DNA from: Verrucomicrobiota bacterium
Lineage (GTDB): Bacteria; Verrucomicrobiota; Kiritimatiellia; CAIVKH01
Direction: 5' to 3'
Assembly: GCA_024233345.1 (NCBI GenBank)
Contig: JACKPT010000005.1
Location: 105,072 to 169,071 of the forward strand
DNA length: 64,000 nucleotides
Shown: piece after piece, positions 1 through 64,000 of the stretch
Position numbering within the stretch: position 1 is the stretch's first letter
Layout of the letters: the number at the start of each line of letters is the position of its first letter
Translations under genes and position numbers: made by a program
Notes under the pieces: model-generated
Told to the model about the DNA's origin: nothing
What the model saw: the letters and a program-made list of their open reading frames with translations, nothing else
Database searches by the model: none

Positions 1-2262
1 CCGCATGTCTGCGGTCACGGTATCAAGCGACACGCCGAAGACCCTGGCGGCGGTGGCGGCGTGAATATCCAGACCGGCCTGAAAGGCTTCGATCATGCCC
101 TCGTCCTCGCTCATGTCCGCCATCACCCGCAGCTCGATCTGGGAGTAATCCGCAGAAAGAATTTCATATCCAGCCTCCCGGGCGACAAAGGCTTTGCGAA
201 TGCCCTGACCCAGTTCGGTCCGGATCGGGATATTCTGCAGATTCGGGTTGGCGGAAGCCAGGCGTCCGGTGGCGGCTCCGACTTGGGAGTAGGTGGTGTG
301 GATGCGCCCTGAATCCGGATGTACCACGGCGGGCAGGGCATCCACATAGGTGTTTTTCAGTTTGGCCGCTTCCCGGTGTTCGAGCAATTTCTTCACGATC
401 GGATGGACCGTGGCAAGTTCCTGCAGCACCGCCTCGTTTGTCGCGTACTGACCGGTCTTGGTTTTCCTGGGCTTCTCCACCAGTTTCAGGCGTTCGAACA
501 GAATGTCTCCAAGTTGCTTGGGCGAGTTGAGATTGAAGGTTTCCCCGGCCAGCGACTGGATTTCCTGTTCGAGTTGATCCAGGCGGGATGCAAGTTCGCC
601 GGACATCACACGAAGCACCTCGGAGGAAACCCGGATGCCCTCGCGCTCCATATCCACCAGGACCGGGAGCAACGGCATTTCAATGTCGGCAAACACCGGC
701 AGGAGCTTCTGCTGTTGCAACATCGGTTCGAACGCCCGCTTGAGTTGGAGGGCGACATCCACATCTTCCACCGCATAGTCCGCGAGTTGCCGGACCGGAG
801 TGTCGAACAGCACCGAGGCATCTTTGTTTTTCTCACCAAGGAGGGTGGTGATGGAGATGGGGGTATACCCGAGATATTGTTCGGCCAGGGCGTCGAGGCC
901 GTGCCGTCGATCCGGCTCAAGCAACGCATGGGCAATCATGGTGTCAAACAGCTGCCCCTTCAGCCGGACCCCATGCCAGGCAAGCACACTCAGGTCAAAG
1001 TTTAAATTGTGTCCGATCCACCGCACCTGTGTTCGTTCAAACAGGGGGGCGAGCCGGGACAATCGGGCCTTTCCTTCCGCGCCGTCACGGGAAAAAGGAA
1101 TAAACCAACCTTCCCCGGGTTGACGGGCGAGGGAAATGCCCACGATCGCGGCATGGGATGGGTCGAGTTGATCGGTTTCCAGATCCAGACCCAATTCGGG
1201 CTCCGACTCCAGGGTCGCAACCATGGCGTCCAGTTCCTCAAGCTGGTTGACCACCCGATAGTCATGGGGCACCTGTTCCAGGGTTTTCAGGCTGGGATTG
1301 AACAGCTCGCCCTGTTCACCTGCGGGTGGGGTTGGCGGGGAGCCGGAAAAGTCGAGCTCTTGAAAACCGTGTCCGGCTTTAAAGGCATCCCCGAAGATCC
1401 GCCTGCCCAGAGTGTTGAATTCCAGTTCAGCAAACAGGGGGCGTACCACGTCTTCGCTCCACCCGCGGTAAGCGAGGTCCCGAATGGATTCCCGGATTGG
1501 AACCTCACGGAAGATGGTGGCAAGTTTTTTACACAGAAAGGCCAGGTCGCGGTTGTCCCGCAACCGCTCCTGCAGCTTGCCCTTGATCTCGTCGAGGTGG
1601 TCATAGAGGTTTTCCGTTGATGTGTACTCGGCAATCAGTTTCTTGGCGGTTTTTTCCCCGACACCGGGAACCCCGGGTATGTTGTCGGAGGCATCGCCCC
1701 ACAGTCCGAGAATATCGATGACCTGCCGTGGATGCTGGATTCCCCATTTTTCGCAGATTTCCGGAACCCCGAGGCACTCGACTTCGCTGCCGCTGCGTCC
1801 CGGTTTGAGAATAAAGGTGCGGTCTGAAACCAGTTGGGCAAAATCCTTGTCAGGGGTCACCATGTAGGTGGTGATCCCCTCGGTTTCCGCGAAGCGGGCC
1901 ACGGTGCCGATGATGTCATCTGCTTCATAGCCCGGATACTTCAGGACCGGTAGTTGAAAAGCGTGGGCAACGCGATCGATCCAGGGCAGGGCGGCCACAA
2001 TGTCTTCCGGTACTTCCTGTCGCTGCGCCTTGTAGGCGGGGAACCAAGTGTGCCGGAGGGTCGGTTCGCTGGTGTCGAGGGCGAGGGCTAGATGGGTCGG
2101 CTTGCGGGTGGTGATCAAATCGATCAAGGTCTGGGTGAATCCGTACAACGCGGCGGTGTTCATTCCCGAGGCGGTTCGGATGGGACTGTTCATGAGGGCA
2201 AAATGCGCCCGGTAGATCAGGGCCATGCCATCCAGCAGGTATAAGGTCGGGGTTTCGCTCAT
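1..2262 (-). CDS. polA: DNA polymerase I (partial; C-terminal part of the polymerase domain is cut off by the window edge)
   Basis: Reverse-strand translation from 2262 gives MSETPTLYLLDGMALIYRAHFALMNSPIRTASGMNTAALYGFTQTLIDL, the typical 5'-3' exonuclease N-terminus. Near position 130-150 the same frame reads DYSQIELR (polymerase motif A). The frame is continuous to position 1. The gene is absent from the ORF track because it is open at the window edge. Confidence 0.9.
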   Translation of the reverse strand, partial: MSETPTLYLLDGMALIYRAHFALMNSPIRTASGMNTAALYGFTQTLIDLITTRKPTHLALALDTSEPTLRHTWFPAYKAQRQEVPEDIVAALPWIDRVAHAFQLPVLKYPGYEADDIIGTVARFAETEGITTYMVTPDKDFAQLVSDRTFILKPGRSGSEVECLGVPEICEKWGIQHPRQVIDILGLWGDASDNIPGVPGVGEKTAKKLIAEYTSTENLYDHLDEIKGKLQERLRDNRDLAFLCKKLATIFREVPIRESIRDLAYRGWSEDVVRPLFAELEFNTLGRRIFGDAFKAGHGFQELDFSGSPPTPPAGEQGELFNPSLKTLEQVPHDYRVVNQLEELDAMVATLESEPELGLDLETDQLDPSHAAIVGISLARQPGEGWFIPFSRDGAEGKARLSRLAPLFERTQVRWIGHNLNFDLSVLAWHGVRLKGQLFDTMIAHALLEPDRRHGLDALAEQYLGYTPISITTLLGEKNKDASVLFDTPVRQLADYAVEDVDVALQLKRAFEPMLQQQKLLPVFADIEMPLLPVLVDMEREGIRVSSEVLRVMSGELASRLDQLEQEIQSLAGETFNLNSPKQLGDILFERLKLVEKPRKTKTGQYATNEAVLQELATVHPIVKKLLEHREAAKLKNTYVDALPAVVHPDSGRIHTTYSQVGAATGRLASANPNLQNIPIRTELGQGIRKAFVAREAGYEILSADYSQIELRVMADMSEDEGMIEAFQAGLDIHAATAARVFGVSLDTVTADMR

Positions 2263-2373
2263 CCGGAGATCTATAGCATGGACCCATCCGGTCCGGTAGG
2301 TTTTATGATCGCCCCGGATCGGTTTCTTGAGGGCGGGGGCGATCATCGAGAGCGCCTGCGAAGGAGCCGTCGC

Positions 2374-4083
2374 TCAGTCGGCGCGTATGGGTTTGGTCTC
2401 CAGGGCGCGGGTAACTGCCCGGGTGATGACGTCAAGGGTGAATGGCTTCTGAACAAACCCCCTTGCTCCGCAGTCAAGGGCCCGCCGAACCCGGTCGGAT
2501 TCCGCATAACCGCTGACAATCAGGCAGGGTTGATCCGGTTTGATCGACTGAATGGCGAGAAGGGTGTCCAGTCCGTCAAAATCATCTTCCATGATCATAT
2601 CAAGCAGGACGAGGTCGACCTGATGATTTTGCAGAAACTCGATCGCCTGGTGGCCGCCCGCCGCTGCGTGCACCTGGAATCCCCTTGACTGGAGCAAGAG
2701 CATGCACAGTTCCCGCTGTTCGGGAATATCATCAACCACAAGGAGCACCGCACCGCCAGGTGCAGTGGTTTCCCTCGGTTTGGATTGGGGATGAGCCGCA
2801 TCCTGTGAGCTAACTGGAAACAGGAGGTCAAACCGACTGCCCGCTCCGGGGGTGGAGTAGACTTTGATGGTACCCTGGCAATCCTTCACTGACCCGTAGA
2901 CCACGGATAATCCGAGTCCGGTTCCGGTTTTTCCTGTGCCTTTGCGGGTATAAAATGGCTCGAAGATATGTTCGATCTGCTCCTGAGTCATGCCAACACC
3001 GGTATCTGCCACAGACAATTTGGCATGGGGGCCCAAGGCAATGGTTTCTGTCGCGGTTGACTGATCACCTGGTTGGACCCAGTCCGTCACAACTTCGACC
3101 TGTCCGGCCCCCTCGATGGCTTCATAGGCATTGGTGATCAGATTCATCACCGCCTGGGCCAGTTGATGCCGCGAACCTTCCACAACCAGCGGGGCGGTAT
3201 GGAGCTTTTGTGTCAGCTCGATCAGGGGATATTTGCTCTGGAGGCTATGAAACTCGGGGGAGTCGAGATAGGTTCGGATCGAGTCGTTGAGGTTGACCGG
3301 CTCGGGCTGGTAATTACCCCGCCGGGCCAGGGTGAGGAGATCCTGAATGATCGCGGATGCCCGCAGGGCGGAGTCCTGCATTTTCTGCACCATGCGGTAG
3401 ATTGGGCTGGTTTCGTTGAGTTCGGACAAAATGATGTCCGGATAGGAAACCAACGGAGAGAGGATGTTGTTGAGGTCATGGGCTACACCACCCGCGAGTA
3501 GGCCGAGTGATTCCATGCGCTCAGATCGCGCCAGCCGTTGCTGGAGTTTCTGTTCCCGCAGGGCGGCCCGGCTGGCCTCGGTGATATCCCGGATGATCAC
3601 ACTGCCCTGGTGATGATGGGCGGGTACGCAATGGATGTCGAAATGCCGGGCCTCTTCGCCCTGTCCCAGGCGCACACTGAACTCATCCACCACCGCATTG
3701 GCTTGCAATCGCTCTAGCATCGCCTGGAACGCGGGTGCCGCCTCATCCACCACCAGATCCTGGATGGTCTTTCCCACGAGACCCTGCTCCTGCTTGAGGA
3801 TTGGATGCCGGGTTTGCCCGCGCAGGTAGAGGACGCGCCCCGAGACATCGATCCGCAGATACAGGTCCACCAATCCATCCAAGACGGCCCGGATGTCCGC
3901 ATTGGCCTGCTGCAACTCATGCGAACTGATTTCCATGGACCGTTCCAGCAGGCGCCGATCCCGGTCAAACGCCCGGTAGGCTTCGTTCACCTGATCGAGC
4001 AGGGTGGCCCACGCTTCGGGTGGGGGTTCGTCGTCAAGCAGGCGCCGCAGTTGCCGTTGTAAGAGGCTATGCCGGTCGCTCAT
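2374..4083 (-). CDS. Hybrid sensor histidine kinase / response regulator (PAS, HisKA, HATPase_c, C-terminal receiver domain)
   Basis: 569-aa ORF. It carries an H-box HDLNNILSPL, a G-box GTGLGLSVVYG, and then a receiver domain with VLLVVDD...DLVLLDMIMEDDFDGLD...SGYAE. Confidence 0.85.
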   Translation of the reverse strand: MSDRHSLLQRQLRRLLDDEPPPEAWATLLDQVNEAYRAFDRDRRLLERSMEISSHELQQANADIRAVLDGLVDLYLRIDVSGRVLYLRGQTRHPILKQEQGLVGKTIQDLVVDEAAPAFQAMLERLQANAVVDEFSVRLGQGEEARHFDIHCVPAHHHQGSVIIRDITEASRAALREQKLQQRLARSERMESLGLLAGGVAHDLNNILSPLVSYPDIILSELNETSPIYRMVQKMQDSALRASAIIQDLLTLARRGNYQPEPVNLNDSIRTYLDSPEFHSLQSKYPLIELTQKLHTAPLVVEGSRHQLAQAVMNLITNAYEAIEGAGQVEVVTDWVQPGDQSTATETIALGPHAKLSVADTGVGMTQEQIEHIFEPFYTRKGTGKTGTGLGLSVVYGSVKDCQGTIKVYSTPGAGSRFDLLFPVSSQDAAHPQSKPRETTAPGGAVLLVVDDIPEQRELCMLLLQSRGFQVHAAAGGHQAIEFLQNHQVDLVLLDMIMEDDFDGLDTLLAIQSIKPDQPCLIVSGYAESDRVRRALDCGARGFVQKPFTLDVITRAVTRALETKPIRAD

Positions 4084-5228
4084 GAATCGGTGCGCTCCGT
4101 AAAGGTCGTGATGGTCATGGTTTGATTCAGCAGGCGGGTAGACTGGTTGGGGGCACAGGGGCCGATTTCGCCATACGAGTAGAACCCAGCCAGCGGGGTG
4201 CCCGTACCCAGAATGTCACGGACCCCTTCCACTTCCTCTTCAACACGTTGCTTCAAGACCATCTTGCGCCCGACACAACTGATCAGCAGGGCAAATTCGG
4301 CAGACAGCGGGGAAATCTGATTCTTGCATTGCGTGGCGGCATCGATGGCTCCGTCGATAAGCCGGTCAATATTGGCTTTCATCAGTCGGGCATATCCGCC
4401 TTCCGGCATGTCCCCGGCAAAAATCATTGAGTTGGATGTTTCATCCACCCCGAGAATGGTGCGGACAAGTTCCTCTTCCTGATCGTGGATGCGAACGGCA
4501 AGGGGAAAGAGGAGGGCGGAGCCGGGGAGCTGGTCGGCATATTGTCCCAGGTACTGCTTGTAGAGCGACAAGGCGGATTGGCCATCCAGTTCATACAACT
4601 GGTTGCCCCTGGATTTGGTGATCAGCCGTTCCGGCCCAAACGGATCCCAGCCCCCCTGGGAGCCACGACCAATGACCAATCGGTCACCATACAGCCCCAC
4701 CGCCATGATCGCACCCTGGACGGGTTCACTGCCGGAACATACGTAGGTCTCTCGAAACAAGTCGGCATCTCCGGCCAGCCCGCCGGTGATACTGACCTCG
4801 GGGGGGATGACTTCGGTCATTGCGTCAATCAGTTCAGTGCCATTCACCCGAATTCCATCGCTGATGATCAGCACATGTCGGAGACCCTCGGGGTCGAGTT
4901 GTGATGCCAGATCCCGTCCGGCATCGGTAATCGAGCCGCCCTGCGCCAGCCGCACCGATGCGCTGCGGCATTGTGTATGGTCAAAGTGAATGGCATTGCA
5001 GACCAACCCACCATCCGAGACGTTGGTTCCGAAAATCTCGCCCGCCGTCGAACATCCAGCCAAAATGGCATCCGGGAAAAGGGCAGACAACATGCCGAAA
5101 AAGGGGGCTTCCCTGAACAGTTCACGGCTGGCGAACACCAGCAATAAATCGGCTTCTCGAAGTGTGGAACCTGGGAAATAAGGTCGCCAACCACCGCTTG
5201 AGGTCCAGTACGTTTGTTCAACCTTCAT
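4080..5228 (-). CDS. FIST-domain sensory protein (FIST_N plus FIST_C), probable partner of the downstream kinase
   Basis: 382-aa ORF. Its stop overlaps the kinase start by 4 nt (ATGA coupling). The C-terminal GFYSYGEIGP is like the FIST_C signature. A GGAGAA Shine-Dalgarno lies upstream of the ATG at 5228. Confidence 0.55.
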   Translation of the reverse strand: MKVEQTYWTSSGGWRPYFPGSTLREADLLLVFASRELFREAPFFGMLSALFPDAILAGCSTAGEIFGTNVSDGGLVCNAIHFDHTQCRSASVRLAQGGSITDAGRDLASQLDPEGLRHVLIISDGIRVNGTELIDAMTEVIPPEVSITGGLAGDADLFRETYVCSGSEPVQGAIMAVGLYGDRLVIGRGSQGGWDPFGPERLITKSRGNQLYELDGQSALSLYKQYLGQYADQLPGSALLFPLAVRIHDQEEELVRTILGVDETSNSMIFAGDMPEGGYARLMKANIDRLIDGAIDAATQCKNQISPLSAEFALLISCVGRKMVLKQRVEEEVEGVRDILGTGTPLAGFYSYGEIGPCAPNQSTRLLNQTMTITTFTERTDS

Positions 5229-5286
5229 GGGCTTCGCATGTTCTCCGAGTTCAAGGTAAGTCTTTCACGCTGAATCGTCAATGTCT

Positions 5287-5302
5287 GTTGGCACCGATTC
5301 GC
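5287..5302 (+). promoter_or_regulatory. Candidate sigma-54-type promoter (TGGCAC-N5-CGCA; GG and GC spaced 10 bp) about 100 bp upstream of lemA
   Basis: The sequence is ttggcaccgattcgca. The -12 element is imperfect (CGCA instead of TTGC). Confidence 0.2.
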
Positions 5303-5403
5303 AACACAGCGAAACCAAGGGGACTTCCGGTTCCATTTCCGACTGTACAGAACCTTGCCGGAATCATATCGTTCTTCCCGATTTAACTAAGGAGGAGTCC
5401 ATC

Positions 5404-5994
5404 ATGGGTACTGGTTTGATGATTGGTTTGGGGATTCTGGTCGTTGTGATACTGTTCATCGCCGGGATCTATAATAAGCTGGTTGCTCTGCGCAACCGGT
5501 TCAAGAATGCCTTCGCACAGATCGATGTGCAGTTGAAGCGGCGTTATGACCTGATTCCCAACCTGGTGGAAACAGCCAAGGCCTATATGGCTCACGAGAA
5601 GGACACCCTGGAGGGGGTCGTTCGGGCTCGCAACGCCGCAGTCAATGCCGCGTCAGCGGCGGCGGCAAACCCGGATGACCCGGATGCGATCAAGCAACTC
5701 TCCGGTGCCGAATCCGCCCTTTCCGGTTCCCTGGGCCGCCTGTTTGCCCTTGCCGAAGCATACCCCGACCTCAAGGCCAACCAAAACATGATGCAACTCA
5801 GCGAGGAGTTGACCACCACCGAAAACAAGGTTGCGTTTGCCCGCCAGGCTTATAATGACGCCGTCATGGTGTATAACACGGCGCGGGAGACCTTCCCCTC
5901 GGTGCTGCTGGCCGGCATGCTGGGCTTCCGGGCCGCGGAATTGTTGACCATCGAAAATCCCGCCGAACGGGAAGCTCCCAAGGTTTCCTTTTAA
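5404..5994 (+). CDS. lemA: LemA family protein
   Basis: AAGGAGGAG Shine-Dalgarno then ATG at 5404. One N-terminal TM helix, then KLVALRNRFKNAFAQIDVQLKRRYDLIPNLVETAKAYMAHEKDTLEGV, typical of LemA. The ORF track starts earlier at 5281, but the Shine-Dalgarno supports 5404. Confidence 0.85.
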   Translation: MGTGLMIGLGILVVVILFIAGIYNKLVALRNRFKNAFAQIDVQLKRRYDLIPNLVETAKAYMAHEKDTLEGVVRARNAAVNAASAAAANPDDPDAIKQLSGAESALSGSLGRLFALAEAYPDLKANQNMMQLSEELTTTENKVAFARQAYNDAVMVYNTARETFPSVLLAGMLGFRAAELLTIENPAEREAPKVSF

Positions 5995-6024
5995 TCCCCG
6001 GCCTCCGGCAGCGGGGGCGCATTC

Positions 6025-7986
6025 ATGGATTTCTTCGCGAGCCAGGAAAGGGCGAGAAAGCGCACCGGTTGGCTGGTCGTGGCCTTCCTGGCTGCGGTTT
6101 TGGGAATCGTTTTGTCCATTTATGGCGTGCTGGCCTTCTTCGCCCGGACCAGTGCGATTCAAGATCAGCAGGCCCGGAGAGTGTACCCGGTGGTCGACCC
6201 CGGCTGGTGGTTTCCCGAACTGTTTGCCGCCTCCCTGTTCGGGGTCACCCTGATTGTCTCCGCCGGCTCGGGATTCAAGTTGCTTTGGCTGCGCGGTGGT
6301 GGGGCATCGGTTGCCGAATCGATGGGCGGGATCCTTCTCCAGCCCACCACCACCGATTTCAAGGAAAAGCGTCTGCTCAATGTTGTGGAGGAAATGGCCC
6401 TTGCCTCGGGAGTCCCGGTCCCCCCGGTCTATGTGATGCGCGAGGAGAAGCGAATCAATGCCTTTGCCGCAGGATTCCGTCCGGACCATGCGGTCATTGG
6501 CATTACCCAGGGCGCCATTGACGCCTTTTCCCGCAGCGAACTACAGGGAGTCATCGCGCATGAGTTCAGCCATATTCTCAATGGGGATATGAAGCTCAAC
6601 ATGAAGCTGATCGGGCTGTTGCAAGGCATCTTGCTCATCTACCTGATCGGACGGGTCATCCTGCGCGTCGGTGCCTACAGCGGGGGCAATGACCGCAAAA
6701 ATGGCGCCCTCCCTTTGGTGGTGGGGCTGGTCATGATGGTGATCGGACTAATCGGCTACTTCGTGGGCCGCCTCATCAAGATGGCGGTCTCCCGCCAGCG
6801 CGAATACCTGGCCGATGCATCGGCGGTTCAATTCACCCGCTCGCCGGAGGGACTGAGCGATGCATTGAAGCGGATTGGTGCCTATGCCGACGGTTCCCGT
6901 ATCCAGAATCCCAAGGCCGAAGAAATCAGTCATATGTTTTTTGCCAGTTCGATGGCAGGGGGATGGAATTCGCTCTTTGCCACACATCCTCCCCTGGTCA
7001 ATCGCATTCGTGTGCTCGAACCTGATTTTGATGGCGACTTTGAAAAGGTCCGCGAGCGTTTGGAGCGAAGAGACGCCGCCATGGCGCCTCCGGAAAAGAC
7101 GGAGGGCATCGAAGAAAAGAAACTGCATGACTGGTTGATCAAGATGGCCATGCTTTCCACCATCGATTCGGGAAAGGTCATGGCATCCATCGGCACCCCG
7201 GCCACCGAGCATGTGTCGGCGGCCCGCACATTTCTGGCCGGACTTCCCGAGGCCCTGAAGTCGCAGTGTCATGATCCCTTCGGGGCCCGAGCGGTGGTCT
7301 ATCGGCTGTTGCTGGATGAGCGGCCGGAATTGCGTGCCCAACAGATCGAGGCATTGCGTTCAGCCGCCGATCCTCAAGTGTTTGCGGTGGTGGAATCTCT
7401 GGTCTCGACGTTGACCACCCTGCCGATGTCGGCACGGCTCCCGGTTCTGGATTTGTGCATGCCAGCGCTCAAACAGTTGTCCGATCAACAGCGCGAAGCC
7501 TTTGTTGCCAATATGGATGCCCTGATCGGTGCGGATCAGAGGGTGACCCTGATGGAATACAGCTTGCGGCGAATTCTTCTTCACGGACTGGGCGAGGATG
7601 CTGCATACGCCGGGGGCAAGCGGATGGAAAACCACCTGGCCATCCTCTCCATCCTGTCCATGCTCGCGGCCCGGGGGCACGAGGACAGTACGGTTGCCGA
7701 TGGTGCGTTTGCGCGCGCGGTGGATGCCGTCCGGCCCTACTTGCCCGATCAGCCCGCCATTCGGAGCGCGGCCAATTTAACCGAATTTGACCGGGCCCTT
7801 ACCTCGCTTTCCGATGCTGCTCCCGATCTGAAAAAGCAATTGATGGTCGCCTGCATGACATGCCTTTCCTTTGACCAAACCCTGACCACCGAGGAGTTCG
7901 AGCTCTTCCGTTGCATCGCGGCCGCACTTCATTGCCCGGTCCCCCTGATGATGGGGTTGAATGAACCGGCCATCCCGTCCGCCTGA
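6025..7986 (+). CDS. M48-family Zn-metallopeptidase (HtpX-like) with a ~350-aa C-terminal extension
   Basis: 653 aa. TM helices flank the HExxH motif AHEFSHILNGD. It sits 30 bp downstream of lemA, a conserved LemA-M48 pairing. Confidence 0.8.
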   Translation: MDFFASQERARKRTGWLVVAFLAAVLGIVLSIYGVLAFFARTSAIQDQQARRVYPVVDPGWWFPELFAASLFGVTLIVSAGSGFKLLWLRGGGASVAESMGGILLQPTTTDFKEKRLLNVVEEMALASGVPVPPVYVMREEKRINAFAAGFRPDHAVIGITQGAIDAFSRSELQGVIAHEFSHILNGDMKLNMKLIGLLQGILLIYLIGRVILRVGAYSGGNDRKNGALPLVVGLVMMVIGLIGYFVGRLIKMAVSRQREYLADASAVQFTRSPEGLSDALKRIGAYADGSRIQNPKAEEISHMFFASSMAGGWNSLFATHPPLVNRIRVLEPDFDGDFEKVRERLERRDAAMAPPEKTEGIEEKKLHDWLIKMAMLSTIDSGKVMASIGTPATEHVSAARTFLAGLPEALKSQCHDPFGARAVVYRLLLDERPELRAQQIEALRSAADPQVFAVVESLVSTLTTLPMSARLPVLDLCMPALKQLSDQQREAFVANMDALIGADQRVTLMEYSLRRILLHGLGEDAAYAGGKRMENHLAILSILSMLAARGHEDSTVADGAFARAVDAVRPYLPDQPAIRSAANLTEFDRALTSLSDAAPDLKKQLMVACMTCLSFDQTLTTEEFELFRCIAAALHCPVPLMMGLNEPAIPSA

Positions 7987-8776
7987 CCATGTGATTGGGT
8001 ACACACTGGTGACTCCCTCCTCCTGGCATTTGATTTTCATTCACGGCTTCCTGGGATGTCCCAAGGATTGGCAGGCGGTTGTGCGTGAGCTGCCGGAGGC
8101 GTGGACTTGGGAGGCGGTTACCCTGCCGGGGCACGGTGCGGTGCTTGCCGAAACGGAGGACGTGATGGAGCAAATGGTGAATACGGTTCGTCGAGCGCTC
8201 GCCTCGGCCCCGGTATCCCGGCGGGTGGCGATGGTGGGGTATTCCCTGGGGGGACGAGTGCTACTGCATGCGCTCCGGCAGGGACTGCCCGCCCCGGATG
8301 CCCTGGTGCTTTGCTCCACCTCAGCGGGTTTGTCCAATCCGGAGGTGCGCAGCAGTCGCCTGGAGAAGGACCGGCAGTGGGCCATGGTGATGGACGACTG
8401 GCCATGGTTTCTGGAAGCCTGGTATCGCCAGCCGCTGTTTGAATCATTGCAACAACATCCCCAGGCCCGGGAGATCCTGCAGGAAAACCGCGGGGCGATG
8501 GCGGCTTGTGCCGCGGATCTCGCCAAGGTCATCGTGGCGTGCAGCCCCGGCCAGGTGCCCGCGTGCGGCCCCGCCCTTGCGGCCGTTGCCGACCGCACCC
8601 TGATGATCAGCGGTGAGCTCGATCATCCCTATACAAGCCAGTTGCGGCATGCCCCGCACTTGTATCCGGGCATCATCACGCGTACAGTCCCTGATGCCGG
8701 CCATGCCGTGCATCTGGAATGCCCGGTTGTGCTGGCTTCGTTGATCACTGAATTTTTAGGAAAAGAACAACCATGA
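7961..8776 (+). CDS. menH: Alpha/beta hydrolase, probable MenH (SHCHC synthase)
   Basis: [13 protein letters not shown]...[10 protein letters not shown] nucleophile elbow. It lies immediately upstream of, and overlaps, menB. The start is uncertain (ATG 7961, or in-frame GTG 7991 just after the M48 stop). Confidence 0.6.
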
Positions 8777-9594
8777 CTACAATTCATTGGAAAGAAGCGG
8801 GGACCTACACCGATATCAAGGTTCATAAGGCGGAGGGGATTGCCAAACTTACAATCAATCGCCCGGAAGTGCGAAATGCTTTCCGGCCATTAACCGTCAT
8901 GGAATTGCAAAAAGCCCTTGAGGATGCCCGGGAAGATCCGGATATCGGGGTCATCATTCTGACCGGGGAAGGCGAAAAAGCCTTCTGCTCAGGGGGCGAC
9001 CAGAAAATCCGAGGGGAGGGAGGGTATGTCGATGCCCAGGGGGTGCATCGGCTGAATGTCCTCGATTTTCAACGCCAGATCCGTACCTGCCCCAAGCCAA
9101 TCGTGGCGATGGTGGCGGGGTACGCCATCGGGGGAGGCCATGTGTTGCATGTCATGTGTGACCTCACCATTGCCGCCGACAATGCGATCTTTGGGCAAAC
9201 CGGCCCCCGTGTGGGGTCGTTTGACGGCGGATTTGGAGCCTCCTATCTTGCCCGGATTGTCGGTCAGAAGAAAGCCCGGGAGATTTGGTTCCTGTGCCGG
9301 CAATACTCGGCCCAGGAAGCCCTCGACATGGGACTGGTCAATTGTGTGGTCCCTTATGAGAAACTGGAGGCGGAGACGGTGGCCTGGTGTCGGCGGATGC
9401 TTGAAATGTCGCCATTGGCACTACGGTGCCTGAAGTCGGCCCTGAATGCCGACTGTGATGGACAGTCCGGCCTGCAGGAGCTCGCGGGCAATGCCACGCT
9501 GCTGTATTACATGACCGAGGAAGCGCGTGAGGGTAAACAGGCCTTTGTCGAGAAGCGGTCCCCGGATTTTACCCGGTTCCCTCGCCGGCCGTGA
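8773..9594 (+). CDS. menB: 1,4-dihydroxy-2-naphthoyl-CoA synthase
   Basis: Crotonase-fold protein with [20 protein letters not shown] and the DHNA-CoA synthase C-terminus. It overlaps menH by 4 nt. Confidence 0.9.
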
Positions 9595-9655
9595 CCTTTG
9601 CGTGCGCATGGCGGTCGATGCACTCTGACGATGGCGAGCAGGAGGAGCCGAACCG

Positions 9656-10564
9656 ATGACTCATGCAACCCCAGGGCGGCCTTCCGCACTCCGTATCTGG
9701 TGGCTGGCCGCCCGCCCGAAAACCCTTGGCGCGGCGATGGCGCCGGTCCTGTTGGGTACCGCCCTTGCTGCCGTTGAGGGCCCCCTGCACCTTCCATCGG
9801 TGTTGCTGTGTTTTGCCGGGGCGCTCCTGCTTCAGATTGGCACCAACTATTGTAACGACCTGGCGGATTTTCTGAAGGGTACCGACAAGGACCGGATCGG
9901 CCCGATCCGGGCGACCCAGGCAGGATGGGTCACCCCGGGACAGATGAAACTGGCGACCCAGTTGGTTTTTGCCGCCGCGGCTCTGGTTTGTGCCGGCTTG
10001 GTGGCGCGGGCGGGATGGCCCCTGGTGGTGATTGGCATTACCTCGATCCTTGCCGGGGTGCTCTACACCGCCGGGCCCTATCCCTTGGCCTACCTGGGAC
10101 TGGGTGATCTTTTTGTCCTGATCTTCTTCGGTCCGGTGGCTGTCGCGGGAACGACCTACGTGCAAACCCTGACCTTTGCCTGGACCCCGATATGGCTCGG
10201 TTTCGGGCCGGGTCTGCTATCGGTGGGCATCCTCATCGCGAATAATTTTCGGGACCTCGATGGCGACCGGCTGGCCGGTAAGAAAACGCTTGCGGTTCGG
10301 TTCGGGGTGACCTTCACCCGGCTGCAATATACGGTTTGTCTGCTGATTGCGGGCCTCCTGCCCTGGTGGGTGTATCCGGAGGGAGCGATGACCGGGCCGC
10401 TCCGGATGCTTCTGCTGCTTGGAGCTTCACTCCTGGTCTTGATCCCCATTCCCTTCGTGTGGAAACACGAGGGCCGGGCCCTCAACCCATTGCTCGCCCG
10501 CACGGCACGAGTCTTGATGGGGTATTGCCTGTTGGTAGCCTTGGCATGGGTGATACCAGCATGA
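9656..10564 (+). CDS. menA: 1,4-dihydroxy-2-naphthoate polyprenyltransferase (UbiA family)
   Basis: Polytopic membrane protein starting LRIWWLAARPKTLGAAMAPVLLG, with NDLADFLKGTD and DLDGD motifs. Confidence 0.8.
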   Translation: MTHATPGRPSALRIWWLAARPKTLGAAMAPVLLGTALAAVEGPLHLPSVLLCFAGALLLQIGTNYCNDLADFLKGTDKDRIGPIRATQAGWVTPGQMKLATQLVFAAAALVCAGLVARAGWPLVVIGITSILAGVLYTAGPYPLAYLGLGDLFVLIFFGPVAVAGTTYVQTLTFAWTPIWLGFGPGLLSVGILIANNFRDLDGDRLAGKKTLAVRFGVTFTRLQYTVCLLIAGLLPWWVYPEGAMTGPLRMLLLLGASLLVLIPIPFVWKHEGRALNPLLARTARVLMGYCLLVALAWVIPA

Positions 10565-11565
10565 GGGTGGGGGCGATCACCATTCATCCCTATCGCTTGC
10601 CGCTGCGCTCTCCGGTGGTGATCGGGGGGCACGCCCTTCACGAGCGGGAGGGGTGGCTGGTGGCTATCACGGATACAACTGGCCGGATAGGCTGGGGTGA
10701 TTGCTGCCCATTACCTGGGTATCATCGGGAGCATCTTTCCGACCTACTGCCATGCCTGCAGGAATGGAAGGATCGGTTGACCGGTATCCCGCTCGCGGAT
10801 GCCGCAGGGATGCGTTTTCCCTTCCCTTCATTTCAATGTGCGGTCGATCAAGCCCTGCGGGTATTGCGTACTGACCGGCCCAAGCCGTGGACCCTTTCTC
10901 TGACCGCCTTGCTCCATCCGGGGGAGCTGGAGCGGTTTCTGGCGCTGCAGGATCAAGGCTGGCGTACGTTCAAACTGAAGGTCGGCGCGGTGGTCGATGA
11001 TGATATCGCTTTTGTTTCAGCGCTGCTGGAGCAGGCTTCCCAGGAGGTGCGCTTCCGGCTGGATGCCAACGGCCGGTGGAATCTGGATCAGGCGCTGGCA
11101 TTTGCCGCCGCCGTCTCGGATGAGCGGATTGAATTCATCGAGGAACCGGTACGGGGTGCCGATGCTCTCCAGACCTTCCGCGAACAAACCCATTGGCCCG
11201 TGGCACTGGATGAGCAACTGGCCGACCACCCGCCGTCAAGATCCGCGCTCGAGGGGTTGACGGCCTTCATCTGCAAACCCAGTCGCGTGGGGGGGTATGC
11301 GAGAGCAGACCAATGGCGGCAATGCTGTATCGAGACTGGTGTGCGATTTATTCTGAGTTCCTGTTATGAATCCGGGGTCGGCATGACCGGCCTGCTGGAC
11401 TATGCCGCTGCCATTCAAACCGTTGAATCATGCGGGTTTGACACCTATTCACGGCTGGGTGAAGATTTGCTGATGACTGCACTCTCTTTTGACCAGCCTA
11501 CCATCGATTGGCCGTCCGGTCTCGATGCATCGGTTCAGACCGGGCGATTGGGGGACGCGGTATGA
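10561..11565 (+). CDS. menC: o-succinylbenzoate synthase (enolase superfamily)
   Basis: ATG at 10561 overlaps the menA stop (ATGA). It starts MRVGAITIHPYRLPLRSPV. The ORF track starts earlier (10336), but that part overlaps menA. Confidence 0.75.
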   Translation: MRVGAITIHPYRLPLRSPVVIGGHALHEREGWLVAITDTTGRIGWGDCCPLPGYHREHLSDLLPCLQEWKDRLTGIPLADAAGMRFPFPSFQCAVDQALRVLRTDRPKPWTLSLTALLHPGELERFLALQDQGWRTFKLKVGAVVDDDIAFVSALLEQASQEVRFRLDANGRWNLDQALAFAAAVSDERIEFIEEPVRGADALQTFREQTHWPVALDEQLADHPPSRSALEGLTAFICKPSRVGGYARADQWRQCCIETGVRFILSSCYESGVGMTGLLDYAAAIQTVESCGFDTYSRLGEDLLMTALSFDQPTIDWPSGLDASVQTGRLGDAV

Positions 11566-12995
11566 CCACGATTGCCTGTCCCCTGCGCGAAGCGGCCCAG
11601 ATATCCCGGCAGGAGGGCGCCATCTTTGGCCCGGACCGCGACTTGCTTTACTCGGAGTGGGATGAACTGGCGACTCGGGTTGCCGCCAATCTGAAGCAAC
11701 TCGGACTGGGCCCGGGTGACCGGATTGCCTTGTTCCTTCCCCAGGATTGGCGATATCCGGTGATTTTGATGGGGGTGATCCGGGCCGGTGCGGTGGCCTG
11801 TCCGCTATCCACGCGGCAACCGAGGGATGCTGTGATCGATCAGTTGCGGTGGATCAACTGCCGGGCGGTGGTGGCTTATTCCCGGGAAGCTCAAACTTCG
11901 GAAGATTTGCCCTGCGCGCAACTTCATCCCGATACCCTGCTGGCGGAACCTGTGTCACGTGTTTCGCCGGAGGCCATCCGCTATGCGCTGGATCAGCCCG
12001 CGACGATTCTGTTCACGTCGGGAAGTACCGGGGACCCCAAGGCGGTGCAGCACTCGATCGGCAACCACTATTACAGCGCCCGCGGCTCCAACAATAATCT
12101 ACGGATTCGCTCCCACGACCGTTGGCTGATGCAGGTACCCATCTACCATGTCAGCGGATTGAGTATTGTCTTCCGGTGCATGCTCAGTGGCGCGGGCATT
12201 GCGATGCCGGGTCGGGAGGAGTCGCTGGTGGAGGCAATCAACGGTTACGGCGCAACCCACCTATCCCTGGTGCCCACGCAATTGCGCCGCCTGTTGGCCG
12301 ACCCGGAAGCGGAGCAAAGGATGAAAAAAATCAAGGCGATCCTGCTTGGGGGGAGCGCTCTGGATGAGCAGGCATTGAAACAGGCTTTTCATCGCGGGTG
12401 GCCGGTGTATCCGACCTATGGGTTGACCGAGATGGCTTCGCAAGTCACCACGGTTCCGGTGCTGACGCCCCCCGAACGACGCTATTATGCCGGCAGCCCG
12501 CTTGCCTACCGGGAGTTGCAGATCGCTCCGGATGGGGAAATCCTGGTGCGCGGGTCCTGTCTTTTCCAGGGGTATGTCCAGGGCGATGCCGTGGACCCGG
12601 CGGTGGATGCCGAGGGCTGGTTCCATACCGGCGACCTGGGGACGCTCGATGAGGAACAGCGGTTGAAGGTGAATGGTCGAAAAGATGACATGTTTATCTC
12701 CGGCGGAGAAAATATTCACCCCGCAGTCATCGAACGGGCGATGATGAACCTCGGCGGGATCGACCGGGTTCTTGTGGTCCCGGTGACGGACAAGGAGTTC
12801 GGGCAACGGCCGGTGGCCTTTGTCCTCGGAAGCCAGCGAACGGCCGAGGCATGGCCCGCGCTGCTTCGGCCGGTCTTGGCCGGATTCCAGATTCCGGTGG
12901 CATTTCTGGCCTGGCCGGAAGGGGAATCCTGGCAATCCGATAAACCCAATCGGGAAAATTTTGCCTTGCTGGCGGAGGCAATGCTCGCGCGGTAA
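11562..12995 (+). CDS. menE: o-succinylbenzoate--CoA ligase
   Basis: AMP-binding motif TSGSTGDPKAV and TYGLTE. The ATG at 11562 overlaps the menC stop. Confidence 0.8.
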   Translation: MTTIACPLREAAQISRQEGAIFGPDRDLLYSEWDELATRVAANLKQLGLGPGDRIALFLPQDWRYPVILMGVIRAGAVACPLSTRQPRDAVIDQLRWINCRAVVAYSREAQTSEDLPCAQLHPDTLLAEPVSRVSPEAIRYALDQPATILFTSGSTGDPKAVQHSIGNHYYSARGSNNNLRIRSHDRWLMQVPIYHVSGLSIVFRCMLSGAGIAMPGREESLVEAINGYGATHLSLVPTQLRRLLADPEAEQRMKKIKAILLGGSALDEQALKQAFHRGWPVYPTYGLTEMASQVTTVPVLTPPERRYYAGSPLAYRELQIAPDGEILVRGSCLFQGYVQGDAVDPAVDAEGWFHTGDLGTLDEEQRLKVNGRKDDMFISGGENIHPAVIERAMMNLGGIDRVLVVPVTDKEFGQRPVAFVLGSQRTAEAWPALLRPVLAGFQIPVAFLAWPEGESWQSDKPNRENFALLAEAMLAR

Positions 12996-13003
12996 TGCCG
13001 CGA

Positions 13004-13414
13004 TCAGCTTGCCGAATGACCATCGATGATTATCCGGACCATCGCATCCGGAAGTGGAACGGGGCGTCCTGAGGTCACATCAACTGCGGCATGCACCAGG
13101 CTGGCCTCCGCCGCAATTTCACCCTGACCGTTGGAAAAGGTATATCGTGTGGTGAAGGATCCCTCGCCGGCGCGGGTCGCATCAAGGCGAATGCTCAATT
13201 GATCACCGAGCCGAATCGGTCGCCGATAATCAGCCTCGGCATGGACCACCGGATAGGCAAGGGTGCGGCCTTCCAGGGTGGCCCGAATGGACTCCCCATG
13301 CGCCTCCAGAAATTGTTCATAGACGTCGTGGGCAATCCGCAATACCGCGGCAAAGTAGATCACCCCGGCAGCATCGGTATCATGGAGGCGGATTGTATAG
13401 GTGGCAGTGAACAT
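13004..13414 (-). CDS. Hotdog-fold acyl-CoA thioesterase (4HBT/YbgC-like); candidate DHNA-CoA thioesterase
   Basis: 136 aa starting MFTATYTIRLHDTDAAGVIYFAAVL. It is convergent with menE with only a 9-bp gap. Confidence 0.7.
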   Translation of the reverse strand: MFTATYTIRLHDTDAAGVIYFAAVLRIAHDVYEQFLEAHGESIRATLEGRTLAYPVVHAEADYRRPIRLGDQLSIRLDATRAGEGSFTTRYTFSNGQGEIAAEASLVHAAVDVTSGRPVPLPDAMVRIIIDGHSAS

Positions 13415-13421
13415 CAGGGCC

Positions 13422-14129
13422 TCAGGTGGTTTCGATTGCGGTGGTAGGCGAAAGATACCGGCTTCGGTACCAGAGAAAACCGATCAGGTCGAAGGTGGTT
13501 TTCGGCAGCCGTTTCAGGTTGGTGTATTTGGAGCTGCCGAATTGCCGGGCACGATGGTCAACGGGAAGCTGAACCATCGTCCGCCCGTGCAGTTTGAAAT
13601 AGGCACCCATAAACCGGTGGCAGCCATTGAACGGGGGAATATCCGCTGCGCATTCGGCCCGAAAAGCCTTGAGGCTGCAACCGGTATCCCGCAGCCCATC
13701 CCGGGTGACCCGGTTGCGAATGCCATTGCCAATCCGCGAGGCCATCCGCCGCGACCATGAATCGCGACGTTTGGCCCGGTAGCCGCAAGCAACATCGGCC
13801 CGGTCGAGTTCCATCACCAGCCGGGGAATGTCGGCAGGATTATTTTGCAGGTCGCCATCCATGGTCACGATGATGTCTCCCGCGGCCTGGGCAAACCCCA
13901 GCAACATGGCGGCGGATTGGCCCCGGTTCCGTACGCTGCGAATGCCCCGGATGACCGGGTACCGAGCGGCTGCGTCCTCAATCGCCGCCCAGGTACCGTC
14001 GCGGCTGCCATCGTCGATGAGGAGCGCCTCCACATCATCGAGGGACGACCGCAGCCGGTCCAACTCTTCGGACAGCGGGGCGACATTCTCTTGTTCATTG
14101 TACATTGGAATAATGATGGAAACTTTCAT
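13422..14129 (-). CDS. GT2-family polyprenyl-phosphate glycosyltransferase (DPM1/ArnC-like)
   Basis: MKVSIIIPMYNEQENV...LIDDGSRDGT...TMDGDLQN. Confidence 0.8.
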   Translation of the reverse strand: MKVSIIIPMYNEQENVAPLSEELDRLRSSLDDVEALLIDDGSRDGTWAAIEDAAARYPVIRGIRSVRNRGQSAAMLLGFAQAAGDIIVTMDGDLQNNPADIPRLVMELDRADVACGYRAKRRDSWSRRMASRIGNGIRNRVTRDGLRDTGCSLKAFRAECAADIPPFNGCHRFMGAYFKLHGRTMVQLPVDHRARQFGSSKYTNLKRLPKTTFDLIGFLWYRSRYLSPTTAIETT

Positions 14130-14197
14130 CGGCCATCCCGGTCAAAAAATATTTCCCACATAGTGTCGGGGAGCGTGCAGCTTGGCAATCCCCTAGA

Positions 14198-14827
14198 TTG
14201 ACCGGGAGGCCCGAATTGCGCATCATGCATCGTCTCATGGAATCCAAGACAACAGAACCGACACCGGGCAAGCCGTGTGTCTTCTTTGACCGGGATGGCA
14301 TCGCCAATGTCCCGCCCACCACGCGTTATGTGGAGAAAGCGGAGCACTTCCATCTGTACCCGGAGTTTCTGCAGGCGCTCCAGGTGGTCCATGCGAAGGG
14401 TTTTGTCGCCATCATGATTACCAATCAAAAGGGCATCTCGACCGGGCATACCCCGCAGGAAGAGTTGGACGCGATGCATGCCCGATTGCGGCACGATGCG
14501 GAGCTGGTGGGGGCACCTGTACTGGATATCTATGTCTGCTCGGAGCCGGATGATCGACATCCGGACCGGAAGCCCAATCCCGGGATGCTGCTGCGGGCTG
14601 CTGCGGACCATCAGGTCGACCTGTCCCGATCCTGGATGGTGGGGGATCATGGAACGGATATCGCCGCCGGTCAGCGCGCCGGCTGTCACAAAACGGTTTA
14701 TGTGGGTACGAAGGCGATTGAGGAACACCCGGATTATCGGGTGGATCATGTTGCCGATCTTGCCCCCCTGTTCACAAATCACTTGCCCGACTGGTCAGCG
14801 ACGGAGGCCCGGCCATGTGCGGAATAG
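14198..14827 (+). CDS. HAD-family D,D-heptose-1,7-bisphosphate phosphatase-like (GmhB/HisB-N family)
   Basis: VFFDRDGIAN...GMLL...MVGDHGTDIAAG. Confidence 0.7.
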   Translation: MTGRPELRIMHRLMESKTTEPTPGKPCVFFDRDGIANVPPTTRYVEKAEHFHLYPEFLQALQVVHAKGFVAIMITNQKGISTGHTPQEELDAMHARLRHDAELVGAPVLDIYVCSEPDDRHPDRKPNPGMLLRAAADHQVDLSRSWMVGDHGTDIAAGQRAGCHKTVYVGTKAIEEHPDYRVDHVADLAPLFTNHLPDWSATEARPCAE

Positions 14828-16707
14828 CGGGATTTACCCGGTTTGACGATCTCCCATCCGCCGATGAAGCCTGCCTGCGGGCGATGACCGAACGGCTCGC
14901 CCACCGGGGACCAGATGGAAGCGGTTACCACATAACCCGCCAGATCGCCCTCGGACATCGACGGCTCAGCATCATCGATCTCGAATCAGGTGCCCAGCCC
15001 ATGACGTCGCCGGATGGTCGCTATGCCCTGACCTACAATGGCGAGATCTACAACTATCTCGAATTGCGGGCAGCCTTGGAGGCCAAGGGGGTGGTTTTCA
15101 CAACCCATTCCGACACCGAAGTCCTGCTGCAGCACATGATGGTCCATGGTCTGAAGGGGCTGGACCGGGTGAACGGCATCTTCGCCTTTGCCTTCTGGGA
15201 TCGTGAAAAAGAGGAACTCTGGCTGGTGCGGGACCGGCTTGGGGTCAAGCCCTTGTACCTTGCTGAAGTTGGTGGCGACCTCGTGTTTGCCTCGGAAATG
15301 AAATCGATGCTTCTCCACCCCTCGATTTCCCGAAAACTCAACCAGCTCTCGATCAGCAAATATTTCACCTACAACTATATCCCTGCGCCCCACACCATTT
15401 TTGAGGAGGTTCAGAAACTGGAGCCGGGGATGGTGGCGATCTTCAACCGCACCGGGCTCACCCGGCAATTGTACTGGGATATTCCCCAGCAGGATAACCC
15501 GATCAGCGGGATGAATGCCGATGATTGCGCAGCGCGGTTTCTCGACCTGTTTCGGGATGCGGTGGAGAAGCAATTGCGCAGCGATGTTCCGGTCGGGGTG
15601 TTTCTAAGCGGAGGCATCGACTCCAGTCTGGTCACCGCGGTGGCCGCCGGATTGGTCCCAGATTCCCTTCACACCTTTTCGGTGGGGTTTGAGGAGTCCA
15701 GTTATGATGAATCCCCCTATGCCCGGATGGTGGCCGAACGGTACCAGACCCGGCACCACCATGAAATTCTGTCCCTGAAAAAGGCGGTCGATCTTTTCCC
15801 CACCGTGATGGGTATTCTCGATGAGCCCTTCGGGGATGCCTCAATTCTGCCCACCTACCTGCTGTCACAATTTACCTCCGAGCATGTGAAGGTCTGCCTC
15901 GGCGGAGATGGCGGCGATGAACTGTTTGCCGGATATCCTTCCTTTCAGGCCCATCGGATGATGGAAAAACTGTCGTTCCTGCCCACTGCCTGGCGGGATG
16001 GTCTCAACCGGTTGGTGCGAAAATTCCCGGTGTCTCATCGCTACGCCAGCGCGGGATTTCTACTCGAACAGTTTTTCAAGGGCGCGGGGATCTCCCCGGA
16101 AATCCGATTTTTCCTGTGGATGGGGCCTTACGGAAACGAGCAGAAGCGAAGCTTGCTGACGCCGGCATTTCAGAAGGAAATTCTTCGGGAGAACGCCTTC
16201 GAGGATATCTTGAATTATGTCCGTCAAAGCGGTCTGGTCAGCGATTTTGAGCGCATTCTCTATCTCTGCATGAAACTCTATCTGCAGGATGACATCCTGG
16301 TGAAGGTCGACCGCGCAAGCATGGCCCATGGCCTGGAGGTGCGGGTGCCGTTTCTCGACCATACCGTGGTGGAATATATGTCCGGGGTGCAGTCGATCTA
16401 TAAACTGAATGGATTCCAGGCGAAGTTTCTGCTGAAGAAAGCGGCGGCCAATCTGCTGCCCCGGGAAATCCTGAAACGCCGGAAAGCCGGATTCATGATC
16501 CCGCTGGCTCAGTGGATCTCCTCTGATCTGCGCGACATGATCGAAGATCTTTGCTCCGAACAGCGGCTGCGGGCGGATGGCTTCTTCGACCCCGTCTTTG
16601 TCCGGACCATGCTGGACGATCACTATGCCAATCGCCGCGACTATCGCAAAATGATCTGGACGCTGCTGGCATTCCAACTGTGGAAGGAAAATTATGGCCA
16701 GCCGTAA
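14815..16707 (+). CDS. asnB: Asparagine synthetase (glutamine-hydrolysing); amidotransferase
   Basis: Starts MCGIAGF (N-terminal nucleophile Cys2) and has the SGGIDSS PP-loop. Confidence 0.9.
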   Translation: MCGIAGFTRFDDLPSADEACLRAMTERLAHRGPDGSGYHITRQIALGHRRLSIIDLESGAQPMTSPDGRYALTYNGEIYNYLELRAALEAKGVVFTTHSDTEVLLQHMMVHGLKGLDRVNGIFAFAFWDREKEELWLVRDRLGVKPLYLAEVGGDLVFASEMKSMLLHPSISRKLNQLSISKYFTYNYIPAPHTIFEEVQKLEPGMVAIFNRTGLTRQLYWDIPQQDNPISGMNADDCAARFLDLFRDAVEKQLRSDVPVGVFLSGGIDSSLVTAVAAGLVPDSLHTFSVGFEESSYDESPYARMVAERYQTRHHHEILSLKKAVDLFPTVMGILDEPFGDASILPTYLLSQFTSEHVKVCLGGDGGDELFAGYPSFQAHRMMEKLSFLPTAWRDGLNRLVRKFPVSHRYASAGFLLEQFFKGAGISPEIRFFLWMGPYGNEQKRSLLTPAFQKEILRENAFEDILNYVRQSGLVSDFERILYLCMKLYLQDDILVKVDRASMAHGLEVRVPFLDHTVVEYMSGVQSIYKLNGFQAKFLLKKAAANLLPREILKRRKAGFMIPLAQWISSDLRDMIEDLCSEQRLRADGFFDPVFVRTMLDDHYANRRDYRKMIWTLLAFQLWKENYGQP

Positions 16708-18772
16708 AAAAAAGGCCCGTCCGAAAACCACCCCGGCCCCGGCCTCCGCGGCGGCGAGCGTCCCCGATGCGGCGGCAGTCTCTGCGTCGGCACCGGTACC
16801 CGGCTGGCGGTGGTGGTTGGCCGGGGTAACCCTCCTCGGGCTTGTGATTCGTGCGGTTGGACTCGGGCATGCTGATTTGTGGGTGGATGAAATTCTCTTT
16901 GTCTGGATGTCTCTTCCCCCCGCCTCGATGTGGGATGTGGCGGTACAGCATTACCAGCAGTTTCCATCGATTGGTCACCTGCCGCTGGGAGCGATGCTCC
17001 AGAATGGCTATCTTCACCTCGTCGGGGGCACGCCAGATGCCCTCCAGCATGCCCCTCTGATTCAGCGGGTGCCTGCAGTCATCTGGGGCTCCCTGGCGAT
17101 ACCCGCATTGATGATGGCGATCCGGCGATTGGTTTCTGCACCGGTCGCCCGGATCACCGGCTTACTCTATGCCGGACTCTTCTTTCCGGTATTCTATTCC
17201 CGCGAAGCCTACTATTACGCGCCGTTGACGCTGTTTGCCTGCCTGGCCCTGTTGGGGTTGGCGGGTGTGATGACCGCGGAACGGAAGCGAGGGCTCTGGC
17301 TAGCCCTGTGGTTGGTCTCCCTGGCCGCCGCAACCCTGACCCATATCACCGGTGTGTTGCTCTGCCTGGGGCATGGGGCCGGACTTGCGCTCGCGCCTCT
17401 GCTGTGCCGGAGCGGGGAAAAATCGATCTCGACCCAGGCCCGCCACTGGGCTCGTCTTTCCCCACTGGTGCTCATCAGCGCCTTGCCGTTGGTGCCCTTT
17501 CTTGCGATTCGAATGGCCCACCCCGGACAACAGGGGGTCAGTGGTGCGCCTGCTTTCTGGATGGTCCTGTATGACATGATCGGAAAACAATTTCTCGGGG
17601 TGTCGCCGGTCGCCGGAGTGGCGGGGGTGGTTCTGTTTATCGTCGGCTTGATCGCCTTGGTGCATACCAATGAGCGCTCCCGTGCCATCGCCGTCGCGAT
17701 GGGCGTTGTGATCCTGGCCACACTGCTCGGATCCCTTTCCACCCAATATAGCTCGCGCTACTTCACCGCCGCGTCGCCGGGGGTTGTCCTGATCTTTGCC
17801 ACCGGTCTCCAGTGGATCGGGGAACGACTGGCCGGGAACCGCCCGGCATGGCGCGACAGGATGGGTTTGGTTCTGGCCGGAGCAGTGGTCGCGCTGCAAC
17901 TTGGCCTCTTTCATTTACCGGCATATCAATTGGAAGCCAAAGCCCGCAACTATGGCGGCATGGCCCGCTGGCTGATTGCGCATATGCCGCCCGGCACACC
18001 CTACCTGCTGGAAAGCGCCTATGATATCCGTTTCCTCGGGCAATATCACCAGACCCCCGGTCTGATTCCTGCCACCCCATACACCCATGGCCCTGGCCCC
18101 GCCGAGATGGAAAAACTCCGGACCATTCAACAGAATTTCATGCTGCAATTCCCGGAAGCCCCGTTTGTGGAAGCCGCCCGCCACGGCACCGAATTCAATG
18201 CCCAGGTGCCGGTGTGGACCTGGCCCCATGAACATTTCCGGGAGCGTGCGGATCTGTGGAACAAACCGCTGGAGCGATTGGTCAAGCGAGGGATCTGGCC
18301 GCAAATCCATGCCGCCGGAATGCCCGATATCGAGTATCATACGGTGATCTGGTACAACACGCCGGCGGACAACCTCCAGATCGCCCTCGAGCAGGGGGAA
18401 GGCGTGACCACCCGCTATCCCGCACCCTGGTCGGTTGCCCAGGTCGCTCAAGGTGTCTACATGCGGGTTCACCCTCCGGGCCAGGCCCGAATCGAGTTGA
18501 ACAATTTGACCGGCGAGTCCTTGTCCGGGCGGCTGGTTGTGGAAGGGGCCATGGCCTCCCGGAACGCTGTGCCGGTGGAGTATCGTATCGATGGCACCCC
18601 CCTATCGCGCGATACCTTTTCCCCCGGCTCGACCCGGATCAGCAGTACCGCCGAGTTCTCCCTTTCCCCCGGCCCCCATGAACTCAGCATGAGCACGCCA
18701 TCCGGGATGGATCAGCGCATTCAAGCCATGCTGATCAAGCAAATCCGGTTTGAGCCATCCCCTCCGAATTGA
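16694..18772 (+). CDS. Polytopic membrane glycosyltransferase, ArnT/PMT-like (GT39/GT83 family), with a large C-terminal domain
   Basis: 692 aa. LVIRAVGLGHADLWVDEILFVWMS is the PMT_2-type first loop, followed by many TM helices. Confidence 0.6.
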   Translation: MASRKKKARPKTTPAPASAAASVPDAAAVSASAPVPGWRWWLAGVTLLGLVIRAVGLGHADLWVDEILFVWMSLPPASMWDVAVQHYQQFPSIGHLPLGAMLQNGYLHLVGGTPDALQHAPLIQRVPAVIWGSLAIPALMMAIRRLVSAPVARITGLLYAGLFFPVFYSREAYYYAPLTLFACLALLGLAGVMTAERKRGLWLALWLVSLAAATLTHITGVLLCLGHGAGLALAPLLCRSGEKSISTQARHWARLSPLVLISALPLVPFLAIRMAHPGQQGVSGAPAFWMVLYDMIGKQFLGVSPVAGVAGVVLFIVGLIALVHTNERSRAIAVAMGVVILATLLGSLSTQYSSRYFTAASPGVVLIFATGLQWIGERLAGNRPAWRDRMGLVLAGAVVALQLGLFHLPAYQLEAKARNYGGMARWLIAHMPPGTPYLLESAYDIRFLGQYHQTPGLIPATPYTHGPGPAEMEKLRTIQQNFMLQFPEAPFVEAARHGTEFNAQVPVWTWPHEHFRERADLWNKPLERLVKRGIWPQIHAAGMPDIEYHTVIWYNTPADNLQIALEQGEGVTTRYPAPWSVAQVAQGVYMRVHPPGQARIELNNLTGESLSGRLVVEGAMASRNAVPVEYRIDGTPLSRDTFSPGSTRISSTAEFSLSPGPHELSMSTPSGMDQRIQAMLIKQIRFEPSPPN

Positions 18773-18827
18773 TAGGGTCACGCAAGTGATTGAACCGATC
18801 CGAAAAACATAGAAAGGATACCCAGAC

Positions 18828-20153
18828 ATGACCACGCCAGTGCGTTTCGATCTCACTCAGAACGATATTCCCGAGCAATGGTTGAATCTCGCTCCCATGT
18901 TCAATGAGCCGCTGCCGCCTCCGCTTCACCCGGGAACCCAGCAGCCCGCGTCCCCCGAAGATATGGGTAAAATCTTTCCCATGAATATCCTCGAGCAGGA
19001 AATGTCCATGGAGCCGTGGATCAAGGTCCCGGAGGAAGTCCGTGAAATCTACGCCCTGTGGCGCCCGACCCCCCTGTTGCGGGCGGTCCGTCTCGAGCGC
19101 GCACTGAAAACGCCGGCCAAAATTTACTACAAATATGAAGGGGTTAGTTACGCAGGCAGCCACAAGCCCAACAGCGCGGTGGCCCAGGCCTATTACAACC
19201 GCGAGGCCGGCACCAAGCGGGTGGTGACCGAAACCGGGGCCGGACAATGGGGGTCTGCCCTGTCTTTTGCCTGCAAGGTCTTTGGCCTGGAGTGTGTGGT
19301 GTACATGGTGAGTGTCAGTTACCACCAGAAGCCTTACCGCAAATTGTTGATGCAAACCTGGGATGCCACCGTGCACGCCAGCCCGAGCCGGGAGACTGCC
19401 TTTGGTCGAGCCCTGTTGGAAGAGCGCCCGGATCACCCCGGCAGCCTCGGCATCGCCATCAGCGAGGCCATCGAAGATACCGTGACCAGCAAGGACACCA
19501 AGTATGCGCTCGGCAGTGTGCTTAATCATGTCTGCCTCCACCAGTCAGTGATCGGACAGGAATCGATCAAGCAGATGGCCCTGGCCGGGGTGGAACCCGA
19601 TACCATCATCGGGTGCATCGGTGGCGGCAGTAATTTCGCGGGCATCGCCTTCCCATGGATTCACCGGTCCCTGACCGAAAACAAAAAATACCGCATCATC
19701 GCGGTGGAACCGGATGTATGTGCCTCCATGACCAAGGGCGAGCTGCGGTATGACTTTGGCGATACCGCGGAAACCACCCCGCTCATGATGATGCATACCC
19801 TCGGGCACAAATTTGTTCCCCCCGCCATTCATGCGGGCGGTCTCCGCTATCACGGGATGGCCCCCATGGTCAGTCATGCCCGCAAGCATGGGTGGATCGA
19901 GGCCAAGAGTTACCAGCAATCGCGCATTTTCGAGGCCGCGGTTCAATTTGCACGAACCGAGGGCATCATTCCCGCCCCCGAACCGTCTCATGCGATTGCT
20001 GCGGTGATCGACGAGGCGATCGACTGTCGGGAGAAGAATGAGCCTAAAACCATTCTGTTCAACCTGTGTGGGCACGGGTTCCTGGATATGGCGTCTTACG
20101 ATGCTTTTCTGACCGGTAAACTGCACAATGACACCCCCGGATCCGAGGGCTGA
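18828..20153 (+). CDS. Tryptophan synthase beta-like PLP enzyme (TrpB2 family)
   Basis: 441 aa with AGSHKPNSA (PLP lysine) and GGGSNFAGI, TrpB2-type length. Confidence 0.8.
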   Translation: MTTPVRFDLTQNDIPEQWLNLAPMFNEPLPPPLHPGTQQPASPEDMGKIFPMNILEQEMSMEPWIKVPEEVREIYALWRPTPLLRAVRLERALKTPAKIYYKYEGVSYAGSHKPNSAVAQAYYNREAGTKRVVTETGAGQWGSALSFACKVFGLECVVYMVSVSYHQKPYRKLLMQTWDATVHASPSRETAFGRALLEERPDHPGSLGIAISEAIEDTVTSKDTKYALGSVLNHVCLHQSVIGQESIKQMALAGVEPDTIIGCIGGGSNFAGIAFPWIHRSLTENKKYRIIAVEPDVCASMTKGELRYDFGDTAETTPLMMMHTLGHKFVPPAIHAGGLRYHGMAPMVSHARKHGWIEAKSYQQSRIFEAAVQFARTEGIIPAPEPSHAIAAVIDEAIDCREKNEPKTILFNLCGHGFLDMASYDAFLTGKLHNDTPGSEG

Positions 20154-20241
20154 TTCCACGCGTGGTCCGGTTGAAGCCATCCCCCCTGGCCCGGTGCGGT
20201 CGGCGGGGGATGCGCTTTGGATTCAACGCCACGGTCAAAAG

Positions 20242-20322
20242 GGTTCCAATGCCTGGAAAATCCATTCCCCAAAGTTCCAATCATTGGAAAATGCCCCGGA
20301 AAAAGTTCCAAGGATTGGAATC
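20242..20322. promoter_or_regulatory. Array of three 31-bp-phased dyad repeats (TTCCAA-N3/4-TGGAA/TTGGAA) directly upstream of the ECF sigma gene
   Basis: Units are centred at about 20251, 20282 and 20313. Unit 2 (TTCCAATCATTGGAA) is a perfect palindrome. Unit 3 shares the 18-nt string CCGGAAAAAGTTCCAAGG with the array at 62617. Confidence 0.6.
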
Positions 20323-20334
20323 TGTTGAGCCCGT

Positions 20335-20955
20335 ATGAATAAAGCCTCGCCAGAGCCGTCCAACTCCGAGGATGGATACGTGGATTGGACAGAACTTGAA
20401 ACCTGGGTGGAGCAGGCCCGCTCCGGCGATGAAGAAGCGTTTGGCCGGGTGGTTCAGGCCCTCCATGGCCGGGTGTATGCCGTGGCCTATCGGTACATGG
20501 GAAATGCCGATGACGCACGGGAGGTGACACAGATGACCTGGGTCAAGGCATGGCAGAAACTGGGTACCTACCGACAGCAGGCCAGGTTCTACACATGGAT
20601 CTATCGGATTGCCGCCAATGCCGCCATGGATCATTTGCGCAAAGCCGGCCGACGCCGGGAGTCGGAGTACCTTGATGCGTTGGACCACTCGAATCCCCCT
20701 GAAGTGGCGGCGTCTTTGCGGGCAAACCAGGACCGCCCGGACCAGTTGCTGATGCGCAAGGAAAGACTGGAAGCCTTTGAATCCGCCCTTGGCAAACTCA
20801 AGGAGGAACACCGGATGATCCTGGTGCTGCGGGAATTGGAGGGGATGTCCTATCAGGAAATTGCCGAGGTCATGAAGTGCCGCGCCGGGACCGTAATGTC
20901 CCGTCTGTTTTACGCACGGAAGGCCATCCAGAAAGAGCTGAAGGAGCTGTTGTGA
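20335..20955 (+). CDS. ECF (sigma-70 family) RNA polymerase sigma factor
   Basis: Region 2 (YRYMGNADDAREVTQMTWVKAWQKL) and region 4 (LRELEGMSYQEIAEVMKCRAGTVMSRL). Confidence 0.85.
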   Translation: MNKASPEPSNSEDGYVDWTELETWVEQARSGDEEAFGRVVQALHGRVYAVAYRYMGNADDAREVTQMTWVKAWQKLGTYRQQARFYTWIYRIAANAAMDHLRKAGRRRESEYLDALDHSNPPEVAASLRANQDRPDQLLMRKERLEAFESALGKLKEEHRMILVLRELEGMSYQEIAEVMKCRAGTVMSRLFYARKAIQKELKELL

Positions 20956-20966
20956 ATACAAAAGCC

Positions 20967-21473
20967 ATGGACAAGCTGCTGAGCGGGGCGTTGGACGGGG
21001 AATTGACCCCCGGGCAGCGGGCTCAGGTTGAACAGTGGTTGGCGAACCATCCGGACGCGGTGGCTCAGCAGGAACAGTGGGCGAGGGTGGGGGACCTTCT
21101 CCGCGAACCGCTGAACCCTCCGGATCCCGAGATGGAATGGCAGGCCATCCGTCGCACCATTCGCAGCCAGGCCCCGGCGGCCGATGCCGTCGCGGCCGAA
21201 ACCCCGGTTTTCTCATGGCGCATGGCCTGGGCGGCTGCTATGCTTGGTTTGGTCAGCTTGGGACTCTATCTGATCGCGGGATTCCAGCTCCATCAGGGAA
21301 CCCTGATGGCCCATGGCCAATCAGGAGCGCCTGCGGAGGTGGAATGGGCGGAATCCGGGGTTCCCGGAGCCACCATGATGATTTTTGCGGATCAGGAAAC
21401 CGGTATGACGGTGATTTGGATGGACGTGGAACAAAACGGAAACAACGATACCAAGGAGCTCGAGGGGTCATGA
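20967..21473 (+). CDS. Anti-sigma factor (single TM helix)
   Basis: Translationally coupled to the sigma gene (a GTG at 20952 overlaps the sigma stop; ATG at 20967). It has LLSGALDGELTP...WLANHPD, then one TM helix. Confidence 0.6.
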   Translation: MDKLLSGALDGELTPGQRAQVEQWLANHPDAVAQQEQWARVGDLLREPLNPPDPEMEWQAIRRTIRSQAPAADAVAAETPVFSWRMAWAAAMLGLVSLGLYLIAGFQLHQGTLMAHGQSGAPAEVEWAESGVPGATMMIFADQETGMTVIWMDVEQNGNNDTKELEGS

Positions 21474-21880
21474 AAACGAAATGGCTCGCCGGATGCCTGT
21501 GGTTGCTGTTGGCGATTGCGGCTCCTGCCGCAGATCAAATTCATGCCCTGATGATCGAGGCCTCGAACGAACCCGCAGTCATTGACCGTCGACTGGAAAA
21601 GGTCGAATACAAACTTCGCCGGGTCTTTGGATTTCCCTATTATCACTTCGTTGCCGAACAGACGGTTATGGCTCCCGCCGATGGACAGGTCACCGTGCCA
21701 CTGGCCAATGGTCACCGACTCATCCTCTCTGGTAAGGGATTGAGGGTCACGGTGCAATGGTTCAAGAACGACGAAATCCTTCTGACCACCAAGGTCAGCC
21801 TCAACAAGGGTTCGCCGGTAGTGCTCGGTGGCGTACCCCACGGCGATGGCACCCTGATCGTGGCCCTGACTGCTCAGTAG
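21470..21880 (+). CDS. Small secreted hypothetical protein (signal peptide MKTKWLAGCLWLLLAIAAPAA)
   Basis: ATGA overlap with the anti-sigma stop. Third gene of the sigma operon. Confidence 0.5.
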   Translation: MKTKWLAGCLWLLLAIAAPAADQIHALMIEASNEPAVIDRRLEKVEYKLRRVFGFPYYHFVAEQTVMAPADGQVTVPLANGHRLILSGKGLRVTVQWFKNDEILLTTKVSLNKGSPVVLGGVPHGDGTLIVALTAQ

Positions 21881-21897
21881 GAAACCGTTAGATTGGG

Positions 21898-22545
21898 TCA
21901 GTTCCGGGCGACCGCGCGGACCCGCATAAATTTTACAGCATCCCCACTCTGTTCGACCGACACCTCCGCCTCATCCCGGGTGACGCCCGCGACTTCCACG
22001 CCGGTGGTATCCTCGGTGAAATCGGAGACATCCACCGCAGATTCAATGGTGGTGATACGCGGCCGGGGTGAACCGTATTTGGCTCCCGCAAGCAGCTGCC
22101 CCCCCTGGGTCCCCACGCTCTGCAGTTCCACCGGAATCTCCTGGGCATATAGATCCGCTTCGTCGATCAACAAGCCGAAATAGCGGCAGATAAAGTAGGT
22201 TGCGTTCTGAGGAACCTCCAACGTCTCACCGGCTTTTAGGCGGAACGGCTGAGGCATCCAGACAAAACTTCCGAGCGCATAGGTATCGGAGATCTTGATG
22301 GTCAGGAAACTACCGGCGGTAATGTTGTCTGCATCAATTGACACACGAATCTGAGTCTCCGTAGGCGTACCTGCGTTGTGCGCGAGAACAACACCTTCGA
22401 TAATGTAGACTTTGCCGGCAGGGATTGTGTACGAAGAGGGTGTTGATCCGGAGGAGGACGCTAAAAAAACATTAAACGGCACCACTTCGGCCCTGGCTCC
22501 GAGCGTGGCGAGCATAAGAACTCCTGAGATGATCATCCTGCGCAT
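21898..22545 (-). CDS. Secreted hypothetical protein
   Basis: AAGGAGGAATAC Shine-Dalgarno then ATG at 22545. Signal peptide MRRMIISGVLMLATLGARA. Confidence 0.55.
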   Translation of the reverse strand: MRRMIISGVLMLATLGARAEVVPFNVFLASSSGSTPSSYTIPAGKVYIIEGVVLAHNAGTPTETQIRVSIDADNITAGSFLTIKISDTYALGSFVWMPQPFRLKAGETLEVPQNATYFICRYFGLLIDEADLYAQEIPVELQSVGTQGGQLLAGAKYGSPRPRITTIESAVDVSDFTEDTTGVEVAGVTRDEAEVSVEQSGDAVKFMRVRAVARN

Positions 22546-22718
22546 GTATTCCTCCTTGTTTTTGCGGGCAGTAGATGAAGTGCCCGGTGACCTGCCTTGA
22601 GAATAAGGTATGAAGTACCCCAAATCCATCGATTCTGCAAGTGACAGCAAGTTTTTGGTGAATATCCGCGCGGCCTGTTCGTCCTACTCACAGAATGAAT
22701 CCACAGAGGAGACAGGAC

Positions 22719-23120
22719 ATGAAAACAAAATGGAGTATCCTATTCGGAAGTTTGTTGGCAGTGGGGCTGATCGCCCCGAAACCTGCGCAAGCGATCAATA
22801 AAGAATGGTCGGCGGCGGCTGGCTTTGTTGGCGGTATGCTGTTCAACCAGGCGATCCAATGTGATCGCACCGTTGTCACGCATCAGCAGTCGGTGGTGGA
22901 ATACCGCCCCCAGCGCCGGGTCTATATCGAGGAGCCAGAACCCTGTGGTTACTGGGAAGTGCGCAGGGAAAAGGTCTGGGTACCGGGTTGCTGGGAATAT
23001 ATCGATCTCGGTTGCAACCGCTACCGCAAGGAATGGTCAGAGGGATACTATCGTTGGGATACCCGGCGGGTCTGGGTCGATGAAGGCCCGCGGCATTCCC
23101 GCCGATATGTGCGCAGATAG
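22719..23120 (+). CDS. Small secreted hypothetical protein (W/R/Y-rich)
   Basis: AGAGGAGACAGG Shine-Dalgarno then ATG. Signal peptide MKTKWSILFGSLLAVGLIAPKPAQA. Confidence 0.5.
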   Translation: MKTKWSILFGSLLAVGLIAPKPAQAINKEWSAAAGFVGGMLFNQAIQCDRTVVTHQQSVVEYRPQRRVYIEEPEPCGYWEVRREKVWVPGCWEYIDLGCNRYRKEWSEGYYRWDTRRVWVDEGPRHSRRYVRR

Positions 23121-23210
23121 GAGGAACGTTACAGTGGGTCTCGGCGATCGCGACACCGGGACCGTTTTCTCTTGCCGTGACCGGTGATAACCCGCGATAA
23201 CCGAGCCACG

Positions 23211-24473
23211 ATGAATGGATATTTGCTTTTAATTATTGTGGTTCTGGTCGGTGACGCTGCTTTGCACTGGGTTGTGGACCGTCTGAACCTGAAACACCTC
23301 TCCGCGACCCTGCCGGAGGCGTTTCGTGGCTGGTATGATGAGGCCAAGTATGCCGAATCCCAGCGCTATCTTAGGGCAAGCACTTCCTTTGAAACCATAC
23401 AATCCCTCTTCTCGCTGGTGGTAACGCTTCTGTTCCTGCTTGCTGGTGGCTTTGGCTGGCTGCAGGGGCTCGCTGCTTCCGCAGGTTACGGCATGATTCT
23501 GACCGGGGTGATGTATATGGCGATCCTGATGCTCGGGCTAGCCCTGATCGGTCTGCCCTTCAGTGTCTATGACACCTTTGTGCTCGAGGATAAGTTTGGA
23601 TTCAACAAGACCACCCCCGGAACCTTTGCTGCCGATCAGGTGAAGTCACTCATCCTCTCCATGGCGATCGGGCTACCTCTATTGGCCGGACTTCTGTGGT
23701 TTTTCTCCACCTTTCCGCAGTGGGGATGGTTGATTACCCTCGGGGTCTTCCTCTTGGTGCAGTTTTTCCTGATGCTCATCGCCCCGTCGGTCTTGCTTCC
23801 TCTGTTCAATAAGTTCACCCCTCTGGCCGATGGAGAATTGAAAACTGCGATCGAGGCTTATGCCAGGCAGCAGAATTACAAGCTCTCGGGAATCTTCGCA
23901 ATCGATGGTTCCCGCCGCTCGACGAAATCCAATGCCTACGTGACCGGATTCGGATCGCTCAAACGGATTGCCCTGTTCGATACCTTGATCGAGAAGCATA
24001 CCACGGACGAGCTGGTCTCAGTGCTGGCCCATGAAGTCGGTCATGCCAAGCTGGGGCATATTCGAAAGATGCTCTTTGCCTCCGCTCTGTCGAGCGCGGT
24101 GATGTTTTTTCTTCTCTCTCTGTTCCTTCAGAAACCCGGTCTTTATCAGGCAATGGGGATCGACTGGCAGGGGGAGGGGGATGCGCCACTGTATGTCGGG
24201 CTCATCGGCTTTTTCATGATCATGTCCCCGTTGCAACGGCTGATGGGCATTGGGATCAGCGCCCTTTCCCGCAAGCATGAGTATGAGGCGGATGCGTTCG
24301 CCATCCGGTCCACCGGAAGCGCAGGCCCCCTGATGTCGGCGTTGAAGAAGTTGAGCGTGGACAACCTGTCCAACCTTACCCCGCATCCGGCCAAGGTGTG
24401 GCTGGAGTACAGCCACCCCCCAATGCCGGACCGTCTGGCCGCGATGGAAAAGGTCGGCGCCAACCTCGGGTAA
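23211..24473 (+). CDS. M48A-family (Ste24/HtpX-like) zinc metalloprotease
   Basis: Multi-TM N-terminus and an HEVGHAKLGH HExxH motif. Possible earlier start at 23184. Confidence 0.8.
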   Translation: MNGYLLLIIVVLVGDAALHWVVDRLNLKHLSATLPEAFRGWYDEAKYAESQRYLRASTSFETIQSLFSLVVTLLFLLAGGFGWLQGLAASAGYGMILTGVMYMAILMLGLALIGLPFSVYDTFVLEDKFGFNKTTPGTFAADQVKSLILSMAIGLPLLAGLLWFFSTFPQWGWLITLGVFLLVQFFLMLIAPSVLLPLFNKFTPLADGELKTAIEAYARQQNYKLSGIFAIDGSRRSTKSNAYVTGFGSLKRIALFDTLIEKHTTDELVSVLAHEVGHAKLGHIRKMLFASALSSAVMFFLLSLFLQKPGLYQAMGIDWQGEGDAPLYVGLIGFFMIMSPLQRLMGIGISALSRKHEYEADAFAIRSTGSAGPLMSALKKLSVDNLSNLTPHPAKVWLEYSHPPMPDRLAAMEKVGANLG

Positions 24474-24484
24474 GGTTCCGGCAC

Positions 24485-25573
24485 ATGCTCCTCCGGTTCC
24501 TGATGATGTTGAGCTGGCTGGCTGCAACAGCTCTTGCCGTTCTGGCCCAACCGGAGGAGGGCGGATTCTCCCTCGAGCAGACCGGGGATGCCGTTGCGCT
24601 CGATGCCCGGGGCGCCCCGCTGTTTGAGATCCTCGATGGGCTGGAACACCTGTATGATTTCCGCCTGAACCGCGGGACTCTGAGCAACCGGATGATTCGG
24701 GCCACCTTCCGCCCCCTGCCGGTCGATGAGTTGCTGGCCCGGCTCGAGATCAGCTATGTCCTGTATTTTTCCACCGCAGAAACCCCGGTCCCGGAAGATG
24801 GGTATCTGTTCACCTCCGACCTCGCCCGCGCCATCTTCGAGCAGTTCCCCGAATCGGTGCGGACCCTGATCCGCAACCTGTATGATGATGACATTTCCCT
24901 CAATGCCAGTCGAAGCCTCTGGGCGTTGGAGGGCCAGGTGGCCGAGGTACTGCCATTGCTCGAACAGACCCTGCAAGCCAACGATTACCAAGCCCGCCAA
25001 CTCGCGCTTTTCCTCATGCAGAGCGGAACCACCAACAGCTTTACCTCACCCCGGTTTCTGGACGTGGCCATCGAAGCGCTCGCGGATGATGCTTTTGTGA
25101 TGCTGCCTTCCGACAATCAGGTGAGACATGTCTTTGTCCGGAATGCCCAGGCCTCCTACCACTACTTGGTCAAACATCCCGAGGTGCTCAACGCAGCAGA
25201 ATCCCGGCTGGTGCAGGGGATGTACAGCGCGGACGGTCAGTTGCGCCTCCTCTCTGCGGCCCTGCTGGGGGGAGCCCAAAAAACCGCCCATCTGCCGAGG
25301 ATTATCCAAGTCATGAAACCTCATCTTGCCGATAACCAATTGGATTGCGATGCGAGGCTGGTCAGAAATGTGCTGGAAGTCATCGGCGAGCCATCGATTC
25401 CCTACCTGGAAGCCATCCGCAAGAATCCGGTCGACAATCAGCAGGCCGAACAGGCCGGGCTTATCCTCGAGAGAATCCGGACTGCGGGCGACTACCGGGA
25501 AACCCATAATCCGTACCCAATGATGAACGGATGGTATCCGGAATCCTTCCCCCGCCTGGAAGATCTTCAGTGA
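24485..25573 (+). CDS. Secreted hypothetical protein (alpha-helical, HEAT-like)
   Basis: Signal peptide MLLRFLMMLSWLAATALAVLAQ. The ORF track starts at 24398, and the antisense ORF there is spurious. Confidence 0.5.
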   Translation: MLLRFLMMLSWLAATALAVLAQPEEGGFSLEQTGDAVALDARGAPLFEILDGLEHLYDFRLNRGTLSNRMIRATFRPLPVDELLARLEISYVLYFSTAETPVPEDGYLFTSDLARAIFEQFPESVRTLIRNLYDDDISLNASRSLWALEGQVAEVLPLLEQTLQANDYQARQLALFLMQSGTTNSFTSPRFLDVAIEALADDAFVMLPSDNQVRHVFVRNAQASYHYLVKHPEVLNAAESRLVQGMYSADGQLRLLSAALLGGAQKTAHLPRIIQVMKPHLADNQLDCDARLVRNVLEVIGEPSIPYLEAIRKNPVDNQQAEQAGLILERIRTAGDYRETHNPYPMMNGWYPESFPRLEDLQ

Positions 25574-25639
25574 GCCCTTCTTTACCTTCTTGGCACCGGG
25601 GACAAAACCGATTACCATCTCCCAGCCACGACGTACACC

Positions 25640-26200
25640 ATGCAAAAGTATGATCCAATTGAAGGAGGGCTCGCCGGCGCGATTCTTGCCTCGCGCCCCC
25701 AGTTGCCCGACCCGAATTTTTCCGAAGCACTGGTATATCTTGTTGAACAGGATAAGGTTGGCGCGTTTGGCCTGGTGATGAACCGGCCCCTGGGTAAAAC
25801 CTTGTCGGATGTGGTGGCAGGAACTGTGGGCGAGGGTTCCCTGTCCGGGACCAAGGTTTATGTGGGAGGGCCGGTGCAAACCCAACAGCTCCTGCTCGCG
25901 CATTTTGACCAGGACGAGGAAACCCGGCAGATCATCTGCCGGGTTGGACTCAGCGAGGAACAGGCCGAGGCGTATGTGGCTAATCAACAGGGATGGCTGC
26001 GGGCTTTCCTCGGCTATTCCGGATGGGGAGAGGGTCAGTTGGAGCGGGAAATCGACGAGGGAACGTGGCGGATTCTGCGTCCCGACGCTTCTCTGTTCCG
26101 GACTGACTTTGAACTGGGTATCTGGGCGTCGTACGTGGGGGCCGATCAGCGCTGGCGGTCCCTGGTCCGGCACATCCCTGAACACCCGTGGATGAATTGA
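25640..26200 (+). CDS. YqgE/AlgH family protein (UPF0301)
   Basis: ILASRPQLPDPNFSEALVYLVEQDKVGAFGLVMNRP, a typical YqgE N-terminus. Confidence 0.75.
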   Translation: MQKYDPIEGGLAGAILASRPQLPDPNFSEALVYLVEQDKVGAFGLVMNRPLGKTLSDVVAGTVGEGSLSGTKVYVGGPVQTQQLLLAHFDQDEETRQIICRVGLSEEQAEAYVANQQGWLRAFLGYSGWGEGQLEREIDEGTWRILRPDASLFRTDFELGIWASYVGADQRWRSLVRHIPEHPWMN

Positions 26201-26207
26201 GGAAACC

Positions 26208-26663
26208 ATGAAGATCCATGACGAAAAAACGAACCAGTGGGAATGGAAGGCCCTCGGTGCCCCAGCCCCGGTCAAGAAGGCGATGGCGATTCAGACCAAG
26301 GCCCTGATTCAGGCCCCGGCAATGCTGGGCATTGCCGCACTCATGTACTTCGGCTTTGACCACGTGGTGGTGCCGTCGATCGTGGCGGTTCTCTCGGTGC
26401 TGGTTCTGGCCGGAGGGTTATTCTATCACCCGTTGTTCCATGCCGTCGAAAGAGGTGGGCGCTGGTTCGGTCACATGGTGATCGTGACGGTGAACTGGAT
26501 CCTGCTCGCCCCATTCTACTTTCTGGTCTTCGGGTTCGGGCGGTTGGTCCTGCGGTTGCAGGGCATCGATCCGATGGATCGCGCCTATCCCGCCGCGGCG
26601 GAAACCTGCTGGCTGCCACGGAAGAAAATTGAAAGCCTCGATCAATACAGGAAGCAGCATTAA
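26208..26663 (+). CDS. Small integral membrane protein, SxtJ-like (often found beside carbamoyltransferases)
   Basis: 151 aa with 3-4 predicted TM helices. It sits 3 bp upstream of the carbamoyltransferase gene. Confidence 0.45.
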   Translation: MKIHDEKTNQWEWKALGAPAPVKKAMAIQTKALIQAPAMLGIAALMYFGFDHVVVPSIVAVLSVLVLAGGLFYHPLFHAVERGGRWFGHMVIVTVNWILLAPFYFLVFGFGRLVLRLQGIDPMDRAYPAAAETCWLPRKKIESLDQYRKQH

Positions 26664-26665
26664 TC

Positions 26666-28495
26666 ATGAATATTCTCGGCATCAGCGCATTTTATCATGA
26701 CTCCGCCGCCTGCCTGCTCAAGGATGGACGGATCGTCGCCGCCGCTCAAGAGGAGCGATTCACCCGCAAGAAGCATGACGAGCGCTTCCCCATGCACGCA
26801 GTGCGGTACTGCCTCCACGAGGCCGGTCTCCGGGGCGACCAGCTTGATGCGGTGGCTTTTTACGACAAGCCGATCGAAAAATTTGTTCGCATCCTCAAGA
26901 CCTATTTCAGTGTCGCGCCTCAGGGACTGCAATCGTTCATGATGGCGATGCCGGTCTGGATGCGGGAGAAGCTGTGGATTCCTCTGGAAATCGAAACCGC
27001 TCTCGACGCCTGTGGCATCAAGATGCCGCAAGATGCCCTGTATTTTCCGGAGCATCACGAATCCCACGCCGCGAGCGCTTTCTATCCGAGTCCGTTCGAT
27101 TCGGCTGCGGTGCTCACGGTGGACGGGGTGGGGGAATGGTCCACCACCGCGATCGGTCACGGCCGGGGCCATGAGCTGGATATCCTTTTTGACATTCATT
27201 TCCCGCACTCGCTCGGGTTGTTGTATTCCGCCTTTACCTACTTCACCGGATTCAAGGTCAACAGCGGGGAGTACAAGCTCATGGGGCTCGCACCATATGG
27301 CCAGCCGACCTATGTCCGCGAGATCTACGACCACCTCATCGATGTGAAGGCGGATGGGTCCTTCAAGCTGAACATGGAGCTGTTTGGTTATCTCGACGGA
27401 CTGACCATGACCAATGACAAGTTCAGTGAAGCCTTCGGGGGCCCCCCGCGCAAGGCGGAGTCGGAAATTTCGCAGCGGGAGATGGATCTTGCGCGCTCTG
27501 TACAGGTGGTCACCGAGGAGGTCATCCTGAAGATGGCAAACCATGTGCAGGCTTTGACCGGGGAGAAAAACCTGGTCATGGCGGGCGGGGTGGCCCTCAA
27601 CTGCGTCGCCAATGGCCGACTGCTGCGCGAAGGACCTTTTGACAACATCTGGATTCAACCCGCGGCGGGAGATGCGGGGGGCGCCCTCGGGGCGGCCCAA
27701 CTGGTCTGGCACAAGGTTCACCAGAAACCCCGCACAGTGGTGCCGTCAAAAGACGCCATGCAGGGATCCTTCCTGGGCCCGAATTTTGATGCGGAAGTGG
27801 AAGCCTATCTGGAGGCGCGGGGTTATCCCTATCGCAAGCTGAGTGAAGCGGAGTGGGCGCCTGAGGTGGCCCGGCTGGTTGCCTCGGAGAATGTCATCGG
27901 CCTCTGCCAGGGCCGGATGGAATTCGGTCCCCGCGCCCTCGGCGGCCGCTCCATTATCGGTGACGCTCGCTCCGAGAAAATGCAATCGGTCATGAATCTC
28001 AAGATCAAATACCGGGAATCCTTCCGGCCATTTGCCCCGACCTGCCTCGAGGAGGATGTCAGTGAGTATTTTGAACTCGAAAGCGAATCGCCTTATATGT
28101 TGCTGGTAGCCCAGGTTCGGGCTGACCGGTGCATTGGCCAGGCCGAGGCGGCTTCCCTCCCGATGCGGGAACGAATCAACCAGAAACGGTCGGACATTCC
28201 CGCGATCACCCATGTCGACTATTCCGCCCGGGTTCAGACCGTGAACCGGGAGAGGAATCCCCGCTATTATGACCTGATCAAGGCCTTCAAGGACCAGACC
28301 GGGTATGGGGTGATTATCAATACTTCCTTCAATGTGCGGGGTGAACCGATTGTCTGTACCCCCGAGGATGCCTACCGATGCTTCATGCGAACGGAAATGG
28401 ATTACCTCGTCCTCGGTGACTGTCTTCTGTCCAAAACCGACCAGCCTGAATGGCAGGAAAAAGGGGACTGGCGCGAAGACTTTGTCCTGGATTAA
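26666..28495 (+). CDS. Carbamoyltransferase (NodU/CmcH family)
   Basis: MNILGISAFYHDSAACLLKDGRIVAAAQEERFTRKKHD. 609 aa. Confidence 0.9.
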   Translation: MNILGISAFYHDSAACLLKDGRIVAAAQEERFTRKKHDERFPMHAVRYCLHEAGLRGDQLDAVAFYDKPIEKFVRILKTYFSVAPQGLQSFMMAMPVWMREKLWIPLEIETALDACGIKMPQDALYFPEHHESHAASAFYPSPFDSAAVLTVDGVGEWSTTAIGHGRGHELDILFDIHFPHSLGLLYSAFTYFTGFKVNSGEYKLMGLAPYGQPTYVREIYDHLIDVKADGSFKLNMELFGYLDGLTMTNDKFSEAFGGPPRKAESEISQREMDLARSVQVVTEEVILKMANHVQALTGEKNLVMAGGVALNCVANGRLLREGPFDNIWIQPAAGDAGGALGAAQLVWHKVHQKPRTVVPSKDAMQGSFLGPNFDAEVEAYLEARGYPYRKLSEAEWAPEVARLVASENVIGLCQGRMEFGPRALGGRSIIGDARSEKMQSVMNLKIKYRESFRPFAPTCLEEDVSEYFELESESPYMLLVAQVRADRCIGQAEAASLPMRERINQKRSDIPAITHVDYSARVQTVNRERNPRYYDLIKAFKDQTGYGVIINTSFNVRGEPIVCTPEDAYRCFMRTEMDYLVLGDCLLSKTDQPEWQEKGDWREDFVLD

Positions 28496-28563
28496 GGTTT
28501 CCCAGATCGGGCAGACAGGCACCAGGCCACCCGAAACCTGAAACCAGACACCCGAAACCTGCC

Positions 28564-29144
28564 TTACTCCCCGTCCGAGCCGCCGCCCTCCCGGACCCCC
28601 TTGAACTGCCCCGCCTTGTCGGCAAACAGCACATTAAACGAGGTCAGGCTTCCGTAACTGCGGGTGATGTAGCCTTCCAACTCCAGCTTCTCTTCGCTGG
28701 AAAGTGAGGGATGGTTGTTGATTTTCTGTTCCAGAACCCGAAGCTTCTCCCGGATACCGATGATTTTCTTGAAGAACATCTCAATGGGTAAGCTCTTGCC
28801 GGCAACCCCGTCTTTTCCCGGAATCAATTCCATGGTGCCCCCGGTCCATCGGGGGGATAACTCAAGCTGCATATCCACCCATCCATAGTCGCCAAGCACC
28901 TCCGCCACCGCCTGTTTGATCCGGTCGATGGACTCATTACCGGCCATTTCAACTGGTTTGAGTCCTTGAAAGGAAGCGGAAACCTGTTTGGATTCTCCTC
29001 CCTTGAAGGCGATCACATAGCCGTTCGATGTGTAGCCGGTGATCCGTCCGGTTCCAAAGCTGGGGTGATCCACGAGACTGCCCATGCCATAAGTCGGCAC
29101 GGCTGATACTGATTCTGGCTGCTGTTCATTCATGATCATCTTCC
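28564..29144 (-). CDS. Hypothetical protein
   Basis: GGAGGAAG Shine-Dalgarno then ATGATCATG. No recognisable motif. Confidence 0.45.
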
Positions 29145-29213
29145 TCCAGACCTTGGTAATGAGGGTTGCCACCGAGGCCATTCAGCGACTAGAATAACGG
29201 CTTTCTACAGGAT

Positions 29214-30170
29214 ATGACAACGGATTACGAAAATCAGCATCGATTTGATGACACCATTTCGGTCGTAATCCCCGTACTCAATGCCGGGAAGTATCTACCG
29301 ACCCTGCTCCCGGCAATCTTCTCGCAGCGACCGGTGGCCCCCGGCGAGGTCATCCTGGTGGATTCCGCCTCCACCGACAATACACGTGAGGTGGCGGCAA
29401 CGTTTGATCGCGTGCGGGTGATTCCCGCCGGTGCCTTCTCCCATGGCCGCGCTCGCAACCTGGGCGTGCGCGAAGCCAAAGGCACCTTTGTGATCCTCAT
29501 GACGCAAGATGCCCTTCCGGTGGGCGATGATTGGCTGCGCCCCCTGCTGGCTTCATTTGAAGACCCCCAAGTTGCTGCAGTGTATTCCCGGCAGGTGCCC
29601 TATGAAAACGCTACCCCGATGGAGCGGTTCTTCCTGTCGGTTCATTTCCCCGATGGAAATCTGACCTTACAAAGAAAAAAGGAGGGTCGCGATATCCAGT
29701 TTACCGATGCCTTTTTCTCAAATGTCAGCGCCGCCTATCGGAGGGCGACTCTCCTTGCGTGTCCATTTGATGAGACGTTAATTATGAGTGAAGATCAGCA
29801 AGTATCACGAGATCTATTGAATCATGGATACCTTGTTGGATACCAGCCCGCCTCTGTTGTGCTTCATTCCCATCGATATTCATTGAGGTCGATCTTTTGC
29901 CGCTATTTTGACAGTGTCTATTCCATCATGCAGATTTTTCCTGATCATGGCATTAAGGAAAGTTCCTCGATTGGGTTGAGCTACCTCTGGCGGGAAGCTT
30001 GGCACATTTTAACCAAGCATCCGCTATGGATTCCGTATTATATCGGCTATGTATTTTCCCGTTCTACCGGGACGATGGCGGGCCACTGCGCTGATCATTT
30101 ACCCAGGTCGCTTTTGCGGAAGATCAGCATGCATGCCTACCACTGGTCGGACAAAGGAACCGCGTCATGA
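29214..30170 (+). CDS. GT2-family glycosyltransferase
   Basis: ISVVIPVLNAGKYL...ILVDSASTDNT...MTQDA. Confidence 0.8.
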   Translation: MTTDYENQHRFDDTISVVIPVLNAGKYLPTLLPAIFSQRPVAPGEVILVDSASTDNTREVAATFDRVRVIPAGAFSHGRARNLGVREAKGTFVILMTQDALPVGDDWLRPLLASFEDPQVAAVYSRQVPYENATPMERFFLSVHFPDGNLTLQRKKEGRDIQFTDAFFSNVSAAYRRATLLACPFDETLIMSEDQQVSRDLLNHGYLVGYQPASVVLHSHRYSLRSIFCRYFDSVYSIMQIFPDHGIKESSSIGLSYLWREAWHILTKHPLWIPYYIGYVFSRSTGTMAGHCADHLPRSLLRKISMHAYHWSDKGTAS

Positions 30171-30946
30171 TTGTGCTTGATATCTATCGATATGCTTTGT
30201 GGAACCTGATTCTCAAGGACTTTCGGGTCCGTTATCGCAATATGTCACTAGGGGTGTTGTGGTCGATTTTGAATCCTCTGATCATGCTGGGGGTGCTGGT
30301 TGTGGTTTTTGGCTATATTTACCCGAATAAAACCATTCAGTATTATCCCGTATTTTTATTGCTGGGTCTGATTCCCTTTAATTTCTTTTCGCTGTGTATT
30401 TCATCCAGTACCACGGCTTTGCTGGAGAATAGCTCATTGATCAAGAAGTTGATGTTCCCCCGGATCATTCTTCCCGTGTCCATCGTCCTTTCCCAGGTGA
30501 TTCACCTGGTGATTCAACTCGGACTACTGGCGGTGTTCATTGTCATGTTTCACGTTCCGATTACCGCCCATTATTTATGGTTACCCCTGATCTTTATGGT
30601 CGAATTGGTCTTTATTCTGGGATTAGCCCTAATTTGCTCTTCATTGGATGTGTATTTTCGGGATACGTTATACATCGTTCAGTCAACCCTGACCGTCCTT
30701 TTCTGGTTTACTCCGATTTTCTATCCAGCCTCTCTGGCCAATGAGAATCTGCCGCGTCCTCTGTATTTGCTCTTTATGGCGAATCCGCTTTCCGGTTGCA
30801 TCGAGGCAGCCAGGCGTGCGGTTCTTGGACAAACCTCTCCGGAACGTGATTTATTTCTCATGGCGATGGTCGTGGCCTTCGGCACCTTTCTACTCGGCTC
30901 TTTGTTGTTTCGGAAAATGGAAAAGAATCTGGCGGATTATCTATAA
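30167..30946 (+). CDS. ABC-2 type polysaccharide export permease (Wzm/TagG/KpsM-like)
   Basis: 259 aa with 6 TM helices. Overlaps the upstream GT2 gene by 4 nt. Confidence 0.85.
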   Translation: MIVLDIYRYALWNLILKDFRVRYRNMSLGVLWSILNPLIMLGVLVVVFGYIYPNKTIQYYPVFLLLGLIPFNFFSLCISSSTTALLENSSLIKKLMFPRIILPVSIVLSQVIHLVIQLGLLAVFIVMFHVPITAHYLWLPLIFMVELVFILGLALICSSLDVYFRDTLYIVQSTLTVLFWFTPIFYPASLANENLPRPLYLLFMANPLSGCIEAARRAVLGQTSPERDLFLMAMVVAFGTFLLGSLLFRKMEKNLADYL

Positions 30947-31686
30947 TGTCCACGGTCGCCATTCAAATCAGCGAAGTCAGCAAGCGGTTTATTCTGCGGA
31001 AACAGCGCCCTTTTCTTCTACATGAATTTGTTCGCAAGCTCTATGGTCGGCGAAACCCCGCCGATGAGTTTTGGGCGCTCAAGGAGGTCTCATTTACCAT
31101 ACAGAAGGGGGAATCGGTTGGTATTATCGGGCACAACGGAGCCGGGAAATCCACCTTGTTGAGTTTGATCATCGGGTCGGCAAGACCAACCCATGGCCAC
31201 ATACAAGTTGAAGGCCGGATCGGTGCCCTGTTGGAGCTGGGGGCTGGATTTCATCCTGATCTGACTGGCCGTGAGAATATCTTTCTCAATGCTTCTTTGC
31301 TGGGTTTGTCGCATGAGACCATTGCCAGGCAGTTTCAAGCCATCATCGACTTTTCTGAACTTGGGGAATTTATCGATGTTCCGATCAGAAATTATTCCTC
31401 GGGCATGCATGTCAGACTGGGTTTCTCGGTGGCCATTCATATCGACCCAGATATTTTGATCATGGATGAGGCGTTGGCGGTTGGAGATGCCAACTTTCAG
31501 CAGAAATGTCTCGCGAAAATTGAGGATATGAAGTCCCGCGGCAAGACGTTGCTACTTGTGTCCCATGGTATGGAGAGCATTCAAAAATTGTGCTCAAAGG
31601 CGGTATGGTTGGAACATGGGACCAAGGTTCTGGAGGGCCCTGTCGGTGAGGTTATCGATGCCTACCATAAGCGTATGCGGGTATGA
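30946..31686 (+). CDS. ABC transporter ATP-binding protein (Wzt/TagH/KpsT-like)
   Basis: Walker A GHNGAGKST, signature YSSGMHVRL, Walker B ILIMDE. Confidence 0.9.
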   Translation: MSTVAIQISEVSKRFILRKQRPFLLHEFVRKLYGRRNPADEFWALKEVSFTIQKGESVGIIGHNGAGKSTLLSLIIGSARPTHGHIQVEGRIGALLELGAGFHPDLTGRENIFLNASLLGLSHETIARQFQAIIDFSELGEFIDVPIRNYSSGMHVRLGFSVAIHIDPDILIMDEALAVGDANFQQKCLAKIEDMKSRGKTLLLVSHGMESIQKLCSKAVWLEHGTKVLEGPVGEVIDAYHKRMRV

Positions 31687-31944
31687 ACCGTCGTCCGGTT
31701 CGCTAGAAAAGACGACGTCGGTTCAGCCATGAAAAAAATCGGTTGACCACCCGTTCATACCGGAGTGCCAATCGATAGCCGTACACCGGAATCAGGTGTG
31801 TGACACCAATCATGATCAGATTGTGAATGCCGGGCCAACGGCTAACTGCTCCCAGAGGTATTCCATAAGCCGCCAGGGCATGCTTGGCTGTTCTCCCGTA
31901 GGGAAGGCTGCGAAGGTCTCCGCTTGGTGTTTGCAACGGTGATT

Positions 31945-34017
31945 TCATGACAGGTGAATCAAATTGAGTGCGATGTGTTTCAGTGCGTACCAGGTTCGCA
32001 GAAAGGGGCGCCACATCAGGCTTCTTTCGGATTCCTCCCAAAGCCGCTGTGCCGGAGTATGATTTCGTTCGGTTGGGCTTCGGTTGCTATCAATATCGTT
32101 GACATGATGCCGATGGCGTAACAGGGCGACTTCGCGCGTCTTAGGGAAGCCAAACTTAGCCACAATCGTGTGTGTTAGCCATGGCTTCATTCGGTTTGCA
32201 TCATGCCCGGAAAGAATCAGAGCAATAGCGAGCGGTCCGGCAGCATCGAGAATACCTTGTTGGAGTGGTGCGATATGAAGACTCTGCTCATATTCCATTT
32301 GGAAAACCGGGTCATCCTTGTGACGAAAAATGAGGCAAGAGTCAACCTGCTGGCTATAGCTCAATAAACCCGGTTCCGGAGGACGACAAACCTCCTCAAA
32401 TAACTCGAGATAGTATTGGACCATACTGGCAAAGACATCTTGCCGCCGACCGTCATGAATCCATCCCGACAAGCGACTTTCGGAATGCTCTGGGAAGGGT
32501 ATCTTGAATGTCGCAGCAAATAGCAGCCCATGCAGGGTGGGCCGCTTTTTGAGTGGTGCAATGCAAAGATCGAAGAGACGCTGAATTGTACCAAGCCAGC
32601 CGATGTCGACGAGTCCGACATGTTGAAAATCCAGTAACCCTTGGGATTGGATGTAGCGTATAAATCCTTGGTGAGCATCGGACTTTTGCTCCCGAACCTG
32701 TGCTTGGAAATCCTGGTCATCCAGCAGATCGCGAAACCGGTTTGCGATTTCCGGGGTATGGCCCGGATAATTGGCGCTTAGATCGTCATGAAGTTTCAGC
32801 CCGTGGGCTCGCAGAAAGGGCTCCAGTGGCTCTGGATCAAGATCGGCTACACGGCACAAGTCTTGAAAATCCCGATTGCCCGGGGGAAGAAAGGCGATCA
32901 TAGCCAAATCAGGACTGAGTCCAACCGCCCCGCAACTGGCGGCGGCAAGGGCCTTACGACTCACATGCAGATATCGCACCTCGGGAAGGGGTCCCCCCTC
33001 GGCAAGAATCGGTGCCATCCGCGACCAGATCTGTTCGAAGAGATGGCCTTCACGTGATAGAAAGTAAAGTACCGGAATGGATTGCTCCCGGCTGGTTCTC
33101 TCCAGGTGGGCAATGAACCCTGCCAACAGAGGGCCAAAAAAACAGTATCCTTCCCGATAGAGCTGTTCCCCCCCGGTGAGTTGTTGTGCTTCAGCCTCAA
33201 GTGGGAGTGCAATTTGCAAAAGGTAGCGACCATACCAAAAAGACTTCCGCTGGCTGGCAAGGAAATACCGTTGAAGAACAGCCTTGCGTTTCTTTTCCTC
33301 GGCGTCTCGCAGGCAATAAGCGGTAATTCCCAGAGAAGCCGGACGTAGGCCATCAGAAAATGGATGGTCGCCAATGTGAAGCCATCGGCGCGGTGAATAG
33401 CCATGACGCTCCACAAGCCGATAAAACCCCTGCCCGGAAGCCTTGGCCCGGCAGGAGTCCGCCGAAGAGTGGACCGATTGAAAATAGGCGCCCAATCCAG
33501 CTTGATGCAGCAGTTGTTGGATCGCGTCACCGGGAAGATACATGTCACTGAGCGCAATCAGCGTTTTACCCCGGTCACGCAGGTGGGTCAGTAGGTCAAT
33601 CCATGCCCGACGCGCAATCAACAGTCTGCTTTCCAAGGTCAATTCATAGTCCAGGATTTGGTCGAGGATGACAGAATTGGGTTGGGGGCCAAAGATTTCC
33701 TCGACCATCTCACCTATGAACTGAGGATAAATGGCTTCATGGTCGGGATGAATCAGGCCGTTTCGCTTGCGATGTTTTGCTTCGATTCTTCCGCGAATCC
33801 GCAAAACATGATCTGGGTGAATCGTAATCTCCTGACGGTTCGCGAGATTAGACACAAATCGGCAGACCGATCCCTTGATATGATCCGGGTCATGAACCCG
33901 CCGGATGAGCAACGTGTCGAATACATCAAATGAGATGAGATCATAACGATCCTGATTTTTGAGTACGGTAGCGATCAGGTCGTCAAGGCTGTAGAAGGTA
34001 TCGACCATCAAAGCCAT
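31945..34017 (-). CDS. Large HAD-superfamily-domain protein (N-terminal DxFDTLL motif) with a ~450-aa uncharacterised C-terminal region
   Basis: 690 aa. LISFDVFDTLLIRRV (HAD motif I) and ALSDMYL. It lies in the glycan cluster. Confidence 0.6.
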   Translation of the reverse strand: MALMVDTFYSLDDLIATVLKNQDRYDLISFDVFDTLLIRRVHDPDHIKGSVCRFVSNLANRQEITIHPDHVLRIRGRIEAKHRKRNGLIHPDHEAIYPQFIGEMVEEIFGPQPNSVILDQILDYELTLESRLLIARRAWIDLLTHLRDRGKTLIALSDMYLPGDAIQQLLHQAGLGAYFQSVHSSADSCRAKASGQGFYRLVERHGYSPRRWLHIGDHPFSDGLRPASLGITAYCLRDAEEKKRKAVLQRYFLASQRKSFWYGRYLLQIALPLEAEAQQLTGGEQLYREGYCFFGPLLAGFIAHLERTSREQSIPVLYFLSREGHLFEQIWSRMAPILAEGGPLPEVRYLHVSRKALAAASCGAVGLSPDLAMIAFLPPGNRDFQDLCRVADLDPEPLEPFLRAHGLKLHDDLSANYPGHTPEIANRFRDLLDDQDFQAQVREQKSDAHQGFIRYIQSQGLLDFQHVGLVDIGWLGTIQRLFDLCIAPLKKRPTLHGLLFAATFKIPFPEHSESRLSGWIHDGRRQDVFASMVQYYLELFEEVCRPPEPGLLSYSQQVDSCLIFRHKDDPVFQMEYEQSLHIAPLQQGILDAAGPLAIALILSGHDANRMKPWLTHTIVAKFGFPKTREVALLRHRHHVNDIDSNRSPTERNHTPAQRLWEESERSLMWRPFLRTWYALKHIALNLIHLS

Positions 34018-34023
34018 GAACTC

Positions 34024-34908
34024 CTAACTGGATCGAAAACGGCGAAGGAAAGAACCAAGCCGACTGGATTTCAGGGCCTGGACGGGGGAGCCTTGAATCT
34101 CTGACAACTCCCGTTCCAACTGTACAAGTCTATCGGCTCCAGTGGCGACTCGAACGCGCTCCTGCTCTGAAATCCCGGCAAGTAAATACGTTCGAATAAC
34201 CCGTTGATCTTCCAGGCGCGCCTTGATCGCACCCTCCTTGAGGGTATTGCTGCCGTGAATTCGATAGTGGAGCAGTTGATCGCCATCCAAGTAATGAACG
34301 GAACCCGGATTCGCCAGCATCATCCGAAAAATAAAGTCATAGTCATGTAGATAGCGCAAGGGGGAGAAGAATCCGGTTCTTTCAAAAGCAATACGGGAAA
34401 AAAACAGGTTTGACGTGGTCACCATCAGATTGCCGTGGAGGAAGGCGGTATAGAGATCCCCAAGGGCAAAGTAGGTCTCTCGATTGTTCTTATGCCAATG
34501 ATGCCAGAAAAAATTCGGATCGGTAATCGGCTGGTCGGCATCATTGATCGGGATCACATCGGTAAAAAGGCAGCTCGCCTGGAGAGTATCCTTTGCCTTC
34601 CACAATCTCTGGAGACGATCAGGATGATAGGTGTCATCGGAATTGATAATTGTCAGCCAATCCCCAGTTGCCAATTTGAGTCCGTTGTTCAGAGCGTTGT
34701 AGGCATCCTGATTTTCCTGATGGACATATCGGATCCGTGCGTCTTGATCCGCTGCAGAGCGGACAAGTTCACCGGTGCGATCCTGTGAACCATCGTCAAT
34801 TACCAGTAGTTCAAAGTCGCCGAAGGATTGCTTGAGGACACTTTCAACTGCCTGTTGAACATACCGTTCGTGGTTGTAAGCAGGCATGATGACCGATATC
34901 GCAGGCAT
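34024..34908 (-). CDS. GT2-family glycosyltransferase
   Basis: ISVIMPAYNHERYV...LLVIDDGSQDRT...INSDD. Confidence 0.85.
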   Translation of the reverse strand: MPAISVIMPAYNHERYVQQAVESVLKQSFGDFELLVIDDGSQDRTGELVRSAADQDARIRYVHQENQDAYNALNNGLKLATGDWLTIINSDDTYHPDRLQRLWKAKDTLQASCLFTDVIPINDADQPITDPNFFWHHWHKNNRETYFALGDLYTAFLHGNLMVTTSNLFFSRIAFERTGFFSPLRYLHDYDFIFRMMLANPGSVHYLDGDQLLHYRIHGSNTLKEGAIKARLEDQRVIRTYLLAGISEQERVRVATGADRLVQLERELSEIQGSPVQALKSSRLGSFLRRFRSS

Positions 34909-35009
34909 GATGTGGTTACTTTGCTTTCTGGTGCAGGAAATTCAAGACCGAAACGCATCGGGGTTGAATGAACCTTACGGCGAGACCTTAGAGGCTGCAG
35001 AATTGACCG

Positions 35010-37791
35010 TCATTGAGGGGATCCCCAATAGGTGCCAAAATACAGTGGGGCTCCAGGCCCGAGTTTGCGGACAAACCACGCTCCGGAGGTGCGTTGATAG
35101 ACTGCGAGGTCATTCTTGCCATCACCATTGTAATCACCCGGAATCGGATCCATCGAGGCATCTCCCCAGTTTTGGCCGAACGTGATGGGTGGATAGGCAG
35201 GACCGACTGGTCCCAGAGATCGTATGAACCAATTTCCAGTCGCACGTTGATAGACCGCCAAGTCGGCCCGGAGGTCCCCGTTGAAGTCACCTGGTACAGG
35301 GTCCATGGATGCATCGCCCCAATTTTGGCCAAAGGTAATGGGTGGGTAGGCTGGTCCAATCGGCCCGAGCGATCGAATGAACCAATTTCCAGTGGCTTTC
35401 TGGTAGACCGCCAGATCGTGCTTGCCATCCCGGTTGTAATCGCCAGGGACGGGAATCATCGAGGCATCACCCCAGTTTTGACCAAAGGTTATGGGAGGAT
35501 ACGCAGGACCGATCGGTCCAAGAGATCGGATAAACCAATTGCCGGTCGTCCGTTGATAGACTGCGAGGTCAAAAATACCATCTCCATTGTAATCACCCGG
35601 TGCCGGGTCCATGGAGGCATCGCCCCAATTTTGACCAAAGGTGATGGGTGGTCCGTTGGTGATTGTGCGAATAAACCAGTTCCCAGTTGTGGGTTGATAA
35701 AGGGCAAGGTCATAGACGCCATCCCCATTATAATCACCCGGGACAGGAATCATCGAAGAATCCCCCCATTGAAGGTTGTACTGGGTGAACGAATTGGTTG
35801 AACTGGGACGAATATACCAGAGTCCGGTACTCATTTCATAGGCGGCCAGATCGGAAATACCATCTCCATCATAGTCGCCGGACACCGGGATTGTGGGTTG
35901 CGTTGGTCCCAGCAGAATGGGAGCGACCGAAAGACTTTCGACTGACCTAGAACCATCGGAAACTACCATGCGGATGTAATACCTGCCGACGCGGGCACCG
36001 GGGGGCCATGTCCAAGATCCTGGTCCCGGATATTGTTGCAGGGTCGCAATCGGTGTGGTTGATGGCACAATGGTTCCCACTTCATTCTGGCGGTCCGCGA
36101 AGAGTTGAATGGAGAGCAGGTCACCATCCAGGTCGGTCAGATTCCAGGCCACTTGAAAGAGTCCTTGGGTTGGCGTATTTTCAGCGCATAATTTTATTTC
36201 ATCCAGCCAAAATTGTGTGGGGATATGGGCTTCCATTGGGTCGAATCGAAGATGCTTGATGAAACCGACTTCTTCCCAACCGCGCTGCGGTATCTCGGGG
36301 ACCGCCGAGCGATCTTCATGAAACAGGTTGTCCCACAGGTCTACAGTATAGGTCCGCCACTCTTCCAGCAGTGGTATGTCCTTGGAGTAGGTACCGTCCA
36401 GCGTAATGCCCTCATTCCACCACAAGACTCTGGACTCCCATCCTCGCGCCACCTTGTCGAAAATATCTCCATAGCCGACTGGTGAACATTTTATGGTATG
36501 GGTGAAGTAGCGGTATTTTCGAGTATTGATTGGAACAATGACCCCATTGCGCTTGGTGTTTAACCAAATCTGATCATCTGATTCCGGATAGGGTGGAATT
36601 GGGCTGTCGGTGATTGCGGAGAAAATGCCGCCAGCATAACTGACACTGTTCATCTGATAGAGCTGATCAATATCCGAACCATTCGTAAAATCCCATGGGT
36701 TATTGAGTTCTGAGGTCGCGTAGTCTACCCCGCTGGTGAAACTGGGAGACTGTATATCGATGACCGGGGGGTGACCGATTCGAATCAGGGCGCTGTAGGC
36801 GCTCAGGGCAATCTGTTGGAGAGCCGAGTTCTGGTGGCGGATGCCCTTCAGGTATACATAGTAATCTCCCGGTGGAAGGGCGGCGGTTTTCAAGTCGTAG
36901 CGTCCATCATTGTCAAGGCCGGAGACGAGCAGATCACCATCAAATCCGGAGGCATTATTGTCGATGAACAACTGGATCGAGTCGTACGCTCCATCGAGGC
37001 CGGAAGAGGACCATTGGATGCTGACCGTAGGCGAGGCGGCGGGGTCATAGGCGCGGATCCAGTCAAAGGAGACTGTCGCCCCGGCCGACCCCTGGCTGCT
37101 GGGCCAGAGATGAAAGCCATAAATCATTCCGGACCACGGCAGTCCGGCTTTATTGGGGGGGATGGCCAGAAAGCTGTTTCGCTCGTTCATCCAAGTGGTC
37201 CCATTGGGATCAATGTCATAAATTCGGAATCCGGAAGATTGGGGTAAGGTCACATATTGCCCGCTCCCATTGAAGCTCGGTTCGCCATCAAACCACGTTA
37301 TCAGGTTCCCTTCCGCTGCGGGCCACTGATTAAACTGTTTGGCCCAAAAAATACTGATGTAGGACCGTTCGGTCTGGGCCAGCGACATTCTGAAAGATAA
37401 GTGTGAATACCGATCTGCATTCAATGGGTTTAATGGTCCATAGGGCATGCCCCCGGTGTACCGTGAGTAATAGCTGGTGTAATTCGGACGAAGAAATCCC
37501 GGGGAAAGCGGATAGACATAATAAGGAGTAACCGCTGATGTCCCGGTCCAGATGCCTCCGGTTGCCTGAATCGACTGGAATCCCACATCCAGTGCGATGT
37601 CTCTGAGATCCTGCATATCCCAAGGCTGGTGAGCAACGGCAGTAGCGAACTCGTCACCATCCGCTACGGTAACGGATTGCAACGGTGCTGTCAGAGTCAA
37701 CGACTGCCCCAAGGCTTGAAAACCCATGCAGACCACACCGACGAGGAGATAGAATCTAGTGCCCATCGGCTTATAAGATAGGAAAATCATC
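35010..37791 (-). CDS. Large secreted protein with C-terminal FG-GAP/VCBS-like tandem repeats
   Basis: Signal peptide MGTRFYLLVGVVCMGFQALGQS (start 37767; alternative 37791; the ORF track's 37934 overlaps the upstream gene). Six units of about 49 aa of the form PGDYNGDG.DLAVYQRTTGNWFIR...FGQNWGDASMDPV. Confidence 0.7.
35040..35900. repeat. Coding tandem repeat of about 147 bp x ~6 (FG-GAP/VCBS units)
   Basis: Near-identical peptide units are encoded in series, and DNA-level similarity is visible (repeated ccaaaggtgatgggtgg / ccccaattttggcc blocks on the plus strand). Confidence 0.65.
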
Positions 37792-37833
37792 TCCCGTTGT
37801 TTAGGACATAAACTTAAAGGGATGGTTATTCCT

Positions 37834-39402
37834 CTATTGTCCGTAGAGGACCATGCCCTGAACCTGGTCAAAAAATGCATCCCGCACCCGGAGATAACCG
37901 GCATCATTCGGGTGGTTTGCCGTGACCGGATCAATTAGAGAGGCGGCCCAGCCAGGCACTGCGGTGATGGATTCATATACCCGGGCCAGTCGCGAACCAG
38001 TCGACGAGGCGATGGTATAAATGGTCGGATTAAAGGACCGAATCCGTCCGGCTTGGATGTCCCGATTGCGGTAAGCGCTGGTGATGACGGGTGGAATTGT
38101 CGCGATGACAGTTTTCATGCCCCGGCTTTGAGCGGCGAATAGCAATGAGCGCAAATTGCCCTCAGTCAGGGTGAACAAGGAGTCGAACAGTGCGTCGTTT
38201 GTTCCCTCCATGAGTAACATGGCATCACCATTCGGGTTAGCATTCAGAACACCAGCAACCCGATTGACGGCATCCCATGTGTATTCCCCTGGATTCCCAT
38301 AGTTCAAGCATGAGAACTGCCCACCAAAGTAGATGTCCAGTTTTCGTTCAAGTAGCGCAGGATATCCAGTTGGGGGTCCTCCAGAGGAGCTGCTGGTCCC
38401 GTAGGTGATGCTGTCCCCGAAGCAAACCAAGGTGCGCCCTTCAGCCCCCCGGTGAGCATAGACTTGAGTCGGAACACTTTTTCCGGGAATTCCCCAATTC
38501 TTTGAGAAAGCCAATGCCTGTGCATCGACTGTGCGAATAAACCAGTTTGCAGTGAGGCGGTGATACACCGCTAGATCAGCCTTTCCATCCCCATTGTAAT
38601 CTCCCGGAACTGGAGTCGTTTCGTTCCATCCCCAGTTTTCGGCAAAGAGAACCAATTGCCCGCCATTCAGGGTTTTAATGAACCAATTTCCATTGGCCCG
38701 GTCATATACCGCCAAGTCGGCTTTTCCGTCACCGGTATAGTCACCAACTACTGGCCACATGCCCTTGGTGCCCCAGTTCAGGCCAAAAGCAAGCAAGCGG
38801 TTGTCGCCCAACGTTTTAATAAACCAGTTTCCGGTGTGCCGTTGATATACCGCCAGTTCCGCTTTTCCATCCCCGTCATAATCTGCAGGTACCGGGGTCA
38901 TATCGGGACCACCCCAATTTTCGCCAAAGGCCAACAATTGATTATTCAGGGTCTTGATGAACCAATTGCCAGTGGAGGGCTGATATAATCCCAGATCGGT
39001 TTTGCCGTCGCCATTATAGTCGGCGGGTACACTAATCATCGATGAATCGCCCCAAATCTCGGCAAAAGCTAGAGCTTGATTGTCTCCCAGGGTTTTGATG
39101 AACCAGGCACCGGATGCCCGCTCGTATACCGCCAACTCTGACTTCCCATCTCCGTTGTAATCACCAGGCGCAGGGTTTGCCTGGTTCCATCCCCAGTTCT
39201 CCGCGAACGCCAGAAGTTGCTCCGAGAGAGTCAGAATAAACCAATTACCTGTATCAGGATCATAAACTGCTAGTTCGTCGCGGTTTTTGGAGTCAGGATC
39301 TTCACCATTAAAATTGGCTGAAAATGCTGCCCCAAGGGCACTTTGAAATGAAAAAATGGCAATCGAACAAAGCAACCATAGTGTGTGGAGTTTCATATTC
39401 AT
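37834..39402 (-). CDS. Secreted FG-GAP/VCBS-repeat protein fused to a C-terminal SGNH/GDSL hydrolase domain
   Basis: Signal peptide MNMKLHTLWLLCSIAIFSFQSALG. Six units of about 46 aa (PGDYNGDGK.ELAVY...GNWFIKTL). GDSL block LVCFGDSITYG. Confidence 0.75.
   Translation of the reverse strand: MNMKLHTLWLLCSIAIFSFQSALGAAFSANFNGEDPDSKNRDELAVYDPDTGNWFILTLSEQLLAFAENWGWNQANPAPGDYNGDGKSELAVYERASGAWFIKTLGDNQALAFAEIWGDSSMISVPADYNGDGKTDLGLYQPSTGNWFIKTLNNQLLAFGENWGGPDMTPVPADYDGDGKAELAVYQRHTGNWFIKTLGDNRLLAFGLNWGTKGMWPVVGDYTGDGKADLAVYDRANGNWFIKTLNGGQLVLFAENWGWNETTPVPGDYNGDGKADLAVYHRLTANWFIRTVDAQALAFSKNWGIPGKSVPTQVYAHRGAEGRTLVCFGDSITYGTSSSSGGPPTGYPALLERKLDIYFGGQFSCLNYGNPGEYTWDAVNRVAGVLNANPNGDAMLLMEGTNDALFDSLFTLTEGNLRSLLFAAQSRGMKTVIATIPPVITSAYRNRDIQAGRIRSFNPTIYTIASSTGSRLARVYESITAVPGWAASLIDPVTANHPNDAGYLRVRDAFFDQVQGMVLYGQ
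38470..39315. repeat. Coding tandem repeat of about 138 bp x ~6 (FG-GAP/VCBS units)
   Basis: Same repeat family as 35040-35900, but a different register. Confidence 0.6.
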
Positions 39403-39487
39403 TATTTTCCTCAGGGTGGGCTATACCGTATGGGAGAATTTTTCCCTGACCTTTTCCAACAGGCAAACTCGTGATAGTATACACGAT

Positions 39488-40132
39488 ATGAGCAAATTTC
39501 CATGTGTTTCTTTCTGGATTTTGATCAGTATTTCAGGCCTCACGCCATTAATGGCACAAACGGAGCCAGCAGGGGCATCGATGGCGTCACCTTCGACATA
39601 TCGGATTTCTGCCCTGGTTGATAGTACCAACGGGGTACGGGTGGGCTTTGTGAACGTATCGGATGGAACTTCTTTCTTTATTTCCGAAGGCGAGGAGAGC
39701 CATGGGGTCTTTGTCATCGAAGCAGATTATTTGAGGGAGAGAGTATTGCTATCCCTGCAGAATAAACTGCGGGAACTCTATCTTACCGATGACCCGGATT
39801 CGAGAGTGGTCCACATCGTCCCCACAGCACCAGTCGACGCTACCGGAGTCACGGCGGCAGACCTTGGGATCGATCAGCTTCAGGCGACTCCTTCTGATTA
39901 CCCTTCCGCAGGTTTGCAGGCGATGATGGCGCAGTTCCCGGATTCGGTGCCTACCAACTTTGGTCATCAGCCCAATGCGATCCAGCAATACCTTGAGGAG
40001 AATCCGGAGGTTGCGATATCACTCGGTAAATCGCCCGGCCGATACGGATCAGGAATTGAAGAAATGCTGCGCTTGAATCCTGACCTGAGCAATAATCTGG
40101 AGAGGACTCAATCCTTTCCCACATCCCCTTGA
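39488..40132 (+). CDS. Secreted hypothetical protein
   Basis: Signal peptide MSKFPCVSFWILISISGLTPLMAQ. The ORF track's earlier start (39356) overlaps the upstream gene. Confidence 0.5.
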   Translation: MSKFPCVSFWILISISGLTPLMAQTEPAGASMASPSTYRISALVDSTNGVRVGFVNVSDGTSFFISEGEESHGVFVIEADYLRERVLLSLQNKLRELYLTDDPDSRVVHIVPTAPVDATGVTAADLGIDQLQATPSDYPSAGLQAMMAQFPDSVPTNFGHQPNAIQQYLEENPEVAISLGKSPGRYGSGIEEMLRLNPDLSNNLERTQSFPTSP

Positions 40133-40174
40133 ACCTTGCCGAGGTAAGTTCAGGCCAACCAGTCGTCCTTGTAT

Positions 40175-41053
40175 TCAGCCTTGCACCGGTAGCACCTGAA
40201 ACTCCGGGCAGGCGGTCAGGAACGGGTCGGCCCGGTCGGTGGGATAGGCGTAGGGGGGGGCTTTATGGAAGGTGCAGAGGGCATGGTAGAGGCGTTTGTC
40301 CGTGGGGTCGATCCAGGCCGTCGAGCGGAATAGGCCCCGGCGTTGGAGAGCGCCTTCGGGGTGGTATAGGCCAGCGATTCGCTCATGGGCTGTGCCGTGC
40401 TCCACGGTGGAGGTGGCTTGCTGCTGTTTGACGCGGCGCCCCACCTGGACCTTCATCCATTCGCGAACCGGGACATGGAGCCAGTGCGAGACCATGCCAA
40501 ACCGACGAAACACAAATCGCTCCGGTCGTTTCACGCCATCAAACCGAATGCCCACGCTGCCGGGCTGGACGACGCACTCATGCAGGGTGGCGTCGAGGGG
40601 CACCCGCATTTCCATACCGAAGGCTCGCCACCGCTGGAGCCCCTGGGCATTCGCGGCTTCCCAATGCAGGGAGGAAAGGATTTGCTTTTCAACCTCCCGC
40701 TCGCGCTCCCCGGGATGAATCAACACAAGCTCGACCAGGCGCTTGCTGGCTGGGTCGAAAAGTCCGAACCGACTGACGACTTCGTCGCCGCGACGTCCGG
40801 TCAGACCCGGATAACCCTCAATGCGCAACAGATCCAGGTCATCCCAGCCATTGGTGGCGAGACTGGATTTATAGTCTCGCATCATTCGGTCAAAATCTGG
40901 TTCGCCAGGAGTTTTCTTCCAGTGAAGCTCCGCCCGGAACCGATACCGATCGGCAAACCCGCAACTGCCCGCGTCGGGATTCCGGGAAAACTGAAGCATT
41001 TCCCAGTCCTTCGGTAACTTCAGTCCAATCTGTTGCCAAATCCAATGGAGCAT
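40175..41053 (-). CDS. Hypothetical protein
   Basis: 293 aa from MLHWIWQQIGLKLP. The ORF track's start at 41248 overlaps the ligA 3' end. No recognised motifs. Confidence 0.45.
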   Translation of the reverse strand: MLHWIWQQIGLKLPKDWEMLQFSRNPDAGSCGFADRYRFRAELHWKKTPGEPDFDRMMRDYKSSLATNGWDDLDLLRIEGYPGLTGRRGDEVVSRFGLFDPASKRLVELVLIHPGEREREVEKQILSSLHWEAANAQGLQRWRAFGMEMRVPLDATLHECVVQPGSVGIRFDGVKRPERFVFRRFGMVSHWLHVPVREWMKVQVGRRVKQQQATSTVEHGTAHERIAGLYHPEGALQRRGLFRSTAWIDPTDKRLYHALCTFHKAPPYAYPTDRADPFLTACPEFQVLPVQG

Positions 41054-41135
41054 GTGTGGCCGAAGCTTACCGTGAACTGCGCACCGGGAGCAAGGTGTTC
41101 TCAGGCCCAACGACAACCGAGGGTACCCTCTTGGA

Positions 41136-43268
<2,133 letters not shown>

Positions 43269-43360
43269 TCAATCAGAACCATCACGGGTATGGGTGGGGC
43301 GCAGCACATACGTGGCCTTGATCCCGATTGGATGCTCACAACACAACAGGAGGAGCAGTC

Positions 43361-43480
43361 ATGGGTGATACCGGCAAAAAAGACAAGGGCAAGCGCGAAA
43401 CCCAGAAGAAGGCCAAATTGACTCCCAAGGAGAAACGGCAACAGAAGCGGGACAAAAAGCATGGTCCGGGGATGCTCTAA
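43361..43480 (+). CDS. Candidate small lysine-rich basic protein (39 aa)
   Basis: Consensus Shine-Dalgarno CAGGAGGAGCAGTC then ATG. MGDTGKKDKGKRETQKKAKLTPKEKRQQKRDKKHGPGML. The antisense 100-aa ORF looks non-coding. Confidence 0.35.
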   Translation: MGDTGKKDKGKRETQKKAKLTPKEKRQQKRDKKHGPGML

Positions 43481-43557
43481 CCCAGACCATGCAAGGGCCA
43501 CCAGGATCTCCCGACGGCATGTGCGGGCCGAGCGGATGATCAGGTCTGTGCGTCGGG

Positions 43558-44241
43558 TCACCTGGTGTTTTCTACCGCCTGGGTGATTGTCCGGGCCACC
43601 CGGGCGGATTGGTCCAGTACCAACTCATGACCGGTTTCCGCGTCCAACCAGGTTTCGCAACCGGGCATCAGATCCGGCCACGCGGTGAGTACTTGCGAAG
43701 GGATGATCTGGTCCTCTTCTCCATGGAGTGCGAGCACGGGAAAGGGCGCGGACTGAAGCTGGTTCCGCAGGTCTGTGTCGAGCAGGATCTGCAGGCCCTC
43801 GGTCAGGGCCTCGGTCGGGGTGGATGCGATGTCATCGATGCGCCGATTCAGAGCCTCATCGGCCAACCGTTTTGGGGCGGCTGATTTCCTGAAAAAATTC
43901 TCCAGCACCAATCTGCGATTCCGGGGCAGACCGCGCAGCATCACGTTGACCGCCCCGGGCGGTTGACCGGGAAACGAATGATCCGGGGGGCAGCAGAATT
44001 TGGGTGTGGATGAAATCAGCACACAGTGACGGCAACATGCGGGATGAGCGAGGGCATGGCGCAGGGCCTGCACACCACCGAGCGACCACCCGATCAGGAG
44101 CGCGGGCGGACCCGTGACCGGTAGCGCCTCGGCGGAAGTAATCATGACCTCGGTAAATCCACAGTCGTTCAGTGCCTCCTGCAGCGGTGTCATCGCGCTT
44201 GCAGGGTAGGCCCAGCCTGGCACCAGGTACACCGGGCTCAT
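43558..44241 (-). CDS. bioH: Alpha/beta hydrolase, probable pimeloyl-ACP methyl ester esterase
   Basis: Nucleophile elbow GWSLGG. Co-oriented with, and overlapping, bioF. Confidence 0.55.
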   Translation of the reverse strand: MSPVYLVPGWAYPASAMTPLQEALNDCGFTEVMITSAEALPVTGPPALLIGWSLGGVQALRHALAHPACCRHCVLISSTPKFCCPPDHSFPGQPPGAVNVMLRGLPRNRRLVLENFFRKSAAPKRLADEALNRRIDDIASTPTEALTEGLQILLDTDLRNQLQSAPFPVLALHGEEDQIIPSQVLTAWPDLMPGCETWLDAETGHELVLDQSARVARTITQAVENTR

Positions 44242-45428
44242 CAGCCGGCCTCCCCCCGGAGCGCGGCCAGCACCGCTTCGGCAACCTGGTCGATTTGGTC
44301 ATTTGTGTGATCCAGGCTGACCGATAGCCGCAGGCGGGCGGTACCGGGCGCCACGGTTGGGGGGCGCAGGGCGACCGCGAGAATACCCTGTTCGCGCAAC
44401 TGCCGGTCGATCGCCACCGCCTGGTGGTTGTCGCCGACAAGGACGGGAATAATCTGGGAGGCGGAGGCGAGGGTATCGGCTCCGCCTGCCTGGAGCCGGT
44501 CGCGAAGCCGGTGGGCTTTGGCCTGGAGAATCATACCAAGATCTGGGTCCTCATCGAGTAATCGCAAGGCCTCCAGTGAGGCTGCCACCGTCACCGGGGG
44601 AGGGGCGGTGGTATAAATGAAAGCGCGTGCCTTGTGGATCATCCATCGCCGCATCACCTCCGAGCAGGCAACTGCGCCCCCATATGTGCCCAATGCCTTG
44701 CTGAAGGTGGACATGGAAAAATGGACTTTGCTCTGCAGGTGGTGGGTGGCGATCAATCCCTGGCCCCGGGGTCCGAATACACCCGTTGCGTGCGCTTCAT
44801 CCACCAGGAAGAATGCCCCGATCGCTTCACAGCAATCAGCCAGATCAGGCAGGGGGGCGAGGTCGCCATCCATGCTGAAGACCGATTCGGTCACGACGAG
44901 GGTCTGATCGGGCCTGTCCACCTTCCTGAGCCGCCGGGCAAGATCTTCGGGATCATTGTGATGGAACCGGACCAGCCTGGCGCCGCTGAGCCGGACGGCA
45001 TCGATCACGCTGGCATGAATCTGCCGGTCGGCAACCACCGTCCAGTCGGACGAGCAGAGCGAGGCGATGACCCCGCAATTGGTCATATATCCTGATCCGA
45101 AAAGGAGTGACGCCGGGTAGCCCTTGTGCCGGGCCAGCGCGGCTTCCAGGTCCTGATGAATGGGAAGGTCGCCGGTAACCAGACGGGAAGCCCCGCTGCC
45201 GGTACCATACGTTTCGAGCGCATGGCGGGATGCTTCAATCAGCCGGGGATGGTGACTGAATCCCAGGTAGTCGTTGGAGGAAAAATTCAAGCAGATCCGA
45301 CCCTCGCACGCAAACGATCCGCCCGCCCGCGGGATTGTGCGCAGGGACCGGGAAAGTCCCTGCTCGCGGAGGGCGTCAAGTTCGCGCTCGACGCTGTTCC
45401 TCGGATGTGTGTTATGATCCCGGTTCAT
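44241..45428 (-). CDS. bioF: 8-amino-7-oxononanoate synthase
   Basis: Class-II aminotransferase fold with the PLP lysine block STFSKALGTYGG. Confidence 0.85.
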   Translation of the reverse strand: MNRDHNTHPRNSVERELDALREQGLSRSLRTIPRAGGSFACEGRICLNFSSNDYLGFSHHPRLIEASRHALETYGTGSGASRLVTGDLPIHQDLEAALARHKGYPASLLFGSGYMTNCGVIASLCSSDWTVVADRQIHASVIDAVRLSGARLVRFHHNDPEDLARRLRKVDRPDQTLVVTESVFSMDGDLAPLPDLADCCEAIGAFFLVDEAHATGVFGPRGQGLIATHHLQSKVHFSMSTFSKALGTYGGAVACSEVMRRWMIHKARAFIYTTAPPPVTVAASLEALRLLDEDPDLGMILQAKAHRLRDRLQAGGADTLASASQIIPVLVGDNHQAVAIDRQLREQGILAVALRPPTVAPGTARLRLSVSLDHTNDQIDQVAEAVLAALRGEAG

Positions 45429-45453
45429 GTTGCGAGGTCGACTGTAGGAGAGA

Positions 45454-46467
45454 ATGATGACTCAGACAAGTGATGCTGTTGTGAATTGGATGGAATTGGC
45501 GGAAAAGTGCCTGAACGGGGAGGCGCCCACCTGGGAGGAATCCCGCCAGGTACTTCGGGCGCCTGACGCCGAAATCATGCAGGTGCTCGCGGCGGCATTC
45601 AAGGTGCGCCATCATTTCCATGGATGGAATGTCAATCTTCATGTCCTCCGCAATGCCAAGAGCGGTATGTGCCGGGAAAATTGTGCATTTTGCAGCCAGG
45701 CGATGGGTGCATACAGCGGGGTCGAGCGGTATCACCTCCAATCAGTGGACGAGCTGGTGGCGGGAGCCCGCAGTGCCTATGAGATGAAGGCGGTCAAATA
45801 CTGCATGGTGACCGCGACCCGGGGGCCTTCGGAAAAGGAATTGGAAATCATCTGCGAGGCAACCCGCCGCATCAAAAAGGACATGAATATCAGCATTTGT
45901 ACTTCACTTGGACTGCTCAAACCCGAACAGGCACGGCAGTTGGCGGACGCCGGTGTCGACCGATTCAACCACAACCTCGAGACCTCCCGCCGTTACTACC
46001 AGGAAGTTTGCCAGACCCATACCTTCGATGACCGGGTGGCCACCATCCGTGCCGCGAAGGAGGCGGGCATGGAAGCCTGCTGTGGAGGAATTGTCGGTAT
46101 GGGGGAGACCGAGGACGACCGATTGGACCTCGCCTATACCTTACGTGAGCTCCAGGTGGAGTCCATCCCCGTCAACTTTCTCGATCCCCGTCCTGGCACC
46201 CCGCTGGGCCATTTGGAACAGATTCGTCCACTGGATGCCCTGAAATCCCTGTGCATGTTTCGTTTCGTCAATCCTTCACGGGATATCCGGATCGCTGGTG
46301 GGCGGGAGGTCGTCTTGCGCCAGATGCAGCCTTTCGCCCTGTATGCCGCGAATTCCATGTTCACCGAGGGTTATCTAACCACCGGAGGAAATGGCTACAG
46401 CCGGGATTGCGAATTGATCGCCGATGCCGGCTTTGTCATTGCCGAGTTGGTCCACGATGAGCACTGA
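45454..46467 (+). CDS. bioB: Biotin synthase (radical SAM)
   Basis: CRENCAFCSQA radical-SAM CxxxCxxC and YNHNLETS. Divergent from bioF. Confidence 0.9.
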   Translation: MMTQTSDAVVNWMELAEKCLNGEAPTWEESRQVLRAPDAEIMQVLAAAFKVRHHFHGWNVNLHVLRNAKSGMCRENCAFCSQAMGAYSGVERYHLQSVDELVAGARSAYEMKAVKYCMVTATRGPSEKELEIICEATRRIKKDMNISICTSLGLLKPEQARQLADAGVDRFNHNLETSRRYYQEVCQTHTFDDRVATIRAAKEAGMEACCGGIVGMGETEDDRLDLAYTLRELQVESIPVNFLDPRPGTPLGHLEQIRPLDALKSLCMFRFVNPSRDIRIAGGREVVLRQMQPFALYAANSMFTEGYLTTGGNGYSRDCELIADAGFVIAELVHDEH

Positions 46468-46570
46468 GTTTCTTCCGTTCATGGCGTGTGCAGATTCCCT
46501 GTAAGGGCAGGCACCGTCCCCCGACTATCCCCCTGTGTGAAGTGGAACTTTCACCAGGCTGAGGTAAGGT

Positions 46571-47137
46571 ATGACGATGAAACGATGGATCATGGCAAGT
46601 GTGGCGGTTGTGGGTTTGACCACCCTGGTCGCCTGGTCCAGCAGCAACCGGGAATCAACCGCGGGGAAAACCATGCAACTCTATGTGTATGAACAGGACG
46701 CACTGATCGAAGTGCAACCCATCCAGAAGTCAGACGCGGAATGGCGAAAGGAACTTTCCCCCGAGCGGTACCGTGTTTTGCGGGGCGAAGGAACCGAGTG
46801 TGCCTTTACCGGTGCCCTGGAGGGGAACAAGAAGGAAGGCCTCTACCGCTGCGGGGGTTGCGGCTCGGATCTGTTTGTTTCAACCACCAAATTCGAATCC
46901 GGCACCGGATGGCCCAGCTTTTTTCAACCGGTACACGAGAACAATATCGGAACCACGGTGGATTACAAAATGGGCGCATTTTATCCGCGCACCGAAGTTC
47001 ACTGCGCCCGGTGCGGCGGGCACCTCGGGCATGTATTTGAGGATGGCCCCAAGCCGACCGGCCTGCGGTATTGCATCAACTCCGCTGCCATGGATTTTGT
47101 GGAAATGCCCATTCGGGACAAATCAATCGATCCTTGA
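46571..47137 (+). CDS. msrB: Peptide-methionine (R)-S-oxide reductase with an N-terminal signal/lipoprotein-like leader
   Basis: CGGCGSDLF...[16 protein letters not shown] (Zn site) and the catalytic RYCINSA. Confidence 0.85.
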
Positions 47138-47298
47138 CCGGGATCGTTCACGAACGACTGGCATGGTCCGCTTCGGCGGCTGTGCGGGCATGGTTCCGCA
47201 CTGGATACCCATCGAGCAAGAATTCGCGATTGGACCTGGCGGCAACCTGCGCTACGATGGGCGCGCCGCGTATACTGCGGCGGAGGCGGGAGAATTTC

Positions 47299-48297
47299 AT
47301 GACAAGGTATCTGGCAAAAACCGTGGGTCTATTCGTGGCGATAACGTCCATCCTGATTGGCCCGATTGCATCCATCGCAACCCCATACCGGGCTGAATTG
47401 TTGTCGGTGATCAGTGAACTGCAGGGCCTCGCCACCGGAACCTACAGCGAGGAGGAGTGGACGGGACTGATATCCCGTCTCGATGCGGTGTACCGAAATG
47501 CTCTGTCCGAGGGGGATTCGGATATGGCTGTCCGGGCCAAAGTGATCAAGGCGCGGACCCTGTCTGAAATGCGGAGCCAGCATGAGGCGGCTCTGGCGGA
47601 GTTGGCGGAGGTGCGGCGTGCGTTTGCCAACCGCGAACTGCCCGAGTCCTATCGCGGATTGTTTATGGAAGAGGCGTCGATTCATGGCCGTATTGGCGAT
47701 GAGCCTGCGGTCATGAAGGTGATGAATGAATACAAGGCCAGTAGCCTCTACGATCCCGAGCAGTATCCGATCCTTGGGGGCAGCGGTCCCGGCGATCCCA
47801 TCATCATGGTACGACCGAATGCAGGGGGGGCGGAGTCTTCCACCCTGGCCGCGATGGGGGTTCAGCGAAAACGAGCCGAGTTCTCCGCTGGTGAGTTGTT
47901 CCCGGTCTTCGAGGTGGTGGACAGCAAGGGCAAGACGCACTCCCTGTCCGACTATGAAGGCCAGATCTTGCTCGTTGATTTCTGGATTGAAAGTTGGTCG
48001 AGCTGGGAACGGTCCCTACCGTCGATGATGCGTTTGTATGATGTTTACCGGAAGCGGGACTTCGCGATTCTCGGAGTCTGTCTCGCCCGAGGGGATGCCG
48101 AAGCGAGCCGGGCTTTTGCCCGCAAACGGGAGATGAAGTGGCCCCAGGTGTTCGGCGATGTTGATCTGGCGGCGCAGTTGGGACTGATTGGTACGGTGGG
48201 AAACTTCATTGTCGATGAGCATGGGTTGATTGTGGGGCGCGACCTGTACGGCGCCGATCTGGAAAGTCTGATCCAGAAGTTGATCGACGATCGTTGA
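47299..48297 (+). CDS. TlpA/redoxin-like thioredoxin-fold protein with a Cys-less active site (WSSW instead of WCxPC), plus an N-terminal ~200-aa unknown domain
   Basis: GGGAGAA Shine-Dalgarno then ATG at 47299. ILLVDFWIESWSSWERSLPSMMRLYDVY aligns to the TlpA FWASWCGPC block. Confidence 0.6.
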   Translation: MTRYLAKTVGLFVAITSILIGPIASIATPYRAELLSVISELQGLATGTYSEEEWTGLISRLDAVYRNALSEGDSDMAVRAKVIKARTLSEMRSQHEAALAELAEVRRAFANRELPESYRGLFMEEASIHGRIGDEPAVMKVMNEYKASSLYDPEQYPILGGSGPGDPIIMVRPNAGGAESSTLAAMGVQRKRAEFSAGELFPVFEVVDSKGKTHSLSDYEGQILLVDFWIESWSSWERSLPSMMRLYDVYRKRDFAILGVCLARGDAEASRAFARKREMKWPQVFGDVDLAAQLGLIGTVGNFIVDEHGLIVGRDLYGADLESLIQKLIDDR

Positions 48298-48301
48298 TGA
48301 A

Positions 48302-48877
48302 ATGGCCTCTCCGCTTGCACATGGGATGGTTGGGCTGGCGGTGACGGCCTGGGCCTGGTTGCCCTCGGGGATTCGAAGCCGGGATCTTGTATCCGAAGTT
48401 CTCCGAAGACCCGGCCTGTGGGTCGCGGGGATTCTGCTTGCCTCGCTTCCGGATCTGGATTACCTGCCCGGCATTCTTGCCGGCGACCTGAACGCTTACC
48501 ACCATCTGGCCACCCATTCGATCCTCTGGATTGCCACCACCGGATCGGGCTTGTTGTTATTGGCTTGGGCGATCACCAACCGGATATCCCTGCGGGTTAT
48601 TCTTTGGGTCATGACCTTGCTGGCCAGCCATCTGGTGATCGATATGCTGACTGTTGATGGGCGTCCCCCGCTGGGGATTCCCCTGGTCTGGCCCTGGTCC
48701 GGTGAATCCTTCCAATTTCCGGTTTTGATCTTCGAGGGCTTTCAGAAAAAGAACTGGTACGATATCTGGCAATGGGCCAATCTGCACGTTCTGGGAGTGG
48801 AATTGCTATGGACTCTTCCGGTCCTCGTCGCAACCCTGACGATCAAAACATGCAACAGGAAAGGTGAGCTGACATGA
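48302..48877 (+). CDS. Membrane-bound metal-dependent hydrolase-like protein (YdjM/DUF457-like)
   Basis: 191 aa, several TM helices, His-rich loops. Confidence 0.5.
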   Translation: MASPLAHGMVGLAVTAWAWLPSGIRSRDLVSEVLRRPGLWVAGILLASLPDLDYLPGILAGDLNAYHHLATHSILWIATTGSGLLLLAWAITNRISLRVILWVMTLLASHLVIDMLTVDGRPPLGIPLVWPWSGESFQFPVLIFEGFQKKNWYDIWQWANLHVLGVELLWTLPVLVATLTIKTCNRKGELT

Positions 48878-49740
48878 ACCTTGCAGTAGTGGGTGCCAAT
48901 GGAATGTTGGGACAGGATTTGAACCGTGCGGCCCAGGTCCGGGGGATCACGATGGCGGGGTTTGACCTTCCGGAAATTGATCTTTGCCGCCCCGACTCGC
49001 TCGCCGTCCTTCCGGCGGTTGATGCGGTGATCAATTGTGCCGCTTATACCCGGGTGGATGATGCCGAAACGGATCGGGAACCCGCGTGGAGAATCAATGC
49101 AGAGGGTGCTGGGAACCTCGCCCGATGGTGTGCGGCTCATGCCATTCCGTTGATCCATATCAGTACCGATTATGTCTACAACGGCCGCAAGGGGTCACCG
49201 TATGTCGAAACTGACGAGACCGATCCCCTGAGCTATTATGGTCAAAGTAAGTTGGGCGGCGAGGTTGAGGTGCAACGGGCCGGAGGCAAAACCTGTATTG
49301 TGCGAACCCAATCCCTGTACGGACTGGGCGGCCGGAATTTTGTGAAGGCGATTCTGAATCAGATCCTGAAGGGCAGGACCGAGCTGACCGTGGTGAGTGA
49401 TCAGGTCTCCTGTCCGACCTATACCCTGCACCTTGCCGAAGGACTGCTGAACCTGATCCAGGCCCAGGCCACCGGCGTGGTTCATCTCGCTGCGGCCGGG
49501 GGATGCTCCTGGCATGAATTCGCCTGTGCGATCGTCGAGGAAGTCGGGGCCGCTGTTGATGTGAAACCGATGCATGCTTCCAGCTTGAACTATCCCGCGC
49601 CGCGTCCGGCCTATTCGGTACTGGATACATCCCGGTACCAGTCCCTCACCCATGCCACGATGCCGACCTGGCGCCAGGGATTACAAGCGTACCTGGAGGA
49701 GGAACCCATGGTTGTGGAGCTGAAGCAGTCTAATGGGTGA
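48874..49740 (+). CDS. rfbD: dTDP-4-dehydrorhamnose reductase
   Basis: MNLAVVGANGMLGQDL Rossmann motif, YxxxK, 288 aa. Confidence 0.85.
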   Translation: MNLAVVGANGMLGQDLNRAAQVRGITMAGFDLPEIDLCRPDSLAVLPAVDAVINCAAYTRVDDAETDREPAWRINAEGAGNLARWCAAHAIPLIHISTDYVYNGRKGSPYVETDETDPLSYYGQSKLGGEVEVQRAGGKTCIVRTQSLYGLGGRNFVKAILNQILKGRTELTVVSDQVSCPTYTLHLAEGLLNLIQAQATGVVHLAAAGGCSWHEFACAIVEEVGAAVDVKPMHASSLNYPAPRPAYSVLDTSRYQSLTHATMPTWRQGLQAYLEEEPMVVELKQSNG

Positions 49741-51343
49741 GGGTGGGATGCCCGGAGGGATCCGGGGGTGGGCGCTGCTGTTTGCCTTCGCCTCCCTTCA
49801 GCCTGCCTACGGGGTGGTGATTACCGGGATGGAGTGGCAGGTTCTGTTCAATCTGCCCGATCAATCGTCCTCGTCCGGGTTTTCCGATGACGAGTTTCGC
49901 TTGAAACTGCATTTGGTGGAGCGCCTTGCCGCCCTGGGCAGTAACGATGTGGCCACCCTTGCCACCTATACGTTCAGTGGGAATGAGAGCGGGGCCGGGC
50001 GGTATCTGTATGAGATGGACCGGGCGCTTGCCCGGGGAGCATGGATCCGGATGATTGCCGATAGCGAGGTCAACGCCGCCACCACCTATTCAAACAATGA
50101 AGATGCCCAGGGCCGCTCGCTCAACCAATTGGCCGCTACCTATCCGGCCCGCTTTACCTATGTCGAGGATGACAGTGTCTACGGCATCCATCACAATAAG
50201 TTGGGCCTGTTCGATTATCGTCCGAGCGGCGCCGGGGGAACCCGGTGCTTTGTCTCCTCATTCAACCTGACCGGGGCTAGTTCATTTCAGTGGAATATCG
50301 CAGTCGATCTTCCGGACCCGGATCTGTATGATGCCTACCTGCTTGAGGCGGAGTCCTTGTTGGCGGGACATTTTCACGACGACCCGGCCAAAAGTCATGC
50401 GGCCGATCAATCGCCCTTTGTTGTGGATGGCTATTATCTCAACCGGGTCCGGTTCTCTCCATCGCCCGACCCGTCGGATGGGGGAACCAACACCGCCGCT
50501 GAAGTGGTGAGCCTGGTGAATGCGGCGCGCACCAGCATTGTCTTTGCCATCAATCATTTGACCCTGGAGTCTGTCCAGCAGGCACTGGTCGCGGCGGCGG
50601 ACCGGGGGGTGGTGATCCACGGTACCATCCCCGGTTCCTCCTCCAAGCCAGGCGGCATCAGTGAAGAGGCCTACCGCTTTCTGACCAATGCGACCCACTA
50701 TGCCGGAACCAATGTGGTTCAATTTCATACCGCGTATGCCAAGGCGGATCGCACCATGGTCGATGATGGTTCGATTGGAGATCTGCTGCATGCGAAGTAC
50801 ATGGTGATCGATCGCCTGACGGTTATTCATGGCTCGATGAATTGGACCTATTCCGCGATGCAGGATGATGACCAGAATGATGAAAATATGTTGATCCTCC
50901 GTCATCCGGGGATTGCCCGGGCATTTCTGGAGCAGTATGAAGCCCTGACCGGCTGGCCGGCGGCCGCCGAACTGCCGGCCGCCCCCGCCGACTATGGGCA
51001 ATGGAAGCTGGCCCATGATGTTGCCACGCAGACGGACGAGTCCGATCAGGATGGCGATGGCCTGACCCTGTGGCAGGAATACGCGTTCGCCGAAGATCCG
51101 CATACCGCCCGCGGGGTAGGGGGGATTGTCAGCCAATCCGGATCCTCCGGGTTTGATGTGTTGTACCCCGCGACGCGGACCCAGATTACCTACCGCGCCG
51201 AAGCTGCATCCGCCCTGAGTCCCTCGCCGAACTGGTCCACCAACCAGGTTCTCTGGTTCCATACCCATGGCCGCTTGCGCGTTCAGTTGACCGACCCGTC
51301 TGCCGATTTGCGGTTTATCCGGGTCCGGGCTGATGGGCTTTGA
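49733..51343 (+). CDS. Secreted phospholipase D-superfamily protein (two HKD motifs)
   Basis: Signal peptide. HHNKLGLFD and HAKYMVIDRLTVIHGSMN HKD motifs. Confidence 0.75.
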   Translation: MGEGGMPGGIRGWALLFAFASLQPAYGVVITGMEWQVLFNLPDQSSSSGFSDDEFRLKLHLVERLAALGSNDVATLATYTFSGNESGAGRYLYEMDRALARGAWIRMIADSEVNAATTYSNNEDAQGRSLNQLAATYPARFTYVEDDSVYGIHHNKLGLFDYRPSGAGGTRCFVSSFNLTGASSFQWNIAVDLPDPDLYDAYLLEAESLLAGHFHDDPAKSHAADQSPFVVDGYYLNRVRFSPSPDPSDGGTNTAAEVVSLVNAARTSIVFAINHLTLESVQQALVAAADRGVVIHGTIPGSSSKPGGISEEAYRFLTNATHYAGTNVVQFHTAYAKADRTMVDDGSIGDLLHAKYMVIDRLTVIHGSMNWTYSAMQDDDQNDENMLILRHPGIARAFLEQYEALTGWPAAAELPAAPADYGQWKLAHDVATQTDESDQDGDGLTLWQEYAFAEDPHTARGVGGIVSQSGSSGFDVLYPATRTQITYRAEAASALSPSPNWSTNQVLWFHTHGRLRVQLTDPSADLRFIRVRADGL

Positions 51344-51432
51344 ACCGGAGGATGCGGTGGTGACCGGGTTGCTTTTTCCCGCTTATTTTTTATAGTGCCC
51401 AAAAATCAACCCAAACCAAGGAGACCGAATCA

Positions 51433-52257
51433 ATGGAAGAAGTGAATCACTGGATGACTACCGCACAGCAATGGATTGCCCTCTATGGCCTGAAACTGAT
51501 TGCCGCGATCGCGATACTGATCCTTGGCCGCATCGCCGCAAAAATTGTTCGTGGCGCGATCAGCAAGGCCATGACCCGCGGAAATGTCGACCCTACACTG
51601 GTGCGGTTTGTCACCAACCTTGCCTACATTGGTTTGATGGCGTTTGTCGTGATCGCCGCGTTGGGGCAAGTGGGTATCCAGACGGCATCCTTTGTTGCGA
51701 TCATTGGTGCCGCCGGCCTCGCGGTGGGTCTGGCTTTACAGGGTTCCCTGTCCAATTTTGCCGCCGGAGTTTTGATGATTGTGTTCAAACCCTTCAAGGT
51801 CGGTGACTTTATCGAGGGAGCGGGAACGGCCGGCGTGGTCGAGGAAATCGGTATCTTTACCACCCAGCTGAAAACCGGCGACAACAAGAAAATCATCGTT
51901 CCCAACGCCAAGATCTCGGGTGATAACATTGTCAATTATTCCGCCAATGACACCCGCCGTCTGGACCTGACCGCTTCCTGCAGTTACCAGGATGACCTCG
52001 ATCAGGTTCGCAAGGTCCTGGAGAAAATTCTGGCCGGGGACGAACGGATTCTCAAAGATCCTGCTCCCACCCTTGGCGTCCTGAACCTCGGGGAAAGCAG
52101 CGTCGATTTTGCGGTTCGCCCCTGGGTGAAGACGTCGGACTATTGGCCGGTGCACTTTGCCTTGCAGGAAGCGATCAAGAAACAATTTGATGCCGCAGGC
52201 ATTTCCATTCCCTTTCCCCAGCGCGATATCCATGTGGTGAATGAGAAGTCGGCATAA
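51433..52257 (+). CDS. mscS: Small-conductance mechanosensitive channel
   Basis: 3 TM helices then the MscS beta domain FKVGDFIE...NYS. Confidence 0.85.
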   Translation: MEEVNHWMTTAQQWIALYGLKLIAAIAILILGRIAAKIVRGAISKAMTRGNVDPTLVRFVTNLAYIGLMAFVVIAALGQVGIQTASFVAIIGAAGLAVGLALQGSLSNFAAGVLMIVFKPFKVGDFIEGAGTAGVVEEIGIFTTQLKTGDNKKIIVPNAKISGDNIVNYSANDTRRLDLTASCSYQDDLDQVRKVLEKILAGDERILKDPAPTLGVLNLGESSVDFAVRPWVKTSDYWPVHFALQEAIKKQFDAAGISIPFPQRDIHVVNEKSA

Positions 52258-52430
52258 TCACGGGGAGCACCTGGGCGGAAGTCCGGTTTGTCAGCAGGAC
52301 GCGTGACATCCTTGGCGTACGCCCATGCCCCCTTCCGGATCTGTCGTGTTCTGGTTCGAGGAGGATCTGAAAGCATGCTCCCTGCGGGTTTCGCTTGTCC
52401 TGGAAACGTTGCACGGGTAACCCTTGGGTC

Positions 52431-53543
52431 ATGAATCGTTCCTGGATTGAAGTCGACGGGCGTGTGCTGGATGCCAATGTGCAGGCGGTACGGCAGGCGT
52501 TGGGGGAGGCAACCCAGCCCATCCTGGTCGTGAAAGCCAATGCCTATGGACATGGATTGGCGCCTTTTTCACAGCGGGCGGCTCAGCAGGGAATTTCCTG
52601 GTTTGCCGTGGCCTATGCCGACGAGGCGGTGGTGGTTCGAAGCGTCGCACCAGAGGCCACCATCCTCGTGTTGGGGGCGGCTGACCATGAGGATATCGAT
52701 AGCATTCTCGATGCCCGAATGACCCCGGTCCTTATCGATCTCGCGCATGGGCATCGCCTCAGTGCCGCGGCCGTTCGCCGGGGTGTCCGGATTCCTGTAC
52801 ATGTCAAGGTGGATACCGGGATGGGCCGGTTCGGCATTCCATGGGACCAGGCGGTAGCGCAGTTTGCCGATCTGGACCGGCTTCCCGGACTGGACATTCA
52901 GGGCTTGTGCACCCACTTTGCATCCGTCGAGCTTGGCCGCCCCTCGCTGGGTCCCCAGCAAATGGAGCGGTTCATGGAACTCCGCGAGCGCCTCGGGAAA
53001 ATCTCGCGACAAAAATTGTTCTGCCATGCCTCGAGCAGCCGGGCCTTTCTATTCAATCGGGGGTGGGATCTCGACGGCGTGCGTCCGGGCATTGTGCTCT
53101 ATGGGTATGGGGCTTCCCAGCCGGACTTCCGGTTTATCACCCGGCCGATTTTGCAATGGAAGACCCGGGTCATGATGGTCAAGGATGTGCCCGCCAATTT
53201 CCCGGTTGGTTATTACAGCAGTTATACCACCAAGCGGGCCACGCGGATTGCCACGATTTCCGCAGGCTATGCCGATGGCTATCACCGATTGCTCAGCAAC
53301 CGTGGTGTCGTCTTTCTTCGGGGAAAGTCCTATCCGGTGGTGGGGCGGGTCAGCATGAACTGGATCACCGTGGATCTCGGGCCGGAGGGCGAGGCGGAGC
53401 CGGGAGATGCCGTCACCCTCCTGGGGGCGGCAGGTGAACAATCTTTCTGGGCGGATGAAATGGCCAAACAGGCCCGCACCATTCCCTATGAAATTCTCAC
53501 CAGCATTGATCCACGGGCCGAGCGAATCTACCTCAAGGGATAG
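52431..53543 (+). CDS. alr: Alanine racemase
   Basis: VVKANAYGHG PLP-lysine motif. Start chosen at MNRSWIEVDG (the ORF track starts 12 codons earlier). Confidence 0.85.
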   Translation: MNRSWIEVDGRVLDANVQAVRQALGEATQPILVVKANAYGHGLAPFSQRAAQQGISWFAVAYADEAVVVRSVAPEATILVLGAADHEDIDSILDARMTPVLIDLAHGHRLSAAAVRRGVRIPVHVKVDTGMGRFGIPWDQAVAQFADLDRLPGLDIQGLCTHFASVELGRPSLGPQQMERFMELRERLGKISRQKLFCHASSSRAFLFNRGWDLDGVRPGIVLYGYGASQPDFRFITRPILQWKTRVMMVKDVPANFPVGYYSSYTTKRATRIATISAGYADGYHRLLSNRGVVFLRGKSYPVVGRVSMNWITVDLGPEGEAEPGDAVTLLGAAGEQSFWADEMAKQARTIPYEILTSIDPRAERIYLKG

Positions 53544-53575
53544 TCGCTACCGCCAGGCCACGGGGGGCTTTCGGA

Positions 53576-53797
53576 TCAGTGCCGCATCCAGCGCTTGGCG
53601 GTACCGCAGATCACGGTTAACCCAACCCCGACAACCATCAGCACCAGGACAAGATTTCGCTTCTCTTCGACTTCAACCCCGATGGAGTCCCTCTGAATGA
53701 GATAAATGATGACCCCGCCCACCAGGCAAATGGAGAAAGCGAGCCACCAAAGAAAATTTCCCAACATGGGATTCTTGTTCGGGTTGACTTTTGGCAT
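53576..53797 (-). CDS. Small two-TM membrane protein (hypothetical), possible terminal gene of the Bat operon
   Basis: 73 aa with two hydrophobic helices. Same strand as batE and 19 bp downstream of it. Confidence 0.4.
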   Translation of the reverse strand: MPKVNPNKNPMLGNFLWWLAFSICLVGGVIIYLIQRDSIGVEVEEKRNLVLVLMVVGVGLTVICGTAKRWMRH

Positions 53798-53815
53798 GCG
53801 GTAAAGTCTATCGCA

Positions 53816-54580
53816 TCAGTGCGGATTTGTCCAAGGTGCAACCATCGGTACCGCCGATTGCCTGACCCAGCCGGAGTCCGCGCCGGATCTGACCCGTACC
53901 CACTCGCCCGCCCGGTCTTCCACCACCACCGTGGAGCCCTCGGGCAGGGCAAAGGCGAGGGTGGCATCATCCATGGGGGCAAACCGGGTGCGCAGATTCT
54001 TCTCCACCACCACCGCCTCGGGGTGATGGTGCCATTGCCACCAGGCGGCTTGTCCGCCCAAAGACAGGACAAGCCCCAGACCCGCGACGACCGCCCCCCG
54101 GAACAGCACGGTCCGAGCGGGGGTGTAGAGGAGACCTCCGACCCAGAGGAGGGCTGCCAGCCAGTAGCTGCCGGTGGTCAGGGCTTGCCAATGCCGCTGG
54201 CTCACCATCATGCCAAGATCGATCCACCATGAATAATCCACCACCGCCGCTCCGGTTGATCGGCGGGCAAAGCGCAGGTTGGCCTCGACATCAGGATCCC
54301 GGGGTAGCGCCAACTCGGCGCGACGATAGGAGAGGATGGCCTCACCGGTCCGGCCTTGTTTGATCTGGCAATTACCGAGGTTGAACCAGACTTCGCCCTG
54401 ACGGTAGCCGGCATCCAGAAGTTCCAGAAACTTGGCCTCGGCGGCGGGATAGTTGGTCTGGTTGTAGAGAGCAGAGCCTTCCAGAAACAGGCTGTCCGGC
54501 GATGGCGGGGTTTCCCCGGCCCGGAGCCATGTCCCCCCGGTCAGGATCAGAGCGACCAAACTGAACCACAGAACGCGCAT
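53816..54580 (-). CDS. batE: BatE-like TPR-repeat protein with C-terminal SH3b domain
   Basis: Signal peptide, TPR helices, C-terminal GEWVRVRSGADSGWVRQSAV. Confidence 0.65.
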   Translation of the reverse strand: MRVLWFSLVALILTGGTWLRAGETPPSPDSLFLEGSALYNQTNYPAAEAKFLELLDAGYRQGEVWFNLGNCQIKQGRTGEAILSYRRAELALPRDPDVEANLRFARRSTGAAVVDYSWWIDLGMMVSQRHWQALTTGSYWLAALLWVGGLLYTPARTVLFRGAVVAGLGLVLSLGGQAAWWQWHHHPEAVVVEKNLRTRFAPMDDATLAFALPEGSTVVVEDRAGEWVRVRSGADSGWVRQSAVPMVAPWTNPH

Positions 54581-56406
54581 CAGGGAACCTCCACCCGGAC
54601 TTTTTCACACGCTCGCAATAGATCTGCGACATCGCGGGTATGCTGCTCGCGGTCAGCTCGCTGGTTGGGAGCGGCTCCGCCAAACCGGAGCTGTTCGTCG
54701 ATCCGGAGAATTTCATCCAGCGATTGCACCAGAGGCACCGGGAGTGCGGCCGTGTCGACAATTTTCCGGATCAGCGCTGGTGAGATTTCACCCTGGTCGC
54801 GATTGAGACGGTTGGCAAAATACAGGACCAGGGCTTTCCAGAGGCTGGCATAAAATTCCGCCGGTTCATCCAGTTGCTGTTCGGCCGTCGCCAGGGATGC
54901 CCGGGCCGCCCGGGGGGCATGCAATCGACGGGCCTTGATGGGGTCCCGGGCCAGCGAATCCGTTCGCCTCCGCCACAGGAAGGCACCCACGACCGCGAGT
55001 GCAGGCAAAACCTTCAGCCATTGGCCAGGCCCTGTCCCCCCGGAGTCGGTTGCGATCACCCACGCCCGGGGAGCATTTTTCAGGTAGACAATATCCAGCC
55101 CCAACGCTTTGCGCACCGCCGGGGAGACCGGCTCATTCGGCTGTACCATCGCCTTATCCGCGAGGTCGGAGGGGTGGACGGTCAAGGGAAAGGGACCGCG
55201 GGTAATCGTCTGGAAGCGCCCCTGATTCGGGTCAAAGAAACTGAACGAGAGCGGAGGAATCGTGGTGATGTCCTCGGATCGGGGAATCAAAACCTGCTCG
55301 TAGGTTTTCACCCCGCCGGACTGTCCGGCTCGTGAGGTCTGCTCGATCAGCTTGGGATCGTACACCCGGAACCGGTCATCGACTTGAATGCCCGGCATGG
55401 CGATGGTGTCGAGGTTGCCCTGCCCGGAGACGCGCGCGGTCAAGGTGATCGGTTCGCCTGCTTTCACATCGGTGCGGGAGAGTTGAACCGAGAAATCAAA
55501 CTGCCCAACCGCGCCGGAAAAATGCGAAGGCCGGCCATCGTCGGGGATGGGCTTGACTTCAAGGGTCCAGGGCTCGATCGATACCGACACCGCTCGGGTA
55601 TCCCGCTGCCGGAAAAACATGTCGAACCCGAAGGGATCCCGCTGGGGCTGGCTGTTCTCGACAATCAGGTTCACACGCAGATTGGGGTTCAGGGTAAAGA
55701 CCCCGGCCGACAAAGCCTTGCCCTGGGCCCGGAAATGGCGGACTTCATACAAATCCGACCCCACCGCTTCCCGGGTGGGCCGCAATTCTTCAAACGGACT
55801 GATGTCCAGACCGCTTCCGGGCAGATCCGCGAGGGAGATGGAGCGGTCAAGATTGACCCCCCGGTAATAAAGGTCGATGAACAGGTTGAAGTACTGGTAG
55901 GCATAGACACGGTTTTGATCGCTGCGCATCCTGGCAAACAGCAGATCCGTGAGTTGTTGTGAATTACCACCGCCGGATTGCGGTTGTCCGTTGGCCGGGA
56001 CCACTTCGACCTCAACCGGTTGCAGGGTATAGGAAGCGCCCCCGATGGTCAGGGTAAAGGGGCCGATTCGGAATTTTCCGGTACCCGTTGGAACCATCCG
56101 GTAGCGAAAATTAACCGACGATTCGGTTCGTCCATTGACCACCGACATCTGTTGTTCCCGTCCGACATACTGAACCTGGAACCCCGGCACATTGGCCAAT
56201 TCCGGTACCGGGGGATTGTTCATCCCGGCGAAGCTCAGGGTCAGGGTGGCCGCCTCGGTGAGCCGGAGCACCCGGGGCTGTATGTCGAGCGTAACCTGCT
56301 GGGCCTGGGCCCAGCCCGCCCATCCCAGTAGCGCCGCAAAACTGACTTGTTTGATCCATCCTCTCATCGGTGCTCTGGTTGTACGCTGTTTACCAATCCT
56401 TTTCAA
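54580..56406 (-). CDS. batD: BatD-like oxygen-tolerance protein
   Basis: 608 aa with N-terminal signal, C-terminal TM helix and cytoplasmic tail. Position and size fit BatD. Confidence 0.65.
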   Translation of the reverse strand: MKRIGKQRTTRAPMRGWIKQVSFAALLGWAGWAQAQQVTLDIQPRVLRLTEAATLTLSFAGMNNPPVPELANVPGFQVQYVGREQQMSVVNGRTESSVNFRYRMVPTGTGKFRIGPFTLTIGGASYTLQPVEVEVVPANGQPQSGGGNSQQLTDLLFARMRSDQNRVYAYQYFNLFIDLYYRGVNLDRSISLADLPGSGLDISPFEELRPTREAVGSDLYEVRHFRAQGKALSAGVFTLNPNLRVNLIVENSQPQRDPFGFDMFFRQRDTRAVSVSIEPWTLEVKPIPDDGRPSHFSGAVGQFDFSVQLSRTDVKAGEPITLTARVSGQGNLDTIAMPGIQVDDRFRVYDPKLIEQTSRAGQSGGVKTYEQVLIPRSEDITTIPPLSFSFFDPNQGRFQTITRGPFPLTVHPSDLADKAMVQPNEPVSPAVRKALGLDIVYLKNAPRAWVIATDSGGTGPGQWLKVLPALAVVGAFLWRRRTDSLARDPIKARRLHAPRAARASLATAEQQLDEPAEFYASLWKALVLYFANRLNRDQGEISPALIRKIVDTAALPVPLVQSLDEILRIDEQLRFGGAAPNQRADREQHTRDVADLLRACEKVRVEVP

Positions 56407-56941
56407 CTGGTGCAGTCTGACGGCTTTGACGTTGAATCTGTTGTTGCATCAGAGCCTCCCGCTCTGCCTGTTCCCGCTGTTTGAGGGCATCGAGCAACAT
56501 ATTGGCTTCGTCTTCAGTCATTTCCCCGGCTTCCGCTGGTTGCTGTTGCTCCTCCTCACCGGCGGGCTGGGTCTGCTCTTCCTGCGGCGAGGGCTGCTCC
56601 TGCTGCTGTTCTTCCTCTGAAGGCTGGTTCTGATCAGCCTGCTCGCCGGATGAGTCCGACGATTGGTTTTGATCGGAATTCTCTTGATTTTGTTCAGAAG
56701 ATTGCTGGTCCTGCTGCTGCTGCTGCTGTTGTTGTTGCTGCTGTTGCTCCAGCAATTGCTTCAACCCGAGCAACCACGGATCTTCGGGATAGTTGGCCAG
56801 GCCCTGATTGACAATTTCCTTGGCCGGCTCGATATCGTTGGTGACAAAGGTCTGGGCTCCAAGGTGAAAGTACATGTCGGCATCCTGTGCGGACACCATG
56901 CCCGCCCACCCGATGAGTCCGATGAGAATCGCGGTTTTCAT
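56390..56941 (-). CDS. Secreted TPR-like protein with an extreme Q/E-rich low-complexity C-terminal half
   Basis: Signal peptide MKTAILIGLIGWAGMVSAQ, then a poly-Q run of about 13 followed by E/Q/S-rich sequence. Lies between batC and batD. Confidence 0.55.
   Translation of the reverse strand: MKTAILIGLIGWAGMVSAQDADMYFHLGAQTFVTNDIEPAKEIVNQGLANYPEDPWLLGLKQLLEQQQQQQQQQQQQDQQSSEQNQENSDQNQSSDSSGEQADQNQPSEEEQQQEQPSPQEEQTQPAGEEEQQQPAEAGEMTEDEANMLLDALKQREQAEREALMQQQIQRQSRQTAPVEKDW
56711..56746. repeat. Trinucleotide (CTG/TTG)12 microsatellite encoding the poly-Q tract
   Basis: ctgctgctgctgctgctgttgttgttgctgctgttg on the plus strand. Confidence 0.8.
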
Positions 56942-57654
56942 GGCGAGCCCTCCGGCGCGGCTGCTGGTTGCTGGAGCTGTTCAATCAACTGCACCAATTG
57001 CCCGGTGCGCTCTTGCCGCTGTTCCAATGCCTGTTTCAACTCGGGCTCCAGATCGACCGCCATGTCGATGTCTTCAGTGGGTTGGGAAAGCAGCGCCAGC
57101 GCCTGTGCGTATTGCCGTTGCTGAATCAACGCATCCGAATTGGCAATCTGATCCCTTACGCCAAGGACATAGCCGCGCAATTTTTGCCGCTCCACCAAGG
57201 TCAGTTCGAAATTGATTTTCGCATCGAGGTCGTCCGACCGAAGTTTCAACGATTGCCGAAAGGCCTCCATCGCCGCGGCAAACAAATCGTCGGCCGCCTT
57301 GGCCTGTTTTTCCTTCAGGACCAGCTTGCCCCGGGCAAGGCGGGCACAACCGAGATTGAACCAGGCATCCGCCTGCACCGCCAGGTCCGCAGTCTGTACC
57401 GCCCGGGCAAAGGCGGTCTCCGCCTCCTCGAGTTGACCGCTCCGGAACAGCGCGGAACCGCGGTTGGCATCCAGCTTGGCAGTATCCAGCCCCGCCTGAA
57501 CCGCCAGGAATCTGGCTGCCTCGAACTGCTTCAGGGCTGCGGCAAAATCCTCCCGGGCATAGGCCTTCTGTCCGGCCTTCCATTCGCCCCGCAGATCGGC
57601 CTGCGCCGCGGCCCCCATGCCGAGGACCAACCCGAGTATCAACCATCGATTCAT
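56938..57654 (-). CDS. batC: BatC-like TPR-repeat protein
   Basis: Signal peptide and TPR repeats. Overlaps neighbours by 4 nt. Confidence 0.65.
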   Translation of the reverse strand: MNRWLILGLVLGMGAAAQADLRGEWKAGQKAYAREDFAAALKQFEAARFLAVQAGLDTAKLDANRGSALFRSGQLEEAETAFARAVQTADLAVQADAWFNLGCARLARGKLVLKEKQAKAADDLFAAAMEAFRQSLKLRSDDLDAKINFELTLVERQKLRGYVLGVRDQIANSDALIQQRQYAQALALLSQPTEDIDMAVDLEPELKQALEQRQERTGQLVQLIEQLQQPAAAPEGSP

Positions 57655-58667
57655 GGCTTCTCCTCCCGATGTTCCCTCAGTCCCGCCTCCGCAAGCAGAA
57701 GCAACAGAGCCGCACCAAGAAACCAGCCGGCCTTGTCTTGAAATCGCTTGGCCATCTTGGATTCGGAAGTATCCCGCTGAAGACGGGCAAGCTCCCGGTC
57801 GAGCAACCGGTCAAGGCCGAAGTCGCCCGCAGTGGCCCGCAGATAACTGCCCCCGGTTTCAATCGCAAGCTGGGTCAGCAGGGTTTCATTCAGCGAGGTT
57901 TTAATGACTTGGCCATCCTTGTCGCGCAGGAAGCCGGAGGTTGTGCTTCCGGGATTATCCGGGGTGGGGATGAGTTCTCCTTCCACTGTACCAACTCCGA
58001 CCGTGTAGACCCGGATGCCCTTCTCCTTGAGCGCATCGATCAATGCAAGCGGATTGCCTTCATGATCGTCGCCATCGGTGATCAACACGATGACCCGGTC
58101 GGCTTGTCCTGTCTTTTCGCCGAAGCTCCGCATCGCGGTTCTCAGCGCATCCTCGATGGCGGTGCCGCCCCGGGGGATCAGCCCGCTATCGACATCCTGC
58201 AGGGTCATGACAAACGCGGGGTAATCCACGGTCAGGGGGCAGAGCATGTAGCTGGTGCCCGCGAAGGGAACCAGGCCAACCCGGTCGCCATCGAGCCGTT
58301 CCAGCATGTCTTCGATTGCCCACTTGGCCTGCTGCAACCGGTTGGGCTTTAGATCCGGCGCGAGCATGCTTCGGGAAGTGTCGAGAACGATCATCATATC
58401 AAGACCCCGGCGGGTTACTTCCTCCCAGGTGAAGCCCCACTGGGGGCGGGCCAGGGTGAGGGTCATGATCAGCAGACTGGCGCCCCAGAGAATCAAACGC
58501 TGTGTCCCGCGCTTTCGTTTCCATCCCGGGATCAGGGGCTTCCAGACCTCGGGCGCCAGCAACTGCTGCATCCGGGTCAAGCGCCGTTTGCGCAGAAGCA
58601 CCACCGCCGCAAGAACCAGCAGGATGACCCCGAGATACCAAAACCCATGCGGATTTCCCCAGTTCAT
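57651..58667 (-). CDS. batB: BatB-like von Willebrand factor A domain membrane protein
   Basis: MNWGNPHGFWYLGVILLVLAAVVLL TM N-terminus and MIDAS motif MMIVLDTSRSM. ATGA overlap with batA. Confidence 0.75.
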   Translation of the reverse strand: MNWGNPHGFWYLGVILLVLAAVVLLRKRRLTRMQQLLAPEVWKPLIPGWKRKRGTQRLILWGASLLIMTLTLARPQWGFTWEEVTRRGLDMMIVLDTSRSMLAPDLKPNRLQQAKWAIEDMLERLDGDRVGLVPFAGTSYMLCPLTVDYPAFVMTLQDVDSGLIPRGGTAIEDALRTAMRSFGEKTGQADRVIVLITDGDDHEGNPLALIDALKEKGIRVYTVGVGTVEGELIPTPDNPGSTTSGFLRDKDGQVIKTSLNETLLTQLAIETGGSYLRATAGDFGLDRLLDRELARLQRDTSESKMAKRFQDKAGWFLGAALLLLLAEAGLREHREEKP

Positions 58668-59659
58668 GGCAGCGACCCCCAGCGCATAACCGACAACAGT
58701 TTTTCCAGGGTCAGGGCCACCAGGGCGACCCCGACCCACAACGGGAACCGTTCCTCAAAGCGCATGAATTGCTCCACATCGATGTGAACCTTCTCCATCT
58801 TGTCGATCTGCTCATAGACTTGTTCCAGGCTGTTCATGTCGGTGGCGCGGAAGAAGAGCCCCCCGGTGGTCTCCGCGATCATGTGTAACGTGGCTTCATC
58901 AATTTCCGAGGGCTGGGTGACATACCGGGTACCCCCAAACGGACTGGGTACCGGGAACCGGACATTGCCTTCGGCACCCGCGCCCACCGTATAGACCTTG
59001 ACCCCCAGAGCCTTCGCGGCCTCGGCGGCATTTTCCGGCGAGAGCTGACCGCTGTTGTTCACCCCGTCGGTGAGGAGGATGACGATGCGGGATTTGGCAT
59101 CACTGGTGCGCAGACGGTTGATCGCCGACCCCAAAGCGGTACCGATCGCGGTTTTGTCGCCGAGGATTCCCGGTTCCAGTCGATCCAATTGCTGGATCAG
59201 CCAGCCGTGATCGAGGGTCATGGGGCTGAAGGTAAAGGGCAGTTCGGAGAAGGCGATCAGGGAGATCCGGTCGTCGGGGCGCTGCTGGATAAACTGGTCA
59301 ATGACCCGCTTGGCCGCATCCAGTCGATTGATTTCCCGGGTGGTGGTGGAAAAGTCGATGGCCTGCATCGAGGGTGAGACATCCACCAGCAGAACAATGT
59401 CGATGCCCTCGGTATGGACTTTACTTTCCTCGAGTCCCTTTTGGGGACGGGCCATCGCGATGATCAGGCTGGTCAGGCCGATGGCATAAAGCACCGGCAG
59501 CATCCAACGGGTTCGGACTGCGAGCCCGGGGGGGAGTCCCCGTGTGCGGTCAAACTGGTTGAAGCGGATGCGGGGGCGGGATTGGAGTCGATAGCGGAGC
59601 CAGACCGCGACCGGAACCAGCAGGATCAGCAACAGCAGCCATGGATAGCGGACCATCAT
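58664..59659 (-). CDS. batA: BatA-like von Willebrand factor A domain membrane protein
   Basis: TM N-terminus and MIDAS motif DIVLLVDVSPSM. Confidence 0.75.
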   Translation of the reverse strand: MMVRYPWLLLLILLVPVAVWLRYRLQSRPRIRFNQFDRTRGLPPGLAVRTRWMLPVLYAIGLTSLIIAMARPQKGLEESKVHTEGIDIVLLVDVSPSMQAIDFSTTTREINRLDAAKRVIDQFIQQRPDDRISLIAFSELPFTFSPMTLDHGWLIQQLDRLEPGILGDKTAIGTALGSAINRLRTSDAKSRIVILLTDGVNNSGQLSPENAAEAAKALGVKVYTVGAGAEGNVRFPVPSPFGGTRYVTQPSEIDEATLHMIAETTGGLFFRATDMNSLEQVYEQIDKMEKVHIDVEQFMRFEERFPLWVGVALVALTLEKLLSVMRWGSLP

Positions 59660-60627
59660 GCGGGTTCCACCTCCGGGGCGGGCTGGCCGGTTTCGCGCAG
59701 AAACTGCTCGGCGGCATCCAGTGCAGCCTGCATATCCGCAGTTGCGGGAGCATGCCGGGCAAATTTCACCAGGTCGGCTTGAATCAGAAAGTGCTCGATC
59801 AATTCGCGCTGGACCGGGAGCAGAACCGGCGATATCGCGGCGGCACGGATAAACTCCTCCGTGGTCAGTTCCGGGGCATGAATCATGAACCGGCCCTCGA
59901 TATAGGTACGCAGGATCAATGACAACTCGACATAAAACGGCTCGGGTTGCTCCGCTTCAATGTAGTTTTTCTCCCGCAGGTGGCGAAGGGCCAGTGACGC
60001 GATTTCATAGGGGGTTGCGATGGGGCCGCTTGCGGTGGGCGCTTGACGGCGGCGGGTCAACCAACGAGTCAGCCAGGCGACCAGGAGTGCGAGCAGGCCC
60101 GCTCCGGCCAACAGACTGAGCAGGCGGGCGTAGGGCGGGGCGGGCGCTTTGAAAATCGGTTTTAGATCGCGCACCGCCATCGCCTGATTGGTCAGTACCG
60201 ATTCCACCCGGATGGTATCCTCTGGTGCCGCCAGGGTCAGGGACCGGCCCTCCGCGGTACGGTACGGTACCGGTGTGCGAAGCATCCGGTGGGTTCCCGG
60301 AACAAACGAGGTCACGCGATAGGTGATGTCTGCGGTCAGGGTTCCATTGGTGGTGACCAGTTCGGGACCCACCCGGTCGAGCAAGGTGATGCCCGGTTGA
60401 TCGATCAGGGATGGGAACTCCGGCACTGAACCTTCGGGCAGGGTCAGGGTCAGATGCCAATCCACCGGGTCGCCGACGGTGATGGTCTCGGTACTCTGGG
60501 TGGTGGAAAGCGATTGGGCAAACAGCGGCATCGAAAAAGACAGGACAAGCAGGGCCGGCAAAACCGTCCTGCCTCGGGGCGATTGGCCGCGGTTCCATGC
60601 CTGGTTCATGCGCAGCCCACGGCTCAT
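59656..60627 (-). CDS. Membrane protein with a DUF4381-like C-terminal half (common in Bat/MoxR operons)
   Basis: Signal peptide, central TM helix, C-terminal ...TTEEFIRAA... block. Confidence 0.5.
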   Translation of the reverse strand: MSRGLRMNQAWNRGQSPRGRTVLPALLVLSFSMPLFAQSLSTTQSTETITVGDPVDWHLTLTLPEGSVPEFPSLIDQPGITLLDRVGPELVTTNGTLTADITYRVTSFVPGTHRMLRTPVPYRTAEGRSLTLAAPEDTIRVESVLTNQAMAVRDLKPIFKAPAPPYARLLSLLAGAGLLALLVAWLTRWLTRRRQAPTASGPIATPYEIASLALRHLREKNYIEAEQPEPFYVELSLILRTYIEGRFMIHAPELTTEEFIRAAAISPVLLPVQRELIEHFLIQADLVKFARHAPATADMQAALDAAEQFLRETGQPAPEVEPA

Positions 60628-61520
60628 CGACGGGCCTCCCGGCGGCGGAACAGGCGGATCAGTTCGTGGATGTAATCGCTGTCGGGATCGGTGGTAACCG
60701 ACAGGTGATCGATACCGGAGGCTTTGAGAAAGGTTGCGGTCTGTTCGCGCTGCTGTTGCTGGCGTTGCCGATAAGCATCCCGGGTTGCCCGGTCGCTGGT
60801 GTCGATCTCCATCCGGGCCCCGGTTTCCGGATCCTGAACCGCGATGACTCCCACCGCCTCCAGGGCATGCTCGCGCGGATCGGTCACCTGGATCGCCACC
60901 AGGTCATGGCGCTTGGCATAGGCCCGCAGGATCGGTTCGTATCCGGTGTCAAGGAAATCGCTGATGAGAAAAGTGATGGTGCGCCGGTGGTGAATCCGGT
61001 TCAGGTAGTGCAGGGCTTGCCCGATATCGGTGCCGCACCCTTCCGGCTGCTTGTACAGGACATCCCGGATCACCCGCAACACATGACCCGACCCTTTGCG
61101 GGGAGGGATGGCATGCTCGGGGTGGTCGGTGAACAGCAGCAGTCCCACCCGGTCATTGTTCTGGATGGCCGAGAACGCGAGCACCGCAGCGATCTCTGCG
61201 GCCAGATCGCGTTTGAGCATCCGGATCGATCCAAATTGTTGGGAGCCGCTGATGTCCACCGCGAGCATGACCGTCAATTCTCGCTCTTCCCGGTATTTTT
61301 TGATGAAGGGATGCCCCATACGCGCGGTCACATTCCAGTCGATCGACCGGATGTCATCGCCCGGCACATATTCCCGGACCTCCTCGAATTCCATCCCCTG
61401 GCCTTTGAACGCGCTGTGGTAGTGCCCGGCAAACGCATCGGAGACCATGCTCCGAGTGCGGATCTGGATGCGCCGAATCTTTTTGAGAAGATCCGATGGA
61501 ATCATGGCGGACTCCGTCAC
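60624..61520 (-). CDS. DUF58 (vWA-like) protein, MoxR partner
   Basis: MLAVDISGSQQF and VLLFTDHPE... Confidence 0.8.
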   Translation of the reverse strand: MTESAMIPSDLLKKIRRIQIRTRSMVSDAFAGHYHSAFKGQGMEFEEVREYVPGDDIRSIDWNVTARMGHPFIKKYREERELTVMLAVDISGSQQFGSIRMLKRDLAAEIAAVLAFSAIQNNDRVGLLLFTDHPEHAIPPRKGSGHVLRVIRDVLYKQPEGCGTDIGQALHYLNRIHHRRTITFLISDFLDTGYEPILRAYAKRHDLVAIQVTDPREHALEAVGVIAVQDPETGARMEIDTSDRATRDAYRQRQQQQREQTATFLKASGIDHLSVTTDPDSDYIHELIRLFRRREARR

Positions 61521-62527
61521 GGGACCGGGAGTTTGCTGAGGATTTGTTCGACCACGCCTTCGGAGGTCAGTTCTTCGGCTTCCGCCTCGTAGGTGATGAG
61601 GACCCGGTGACGCAGGACATCGGGGGCGATGGATTTGACATCCTGGGGGGTCACATAGCCGCGGCCCTGCAGGAAGGCGTGGGCCCGGGCCGCCATGGTC
61701 AGGCAGATCGTGGCCCGGGGCGATGCGCCGTAACGGATATATGGCGCGAGGTTCAGATCGTAATCGCCGGGGTTGCGGGTGGCGAAAATAATACTGAGGA
61801 TATATTCCTTGATCTTGTCATCCATGTAAATTTCGTCCACCAGCTCCCGCAATTGCAGGATCCGGTCCGGTTGAATGACCGGTTTGACATCCGCCGGGCC
61901 CTTGGACCGGGCCATACGCTCGACGATGGTGCGCTCTTCATCCAGCGAGGGGTAGGTGACATTCAATTTGAGCATGAACCGGTCAACCTGGGCCTCGGGC
62001 AGGGGATAGGTTCCCTCCTGCTCGATGGGGTTCTGGGTGGCCAGGACGAGAAAAGGCTCCGGCAGGTGGAAGGTTTCCTGGCCGATCGTCACCTGGTGTT
62101 CCTGCATGGCTTCAAGCAGCGCGCTTTGCACCTTTGCCGGCGCCCGGTTGATTTCATCGGCGAGAATGATGTTGGTAAAGACCGGTCCCTTGCGGATGGT
62201 AAATGCTCCATCCTTGGGGTTGTAAATCTGGGTGCCGACAATGTCGGCGGGCAGCAGGTCGGGGGTGAACTGGATGCGTTGAAACGAAACCGCGAGTGCC
62301 GATGCGAGGGTTCGGATTGACAAGGTTTTGGCCAGTCCGGGAACCCCTTCAAGCAGCAAGTGCCCATTGGTCAGCAGTCCGATCATCATCCGGTCCACCA
62401 ATGCCTGCTGGCCCACAATGACCTTGCCCATTTCACGCCGCAGATCCTCCACGAAGGAACTCTCCTCCCGAACCCGCTGGTTGATGACTTCAATGCCTGT
62501 ACTTGTCATAGTTGATGTCTCCTCCAA
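61517..62527 (-). CDS. moxR: MoxR-family AAA+ ATPase
   Basis: Walker A LLEGVPGLAKTL, ADEINRAPAKVQSALLEAMQE. Confidence 0.9.
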   Translation of the reverse strand: MEETSTMTSTGIEVINQRVREESSFVEDLRREMGKVIVGQQALVDRMMIGLLTNGHLLLEGVPGLAKTLSIRTLASALAVSFQRIQFTPDLLPADIVGTQIYNPKDGAFTIRKGPVFTNIILADEINRAPAKVQSALLEAMQEHQVTIGQETFHLPEPFLVLATQNPIEQEGTYPLPEAQVDRFMLKLNVTYPSLDEERTIVERMARSKGPADVKPVIQPDRILQLRELVDEIYMDDKIKEYILSIIFATRNPGDYDLNLAPYIRYGASPRATICLTMAARAHAFLQGRGYVTPQDVKSIAPDVLRHRVLITYEAEAEELTSEGVVEQILSKLPVP

Positions 62528-62559
62528 ATACCTGATTTAGACGAACCACCCCTTCCGGC

Positions 62560-62710
62560 GTTCAAATCCCTTGGCGGAAAAAACGCTGAAAGGCGTCCGC
62601 AGGATGGAAGGCCCTGCCGGAAAAAGTTCCAAGGCTTGGAAACTAGCACAAAAAAAGTTCCAAGGGTTGGAACTTTTTTGGACAGAAAATCCAACCCTTG
62701 GAACAAATCC
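62560..62710. promoter_or_regulatory. Array of 3-5 31-bp-phased dyad repeats (TTCCAA-N3-TTGGAA) upstream of moxR / the Bat operon
   Basis: Units centred at 62634 (TTCCAAGGCTTGGAA), 62665 (perfect 13-bp arms AAAAAAGTTCCAA GGG TTGGAACTTTTTT) and 62696 (ATCCAACCCTTGGAAC), plus degenerate units around 62572 and 62603. Shares 18-nt CCGGAAAAAGTTCCAAGG with the 20296-20313 unit. Confidence 0.6.
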
Positions 62711-62739
62711 GGGGGCGCCCGGCCGGGGTGGCCGGCGAC

Positions 62740-63552
62740 CTATTCGTTGACCCGTTCCGGGACTGCGGTCTGGGTGCGGAAAGAAATGAATTTAAGGGTT
62801 TCTTCCCACGACTTTTTATCGGCGTCCTGGTCGTAGGCGGCGCCGGAGGCGGTGTCGCTGCCCGCGTTGATGTCGGTGAAGGAATGCACCGCACCCGGAT
62901 AGGCGATGAAGGTGTAGTTCACATCTGCATCCTCCATTTCCTTTTCAAATGCATTGACTTCTTCAGGAGGCACGTAGGGGTCATCGGCACCGTGCAGGAC
63001 GAGAATCGGACACTTGATGTTCTTGGCGTCATCCGGGGTGGGGGAACTGAGTCCGCCATGGGTGGACACCACACCTTGCAGGGTGGCGCCGGACCGGGCG
63101 AGCTCCAGCGCGGCGGTTCCGCCAAAGCAATAACCGATCGCGACCACCCGGTCACCGTCCACATAGGGAAGCCCGCGCACGGCATCCAGCGCGGCTTTGA
63201 CCCGTTCCCGGAATACTTCGCGATTGCTCTTGTAGGCCCCGGACAACGCGGCGCGCTCCGGAACCGTTTCCGGGCGGTAGCCCTTGCCATAGACATCCGC
63301 AGCCAAAGCCACATACCCCAGCTCGGCCAGGCGGCGAGCCCGTTCAAATTCATGCTCGCTGGGGCCTGCCCACTGATGGAAGATCAAAACCGCTGGCACC
63401 GGCTCATCGATTTCCTCCGGACGGGCCAGATAGCCCTCCAGAGTCACATCGTCCAGTTGATACTCGAATGTCTCGGTGTGGATGGGGCCAGCCTGAAGGT
63501 TGATGCCGGTGAGGACTCCGGACAAGACCAGCAGTCGTAAGAAATGCTTCAT
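62740..63552 (-). CDS. Secreted dienelactone hydrolase-family alpha/beta hydrolase
   Basis: AAAGGAG Shine-Dalgarno, signal peptide, IGYCFGG nucleophile elbow. Confidence 0.8.
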   Translation of the reverse strand: MKHFLRLLVLSGVLTGINLQAGPIHTETFEYQLDDVTLEGYLARPEEIDEPVPAVLIFHQWAGPSEHEFERARRLAELGYVALAADVYGKGYRPETVPERAALSGAYKSNREVFRERVKAALDAVRGLPYVDGDRVVAIGYCFGGTAALELARSGATLQGVVSTHGGLSSPTPDDAKNIKCPILVLHGADDPYVPPEEVNAFEKEMEDADVNYTFIAYPGAVHSFTDINAGSDTASGAAYDQDADKKSWEETLKFISFRTQTAVPERVNE

Positions 63553-63648
63553 GATATACTCCTTTGGTTGTCGGGCATAACCTACCCCACTTTCCGTAGA
63601 TCCTCAAAAAAAATATCAACCCGCCCACCGCTCGATTGGAGGGGCGAG

Positions 63649-64000
63649 CTATGCGAGCCCGGCGGCGGTGGCCTGATCCGCGCACCGGGTGCCGTCGATG
63701 GCGGAGGATACGATCCCGCCGGCATAGCCTGCCCCTTCGCCACAGGGATACAAACCCTGGATCCCGACGTGCTCCAGGGTTTCCGGATCGCGGGGAATCC
63801 GCACCGGGGAGGACGTGCGTGACTCGGGGGCGTGGACAACCGCGTCGTTGGTTAGATAGCCCCGCATGATTTTGCCGAATTCCCGGAACCCCTGTTGCAG
63901 GGAGCGGTGGATGAGTCCGGGCAACACCTGTCCCAGTTCCACGGTGGAAATGCCGGGGGCGTAGGAGGTGCGCGGTAGGTTGGTGGAGAGGATGCCCTGG
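63649..64000 (-). CDS. FAD-dependent oxidoreductase-like protein (C-terminal part; N-terminus lies beyond the window end)
   Basis: GLYPCGEGAGYAGGIVSSAIDG C-terminal motif. The frame stays open to the window edge. Confidence 0.45.
   Translation of the reverse strand, partial: QGILSTNLPRTSYAPGISTVELGQVLPGLIHRSLQQGFREFGKIMRGYLTNDAVVHAPESRTSSPVRIPRDPETLEHVGIQGLYPCGEGAGYAGGIVSSAIDGTRCADQATAAGLA

Follow-up and report, generated by a model that had tools for sequence, protein, structure and literature searches.

Upstream of an ECF sigma factor gene from a bacterium of the class Kiritimatiellia (Verrucomicrobiota), a short palindrome, TTCCAA-N3-TTGGAA, is repeated three times at a regular spacing, and a second set of the same kind lies upstream of a Bat-like operon. 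This arrangement raises the question of whether the palindromes are control elements of the genes they precede or copies of a more widespread element and, in the latter case, what that element might be. The initial annotation favored the former, proposing that the sigma factor regulates itself through these sites and that the same factor controls the Bat operon. Here, we analyzed a stretch of 64,000 nucleotides (hereafter, the window) together with related loci from other genomes.

Two phased arrays in the window

A motif search of the window identified two arrays, at 20244-20320 and 62627-62703, each composed of three TTCCAA-N3-TTGGAA units with an exact period of 31 bp, and no further copies (Table 1). 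The three dyad units previously described before the sigma gene were thereby confirmed, including their spacing. With up to one mismatch allowed, six matches were obtained against 0.21 expected, and none of 100 shuffled sequences reached six. When the window was scanned with a position weight matrix derived from 385 units in related genomes, the same six sites were returned and no other at 8 bits or above (null, 0.15). Together with the arrays found in more than 110 loci elsewhere, these counts bear out the earlier claim that the palindromes form a genuine repeat family rather than a chance resemblance.

In array 1, the units read TTCCAATGCCTGGAA (20244-20258, one mismatch), TTCCAATCATTGGAA (20275-20289) and TTCCAAGGATTGGAA (20306-20320), and each is preceded by an A-run (AAAAGGG, CAAAG and AAAAAG, respectively). 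The middle unit of array 2 is a perfect 27-bp palindrome, AAAAAGTTCCAAGGGTTGGAACTTTTT. The two arrays share an exact 18-mer, CCGGAAAAAGTTCCAAGG, on the + strand at positions 20296 and 62617. The initial annotation had cited this shared 18-nt core as a link between the two arrays; the match is indeed exact, but 12 of the 18 bases are simply the family consensus AAAAAGTTCCAA.

Table 1. Arrays and neighboring features in the window
Feature	Position	Strand	Evidence and context
PALP, TrpB-like PLP-dependent enzyme gene	18828..20153	+	Pfam; array 1 starts 90 bp past its stop codon
GC-rich hairpin CATCCCCC...GGGGGATG, then GCGCTTTGG	20173..20219	+	Fold and sequence; between PALP gene and array 1
Array 1	20236..20325	.	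Cores 20244-20258, 20275-20289, 20306-20320; 31-bp period
ECF sigma factor gene	20335..20955	+	Pfam; ATG 14 nt past last array 1 unit
Two genes, 173 aa and 136 aa	20952..21880	+	No Pfam hit; conserved cassette with sigma gene
MoxR AAA+ ATPase gene	61517..62509	-	Pfam; first in Bat-like operon; start 117 bp from array 2
Array 2	62617..62710	.	Cores 62627-62641, 62658-62672, 62689-62703 (one mismatch); 31-bp period
GC-rich hairpins	62709..62735	-	Just 3′ of dienelactone hydrolase stop, between that gene and array 2
Dienelactone hydrolase gene	62740..63552	-	Pfam; 3′ end faces array 2, 36 bp off

The identities previously assigned to the ECF sigma gene and the Bat operon agreed with Pfam, the latter being a Bat-like set of MoxR, DUF58, BatA/VWA, VWA, TPR, BatD and TPR-SH3 genes. 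Array 1 lies directly upstream of the sigma gene as annotated, although the gap is 14 nt (20320 to 20335) and not 13 bp; public gene calls agree on the ATG at 20335. Array 2 likewise lies upstream of the Bat operon, 117 bp from the MoxR start, but it also lies 36 bp 3′ of the stop codon of a dienelactone hydrolase gene on the same minus strand. The 173-aa and 136-aa products are presumed to be anti-sigma or partner proteins. The hairpin at 20173..20219 is a probable intrinsic terminator of the PALP gene and was not called by a simple terminator scan. No sigma-70 promoter match was found in the intergenic region of array 1 or of array 2, Rfam at gathering score gave no hit in the whole window, and no tRNA or tmRNA gene was detected in the window.

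A repeat family shared across Kiritimatiellia

We scanned a one-genome-per-species collection with the pattern GTTCCAANNNYTGGAA-N13-17-GTTCCAA and obtained at least 115 loci, against about 10 chance hits estimated from the information content of the pattern and the size of the collection. The loci listed derive from 41 assemblies, many of which contributed several loci each. Among the matches listed, about 36 of the 41 assemblies were labelled Kiritimatiellia/-ales/-aeota, Pontiellaceae, Verrucomicrobiota, PVC group, Lentisphaerae or "uncultured bacterium", and the few loci from other phyla (Lachnospiraceae, Moraniibacteriota and Anaerolineaceae) contained no real arrays. Both window arrays belong to a repeat family that extends across the class Kiritimatiellia. 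The scanned loci contained at least 130 arrays with two or more units. Counting units with up to one mismatch among the matches listed, there were 32 single units, 59 arrays of two, 55 of three, 16 of four and one of six; array size is small and bounded. A full-text search of the literature returned no description of the motif, and Rfam likewise gave no match in the window.

The arrays also extend to viruses, as seven stretches on six IMG/VR contigs carry them. One of these phage contigs, which encodes terminase, portal, protease and major head genes, contains a 4-unit array, and this is consistent with a phage using a host factor.

When we compared lineages, array density differed widely. The genome bin-1020 carries 2-3 arrays per 8 kb, whereas the 64-kb window has two arrays, both intergenic, and no single units. 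In 23 kb of Tichowtungia aerotolerans, we found 15 single, mostly degenerate units against 1.5 expected, many of them inside genes, while 23 kb of Pontiella desulfatans contained no units and a Pontiellaceae isolate had one 6-unit array. A role as a DNA uptake sequence (DUS/USS) was considered and rejected, since an even, high density in coding and non-coding DNA was not found and the window has only two arrays in 64 kb, both intergenic. The dispersed single units within genes of T. aerotolerans run counter to this verdict.

Some arrays lie within coding sequences. One M16C peptidase gene (locus L065) contains a 2-unit and a 3-unit array, both in frame, and the peptides FQTLEK, VPSIGK and SSKGWKF correspond to the three reading frames of the unit; at another locus (L014), a 5-unit array lies inside an ORF of more than 5 kb. 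The M16 orthologue of P. desulfatans has the same protein length and DNA without a unit at the array positions, and in that of T. aerotolerans the corresponding positions are occupied by degenerate units. That the peptidase arrays arose by insertion is thus unsupported, because the protein is as long as the array-free Pontiella orthologue. Only a single Y1_Tnp gene was encountered in the sampled loci, and it is flanked by an unrelated repeat at a locus without arrays (L218). The in-gene arrays, the uneven density and the phage arrays together keep a REP-like or selfish component in play. In-ORF arrays and uneven lineage density are features of selfish repeats more often than of operators, and in this respect they count against a reading as protein sites.

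Anatomy and helical phasing of the unit

Across the family, the unit can be written as (A/T-run)-TTCCAA-N-S-N-TTGGAA-(A/T-run), iterated 2-6 times at 31-32 bp. The twelve core positions were 97-100% invariant over 355 units among the matches listed. The center of the spacer was G or C in 135 of 136 units, with T and A as frequent neighbors (TGA/TCA), and apart from this center the triplets vary freely. Before each half-site lies an A/T tract, AAAA[G/C] or TTTT. A-runs were found beside the core at 291 half-sites and T-runs at 133; the two would be equivalent for a DNA-shape readout, but not for an RNA hairpin followed by a U-tail. No constraint was seen on the middle 6-7 nt of the linker, which are G+C-rich.

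Arrays whose period is 31 bp have CTTTT-N6-AAAAG as their consensus linker, and their units read AAAAG-TTCCAA-NSN-TTGGAA-CTTTT. This commonest unit of the 31-bp lineages (AAAAS-core-STTTT) resembles a bidirectional terminator, an observation that counts against a protein-site reading.

Center-to-center spacing, among the matches listed, was 31 bp in 126 cases and 32 bp in 77, and some arrays alternate 32-31-32. The mixture, with a mean of about 31.5 bp, corresponds to three turns of 10.5 bp. Rare spacings of 41-43 bp (n=6), 53 bp (n=2) and 62-65 bp (n=3) were also observed. Of the spacings outside 29-33 and 62-65 bp, 8 of 10 fell within 1.5 bp of whole turns (four or five; P=0.009).

We then asked whether the units carry a direction. 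In 136 units from same-strand intergenic regions, oriented by transcription, each position matched its mirror position (all p>0.13), and AAAAS flanks were found 54 times on the 5′ side and 53 times on the 3′ side. This symmetry with respect to the direction of transcription indicates that the units hold no strand-specific RNA signal. Among 206 deviating arm pairs, 200 were one-sided and only 3 compensated, about the chance expectation; because deviations are uncompensated, it is the sequence that is kept and not base pairing. The core hairpin, with a stem of 2/6 GC, was calculated at -3.3 kcal/mol alone and -5.9 with an extra G-C pair, and it reached -10.2 only if a U-run pairs with an A-run. 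About a third of the classifiable flanks read TTTT-core-AAAA, which gives no U-tail. Spacing, symmetry, uncompensated changes and weak hairpins together point to a site in double-stranded DNA that would be read by a symmetric protein.

Position relative to genes

Genes in the related loci were predicted with a codon-usage caller of our own, whose output in the window agrees with the public calls; its calls are approximate, especially at start codons. Among the matches listed, 101 arrays had genes called on both sides: 49 lay between same-strand genes, 22 between convergent and 12 between divergent genes, and 18 overlapped a called gene, most of these touching the gene end only. When intergenic regions of at least 60 bp in the same loci were examined, an array was present in 44% of those between convergent genes, in 23% of those between same-strand genes and in 17% of those between divergent genes (chi-square p=0.0017). 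Approximately 80-90% of arrays were intergenic although the coding fraction is about 85%, and many convergent regions of 70-140 bp consist of an array and nothing else.

At half of the gene ends facing an array, the array lay within 30 bp of the stop codon, and it often started within 10 bp. Convergent bias and closeness to stop codons fit a REP-like repeat or a terminator equally well, which counts against the protein-site reading. The distance from an array to the downstream start codon ranged from 1 to more than 100 nt without a peak, and with no fixed distance the idea that the last GGA acts as a Shine-Dalgarno sequence or in leaderless initiation was rejected. In same-strand regions, arrays were closer to the stop than to the start (median 36 vs 65 bp), as a trend only (p=0.07-0.15).

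Clustering of 222 flanking proteins revealed no recurrent family. The 55 downstream genes matched 101 different Pfam families and include unrelated housekeeping genes such as those for glycogen synthase, IlvD, HemE, PheS and a release factor. This distribution, with unrelated genes on the flanks, does not match that of promoter elements or of operators of a regulon. Of the gene ends in the sampled loci, only about 7% had a canonical terminator with a hairpin and T-run, and the share did not differ near arrays; given this baseline, such terminators were uninformative as a proxy for transcription across the arrays.

Conservation at orthologous loci

We examined loci with orthologues of the window's sigma gene, all labelled Kiritimatiellia. 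Six contigs of the same species (sigma 100% identical) carry an identical array. In the closest relative outside the species (L122, sigma 93%), the three units are kept, with unit 1 shifted toward the consensus and with changes in the central triplets and linkers. At 74% identity (L123), the upstream gene is a different one and only a half-unit remnant is present. At 60% and 51% (L124 and L126), the sigma gene abuts or overlaps its upstream gene and leaves no intergenic DNA, and at 49% (L127) a 323-bp intergenic region has no unit. By contrast, a distant orthologue (L125, 52%) has a four-unit array (32-31-32) in a divergent region. Outside the window's species, the orthologous sigma-173aa-136aa operons thus have an array in 2 of 6 cases (L122 and L125) and lack it in 4 of 6, which shows that the array is not a conserved part of the control region of the sigma operon.

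Between the window and L122, changes were found at 1 of 36 core positions, 2 of 9 positions of the central triplets, 4 of 12 linker positions and 7 of 30 positions of the A/T flanks, compared with 17 of 94 in the rest of the intergenic region and 17% of third codon positions in the sigma gene. A second pair of orthologous arrays (L009 and L045, upstream gene 85.5% identical) differed at 1 of 36 core positions, 4 of 9 in the central triplets, 8 of 12 in the linkers and 32% of third codon positions. When the two pairs were pooled, the core had changed at 2 of 72 positions against 49 of 196 elsewhere (Fisher p=7e-6). Judged by these substitution counts, orthologous arrays are under purifying constraint, at the core positions only. 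Copies kept at the core alone are hard to square with the neutral decay of a selfish insert, and diverging linkers are hard to square with conversion tracts, which would homogenize the linkers too. As a negative control only, 80 MoxR loci from a metagenome scan (58-72% identity, probably mostly from other phyla) contained no array in 313 kb.

Alternative explanations

These observations bear directly on the model of the initial annotation, in which the units are autoregulatory promoter elements (stacked -35 boxes) or operators that jointly control the ECF sigma gene and the Bat operon. In its favor, 14 nt separate array 1 from the sigma ATG, and 117 bp lie between array 2 and the MoxR start downstream of it; L122 has kept array 1, and the distant orthologue in L125 is preceded by an array of four units. 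Nevertheless, the GGAAC half-site on which the -35 resemblance was based does not occur on the + strand of 20236-20334, where the units read TGGAAA, TGGAAA and TGGAAT, and across the family only about 21% of units have a C after TTGGAA. Sigma autoregulation through the array fares no better: the proposed alignment of orthologous sigma promoters revealed the array missing in 4 of 6, two of them without any intergenic space, so that it is present in only 2 of 6 operons outside the species. Array-to-start distances of 1 to more than 100 nt have no preferred value, and arrays are most frequent where no promoter exists, that is, between convergent genes. A shared ECF/Bat regulon is at odds with arrays that, among the matches listed from about 36 genomes, lie beside more than 200 unrelated genes in which no family recurs, that precede unrelated housekeeping genes, and that occur between convergent genes (22 arrays), on phage and inside ORFs. 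We consider this model extremely improbable; at the level of sequence comparison, sigma/Bat co-regulation is already contradicted and should be dropped. A second possibility is that the arrays are tandem bidirectional terminators, in which an RNA hairpin between an A-run and a U-run, possibly aided by a lineage-specific factor, replaces the scarce GC-rich terminators. The AAAAG-TTCCAA-NSN-TTGGAA-CTTTT form of the 31-bp-period units, the arrays within 30 bp of the stop at half of the facing gene 3′ ends, the convergent enrichment, the canonical terminators at only about 7% of gene ends and the arrays on a phage genome would all suit such a role. However, the core hairpin is weak (-3.3 and -5.9 kcal/mol) and no stable GC-rich stem is present, and a terminator needs neither sequence invariance nor helical phasing. 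T-runs have no 3′-side bias in same-strand regions (54 vs 53), about a third of the classifiable flanks could form no U-tail, and arrays also occur in divergent regions and inside ORFs. In the window itself, both arrays lie 3′ of separate GC-rich hairpins, and the array 1 units have no sense-strand U-run. We regard a terminator function of this kind as improbable.

The remaining alternative, a REP/BIME-like interspersed repeat, has more in its favor, and we consider it a serious contender though still unlikely. It would hold that hairpin palindromes are spread or homogenized by a RAYT-like enzyme or by gene conversion and are tolerated mainly at gene 3′ ends, with at most secondary effects such as mRNA stabilization or gyrase/IHF binding. 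The arrays are extragenic, high-copy, dispersed and biased to gene 3′ ends, and their flanking genes have no functional link; convergent regions are enriched and divergent ones depleted, and arrays often fill the whole intergenic region or overlap stop codons. They also lie in frame inside the M16 peptidase gene and the >5-kb ORF, as Rickettsia palindromic elements do, and their density is very uneven (bin-1020, the window and P. desulfatans). Units within some arrays (L012 and L125) are nearly identical, which suggests local duplication. On the other hand, one 12-nt core is kept class-wide, whereas a REP sequence is usually confined to one species. Different copies have unrelated linkers and loops, indicating that the copies were not pasted as units, and orthologous arrays keep their cores while neutral sites diverge by 17-67%. 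The logo, AAAA[G/T]-TTCCAA in perfect dyads, has no GTAG/CGTC head, spacing follows the helical repeat even off 31-32 bp, and compensatory changes are not in excess. Moreover, the only Y1 transposase encountered is flanked by another repeat, and the M16 arrays entail no length change relative to the array-free orthologue.

A proposed role as phased protein sites

The explanation we prefer, to which we would give about an even chance on the sequence evidence, is that the arrays are sites for a dimeric DNA-binding protein that would assemble along a single helix face at gene boundaries; the protein partner is putative. Of the earlier proposals, the one that best accounts for the mechanism is still that of a dimeric regulator binding iterated sites on the same DNA face, given the dyads, the spacings at multiples of about 10.5 bp and the uncompensated deviations. 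Anatomy, phasing, symmetry, distribution and conservation of the arrays are direct observations. Binding, the identity of the binder and any effect on transcription are what we infer from them, as follows.

Each unit would bind a homodimer of one sequence-specific protein, with recognition elements in two major grooves centered about 4.5 bp on either side of the dyad and with the flanking A/T tracts one turn from it. Neighboring dimers on the same helix face may interact with one another, bending or wrapping the DNA to form a small nucleoprotein complex. Complexes placed at gene boundaries suggest an architectural or insulating function, which could block read-through, occlude overlapping promoters or fix local topology, and not the control of one regulon. 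Over array 1, such a complex would occupy the 90 bp in front of the ECF sigma ATG, where it could occlude the sigma promoter or separate sigma from the upstream gene; in that case, the promoter must overlap array 1 or lie upstream of it.

A bolder version would have Kiritimatiellia and their phages mark gene boundaries by means of a dedicated, putative dimer that polymerizes on phased TTCCAA-NSN-TTGGAA arrays. The resulting bidirectional roadblock or insulator would act as a factor-based terminator and domain boundary and would replace the scarce intrinsic terminators. We offer this version as speculation and hold it to be rather doubtful.

If a protein does bind, the arrays would represent an element of chromatin or of gene boundaries that is defined by its sequence and shared by a whole class, in a PVC lineage that has been little studied, and they would also show how transcription units are delimited in Kiritimatiellia, in which GC-rich terminators were seen at about 7% of sampled gene ends. 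The near-invariant 12-nt core makes the element directly testable. In metagenomic data, the motif is further a simple marker by which contigs of Kiritimatiellia and of their phages can be recognized. We propose that annotators should not read TTCCAA-N3-TTGGAA arrays as gene-specific operators.

Comparison with known systems

In site layout, the arrays resemble the targets of Lrp-family regulators, which bind clustered (semi)palindromic sites on one helix face, with centers two or three turns apart, cooperatively and with wrapping of the DNA (PMC2995911). Lrp/AsnC targets such as the Ss-LrpB boxes and the E. coli Lrp sites at pap and ilvIH are 13-15-bp (semi)palindromes clustered on one face at 2-3 turns, a layout that the arrays share (PMC2995911). 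Lrp sites are degenerate with an A/T-rich center, whereas the Kiritimatiellia units are near-invariant and need a central G or C; this G/C center, unlike the A/T-rich centers of Lrp-type sites, counts against the protein-site reading. With its very many targets, Lrp comes close to a nucleoid protein. Its clusters lie in promoter regions, whereas the arrays favor gene 3′ ends and convergent regions. NrdR boxes, reported by Rodionov and Gelfand in 2005, are said to be tandem 16-bp palindromes with centers 31-32 bp, or three turns, apart, bound by an oligomerizing repressor. They differ in that they are known only from upstream of ribonucleotide reductase genes, in pairs and with another sequence. 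For both Lrp and NrdR, the likeness is one of site layout and we do not claim membership in either group, as sequence, G/C center and gene-boundary location differ.

Rickettsia palindromic elements and the cyanobacterial HIP1 are lineage-wide, highly iterated palindromes that may sit in frame inside genes. The arrays are likewise lineage-wide and iterated, with some in frame inside genes. However, Rickettsia palindromic elements are 100-150 bp long and clear insertions, in contrast to in-gene arrays, which leave protein length unchanged. HIP1 consists of single 8-bp sites that do not form phased arrays, unlike the phased Kiritimatiellia units.

REPs are imperfect palindromes of 20-40 bp with a GTAG/CGTC head, a feature defined in PMC3733652. 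Like the arrays, REP/BIME elements of enterobacteria and pseudomonads are short extragenic palindromes in hundreds of copies and small arrays, mostly 3′ of genes of any function; binding of architectural proteins (IHF, gyrase) and effects on mRNA 3′ ends have been proposed for them (PMC3733652). REPs alternate in orientation within BIMEs, are usually species-specific and are linked to RAYTs, whereas the Kiritimatiellia units are perfect dyads of 15-25 bp in direct helical register with a class-wide core and no associated RAYT seen in the sampled loci. We place the arrays among known kinds of element, either phased operator clusters or interspersed extragenic palindromes. They are unusual in combining class-wide core invariance, strict helical phasing, preference for gene boundaries, presence in phages and upkeep inside some coding sequences.

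Arrays within genes and on viral contigs

Arrays of the TTCCAA-N3-TTGGAA unit were found within coding sequences at two loci of the motif scan, where they lie in frame in an M16C peptidase gene (L065, at two positions) and in an open reading frame of more than 5 kb (L014). Read in its three frames, the unit encodes the peptide motifs FQTLEK, VPxxGK and SxxWK. When the array-containing M16C peptidase was compared with an array-free orthologue from Pontiella, the two proteins had the same length. Three M16 peptidase orthologues (P0148, P0158 and P0163) also carry a second in-frame insert, unrelated to the TTCCAA arrays, which encodes PTPAFGHPSxxGN...IPSxGGVPxGRGGF and looks like a translated copy of another dispersed palindromic repeat.

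Arrays were also detected on viral contigs. The phage or prophage contig IMGVR_UViG_3300035698_006241 (L214), which encodes a terminase, a portal protein, a protease and a major head protein, carries a four-unit array with spacings of 31, 31 and 41 as well as additional single units, and arrays were present on five further viral contigs. In the Tichowtungia aerotolerans locus (L208), 15 single units were found in 23 kb at up to 2 mismatches, against 1.5 expected. Most of these have the form TTTT-CCAA...TTGG-AAAA and many lie within genes; the single units of this locus represent another mode of occurrence than the intergenic arrays. A type I-C CRISPR-Cas operon is also present in the same locus.

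Coordinates of the arrays, genes and regions described in the text
Feature	Sequence	Position
In-frame arrays, M16C peptidase gene	L065	804-850; 2003-2079
In-frame array, long open reading frame	L014	4469-4607
Second M16 insert, two loop positions	alignment A1	columns 276-322; 848-884
Sigma cassette	window	20335-21880
Array remnant	L123	1080-1126
Four-unit array	L214	650-767
Locus with 15 single units	L208, CP047593	2308307-2331195
Region of lower G+C	window	29200-40000
91-aa protein	L217	19357-19632
Y1 transposase	L218	24-491

The sigma cassette and its genomic setting

The genes for the sigma factor (206 aa) and for proteins of 173 and 136 aa overlap at their stop and start codons, and this cassette is kept in every orthologous locus, at identities as low as 49%. 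Since the two proteins encoded 3′ of the sigma gene had no Pfam match, they may constitute an undescribed anti-sigma pair. At L123, where the sigma orthologue is 74% identical, only a half-unit remnant of the array (ATTGGAAAATGC) is left, about 20 bp 5′ of the sigma start codon, and the upstream gene differs from that in the window; the array position therefore coincides with a synteny break.

Elsewhere in the window, a region whose genes encode glycosyltransferase, ABC-2 exporter and ABC ATPase proteins has a G+C content of 0.49-0.54, compared with about 0.59 in the remainder, and may be an acquired island for polysaccharide export. Across L001-L115, the loci of the motif scan, a canonical intrinsic terminator, defined simply as a stem of at least 6 pairs (at least 4 of them G-C) followed by a T-run, was found at only ~7% of gene 3′ ends with an intergenic region of at least 40 bp.

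Comparison with known systems

Hc2 is a histone H1-like protein of chlamydiae. A 91-aa protein from a Kiritimatiellaceae MAG, with a weak Pfam match to Hc2, is a possible nucleoid protein of its lineage, although nothing ties it to the TTCCAA arrays. In a Kiritimatiellia relative of low G+C content (0.45), the sequence GCTGCAAG[C/T]AGCGGGGTAT occurs on either side of a RAYT-like Y1 transposase of 155 aa, and no TTCCAA arrays were found at this locus. The transposase and its flanking repeat form a REP-like system separate from the TTCCAA arrays.
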